Shown: in pieces, positions 1 through 18,507 of the stretch
Position numbering within the stretch: position 1 is the stretch's first letter
How the letters are laid out: every line of letters begins with the position of its first letter
Assembly: GCA_037439545.1 (NCBI GenBank)
Contig: JBBIVV010000007.1
Location: 51,530 to 70,036 of the forward strand
Length of the DNA stretch: 18,507 nt
Source of the DNA: a bacterium
GTDB lineage: Bacteria > JAMCPX01
Direction: 5' to 3'
Notes under the pieces: model-generated
Database searches by the model: none
What the model was told of the DNA's origin: nothing
Seen by the model: the letters and a program-made list of their open reading frames with translations, nothing else
Made by a program: the position numbers and the translations under genes

Positions 1-169
1 ACAAGGCAACAGGATATAAACACAATTGCTCCAACCCCACAGTACCAGAACAGGGGGTTTTCAAGTCAGGCTGGCAGCCGGACAAACGATTTACAGGGCC
101 TCCGATAAAATCGGAATAATTTTATCAACTCCCTGAGTACTACATTTTTGATGAATGTGCACGGTTTCA

Positions 170-199
170 TTGACTACCCTCCGGTATAAGTGATAATTT
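170..199 (+). promoter_or_regulatory. Putative sigma70 promoter of glgC operon (-35 TTGACT 170-175; extended -10 TGnTAATTT 191-199)
   Basis: TTGACT, an 18-nt spacer, then TAATTT preceded by TG-n. An alternative -10 is GATAAT at 192-197 with a 16-nt spacer. It lies directly before ATG 207. Confidence 0.5.
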
Positions 200-206
200 A
201 ATCGTT

Positions 207-1439
207 ATGATTTCGAAGAAAGTGCTCGTCATGATCCTTGCCGGCGGGGAAGGCAAAAGATTGCATCCTCTTACCCAGGACAGGGCAAAGCCTGCTGTCC
301 CGTTCGGGGGCAGGTACAGGATTATCGATTTCGCCCTGAGCAATTTCATCAACTCAGGTTTTTATAAAATAAAGGTCTTGACGCAGTATAAATCAGAGTC
401 GCTCAACTCGCACATAGCAAGGGCATGGCACCTCTCTCCTTCGATAGGGCATTCCATTGATCTTGTTCCTGCTCAGATGCGCATAGGTAAAGACTGGTAC
501 AAGGGCACGGCGGATGCGGTTTATCAGAACATAAATCTCATCCACGACGAGAAACCGGACATCGTATGCATCTTTGGCGGGGACCATATCTATAAAATGG
601 ATGTCAGACAGATGATAGATTTTCATACAAAAAAGAATGCACAGATCACCGTGGAAACTGTTCCGTTCCCTTTAAAAGAAGCCAGCTCTTACGGCATAAT
701 AGAGATTGACAGGGACTACAATATAACGGGGTTCAAGGAGAAGCCGCAGCATCCGAAGCCGATGCCGAACAAGGCGGACATGGCTCTCTGTTCCATGGGT
801 AATTATGTTTTCAATACAGATGTGCTTTTGAAATTGCTTGCGGATGACGCAAAAAAAGAATCGAGCCATGATTTTGGCAGGGATCTCATTCCGTCCGCCG
901 TAAAGGCTTACCTTGTTAAGGCTTATGATTTTTCAAAAAACATAATTCCTGGAGAGGCAAAAGGATCAGCAGGATACTGGAGGGATGTCGGCGAAATAGA
1001 CAGCTACTGGCAGGCAAATATGGACCTCGTATCGGTTACCCCGAGACTGAATCTCTATAATTTCGAATGGCCTATAAGAACATTCTATCCCCCCTACCCT
1101 CCTGCAAAGTTCGTGTTTGCAGATGAAGAGACTAAAAGGATCGGTATAGCCACGGACTCTATGGTTGCCGAAGGCTCAATTATAAGCGGAGGCCAGATAA
1201 ACAGGACCGTTCTTTTCCCGGGCGTGAGAATAAATTCGTTTTCCACAGTAGAAGACTCGGTACTATTCGAAAGGGTTGACGTCGGCAGATATGCACGGGT
1301 CAGAAGGGCCATCATAGACAAGGACGTAAAGATCATGCCGAACGCAGCAATCGGATATGATCCTGATAAAGATAAAAAAAGATTCACTGTTTCCGAAAAC
1401 GGCATTCTCGTCATACCGAAAGGGACAGTCGTAAACTGA
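207..1439 (+). CDS. glgC: Glucose-1-phosphate adenylyltransferase (ADP-glucose pyrophosphorylase)
   Basis: Motifs LAGGEGKRLHPLT..RAKPAVPFGGRYRIIDF, WYKGTADAVYQN, GDHIYKMD, FKEKP and YWRDVG, plus a C-terminal hexapeptide beta-helix; 410 aa. Confidence 0.97.
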   Translation: MISKKVLVMILAGGEGKRLHPLTQDRAKPAVPFGGRYRIIDFALSNFINSGFYKIKVLTQYKSESLNSHIARAWHLSPSIGHSIDLVPAQMRIGKDWYKGTADAVYQNINLIHDEKPDIVCIFGGDHIYKMDVRQMIDFHTKKNAQITVETVPFPLKEASSYGIIEIDRDYNITGFKEKPQHPKPMPNKADMALCSMGNYVFNTDVLLKLLADDAKKESSHDFGRDLIPSAVKAYLVKAYDFSKNIIPGEAKGSAGYWRDVGEIDSYWQANMDLVSVTPRLNLYNFEWPIRTFYPPYPPAKFVFADEETKRIGIATDSMVAEGSIISGGQINRTVLFPGVRINSFSTVEDSVLFERVDVGRYARVRRAIIDKDVKIMPNAAIGYDPDKDKKRFTVSENGILVIPKGTVVN

Positions 1440-1440
1440 C

Positions 1441-3612
1441 ATGCCGGAATTTTACCTCTCATTCCTGTGGCACATGCACCAGCCGAGGTACAAAGACCCG
1501 TTTACTGAAAAATACACCCTGCCGTGGGTAAGGCTCCATGCAGTCAAGGCATACTACGACATGCCTTCTGTATTGAAAAATTATCCCGGCATAAAGGTCA
1601 ACATAAACCTCGTACCTTCGCTTGTCGAACAATGGGCGGATTATGCATCCGGGAATGCCGTCGATGTGTTCTACGAATACTCCCTAAAGCCTGCAGCAGA
1701 ACTGACCGGTGACGATAAGGCTTTCATGCTGAAGTATTTTTTCATGGGCAACTGGGAAACGATGATAAAGCCATATCACCGGTACTTCGAGCTTTTATTG
1801 AAACGCGGTAAAACAGTAAACGATGCCGATATAGAAAATGTGATGGGCACATTCAACAAACAGGATTATCTCGATCTTCAGGTATGGTTCAATCTTTCAT
1901 GGTTCGGCTTCACCGCACTCGCCGAATACACGGAACTTGGGAGGTTAAAAGAAAAAGAAAGAGATTTTACGGAACAGGACAAAAAATTCGTACTCGATAC
2001 GCAGTCCGGCATCATAAAGAAGCTGCTTCCCCTGTACAGGGAATTGAGCAAAAGCGGGCAGATAGAGATAACGACAAGTCCGTTCTATCATACAATCCTG
2101 CCGCTGCTCTATGACTCTGACACCGCGCGCAGGTCCATGCCTCATTCCGTCCTGCCGAAAAGGGTGGGATTTCCCGAAGACGCACTTGCACAGTTAAAAC
2201 TCGGCAGGCAGTTTATAATGGATCATCTCGGTGTTGCACCGAAGGGTCTCTGGCCGTCCGAGGGTTCCGTGTCACCTGAAATCATCCCTCTTGCTAAAGA
2301 GGCCGGGTTCGAATGGATGGTAACCGATGAAGAAATCCTGTTCGCATCCATAAACAAGCAGCGTTCCGGAGAGCTCCTGTATAAGCCCTACAACGCAAGC
2401 TACAGGGGCAGCAGTATCAACATACTTTTCAGGGACAAGGGCATTTCAAATTTTATAAGCTTCGATTGCGCCAGGTATGCGTTCAGGGAAGAGGCTGTGG
2501 AAGAGTTGAAAAGACAGGTTTTCGGCGCCAAAGATTATCTTTCGGATAAAAACATGGACGGCATTGCCGTGATAGCACTTGATGGAGAGAACCCATGGGA
2601 ATATTTTACCTACAGCGGCAAAAGGTTCCTCAACAATCTATATGATGCACTGAGCAAAAGCAAGGAGGTAAAAACAACGACCATATCATCTTATCTCGAG
2701 TCACATAAACCTGCGGACACGATAGAGAACCTGTACACGGGTTCATGGATCAATAAGCGTTTCGATATATGGATCGGTCAGGAGGAAAAGAACCTTGCAT
2801 GGGACTATCTCGGTTCGACAAGAGAGTATCTTAAAGAAAACAGCAAAGGGCTTTCCCATGAACAACTCAGCAATGCGCTGAAATACATCTATATCGCAGA
2901 GGGAAGCGATTGGTTCTGGTGGTATGGCGATACCTTTTATACGGTCAATGAAGAAGAATTCGACAGGTTATTCAGAAAGAACCTGAAAAAAGTCATAGAG
3001 CTTATAAAAAAGCCCATGCTCGATTTCCTCCATACTCCGGTCATAGCACTATCGGAAGCCCAAACCCATTCGCAGCCTCTGGATTTCATCACGCCCGTGC
3101 TTGACGGCGTGCCGACGGATTATTATGAATGGGAAGGAGGCGTCCTGTGCTACAGTACAAACAGTACTCACCATGCCGAAACCTTCGTGCACAAGATATA
3201 CTATGGTTTTGATCTGAATAATCTCTACCTGCGGATCGATCACAATATAGATAAGATCAGGAGCGAGAAATACAACATATATTTTGCAATAAACATCTTT
3301 GATCACAGCTTTGAATACCGGATTATCATACCCATTAAACACATCATCGATTCAAAACCGTATTATGAGCTCCATCATTCGAAGAACCAGATAACCTTCA
3401 ACTTCGTAAAGGTGAGCGATTCGATCGCAATAAAAAAGATCATCGAGTTGAAGGTCCCGTTTGCCGATATAGGCGGAACACCGGACATAAAACTCAACAT
3501 GATTATGAGTGCGAGGGACGGAGATATTGAACTGGAGAAGTACCCTTCAAAGGGCATTATCAGCTTTACCGTCCCTGATCGTGACTATACGAATAAAATG
3601 TGGAGCGTGTAA
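1441..3612 (+). CDS. Glycoside hydrolase family 57, amylopullulanase-like, with C-terminal beta-sandwich domain
   Basis: GH57 conserved regions WHMHQP, LPWVRLH, GLWPSEG (nucleophile Glu), ALDGENPWE (acid/base Asp) and AEGSDWFWWYG. No signal peptide. Starts 1 nt after the glgC stop. Confidence 0.9.
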   Translation: MPEFYLSFLWHMHQPRYKDPFTEKYTLPWVRLHAVKAYYDMPSVLKNYPGIKVNINLVPSLVEQWADYASGNAVDVFYEYSLKPAAELTGDDKAFMLKYFFMGNWETMIKPYHRYFELLLKRGKTVNDADIENVMGTFNKQDYLDLQVWFNLSWFGFTALAEYTELGRLKEKERDFTEQDKKFVLDTQSGIIKKLLPLYRELSKSGQIEITTSPFYHTILPLLYDSDTARRSMPHSVLPKRVGFPEDALAQLKLGRQFIMDHLGVAPKGLWPSEGSVSPEIIPLAKEAGFEWMVTDEEILFASINKQRSGELLYKPYNASYRGSSINILFRDKGISNFISFDCARYAFREEAVEELKRQVFGAKDYLSDKNMDGIAVIALDGENPWEYFTYSGKRFLNNLYDALSKSKEVKTTTISSYLESHKPADTIENLYTGSWINKRFDIWIGQEEKNLAWDYLGSTREYLKENSKGLSHEQLSNALKYIYIAEGSDWFWWYGDTFYTVNEEEFDRLFRKNLKKVIELIKKPMLDFLHTPVIALSEAQTHSQPLDFITPVLDGVPTDYYEWEGGVLCYSTNSTHHAETFVHKIYYGFDLNNLYLRIDHNIDKIRSEKYNIYFAINIFDHSFEYRIIIPIKHIIDSKPYYELHHSKNQITFNFVKVSDSIAIKKIIELKVPFADIGGTPDIKLNMIMSARDGDIELEKYPSKGIISFTVPDRDYTNKMWSV

Positions 3613-5735
3613 TGGACAAGCTGAATTTTCATTTTACTGTCCACTGCCATCAGCCTGTGGGCAACTTCGAGGGCGTATTCAGGGAAGCCTATGAAAAGAG
3701 TTACAAGCCTTTCATCAAAACTATTCTCAGGCATCCTGCCATAAAGTTCGGACTGCACCTGTCAGGCCCCGTATGGGATTGGATAGAAGAACATGAACCT
3801 GCATTTATAGCGGACATGGAAAAGCTCGTGGACAGGGGCCAGGTTGAATTGGTATCCGGCGGTTATTATGAGCCTATACTCGAGATACTGACCGGGCATG
3901 ATGCGACAGGACAGATTGAGATGATGAACAGCTTCATCAGGACAAGATTCAAGCAGAACCCAAAAGGTATATGGCTCACAGAAAGGGTATGGGATCCGTC
4001 GCTGCCGCTCCTGCTTTCGAAGCTCGGGATCAAATACACGACCGTCGACGACACACATTTCTACTATGCAGGACTTGATGAAAAGGACATACGCGGTTAC
4101 TTCATAACAGAGAGGGCGGGCAATCCGCTGAATATCTTCCCCATACAGAAGAAATTGAGATACGCGATACCGTTCAAAGAACCCGGACAGGTGATCGACA
4201 TCTTGAAATATTACAAGGATGCGGCAAACTTCGATTCCGTTACTTATGCAGATGACGGCGAAAAATTCGGTCTCTGGCCCGGTACCTATGACTGGGTGTT
4301 TAAAAACGGATGGCTCGAGCGTTTCTTCACGGAGCTTGAAAAGCATACCGGCTGGCTCAACATAACGACCCAGGGCGAATACCTGTCGTCACACGAGCCG
4401 GCAGGGAGAATCTACATACCTTCAGCCTCTTACGAGGAACTGCTCGAATGGGCGCTGCCGGTTGACATTATCGAGAGATTCAAAAACTTCGAGGCACTCC
4501 TGGATACTTCGGGGTTCAAGGAATACTACAAACCGTTTGTCAGGGGAGGGTTCTGGGACAATTTCCTTGTCAAATACCCGGAGAGCAACTGGATGCACAA
4601 GAGAATGCTGTACGTAAGCACCATGCTTTTAAATACGGAAAACAGGATAGGCATACCGCTCGATGACGCCAGGCATGAACTCTTCAAATCCCAGTCCAAC
4701 TGTACTTACTGGCACGGGTTGTTCGGCGGTGTTTACCTGAACTATTTAAGGCATGCCGTGTATGAACACCTCCTGAAAGCCGAGGAGATTATAGACGCAC
4801 ACAAACCCCAGTCCCACGGCGTATCCTGTGCTTCACAGGATATCGACCTCGACGGCATGCCGGAGATCGTCCTGAAGAATAAACACTTGTCGTTATACAT
4901 AGCCCCGTCAAAGGGAGGAGCGATACTCGAAATAGACCTCAGGGACCACCACTTCAACATTACCAATGTCATGACAAGACGCAGGGAAGCATATCATAAG
5001 CTTATCATGGAGAATCATGCATCCCCTGCTTCTGTAAATACCCCTGTTACGATACACGACATAGTAAATGCAAAAGAAGCGGGACTGGATCAAAAACTGA
5101 TTTATGACTGGCATCCGAGATATAGTTTTGTGGAGCATTTTCTTCCATCCAATGTGCTGGAACTGGACAGAATGTATAGGAATCAATACATAGATCTCGG
5201 TGATTTTACACTCGAACACCACACGCTCGTGAGGTATGAAGGCAATACCGTACTGCTTTCAAGGGATGGACACATTTTGTATAACAGCAGCAGGCTATCA
5301 TTGAGAATGGAGAAGAATTACCGGTTATTGGAAAAAAGAATCGAGACCGGCTACCGGCTCACCAATACATCGAAACAGCCTTTCAGCATGGCAATGCTCG
5401 TGGAGCTGAACCTGAGCCTGCTCGGTACCGATGGTCAGCGTTCCCTGGTGATCCATAGTTCTGATAAACACGAAACAAAAGGCATGTCTGATTTTATAAC
5501 CAGCGGCACGATTGACAGCTTTGAACTCATCGATACATGGCAGAAACTCGGGATAAAGGTGATAACGCCGTCGATAGCGTCATTCTTTGCATACCCTGTA
5601 GAAACGGTATCGGCATCGGAAAACGGTTTTGAGAGGACATATCAGGGAACGTGCTTTATGCTTGTTTACGGGCTTAATCTTGCACCGGGAGAAAGTAAAG
5701 GTATTTCCATACCAGTGGATTTTTACAATATATAA
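3612..5735 (+). CDS. GH57 alpha-amylase / 4-alpha-glucanotransferase (DUF1925/DUF1926-type C-terminal domains)
   Basis: HCHQPVGNF, GGYYEPIL, GIWLTERVW (Glu), DDGEKFGLWP (Asp), YWHGLFGGVYL and SENGFERTYQG. Start placed at ATG 3612 because of the TAATG stop/start overlap. Confidence 0.9.
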   Translation: MDKLNFHFTVHCHQPVGNFEGVFREAYEKSYKPFIKTILRHPAIKFGLHLSGPVWDWIEEHEPAFIADMEKLVDRGQVELVSGGYYEPILEILTGHDATGQIEMMNSFIRTRFKQNPKGIWLTERVWDPSLPLLLSKLGIKYTTVDDTHFYYAGLDEKDIRGYFITERAGNPLNIFPIQKKLRYAIPFKEPGQVIDILKYYKDAANFDSVTYADDGEKFGLWPGTYDWVFKNGWLERFFTELEKHTGWLNITTQGEYLSSHEPAGRIYIPSASYEELLEWALPVDIIERFKNFEALLDTSGFKEYYKPFVRGGFWDNFLVKYPESNWMHKRMLYVSTMLLNTENRIGIPLDDARHELFKSQSNCTYWHGLFGGVYLNYLRHAVYEHLLKAEEIIDAHKPQSHGVSCASQDIDLDGMPEIVLKNKHLSLYIAPSKGGAILEIDLRDHHFNITNVMTRRREAYHKLIMENHASPASVNTPVTIHDIVNAKEAGLDQKLIYDWHPRYSFVEHFLPSNVLELDRMYRNQYIDLGDFTLEHHTLVRYEGNTVLLSRDGHILYNSSRLSLRMEKNYRLLEKRIETGYRLTNTSKQPFSMAMLVELNLSLLGTDGQRSLVIHSSDKHETKGMSDFITSGTIDSFELIDTWQKLGIKVITPSIASFFAYPVETVSASENGFERTYQGTCFMLVYGLNLAPGESKGISIPVDFYNI

Positions 5736-5749
5736 ATATATGATAGTAT
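5722..5749 (+). promoter_or_regulatory. Possible internal promoter for galT-glgA-crp (TTTACA-16nt-TAGTAT with TGn extension)
   Basis: TTTACA 5722-5727, TG 5741-5742 and TAGTAT 5744-5749 lie in the only real intergenic gap of the operon. The SD GAGGAG is at 5756-5761. The region is AT-rich, so a chance match is possible. Confidence 0.3.
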
Positions 5750-5767
5750 GAAACAGAGGAGAATCGA

Positions 5768-6766
5768 ATGTCTGAACTAAGGAAAGACCCGATTTTAGGG
5801 AGATGGGTCATTATCTCTACCGAGAGATCGAAAAGGCCGTCCGATTTCAACAATAAGCATACAGAAAAGAATGAAAACGGCTTTTGTCCCTTCGATTACG
5901 GGAACGAAGACAAAACACCGCATGAAATCCTTGCAATAAGAAAAGACGGCAGTCATTCTGACAGGCCCGGGTGGACATTACGGGTGGTCCCGAACAAGTT
6001 TCCCGCGCTGCATATAGAGGGCGATCTGAACAGAGAGGGCGATGGTATGTACGATAAGATGGGCGGCATAGGCGCTCATGAGGTGATAATTGAAACACAG
6101 GAACATGACAGAATAATGTCTTCATTCTCAGTCCCCATGATGAACGACATTCTGTGGACGTACAGGGAAAGGATAAAGGATCTGAAAAGAGACAAAAGGT
6201 TCAAATATGTCCTTATCTTCAAAAATCACGGAGAAGCAGCAGGCGCATCTCTCGAGCATACACATTCACAGTTGATCGCACTGCCCATTATTCCCATAGC
6301 TGTAGAAGAAGAACTCCACGGCTCCAAGGACTATTATGAGTATAAAGAGCGATGCATATTCTGCGATATGATTCGGCAGGAAATAGCAGAAAAGGAAAGA
6401 CTGGTCACACAGAATACGGATTTTATCGCATTCGAGCCTTATGCATCGAGATTCCCATTCGAGACATGGGTACTGCCAAGAAGACATTTCTCCCATTATG
6501 AAGGCGCATCGGACAGCATGCTGGAAAGCTTATCCACAATCTTTCTTGAGGTCATAGGTAAAATTGACAAAGCTCTGGATCACCCGCCCTTTAATTTCAT
6601 ACTTCATACCGCACCTTTTTCCACGGATCAACTCGATCATTATCATTGGCACTTTGAAATAATCCCTATTCTCACGAAAGTGGCCGGATTTGAATGGGGG
6701 ACCGGATTCTTCATAAACCCGACGTCTCCCGAGGATGCAGCCTCCTATCTCAGGGAGATATCATGA
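5768..6766 (+). CDS. galT: GalT-family (HIT superfamily) hexose-1-phosphate nucleotidyltransferase
   Basis: ELRKDP..GRWVII, RSKRP, CPFD.GNE, RVVPNKFPAL, GAHEVIIET, FKNHG..AGASLEHTHSQ (HxHxQ), CIFC and AGFEWGTG; strong SD GAGGAG. Confidence 0.88.
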   Translation: MSELRKDPILGRWVIISTERSKRPSDFNNKHTEKNENGFCPFDYGNEDKTPHEILAIRKDGSHSDRPGWTLRVVPNKFPALHIEGDLNREGDGMYDKMGGIGAHEVIIETQEHDRIMSSFSVPMMNDILWTYRERIKDLKRDKRFKYVLIFKNHGEAAGASLEHTHSQLIALPIIPIAVEEELHGSKDYYEYKERCIFCDMIRQEIAEKERLVTQNTDFIAFEPYASRFPFETWVLPRRHFSHYEGASDSMLESLSTIFLEVIGKIDKALDHPPFNFILHTAPFSTDQLDHYHWHFEIIPILTKVAGFEWGTGFFINPTSPEDAASYLREIS

Positions 6767-8235
6767 TCATCGTCCATGCAGGCTCCGAGGTCGTTCCGTT
6801 TTCAAAGACAGGCGGACTTGCGGACGTACTCGGCGCACTGCCGCTTTCATTGGCTAAGAAGGGTCATGATGTTCTTATCATATCTCCGCTTTACCGATCC
6901 GTCATAGAAAAATTCAAACCGGAAAAACTGGCCCTGCCGCTGGAAATAAAGTTAAGCGATGAGACTGTGCATGCCGATATTTATTCAATCAGGATCAATG
7001 AACGTGCGACGGCATATTTCATTGCAAATGATTCATTATTTTTGAGAGACGGGCTTTATGTCGATAAAAACGGCATCGATTATGAAGACAATTCAAAAAG
7101 ATTTCTATTCTTTTCAAGGGCTGTCCTCGAGCTTATCAAAAATTTAAACATCAAACCCGGTGTCATACACAGCCATGACTGGCAGGCGGGATTCGTCCCC
7201 GTTTACATGAAAACGCTGTACAAGGATTATTTTAACGCCACGGCGTCCGTATTCACGATACATAATATAGGCTATCAGGGCACCTTCCGGCACCTTGACA
7301 TGCAATTAACAGGACTCGGATGGGAGTATTTCACGAGTGATTACCTTGAGTTTTACGGTAAGATAAGCTTTCTCAAGGCCGGTATCGTTTTTTCCGATGC
7401 AGTCACGACCGTCAGTCCGACTTACAGCAAGGAAATACTGGGACATGAGTTTGGTTATGGAATGGACGGCATATTGAAAACGAGGCAGTCCGATCTCTTC
7501 GGTATTCTGAACGGCGTCGATTATGAACAGTGGAACCCGGAACATGACAGGTTTATTCCACACCCTTATGGTATGGATACTCTGGAGTTGAAACAGGACA
7601 ATAAAACGACGCTTATCAGGATGTTCAATCTCGACAATAGCAATGCCCCGGTTATAGGCATGATAACAAGGCTTGCCCGGCAAAAAGGCATTGATTTTGT
7701 CATCGAGGCAATAGCCAGAATCATGGCAATGGGCTTTAAGCTTGTTCTGCTCGGCAGCGGTGATAAGCCCTACGAAAATAAAATCAAAGACATTGCGGAC
7801 AGGTATAAGGGAAGAGTCAGTGTAAAGATTGGTTTTGACAACAGTCTTGCACACCTCATAGAAGCAGGGAGCGATATGTTCCTCATGCCGTCCGTTTATG
7901 AGCCGTGCGGATTGAACCAGATGTACAGCCTCAAATACGGGACAGTACCTGTGGTGAGAGCGACAGGCGGTCTTAACGATACGATTATAGAGTATGAGCC
8001 GTCCCCGGAAAACGGCAATGGTTTTAAGTTCAAAGATCAGAGTGCGGATGCAATGCTCCCGGCATTAAAAGCAGCTATGGATGTTTACCAGGACAAACAG
8101 AGATGGCAGAGGCTCATAAAAGCATGCATGTCGTATGATTTTTCATGGGACAAGAGTGCTGCCGACTACGAACTTTTGTACAAAGCTTATACGATAAAAT
8201 CCTATTTACATGGATACAGTAGCCCACTTACTTAA
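6763..8235 (+). CDS. glgA: Glycogen/starch synthase, ADP-glucose type (GT5)
   Basis: SEVVPFSKTGGLADV (KTGG), HSHDWQAG, FTIHNIGYQG and MPSVYEPCGLNQMYS. Start ATG 6763 forms an ATGA overlap with the galT stop and has GGAGA upstream. Confidence 0.96.
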   Translation: MIIVHAGSEVVPFSKTGGLADVLGALPLSLAKKGHDVLIISPLYRSVIEKFKPEKLALPLEIKLSDETVHADIYSIRINERATAYFIANDSLFLRDGLYVDKNGIDYEDNSKRFLFFSRAVLELIKNLNIKPGVIHSHDWQAGFVPVYMKTLYKDYFNATASVFTIHNIGYQGTFRHLDMQLTGLGWEYFTSDYLEFYGKISFLKAGIVFSDAVTTVSPTYSKEILGHEFGYGMDGILKTRQSDLFGILNGVDYEQWNPEHDRFIPHPYGMDTLELKQDNKTTLIRMFNLDNSNAPVIGMITRLARQKGIDFVIEAIARIMAMGFKLVLLGSGDKPYENKIKDIADRYKGRVSVKIGFDNSLAHLIEAGSDMFLMPSVYEPCGLNQMYSLKYGTVPVVRATGGLNDTIIEYEPSPENGNGFKFKDQSADAMLPALKAAMDVYQDKQRWQRLIKACMSYDFSWDKSAADYELLYKAYTIKSYLHGYSSPLT

Positions 8236-8875
8236 AAAATTTCCCTTCTTTTACACTGTTTCCGATGTGCTGCTTGAAAAGGTCGGCAAAATTGGCATCG
8301 AGAAATCTTACACGAAGGATGAGTGCATATTCGATGAAGGGGAAAAGCCGGAGTCCATGGGACTGATCATAGAGGGAAGGATAAAGGTCGTTAAGCATTC
8401 ACCGGAAGGCAAGGACGTTATCGTACGCATTATTGATAAAGGCCAGATATTCGGTGAAGTGGCTGTTTTCGACAACAGGCCCTACCCCGCTTCTGCTGTT
8501 GCAATGGTCGATACGAGGGCATTTGTACTCGAGAGGCATAAACTGACAGACCTGCTCCACAGTGAGCCGCAAATAGCTCTTGACATTATCTCCGACCTTG
8601 GCAGGAAGTTGAGAGACCTGCTCGATACGGTCAAAAACATAGCTACCGAGCACGTCGACAAGCGGGTCGTATTCACGTTGCTGAAGATGTATGAGGCAAG
8701 CGGTAATCCCGTCCTGAAGATCAAGAGGCAGGACATCGCTGAGATGTGCGGTACAACCGTTGAAACGACCATACGGATCACGAGGGAACTCGAGAAGAAC
8801 GGCTTCATATCCACGGAACGGGGGGAAATAAAGCTCGCGGTCATCAGTGCCCTCAAAGAATACCTGAACAAATAA
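8210..8875 (+). CDS. Crp/Fnr family transcriptional regulator (Dnr/HcpR-like features)
   Basis: cNMP-binding beta-roll (IFDEGEKP...IFGEVAVFD..PYPASAVA) and C-terminal HTH RQDIAEMCGTTVETTIR. Overlaps glgA by 26 nt. Confidence 0.92.
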   Translation: MDTVAHLLKKFPFFYTVSDVLLEKVGKIGIEKSYTKDECIFDEGEKPESMGLIIEGRIKVVKHSPEGKDVIVRIIDKGQIFGEVAVFDNRPYPASAVAMVDTRAFVLERHKLTDLLHSEPQIALDIISDLGRKLRDLLDTVKNIATEHVDKRVVFTLLKMYEASGNPVLKIKRQDIAEMCGTTVETTIRITRELEKNGFISTERGEIKLAVISALKEYLNK

Positions 8876-9175
8876 CCGACAACCTATATGGAATGTTGGC
8901 CGACTGTAAGCAGTACACAACCACGGATGATTGCATAAAATTCAACTATGCCATAGCGAAGATAGTTTGCATCACCGGGTATTATTGATATGTCTACTTT
9001 TTTTGTCTATCGATGAACTTTTGAACCATGTAGCATTCAACATGTTCAATCCCCTTGCCGACGGAATTAAATCTTTTTATTCGGAATGATCCCCTAAAAC
9101 CGTAACAATAACCAGTATTTTCTACGATATTCAAACATCAGCGAAACGTTCCCATGTCGGCAACGCATATTACTG

Positions 9176-9229
9176 TTTATAAATATTTTACATGGAAGAA
9201 ATACACCGTTTACATGACAAACGTATCCT
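9176..9229 (+). promoter_or_regulatory. Putative OmpR/PhoB-family activated promoter, copy A
   Basis: TTTATA(9176), TTTACA(9187), GAAATA(9198) and TTTACA(9209) at exact 11-bp phase, then -10-like TATCCT at 9224-9229. Same layout as 10527-10580. Confidence 0.6.
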
Positions 9230-9255
9230 GATGGCAGGAAATACAATAGAGAACC

Positions 9256-9381
9256 ATGAAAATGGGTAATATAATGGATAATGAATCAGGTGTAATGTTT
9301 GGAATGAAAGCACTCTTTTCGTTCTTACCACTTTTTTTGTGGCGGTACGTAGTTTGGTGCCGCTTAGTAAATACCAGGTGA
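9256..9381 (+). CDS. Possible 41-aa hydrophobic small protein or gene remnant
   Basis: ATG 9256 to TGA 9381 gives MKMGNIMDNESGVMFGMKALFSFLPLFLWRYVVWCRLVNTR. It starts 26 nt after the copy-A -10, against 28 nt for the lipoprotein after copy B. SD is weak. Confidence 0.25.
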   Translation: MKMGNIMDNESGVMFGMKALFSFLPLFLWRYVVWCRLVNTR

Positions 9382-9396
9382 TCCATAAAAGGTAAA

Positions 9397-9708
9397 ATGA
9401 TAAAATTTTCAGAATGGACGGATGATATTGTCCAACAGGTGTGGGAGAAAGGCAATATAGTCCCAGAAAATAACCCTAATGTTTGGCGTAAAGATACATG
9501 CAGTGCCTGGATAAGAAGGGAATATTACGGCAACAGGACCTCCAAATATGGTTGGGAGATAGACCGCATTATCCCACTTTCTGCCAAAGGAAGTGATGAT
9601 CTTTCCAACCTTCGACCCCTTCAATGGGAAAACTATTCAAACAGGCAGGCTGGTCCTTTAACGTGTATCATTGTTTCTTCAGGTGACAGAAATATCAGGG
9701 TAGGATAA
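9397..9708 (+). CDS. Small stand-alone HNH-family protein, catalytic residues apparently substituted
   Basis: VWEKG...WRKDTCSAWI...YG...YGWEIDRIIP...GSDDLSNLRPLQWENY matches the small HNH family pattern (WEIDHIxP...NLRPLQWENN). SD-like AAGGT upstream. Confidence 0.75.
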   Translation: MIKFSEWTDDIVQQVWEKGNIVPENNPNVWRKDTCSAWIRREYYGNRTSKYGWEIDRIIPLSAKGSDDLSNLRPLQWENYSNRQAGPLTCIIVSSGDRNIRVG

Positions 9709-9782
9709 GCATCTTCGTCCCGGATTTCTGAAAATACAAAAGTCCTGGAGAACCATTAAGAAGGCGGAGCAAGAGACAGACA

Positions 9783-10475
9783 ATGGCGAACAAGCAGGTA
9801 ATCATTATTGAAGACGACAAAGATATAGCAAACCTCGTAGCGCACTATCTGAGCAAAGAAGGCTTTATGCCGATTATAGCCCATGACGGTGAAGAGGGGC
9901 TCCGGCAATTAGAGTTAAAATCTCCTGCACTGATCCTACTTGATCTTATGCTGCCGAAGAAAAGCGGCTACGAAGTCATGCAGCAATTGAAGGGACAAAA
10001 CACCACTTCAGACATACCAATTATAATTCTCACGGCAAAATCGGATGAAATCGACAGGGTGCTTGGCCTTGAGCTCGGTGCAGACGACTATGTAACGAAG
10101 CCGTTCAGCCCGAGTGAGTTGATTGCGAGGATCAAAGCGATCATGCGTCGAACCATCCGGGAAAAGCGTCTGGAAAAAACAAATAAATATATATTTGATA
10201 AACTTGAGATAGATGATCTAAAGCATGAGGTAAAATATAATGATCGGATTATTACACTTACTTCAAAGGAATATAGTCTTTTGAAACACTTCATGAAACA
10301 TAGGGGCATTGTGTTGTCAAGAGACATGCTCCTGCAGGAGATATGGGGCTATAACTATTTTGGGATAACCAGAACGGTCGACGTGCACGTCTCAAGGTTG
10401 AAAAAGAAACTGCCATACCTGAGTAAACAAATTAAGAACATTAAAGATATAGGATATAAGTTCAGCGATGAATAA
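9783..10475 (+). CDS. OmpR/PhoB-family response regulator (PhoB/PhoP/WalR-like)
   Basis: Receiver domain IIEDD, LILLDLMLP (phospho-Asp), LTAK and DDYVTKPF; winged helix LTSKEYSLL...LSRDMLLQEIWGYNYFGITRTVDVHVSRLKKKL. Confidence 0.93.
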   Translation: MANKQVIIIEDDKDIANLVAHYLSKEGFMPIIAHDGEEGLRQLELKSPALILLDLMLPKKSGYEVMQQLKGQNTTSDIPIIILTAKSDEIDRVLGLELGADDYVTKPFSPSELIARIKAIMRRTIREKRLEKTNKYIFDKLEIDDLKHEVKYNDRIITLTSKEYSLLKHFMKHRGIVLSRDMLLQEIWGYNYFGITRTVDVHVSRLKKKLPYLSKQIKNIKDIGYKFSDE

Positions 10476-10526
10476 TTCTGCACCTTTTCACGAGGTCTGT
10501 CATGCGAAATACTTACATTCCATAAT

Positions 10527-10580
10527 TTAACGTAAATTTTACGTAGCAGAAATATGGCTTTTACGTCGTTCAGGTACGCT
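10527..10580 (+). promoter_or_regulatory. Putative OmpR/PhoB-family activated promoter, copy B
   Basis: TTAACG(10527), TTTACG(10538), GAAATA(10549) and TTTACG(10560) at 11-bp phase, then -10-like TACGCT at 10575-10580 and SD GGAGGA at 10598-10603. Confidence 0.6.
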
Positions 10581-10608
10581 GGCGGCAAGCATGAAATGGA
10601 GGAATAAA

Positions 10609-11079
10609 ATGAAGAAACCGAGTATCAAGATTATCAAAAAAAATTTTCTGCAAACGGCATTTACATTAAGCCTGATTCCCCTGTTGTTGATAAGTATAGC
10701 AGTGTTCTCAGGCTGCGGCAGCAGCAGCAATAGCAGCAGTGTAAACAGTGCTACAGCGTCCGACACCTATGGCATCTGGGGGACGATTAGCGGCGCCGTA
10801 GGCCGGAATGTTTCAGTTACATTGAGTGGCACAGGCATCAACACGAGTACAACAACAGTTATTTTCCCAGAAAGCTTGCACCCGCAGGGCATTTCCGTTA
10901 ACAGCGGTTTTTACAATTTTTACGGGCTCTCCAATGGGTCATACACTGTTACCCCGTCACTTGCAGGTTATACATTCACCCCGGTCAGCAGGTCGGTCAT
11001 TATCAATAGTGCTACTATACCAGACATGGATTTTACGTCGACCTCCATAACCTCATCCACACATGAATCAATATTTTAA
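10609..11079 (+). CDS. Lipoprotein with carboxypeptidase-regulatory-like (prealbumin-like) beta-sandwich domain
   Basis: SD GGAGGA before ATG 10609; basic N-terminus, hydrophobic helix and lipobox FSG-C (Cys codon 10714-10716); Ser-rich linker; ISG...VSVTLSG...GFYNFYGLSNGSYTVTPSLAGYTFTP pattern. Confidence 0.75.
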   Translation: MKKPSIKIIKKNFLQTAFTLSLIPLLLISIAVFSGCGSSSNSSSVNSATASDTYGIWGTISGAVGRNVSVTLSGTGINTSTTTVIFPESLHPQGISVNSGFYNFYGLSNGSYTVTPSLAGYTFTPVSRSVIINSATIPDMDFTSTSITSSTHESIF

Positions 11080-11101
11080 GAAGATAACAGGAGAGATAAA
11101 A

Positions 11102-11560
11102 ATGAAAAGTTTAAAAACAAATCCCTACCGCATCTCGCCGGGAAGTGTTTTAACTCTGTTATTGTGCTCATTTTTCATCTTAAATACAGTAACTCCTTCC
11201 AAGGCAGTCGATGTTACTTTGCATTGTTCTAAACAGCCACGCAGTTCAGTCCCGACATGTGACGGACAGCCACCGGTACATGCAACTGCTCCGGATACTG
11301 TATACTTAAGTGAACAGGCAACTTCACTTTGGGCTTATTACAAATGCACGGTGACAATAGTGAATAGTTCAAACACAACTGCTGATAGTATAATAATAGA
11401 CCACCATATACTTGGGCATGGAGAAGTGCTTCAGCTTAACGATTACGAGATTCCGGGCTCATTCTTTGTTGGCTGCGAGGGACCAACCTGTGACATAGGC
11501 GGCGCAACTTATAAGATTGTAGTATCAGACTGCTATCAAATGAATCGTAAATCTCAATGA
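11102..11560 (+). CDS. Hypothetical secreted protein, six Cys in mature part
   Basis: SD AGGAGA before ATG 11102; signal-peptide-like N-terminus ending S-K-A; beta-rich mature region with no family that I recognise. Confidence 0.65.
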   Translation: MKSLKTNPYRISPGSVLTLLLCSFFILNTVTPSKAVDVTLHCSKQPRSSVPTCDGQPPVHATAPDTVYLSEQATSLWAYYKCTVTIVNSSNTTADSIIIDHHILGHGEVLQLNDYEIPGSFFVGCEGPTCDIGGATYKIVVSDCYQMNRKSQ

Positions 11561-11601
11561 AAGTACTATTTTTATTTTATTCAATGTGATCTTATTTACC
11601 T

Positions 11602-12711
11602 TTATAATATAACCCCTTGAACGGCTAAAAAGGCCTTAACAACCTCGGGATCGAACTGACTGCCCGAACACCTTGTCAATTCTTTTATTATCTCCTCTAC
11701 TGGCATACCTTTCCTGTATGGCCTGTCTGAACTCATTGCATCAACCGCATCTGCAACGGATAAAATCCTTGCAAGCAAAGGTATCTCTTCTCGCTTCAGC
11801 CCTTCCGGATATCCTGAACCGTCAAAGAATTCATGGTGATGCTTCACGCCAGGAATTATGTCCTTCAATTGTTTTATAGGTAAAAGTATTTCCACCCCTT
11901 TCATCGGATGCTGTCTGACCAGGGCACGTTCTTCATCTGTAAGTTTCTCTTTTTTATCGAGGACATCCGTATAGGTGCCAATCTTACCTATGTCATGCAG
12001 CAAAGACGCTACTTCAATGTCCCTTAGAACTTTTTCATTAAGACCCATGTGCCTACCTATAGCAAATGCATACTTTGAGACACCATCTGAGTGACCGGCT
12101 GTCCAGCGGGATCTTGCATCTATGGCAATTGAAAGTGATTTAATAGTTCCAAGGGATAATTCTTCAAGGTCAGCTATCAGCTTTGCGTTGGCTAAAGCCA
12201 CAGCGATTTGGGATGCAAGTTTTTCTGCTACTAATAAATTTTCTTGTGTAAAAGCGATGGCCCTTCTTGATCCAAAATTCAAGGTGCCTATAATCTCATT
12301 TCCTACGTTAAGAGGGATTCTCATAATTGACAGAATCCCATCCTGTAAAAGCTTTTTTTCGAACGGAAGAATATCTTTTATCTCACCGAGATTCCGTATG
12401 TATTGCGGTCTACCTGTTTTTACTACGTCCGTATTGCTCGTGTCCTGAAAATGGATAAACGTCCCTACGGATGACGGGAGTGTACCGAAACTCGCAATTC
12501 GAGTGATACCTTTTTTGTTATTGTCCACGAGCATAATGGCCTCTACCTCGCATTGCAGCAGCTTACCTGCCATATTCCTTATCGTGTTCAGTATGTTCTC
12601 GGAGGTCATGTTAGACAGGATGTTCCGGTCTATTTCATACATCGTATTTATTACCTCTTGGGCTTTTTTCCCCTCTGCTATTTCTTTTTTAATCTGTTTT
12701 GAACGCTTCAT
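11602..12711 (-). CDS. GAF + HD-GYP cyclic-di-nucleotide phosphodiesterase
   Basis: GAF domain (IPLNVGNEIIGTLNFGS...AFT...LASQIAVALANAKL), then WTAGHS, LLHDIGKIG, HHHEFFDGSGYPEGL and ADAVDAMSSDRPYR, all intact. Confidence 0.92.
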   Translation of the reverse strand: MKRSKQIKKEIAEGKKAQEVINTMYEIDRNILSNMTSENILNTIRNMAGKLLQCEVEAIMLVDNNKKGITRIASFGTLPSSVGTFIHFQDTSNTDVVKTGRPQYIRNLGEIKDILPFEKKLLQDGILSIMRIPLNVGNEIIGTLNFGSRRAIAFTQENLLVAEKLASQIAVALANAKLIADLEELSLGTIKSLSIAIDARSRWTAGHSDGVSKYAFAIGRHMGLNEKVLRDIEVASLLHDIGKIGTYTDVLDKKEKLTDEERALVRQHPMKGVEILLPIKQLKDIIPGVKHHHEFFDGSGYPEGLKREEIPLLARILSVADAVDAMSSDRPYRKGMPVEEIIKELTRCSGSQFDPEVVKAFLAVQGVIL

Positions 12712-12722
12712 AAAGTCTCAAT

Positions 12723-13883
12723 TTAAAACCCTATCTGCAAGTTAAGCGCAATCGAGCTATCGTTGTATGTTGTCTTGTTTCTCGACAGATCGAATCCCTT
12801 TGCGGAATACAGATTGTAATCAAACGCTATGATCGTATCCTTTGCTATGTCGTAGCTCACACCGAATAAGAGCCAGTTATTCTCCTTTGATGTCAGTTTG
12901 CTTAAAAGGCTTGTTTCATACACAACGCCTAGATCTGTATCAGGCTCTATTTTACCACTCACGGGCTTGTAGGCATCATTGCTGTTCGGCTTCGTGTATA
13001 GATATCTTGCAAATGCCCGTAGTTTTTCTTCACCGGGTATATGAATGAAGCCCCACAGACTGTAGCCATGACCATTATCAAACTTTGTAAAATCGAGATT
13101 TTCCGGCATCACATGATCGTCTGCCCAGAAGTACTCACCTGCAACCCTGACCAGACTGTCGGTGTACATAAGCATTGCTATTGCGCGTTTCGGGTTATAA
13201 TCCGGGATCCCGTTGTGCATGCTCTCGTCCCATCCGAATACAGACAATATTATGGGGTTTACATTCAAGGTAATTCTTGCAGAACCCGCGTATCCCCTGC
13301 CGTCCTGCGTCGCCTGATAGCCTTCTCCGTTTGAACCCATGATGTAGTAATCTATAAGCTTGTCTGCTATGGTCCCAAATAATGCAACACCATAGTCTGC
13401 AGAGGTCTGGATTCCTTCGTAATCAGCAGGCGTCATTGCAAGAAACCTATAGGGCCAGTAGTGTTCTTCCCATGGTATCCACGGGGTGTCCATAATCCCC
13501 ATCCTTAAATTCACTTCCGCAAACGGTGAATATGTTGCCGAAACATTTTTGACATATATAGTGCCCCTGCCATTGGGGGCTGATGGATCTGAATAAGACT
13601 GGTCAAGGGTCAGCCTGCCCGATAATTCATCTGTTATCTTGTCTATAACCGTAAGATACGCCCTTGAAAGCCATAAGCCGTCCACATTCGAAGTATTGAG
13701 AGACGCCTCAGTCTGTCCGACCTTTGATGTGTCAAAATGGTTGCCTGATGCCTCAATGGCATTAAGGTAACCTGTTGCCGATATGTTCAGGTCATCGTTG
13801 ATCTGATATCCATATGACACTGCACTTATCAATAAAAGACAACCAATTGAGATTGATATAATCTTTTTTGTGTGCTTATACAT
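12723..13883 (-). CDS. Outer-membrane beta-barrel porin, possibly phosphate/polyphosphate-selective (OprO/OprP-like)
   Basis: SD GAGGAG, signal peptide, alternating amphipathic aromatic-rich strands and a C-terminal LNLQIGF BAM-type signal. The substrate is inferred from operon context only. Confidence 0.7.
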   Translation of the reverse strand: MYKHTKKIISISIGCLLLISAVSYGYQINDDLNISATGYLNAIEASGNHFDTSKVGQTEASLNTSNVDGLWLSRAYLTVIDKITDELSGRLTLDQSYSDPSAPNGRGTIYVKNVSATYSPFAEVNLRMGIMDTPWIPWEEHYWPYRFLAMTPADYEGIQTSADYGVALFGTIADKLIDYYIMGSNGEGYQATQDGRGYAGSARITLNVNPIILSVFGWDESMHNGIPDYNPKRAIAMLMYTDSLVRVAGEYFWADDHVMPENLDFTKFDNGHGYSLWGFIHIPGEEKLRAFARYLYTKPNSNDAYKPVSGKIEPDTDLGVVYETSLLSKLTSKENNWLLFGVSYDIAKDTIIAFDYNLYSAKGFDLSRNKTTYNDSSIALNLQIGF

Positions 13884-13921
13884 TTCTTTCTCCTCAATGT
13901 TTCGTATTTATTATTTTCCTT

Positions 13922-15433
13922 CTAACGGGTTTTCGTCTCGATTATTCTTACCGGTATATGGAATACTCTGGAGAAATAACTGCTTTTTGCAGTTATCTTT
14001 GTCCCAGCAAGATCTTTCAGTGTACCCGGCGATATGGATAGGACAATTGCATCTTCGCCCAGTGCAACATTTTCAATCATAGACTTTTGGTTGTGAACCC
14101 TATCAAGCAGGTCGGCGATACGAATAATAGCTGCGAGTTTTGCTACCACCCTGCGATCCGTCGGAGTCAGCTCAAGAAAATCCTTCTGCTTGTCCGGTTC
14201 TGCTTTCCTGTGAAATCGAGCAATCAGAGCTGTTTCCAGCTTATCTTTTCGGTTGAGCGTCAACTCGGATTCCAATATCATTAAGTACGACAGCTTGTGG
14301 TGCTTTTTCTGTCCCTTGACCCACCCTATGTCGTGAAGTATGCAGCTATACTCGAGAAGCTTTCTATGATGGTCATCGAGCTTGTGCAAACCGATCTTTT
14401 TCAGCTCATCAAACAACTTCAATGCAAGTGCAGTGACATGAAGCGAATGTGGAGGGTCCGGGTCGAACCGCTCGCACATAGCTATCACTTCAGGCTTGAT
14501 CGTGTATATGTCTGCCTTCTTACCTTCTGCCTCTTTTTTTATGTTTTCTTTCATACGCTCCTTCCATTTTGCAATAAGAACGATGTCTCCTTTGAAGATC
14601 TGCTCGACTTTCTGAAACAGCTCCTTATGATATATCCTTATCTTATCAAGCAAGGGTTGTAAGTTTGGCAGAGCTTCTCCCATCCCTGTAGTATCCCAAG
14701 TAAGTTTCTGGAGGAGCAGGTCAAGATCATTGAGCATACCGAGATCGGTCTGAAAATCATGGAATTCTTCAGGGTCTATCCCCTGGTAAAATGAGGGAAA
14801 GATTTCGACGCTATAACGGAATTTTTTAAAGGAAATCCTTACGAAATGTAAATCGATGCTCTTTCCTGTACGTTTAAACTTCTCTGCCAATCTGAGAAAC
14901 TGTCTGAAATGCCCGGATATTTTATTCCGGCAGGCCTCTTTTAGGCTTGTTCCGGTCCTTCCGAGTCGCTGCTCCACAGCATCCATATGCTTGTTAATAG
15001 TGAAATCACCGATCCTTTTCACCCGGATCACGTTAAGCCCGGATACCACTTCGCGGACAAGACGCTTCTCCTCCTTTAACCATAGGTCCCGTATCATCTG
15101 GTACTCGTTCTCTGAGTCAGAAGAAAAGTAATCGAGCCACTTCAGGAACACATGCTGGTCACGGAGCGCTCCCAGCTTTTTCATGAGTTGACTGAGATCG
15201 GACATGGAGACATGGAGCTTCCATGATCGCTTTAGATTATCCAGAAGCTTGAGAACCGTTGCCAGACGGCGTATAGATATCCTTAGATCATGCACCCGGT
15301 TCTTACTGATATGCTTTAAGGTCATGCCATAGTGCCTCATAAAATTTTTACGACGCTCTGCAAGAGCGTATTCAATGAGCTTTCTGTAGCTTACCGGTGA
15401 GACTGGAATTTCCACTGTTGCCTTCTCCATCAC
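13922..15433 (-). CDS. CHAD domain fused to Ppx/GppA-type C-terminal HD domain
   Basis: CHAD half-repeats VHDLRISIRRL..LGALRDQHV and LHFVRISFKKFRYSVE..QTDLGMLNDL; HD part HSLHV, LHDIGW, HHK.SY, IARFHRK and IRIADLLDR. Start is GTG 15433 or ATG 15430. Confidence 0.88.
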   Translation of the reverse strand: MMEKATVEIPVSPVSYRKLIEYALAERRKNFMRHYGMTLKHISKNRVHDLRISIRRLATVLKLLDNLKRSWKLHVSMSDLSQLMKKLGALRDQHVFLKWLDYFSSDSENEYQMIRDLWLKEEKRLVREVVSGLNVIRVKRIGDFTINKHMDAVEQRLGRTGTSLKEACRNKISGHFRQFLRLAEKFKRTGKSIDLHFVRISFKKFRYSVEIFPSFYQGIDPEEFHDFQTDLGMLNDLDLLLQKLTWDTTGMGEALPNLQPLLDKIRIYHKELFQKVEQIFKGDIVLIAKWKERMKENIKKEAEGKKADIYTIKPEVIAMCERFDPDPPHSLHVTALALKLFDELKKIGLHKLDDHHRKLLEYSCILHDIGWVKGQKKHHKLSYLMILESELTLNRKDKLETALIARFHRKAEPDKQKDFLELTPTDRRVVAKLAAIIRIADLLDRVHNQKSMIENVALGEDAIVLSISPGTLKDLAGTKITAKSSYFSRVFHIPVRIIETKTR

Positions 15434-15437
15434 ATGT

Positions 15438-16133
15438 TCACCCGCGTTGTCTGATGAAATTGTCCACTTCCCTGCATATCTCGGTTGATATCAGCTTTAC
15501 CGATCGGTTCCCGTTGACGATACGGAAATTGTATTTTGTGCTGATCAGACTGAACTGAACGTTCATCCTACGCTGGTACCCGATAAAACAATGATACCAT
15601 TCCCGTGAAATGTGAAGATCCATGCCGGATTCCCAATGGCTGAACATTCCGTACTTTGTAAATGTCCTTTCCACCAGCCTCTCCGGCTTGATTTTGAGAA
15701 AAAAAACGATGTCCGGTATAAGTGCAATCCCGTAGAGCGACTGTAACCACTCCGGATTTTCCCCCCTTACGATGTCCCGCGCCATGAGCGTGTATATATA
15801 TCTGTCCGCAACTACTATGAAGCCTGCCTGGAGTGCGGGTATTATCTTGTTCTCAAGCTGGTCTGCATAATCTGTCGCATAAAAAAGACTCATGGTCCTG
15901 GGGCTGATTTCCTTTGTGTCCTTAACCTGTTCCAGTTCCGGACTTATAAGTGCCGAACGTTTCAATCCCACATTCTCCACTGCATGTCCAGCTCGTTCCA
16001 GATGGTCTCGGAGGAGCTCAACCTGAGTAGTACGACCCGAGCAATCCGCTCCTTCCACCACGATCAACATGCCCTTGAGCTGCTCGGGATCAACGCCTGG
16101 AATACCTTCACCGTAGAACCTTTTATTCGGCAT
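15438..16133 (-). CDS. Thymidylate-kinase-like P-loop protein B (variant Walker A GADCSGRT)
   Basis: LIVVEGADCSGRTTQ, VVADRYIYTLMARD, PDIVFFL and WESGMDL; SD GAGGT; 11-nt overlap with the upstream paralog. Confidence 0.85.
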   Translation of the reverse strand: MPNKRFYGEGIPGVDPEQLKGMLIVVEGADCSGRTTQVELLRDHLERAGHAVENVGLKRSALISPELEQVKDTKEISPRTMSLFYATDYADQLENKIIPALQAGFIVVADRYIYTLMARDIVRGENPEWLQSLYGIALIPDIVFFLKIKPERLVERTFTKYGMFSHWESGMDLHISREWYHCFIGYQRRMNVQFSLISTKYNFRIVNGNRSVKLISTEICREVDNFIRQRG

Positions 16134-16830
16134 GATACAACCTCATTGAATTGAATCTGAAATCGCTTAATTTTATTTTTTCTTCTACCTTGCTGCGCAC
16201 ACGGCTTTGCTGCTCTTCTATATCAAGGGCTGCGTCAATTGTTTGAAAATTGTATCTCTCAGTTAATGCCTTATATTTTTCAGAAATCATCTGCTGAAAG
16301 ATCTTGAAAGACACAACCGGGTCAGGGGAGAGGTTCAGGTCCATCCCTGCCTCATGGTACTTAAGGTTTGGCCTGCTTTTGAGTATCCTCTCTACTGCGA
16401 TGCTGACCTCGATATCAAAATAAAACGTTATGTCCGGTACGACCGCAAAGGAATACAATTTCCTTACCCATTCCGGATCACACCCCCTGGTCGTATCTCT
16501 CGCAAATGCCGTATATATATACCTGTCGCAAAGCACGATATAGCCCGCCTGAAGGAGCGGTAGTATTTGTTTCTCGTAGCGGTCGGAGAAATCGATCGCA
16601 TGTATCAACGAGAATGTAAGCGGCGTAAGCAGGAGCTTCTTTTTTCCCCTCTTTATTGCTGACCTCACGACGTCCGCGGAATTCCATTCTGAAAAGAATG
16701 CCTTGTATCCTTCTATCTCAAGCCACCTCTTCAGGAGGTATATCTGGGTCGACTTCCCTGATCCGTCGATACCCTCGACCACGATCAGCCTGCCCGGGAG
16801 CCCTGCATCGGTTTTATGATCCTTTATCAT
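16123..16830 (-). CDS. Thymidylate-kinase-like P-loop protein A (canonical Walker A GIDGSGKS)
   Basis: LIVVEGIDGSGKSTQ, VLCDRYIYTAFARD, PDITFYFD and HEAGMDL; SD AAGGA; 17-nt overlap with the end of ppx. Confidence 0.87.
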   Translation of the reverse strand: MIKDHKTDAGLPGRLIVVEGIDGSGKSTQIYLLKRWLEIEGYKAFFSEWNSADVVRSAIKRGKKKLLLTPLTFSLIHAIDFSDRYEKQILPLLQAGYIVLCDRYIYTAFARDTTRGCDPEWVRKLYSFAVVPDITFYFDIEVSIAVERILKSRPNLKYHEAGMDLNLSPDPVVSFKIFQQMISEKYKALTERYNFQTIDAALDIEEQQSRVRSKVEEKIKLSDFRFNSMRLYHAE

Positions 16831-18394
16831 TTTTATTTCCTTCTTTCCTGTACTCCGTTACCTCGAGCCGATACCCGAATGTCCTGGTGAAGAGTTTCCC
16901 TTTTAAAGGTATTGCAAGCCGTTCGAGTTCGAGTCTTTTATAGTCCGGAATACCGATAATCAGACTGTTCTTGCCAAGATTGATCGACAGGGGCATTTTT
17001 ATCTCAAGGTGCTCCCGATCAAGTGCATCGGCTATCCGCAGGATTGATGCGAGCTTTATGATAATTATTTTTTCTTTTCCAGTCAGTTTGTTGAAACTTT
17101 CGTGTTGCTCCTTTGGGAATGACTTGCGGTGGTATCTGGCAATGTTTGCAATGAGGACAATGTCTCTGTGTGAAAGTCCCATGATGTTCGATTCCGCTAT
17201 GAGGTATTGTGAGTGCTTATGATGGTGCGGTATACCCACGAAATAGCCGATATCGTGCAGGTACGCTGCCAATTCTATCAAAAGACGCTCCCGTTCTCCG
17301 AGCATATGGATATCCTTAAGTGCATCGAATAAGTCCAGACTATACGAGGCAACGTTTGTTGCATGCAGCCAGTTGAATTCATATTTTTCGCTGAGTGCAT
17401 GAACTGCGGAAACAAGCTGTTCACGCTTTTCATCTTTATGCATCTTTTCATCATTCTCTAAGTATTCGATTGCAATGCCGTCTCGTACGCCGACGCCAGG
17501 TGCATAGATACTGTCCACCTTTGCACAACGGGCAAAGCTTTCATATACAATCGCTGCCGGCAAGATGACGTCAGCCCTGTTCGGACGGAGCCGGAGCTTT
17601 TCAATTCTCTCCTGCAGGTTGTACCCTGTCAGTTTTTTAATTACCGTATGCAGCAGGTCGCACCCGATCCGTACTACGCCTTTCTCCCATTCAAGCTTTC
17701 CCCATCCGGTCTGCTCGATAAGCCAGACTATGCTGTCTATATTTCCTCCTGTGGCTATAAAGCGGTCTATCTTCTTCCTGCCAAGGCTGTGCTGCAGCCG
17801 TTTATGGGTAATGCCTACATATTTGTCTGCTATTTCATGGAATTTTTCGTCGTCACCTGCATACGCTTTCAGGTATTCCATCAATCTGACCGCACCAAGC
17901 TTATGGGTGAGGCAAAATTGTATTTTACCATCCTCGATCAGACTCACCTCGACGCTGCCGCCCCCTACTTCAATATGAACGACGTTAAGTGATGCGAGAG
18001 GGATTTTTTTCATGACTGCCTTAATGATGAGTCTTGCCTCCTCGGTCCCATCAATCACATTAACCTTGATCCCTGTTTCTTTCCGCACCATACTTATAAA
18101 TTCAGCTTTATTTTCAGACTCTCTTACCGCACTGGTGGCTACTGCCTCTACTTTTGATATCCGGTAGTCATCGATAATCTGTCTGAATTCCTTCAAAGCC
18201 TTCAGCGCATTAGCAAGCGAAGCTCTCAGTATCTTGCCGGTGTGGAACACATCCTTGCCCAGTCTTACGGGTTCTCTTAGTGTTTTAAATGCGTGGATTT
18301 CTCCATCGTCACTCTTTGTAAAAAGTTGGATACGTAAGGCGTTTGATCCAATATCGATCGCCGCTATCTTCTTATCTTTCATTTGCATAGTCAT
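16814..18394 (-). CDS. ppx: Ppx/GppA family exopolyphosphatase with C-terminal HD domain
   Basis: AAIDIGSNALR, AVATSAVRES, IDGTEEARL, EVGGGSVE, LGAVRL, RADVI and GVRDG; HD part LHDIG, HHKHS, IARYHRK and LRIADALDR. Exact start is ambiguous (18394, 18388 or 18382). Confidence 0.93.
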   Translation of the reverse strand: MTMQMKDKKIAAIDIGSNALRIQLFTKSDDGEIHAFKTLREPVRLGKDVFHTGKILRASLANALKALKEFRQIIDDYRISKVEAVATSAVRESENKAEFISMVRKETGIKVNVIDGTEEARLIIKAVMKKIPLASLNVVHIEVGGGSVEVSLIEDGKIQFCLTHKLGAVRLMEYLKAYAGDDEKFHEIADKYVGITHKRLQHSLGRKKIDRFIATGGNIDSIVWLIEQTGWGKLEWEKGVVRIGCDLLHTVIKKLTGYNLQERIEKLRLRPNRADVILPAAIVYESFARCAKVDSIYAPGVGVRDGIAIEYLENDEKMHKDEKREQLVSAVHALSEKYEFNWLHATNVASYSLDLFDALKDIHMLGERERLLIELAAYLHDIGYFVGIPHHHKHSQYLIAESNIMGLSHRDIVLIANIARYHRKSFPKEQHESFNKLTGKEKIIIIKLASILRIADALDREHLEIKMPLSINLGKNSLIIGIPDYKRLELERLAIPLKGKLFTRTFGYRLEVTEYRKEGNKNDKGS

Positions 18395-18472
18395 AGGATT
18401 TAATAATCTTTGTCTAATTTTTCTTGTACCAAGTTAGTCATCATCCTGCCCGACAGCAGGTTTGTGCTTCAT

Positions 18473-18502
18473 ATAATAATTATAACCCGCCCTGCCTTTC
18501 AA
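18473..18502 (-). promoter_or_regulatory. Putative sigma70 promoter of the ppx operon
   Basis: On the - strand TTGAAA (18502-18497), an 18-nt spacer, then TATTAT (18478-18473). A perfect TATAAT (18484-18479) lies immediately upstream of that hexamer. Confidence 0.45.
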
Positions 18503-18507
18503 AAGAC

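Follow-up and report, generated by a model that had tools for sequence, protein, structure and literature searches.

A bacterial gene pair annotated as dTMP kinases is probably a two-subunit PPK3-type polyphosphate kinase

INTRODUCTION

Two overlapping genes encoding thymidylate kinase (Tmk)-like proteins, P0002 and P0001, are flanked by ppx and a CHAD gene in the DNA of an uncultured bacterium (the window is the whole stretch of 18,507 nt that was analysed, and all positions refer to it). Such a location raises the question of whether these proteins are dTMP kinases, as their homologues are annotated, or enzymes of polyphosphate (polyP) metabolism. The first-pass annotation of the window had proposed the latter, namely that the pair is a heteromeric kinase transferring phosphate between polyP and nucleotides and taking the role of PPK1/PPK2.

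A system of this kind has been described in an archaeon. The PPK3 of Sulfolobus acidocaldarius consists of Saci_2019 (cPPK3) and Saci_2020 (rPPK3) (Hofmann et al., J Biol Chem 2026, PMC12995831; preprint 10.1101/2024.08.28.610084); polyP is synthesised by Saci_2019, which is activated by Saci_2020 with a maximum at a 1:1 ratio, and the reaction is reversible, with ADP as acceptor and an alpha2beta2 heteromer. In the same article, PPK3 is placed in the Tmk superfamily, separate from PPK2, most PPK3 carriers are said to be without PPK1 and PPK2, and the associated polyP genes are ppx, CHAD, SixA and pst. The PPK3 family, its heteromeric nature and the bacterial ppx/CHAD neighbourhood are therefore already published, and since this is so, the locus in the window changes little by itself. 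Of the literature naming PPK3 and polyphosphate, the Hofmann preprint and article alone deal with this family, judging by title, and no experiments on bacterial PPK3 were found there.

RESULTS AND DISCUSSION

The pair lies in a tightly spaced operon between ppx and a CHAD gene

P0002 (235 aa) and P0001 (231 aa) are flanked by ppx and the CHAD gene in a tightly spaced six-gene operon (Table 1). The upstream ppx overlaps P0002 by 17 nt, P0002 and P0001 overlap by 11 nt, and the CHAD gene starts 4 nt past the stop codon of P0001. The two Tmk-like proteins are paralogues of each other (35% identity over 210 residues, ungapped, E 8e-47 in BLASTP), and the flanking genes were recognised by Pfam; the arrangement read in the first-pass annotation holds. 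Against the exopolyphosphatase model TIGR03706, the ppx product scored 208.3 bits, which is under the cut-off of 307. SixA and pst genes were not found in the window.

Upstream of ppx, 113 nt remain before the end of the contig. A promoter-like site in this short region hints weakly at a ppx promoter; taken as a whole, the scan for promoters and terminators was not above chance (19 sites versus 15.2 expected).

Table 1. Features of the putative polyP turnover operon (positions of the window)
Feature	Positions	Strand	Basis
Promoter-like site upstream of ppx (TTGAAA, 18 nt, TATTAT)	18473..18502	-	10/12 consensus positions matched
ppx, first gene of the operon; exopolyphosphatase, Ppx/GppA family with C-terminal domain III (HD)	16814..18394	-	PF02541 152.3 bits, PF21447 99.4 bits, PF01966 35.4 bits
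P0002, cPPK3-type subunit, predicted catalytic polyphosphate kinase subunit	16123..16830	-	Homology, c clade, motifs
P0001, rPPK3-type subunit, predicted non-catalytic or regulatory partner	15438..16133	-	r clade, Walker A Lys to Arg, DRY kept
P0004, CHAD fused to Ppx domain III/HD	13922..15433	-	PF05235 CHAD 81.1 bits (residues 24-243), PF21447 66.5 bits (316-461), PF01966 HD 29.2 bits
P0005, outer-membrane porin-like protein	12723..13883	-	Atlas, NCBI homologue name, fold model
P0006, GAF + HD-GYP protein, final gene on the minus strand, 11 nt beyond the porin gene	11602..12711	-	PF13487 HD_5 127.6 bits, PF13185 GAF_2 46.6 bits

Homology and phylogeny place P0002 and P0001 with PPK3

Both proteins match PF02223 (Thymidylate_kin), with 88.3 bits for P0002 and 68.5 bits for P0001. 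The private motifs listed in the first-pass annotation occur as written in the translations, i.e. DRYIYTAFARDTTRGCDPEW and EAGMDL in P0002, and DRYIYTLMARDIVRGENPEW and ESGMDL in P0001. P0002 has the Walker A sequence GIDGSGKST together with EWNS, GKKK and DRY motifs, and P0001 has GADCSGRTT, in which the Walker A Lys is replaced by Arg while DRY is kept. A fold kinship with PPK2 had been suggested for the pair; what stands of it is membership of the Tmk superfamily, and a specific relation to PPK2 falls away. Neither protein matched PF03976 at E<=0.01.

Among solved structures, the best sequence match of both proteins is ST1543/STK_15430 of Sulfurisphaera tokodaii (PDB 2plr, 4nzy, 4rzx, 5h70). 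Against the 2plr/5h70 chain, P0002 reached E 7.5e-64 (218.5 bits), compared with 2.5e-13 for the best canonical Tmk, and P0001 reached E 5.6e-34. This protein was deposited as 'dTMP kinase' and is treated as a cPPK3 homologue in PMC12995831. Its structure is that of a c-type subunit by itself; the sequence-search matches in the PDB included no r-type subunit and no heteromer.

A tree of 66 rows was built with IQ-TREE from 16 canonical Tmks, the genome's own included, and 50 c- and r-type rows. Canonical Tmks were split from the c- and r-type proteins with support of 100/100, and the r clade (99/97) and the c clade (95/83) were recovered separately, with P0002 within a bacterial c sub-clade (95/95) and P0001 within a bacterial r sub-clade; a quick tree agrees with this careful one. 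P0002 thus falls in the clade of Saci_2019/STK_15430, apart from the canonical dTMP kinases, and has an r-type paralogue directly beside it. Identities to the Sulfolobaceae-type proteins are moderate, at 46-53% in the c-type and 31-34% in the r-type, and those to the genome's own Tmk are 30% and 26%, respectively. Moreover, when paired loci of other genomes were scored reciprocally, the gene in first place was nearer to P0002 and the second nearer to P0001 in 16 of 16 cases, six of which are Sulfolobaceae-type pairs (in the two of these that were checked, the c subunit scored 350 bits to 5h70).

Distances among c-type proteins are correlated with those among r-type proteins (17 pairs, r = 0.94); a correlation as high was reached in 0 of 999 Mantel permutations. 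Natural fusions of c and r occur as well (P0130, P0294).

Conserved basic columns number 18 in the c-type (39 sequences) versus 8 in the r-type, and R56, R61, K64, R84, R123, R153, K157 and R212 of P0002 are replaced by S, Q, D, Q, Q, Y, S and C in P0001. This loss fits PMC12995831, where the polyP cleft is described as conserved among cPPK3 but not among rPPK3 proteins. Judged by these residues, the putative basic cleft is retained in the c-type subunit, together with the Lys of Walker A and the Arg of DRX, and is missing from the r-type subunit.

Based on homology, clade membership, motifs, operon structure and genome content, P0002 and P0001 are probably a bacterial PPK3 made of a catalytic and a partner subunit, to which we give a probability of roughly 85%. 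The proposal of a polyP kinase pair in the first-pass annotation is hence supported, and it coincides with the PPK3 family of PMC12995831 rather than defining a new one.

The r-type subunit of the window departs from the Sulfolobaceae type

In the Sulfolobus enzyme, the r subunit is inactive by itself, and this inactivity is ascribed, from Saci_2020 and STK_15420, to loss of the DRX catalytic arginine (PMC12995831, Fig. S14 legend). The Sulfolobaceae-type r subunits carry DGY in place of DRY (five sequences). The replacement of the DRX Arg that marks this type is not seen in P0001, which has the Walker A Arg instead, and its relatives follow the same pattern: the Walker A Arg was present in 119 of 119 close P0001 homologues and 74 of the 76 r segments from metagenomes, and the DRX Arg was kept in all 119 close r-type homologues, with DRY in 65 of the 76 metagenomic segments. 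P0001 is therefore a member of the r clade and not of the Sulfolobaceae type, and, as read from the sequences, the conserved lesion is the Walker A Lys-to-Arg change. Due to the fact that P0001 keeps DRY, the published explanation by DRX loss fails here, and inactivity of P0001 would have to follow from the Walker A change alone. That the bacterial and Nitrososphaerales r subunits keep the DRX Arg and carry the Walker A Lys-to-Arg change throughout our samples goes modestly beyond the text of PMC12995831.

These observations leave some room for both subunits being enzymes, with the r-type, whose P-loop is nearly complete, running a second reaction (e.g. phosphorylating another nucleotide at the expense of polyP or ATP) or sensing a nucleotide. 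The widely kept DRY and an invariant Walker A Arg, which is not what random decay would leave and suggests selection on the nucleotide site, speak for it, as does the predicted structure of P0001, a confident model (pLDDT 90.7) with the full Tmk fold, whose best fold match is ST1543 (TM 0.80/0.87). However, a Walker A Lys-to-Arg change usually abolishes phosphoryl transfer in P-loop proteins, and P0001 carries this change and is without the eight c-type basic residues given above. In the fused forms P0135 and P0149, moreover, the Walker A position of the second domain is V or T, so catalysis there is dispensable. Together with the inactivity of Saci_2020 (PMC12995831), this makes a catalytic r-type subunit rather improbable.

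A further reading is that the PPK3 r subunit of lineages other than Sulfolobaceae is a nucleotide-binding regulator and not a dead scaffold. We regard this as a tentative idea, with perhaps some chance of being right but more against it than for it. If it were true, the r subunit, with its DRX arginine and a P-loop intact apart from the invariant Walker A Arg, could respond to ATP or ADP and decide which way the holoenzyme runs, towards polyP synthesis or ATP regeneration, and the published explanation of r inactivity would be restricted to the Sulfolobaceae branch. The reading that we prefer is a catalytic c-type subunit with a non-catalytic r-type partner.

Polyphosphate genes accompany many, but not all, homologous pairs

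The gene order c before r was found in 74 of 74 metagenomic loci holding both. A homologue of ppx was present in 15 of the 17 genome loci examined, e.g. as ppx-c-r-CHAD-SixA-like in genome G027 and ppx-c-r in genome G028, and polyP genes lie beside the pair in 48 of 80 metagenomic loci. When the metagenomic pairs with at least 2 kb on both sides were taken (n = 23), 13 were polyP-linked, and 10 were without Ppx, CHAD, SixA-like or PPK2 genes; the neighbours of the unlinked pairs include trpE, an M50 peptidase and his genes. The linkage to phosphate genes that the first-pass annotation expected is thus partial, with ppx, CHAD and SixA near many homologues and nothing of the kind near the 10 unlinked pairs. 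Neighbourhoods were read from crude ORF calls. When genome contigs were searched with a single protein, 2 loci of PPK3 and 5 of canonical Tmk came up. Bacterial groups in which the pair is common include Geobacter relatives, Verrucomicrobiota and Anaerolineae.

The unlinked pairs could be taken as a sign that the proteins are Tmk-derived kinases of another substrate, a nucleotide or a small phosphometabolite, whose adjacency to ppx is incidental or reflects shared phosphate regulation. Several pairs do follow trpE or sit amid housekeeping genes, and the assays in PMC12995831 are limited to Sulfolobus proteins. Against this, P0002 shares its clade with the assayed type and conserves all c-type motifs and basic residues, polyP genes stand beside the pair in the majority of loci just counted, and wherever c-type relatives are fused to another domain, the partner has a phosphate theme (Ppx domain III, inorganic pyrophosphatase, NUDIX or SPX). 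We therefore consider another substrate very unlikely.

That the pair is simply a set of redundant dTMP kinases, as database annotation has it, can be dismissed almost entirely: both proteins pass PF02223, P0002 exceeds the TIGR00041 cut-off (94.7 versus 83.25 bits) and all named homologues are annotated as dTMP or thymidylate kinase, but P0001 falls below that cut-off (77.1 bits), the pair is split from canonical Tmk at 100/100 with its dTMP-site segments replaced, the genome has a canonical tmk elsewhere, and the Sulfolobus orthologues show no dTMP kinase activity and make no dTDP (PMC12995831).

That canonical tmk adjoins holB on contig C54 (G000:C54) and scored 182 bits to both PF02223 and TIGR00041 (182.4 bits for the latter). 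It shares with the pair a common fold, PF02223, the P-loop, the DRX motif and the lid layout, but belongs to the separate clade. In alignment with it, the Tmk segments 'TREPGGT' and 'VAYQGYGRG' are substituted in P0002 and P0001, so the combination of TIGR00041 score and dTMP-site segments typical of a canonical dTMP kinase is not found in the pair. The first-pass annotation had noted the absence of TREPG and AYQG-type segments, had named a separate tmk as a check and had expected homologues to be concealed under the name 'dTMP kinase'; all three points came out in favour of its proposal. The PPK3 assignment of P0002 and P0001 would accordingly be a further case of a 'dTMP kinase' annotation masking a polyphosphate kinase.

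PPK1 and PPK2 were not found in the genome, but absence is no rule

The first-pass annotation had noted that ppk1 and ppk2 are missing from the window. PPK1 and PPK2 were found neither there nor in the whole genome (98.28% complete), in which PF02503, PF13090 and PF03976 were unmatched. With ppx and CHAD flanking the pair and a separate tmk, the locus thereby has the setting reported for PPK3. As no PPK1 or PPK2 was found in the genome, nothing recognisable besides the pair is left as a candidate for synthesising polyP or for regenerating ATP from it, and this uncultured bacterium could still make or use polyP via a PPK3-type pair.

An anti-correlation with PPK1/PPK2 had also been predicted. 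In a sample of 41 related genomes, the four carriers of the pair were all without PPK1 and PPK2, which agrees with the prediction, but so were 30 of the 37 non-carriers. Because absence is common among non-carriers, absence alone does not indicate replacement. Moreover, Pfam identified a PPK2 gene adjoining the pair in 3 metagenomic loci, and a strict anti-correlation was therefore rejected as a rule. The occurrence of PPK2 genes beside PPK3 pairs in some metagenomic loci indicates that the two are separate components, even though PPK2 (PF03976) is likewise a P-loop kinase shifting phosphate between polyP and nucleotides. The discussion of PMC12995831 draws an analogy between PPK3 and two-domain class II PPK2, in which an active unit is joined to an inactive, P-loop-degenerate N-terminal domain. 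Our observations that polyP-gene linkage holds in about half of well-flanked metagenomic pairs and that PPK2 can adjoin PPK3 go modestly beyond the text of that article. No rows for Geobacter, Geotalea or Pedosphaera were found among the 31,788 rows listed of its Data S1 (47,545 genomes).

A proposed mechanism and its relation to the Sulfolobus enzyme

In the proposed mechanism, P0002, whose P-loop and DRX arginine are intact and whose conserved basic residues would suit polyP as a ligand, would be the catalytic subunit and would carry out the reversible reaction ATP + polyP(n) <-> ADP + polyP(n+1). P0001, with its Walker A Lys-to-Arg change and without most of the P0002-type basic residues, would assemble with P0002 and boost its activity while being itself non-catalytic, by analogy with the Sulfolobus rPPK3 (alpha2beta2 there). 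The pair would be co-translated with Ppx, followed by the CHAD/HD, porin-like and GAF-HD-GYP proteins, giving a polyphosphate turnover operon. The Sulfolobus enzyme strongly favours ATP formation from polyP (PMC12995831), which makes net polyP synthesis in vivo by the enzyme of the window uncertain.

The likeness to the Sulfolobus system lies in adjacent Tmk-derived paralogues, c before r, right after ppx and sharing an operon with a CHAD gene, in a separate canonical tmk without PPK1/PPK2 in the genome, and, as far as the residues can tell, in a c subunit with intact P-loop, DRX and conserved basic cleft beside an r subunit without these basic residues. In contrast, the host here is a bacterium and not a crenarchaeon, the r subunit keeps the DRX Arg where Sulfolobaceae have DGY and has Arg for the Walker A Lys, and the operon is without SixA, has CHAD fused to Ppx domain III/HD and continues with porin-like and GAF-HD-GYP genes. 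Activity was assayed in Sulfolobus, whereas the version in the window is known from its genes, from which we infer enzyme activity, its direction in vivo, assembly into a heteromer and what the downstream genes do. The differences of the r subunit, the partial linkage and the adjacency of PPK2 bear on the regulation of bacterial PPK3 and on how safely annotation can be transferred.

The downstream genes encode a porin-like protein and a possible regulatory phosphodiesterase

P0005 had no Pfam match even at E<=1. Its top Atlas match was the cluster 'Phosphate-selective porin O and P' (score 0.99), in which 39% of members carry PF07396, and a homologue with 58% identity is named OprO/OprP family porin at NCBI. 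Its predicted structure (pLDDT 71.4) resembles 16-strand porins generally (TMq 0.54-0.64), with OprP 2o4v at rank 50 (TMq 0.64). P0005 may thus be an OprO/OprP-type phosphate-selective porin, which we keep as a lead only because the fold search gives just a general 16-strand porin.

P0006, placed in the operon by gene spacing, scored 32.2 bits against TIGR00277 (HDIG) and is possibly a regulatory c-di-GMP phosphodiesterase. Its family is present in multiple copies, with 5-8 matches per genome in genomes of the same family.

Operon carrying the two Tmk-like genes

The two Tmk-like genes belong to a run of six tightly spaced minus-strand genes, with ppx as the first and a GAF + HD-GYP gene as the last (see the table). 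The ppx gene overlaps the P0002 gene by 17 nt, the P0002 gene overlaps the P0001 gene by 11 nt, 4 nt lie between P0001 and the start of the CHAD gene, and both Tmk-like start codons are preceded by purine-rich stretches. The contig ends at the right end of the window, 113 nt upstream of ppx.

Coordinates of features in the window and at loci elsewhere
Feature	Location	Strand	Remarks
Ppx/GppA exopolyphosphatase with domain III/HD	window, 16814-18394	-	
P0002, Tmk-like protein	window, 16123-16830	-	235 aa
P0001, Tmk-like protein	window, 15438-16133	-	231 aa
CHAD protein fused to Ppx domain III/HD domain	window, 13922-15433	-	503 aa, HD domain C-terminal
Porin-like protein	window, 12723-13883	-	no Pfam match at E<=1
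GAF + HD-GYP protein	window, 11602-12711	-	
Two family-less ORFs	window, 10591-11079 and 11063-11560		between regulator and polyP operon
Orphan OmpR-family response regulator	window, 9783-10475	+	closest NCBIfam model PhoB (TIGR02154)
Glycogen-type operon	window, 207-8875	+	CRP-family regulator after it
Second, short Ppx/GppA homolog, outside the operon (L136)	G000:C6:58384-59163		PF02541, 181.5 bits; 298-aa frame
Broken ppx-c-r-CHAD locus	L021 (G007:C87), 1214-3100		
PPK2 directly beside PPK3 pair	L087, 636-1616; L106, 4920-5894; L118, 8347-9162		PF03976, 234-251 bits
ROK-family kinase gene, then Ppx gene	L067, 7455-8417; L070, 7460-8443		downstream of pair

Across 80 metagenomic loci, 17 CHAD ORFs were found next to PPK3 pairs and none of them has the Ppx domain III/HD, and the CHAD protein of another carrier genome, G027, is 269 aa long. 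For the porin-like protein, Atlas features and one NCBI name (a 58% homolog) indicated a phosphate-selective OprO/OprP porin, the fold search returned only a general 16-strand porin, and no homolog of it was found beside the 80 metagenomic pairs.

The orphan regulator, which scored 234.9 bits against the PhoB model (below the cut-off of 296.2), is convergent with the end of the polyP operon at a distance of ~1.1 kb. The glycogen-type operon encodes a glgC-like nucleotidyltransferase, two GH57 proteins (one with amylase/4-alpha-glucanotransferase domains), a GalT-like transferase and a glgA-type starch synthase; thus, genes for a carbon store and a phosphate store adjoin here.

Relationship to PPK3 and canonical thymidylate kinases

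Hofmann et al. (J Biol Chem 2026, PMC12995831; preprint 2024) described two ‘thymidylate kinase’ genes beside ppx in S. acidocaldarius as a heteromeric polyphosphate kinase, PPK3. According to that paper, Saci_2019 (cPPK3) makes polyP from ATP and also ATP from polyP and ADP, Saci_2020 (rPPK3) is inactive yet increases activity roughly ten-fold and drives assembly into a tetramer, and neither phosphorylates dTMP. In its phylogeny the same clade takes in many bacterial Tmk paralogs beside ppx, CHAD, SixA or pst. The family had been described, and bacterial members of it predicted, beforehand (PMC12995831).

From sequence comparison, we assign the pair to this published family as a bacterial member, with P0002 as the predicted catalytic subunit and P0001 as its predicted partner. 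This supports the reading proposed in the first-pass annotation, and none of the refuting conditions named there counted against it. P0002 and P0001 are 35% identical over 210 ungapped residues (E 8e-47). P0002 matched 2plr/5h70, the S. tokodaii cPPK3 homolog ST1543, at E 7.5e-64 (218.5 bits) and its closest canonical Tmk at E 2.5e-13, and P0001 matched the same 2plr/5h70 chain at E 5.6e-34. The top fold match of the P0001 model (pLDDT 90.7) was again ST1543, with TM 0.80/0.87, and canonical Tmks followed at TM ∼0.73. The motifs which the first-pass annotation had considered private to the pair occur in both proteins as it had written them, and the TREPGG and AYQG segments, which it had reported missing, are indeed replaced in both upon alignment with the genome's own Tmk.

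A phylogeny was calculated with IQ-TREE from 66 rows, made up of 25 sequences each of the c and r types plus 16 canonical Tmks including the genome's own. They were hand-picked from the matches as named homologs, a few from long contigs and every paired genome locus. Canonical Tmks (all 16) split off with support of 100/100; the clustering with them that would have refuted the first-pass proposal is not seen. The r clade (99/97) and the c clade (95/83) share the same layout of Sulfolobaceae, Nitrososphaerales and bacteria, P0002 falls inside a bacterial c sub-clade (95/95), and a quick tree was in agreement.

Genome content and distribution

Besides the pair, a third and canonical tmk is present in the genome (2.32 Mb; 88 contigs; 98.28% complete). 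It lies directly upstream of a DNA polymerase III delta' gene and scored 182 bits against PF02223 and likewise against TIGR00041; thus, the separate tmk that was to be looked for exists, and the pair is not the only tmk. No match to PF02503, PF13090 or PF03976 was found in this 98.28%-complete genome. PPK1 and PPK2 are reported missing from most PPK3 carriers (PMC12995831). The anti-correlation that had been suggested between the pair and these kinases does not hold as a strict rule: both are missing in all four carriers among 41 genomes (own and 40 relatives), but also in 30 of the 37 non-carriers. Moreover, PPK2 adjoins the pair in three metagenomic loci, and therefore PPK2 and PPK3 co-occur in some organisms.

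Homologs are plentiful, with 349 cluster representatives at E<=1e-30 to P0002 and at least 8000 candidates in each of two word-index searches. The expectation that they would be auto-annotated as dTMP kinase was borne out, every source name among the matches listed being ‘dTMP kinase’ or ‘thymidylate kinase’; organisms among these matches include Geobacter, Geotalea, Desulfuromonadales, Anaerolineae, Verrucomicrobiota and Methylomirabilota. Distribution in close kin is patchy. The window's own family has the pair in one of 11 other genomes (G007, of another genus), in broken form: its ppx-c-r-CHAD locus is ∼78% identical in DNA, but the c gene falls into three frames and the r gene into two, residues 126-465 are missing from CHAD, and neither a porin nor an HD-GYP gene comes after CHAD there. 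The operon may be decaying, or errors in the MAG assembly may account for this. The pair was also found in 14 of 201 sampled Thermoproteota genomes, of which eight are Nitrososphaerales-like, grouped with genome G041, whose locus L004 is recorded under the name of a Nitrososphaerales archaeon, and six are Sulfolobaceae-type (c subunits ∼350 bits to 5h70 in the two checked).

The proposed linkage to phosphate genes held in part. Of 17 genome loci inspected, 15 had a ppx homolog (ppx-c-r-CHAD-SixA-like in G027, ppx-c-r in G028), and at least one polyP-themed neighbour was present in 48 of the best 80 metagenomic loci. Among the 23 loci with at least 2 kb on both sides, 13 had such neighbours (Ppx 11, CHAD 8, SixA-like 8, PPK2 2) and 10 did not, though some genes may be missed because ORF calling in this survey was our own and the profiles were small, local ones. 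A Pfam run on 139 unlabelled neighbours of metagenomic pairs identified unrelated housekeeping genes beside some of them. Two loci have a ROK-family kinase gene downstream of the pair; polyP is the phosphate donor for some ROK kinases.

Pairing of the c and r genes

Assembly into a heteromer is inferred from gene order, distance co-variation and natural fusions. The order was c then r in all 74 metagenomic loci with both genes, the remaining six of the 80 reflecting contig end cuts or script mis-scoring. In reciprocal scoring, the first gene favoured P0002 and the second P0001 at 16/16 paired loci of other genomes. Distances among c and among r proteins co-vary strongly (r = 0.94, 17 pairs, 0/999 permutations as high), which indicates co-inheritance, not binding. 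Natural c-r fusions are P0130 (460 aa, Alicyclobacillaceae bacterium) and P0294, with a c-type N-terminal half (GK) and an r-type C-terminal half (GR).

Active-site differences between the subunits

Conserved basic columns numbered 18 in c-type (39 aligned) and 8 in r-type sequences, and eight conserved Arg/Lys residues of P0002 are uncharged or acidic in P0001, in line with the view that the polyP cleft is a feature of the c subunit only (PMC12995831).

The r subunit outside Sulfolobaceae remains a point of some interest. On the DRX arginine, the same paper writes that it ‘is replaced in rPPK3s’; by the Fig. S14 legend, the sequences behind this statement are Saci_2020 and STK_15420. DGY was found in all five aligned Sulfolobaceae-type r sequences, whereas DRY is kept in P0001, two other bacterial and four Nitrososphaerales-like r sequences; hence, bacterial P0001 differs from Sulfolobus rPPK3 in retaining this arginine, which is also kept in 238/238 P0001 and P0002 homologs among the matches listed. 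Within these matches the Walker A lysine is Arg in 119/119 P0001 homologs and Lys in 119/119 P0002 homologs. Metagenomic segments had Arg in 74 of 76 r (the other two without motif match) and Lys in 78 of 82 c, and the five Sulfolobaceae-type r sequences had Lys in three and Arg in two. The main text of PMC12995831, figures aside, names only Walker B and does not mention this Lys-to-Arg change. Because a different, conserved active-site change is present there, the role of the r subunit outside Sulfolobaceae may differ from that of the characterised rPPK3.

Domain fusions of c-type-like relatives

Seven long proteins (P0165, P0181, P0203, P0220, P0230, P0237 and P0257) have a Tmk domain of c-type-like character that shares 44-50% identity with P0002. 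In this domain, GK (Walker A) and DR[YWH] are present, whereas the EWNS and GKKK patterns found no match, and it is fused to MFS transporter and APH/DUF2252 domains. In P0165, which belongs to the protist Ancoracysta twista (EukProt), the fusion is with an SPX domain, and our literature search for SPX domain, thymidylate kinase and polyphosphate returned no publication joining all three. P0165 is thus a possible eukaryotic PPK3 relative under SPX control. Other c-type-like fusions (P0135, P0149, P0152, P0256, P0172, P0179, P0245 and P0273) are all phosphate-themed: c joined to a degenerate second Tmk domain plus Ppx domain III/HD, fusions to inorganic pyrophosphatase (InPase), and fusions to NUDIX. 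The Walker A position of the second domain is V or T in P0135 and P0149.
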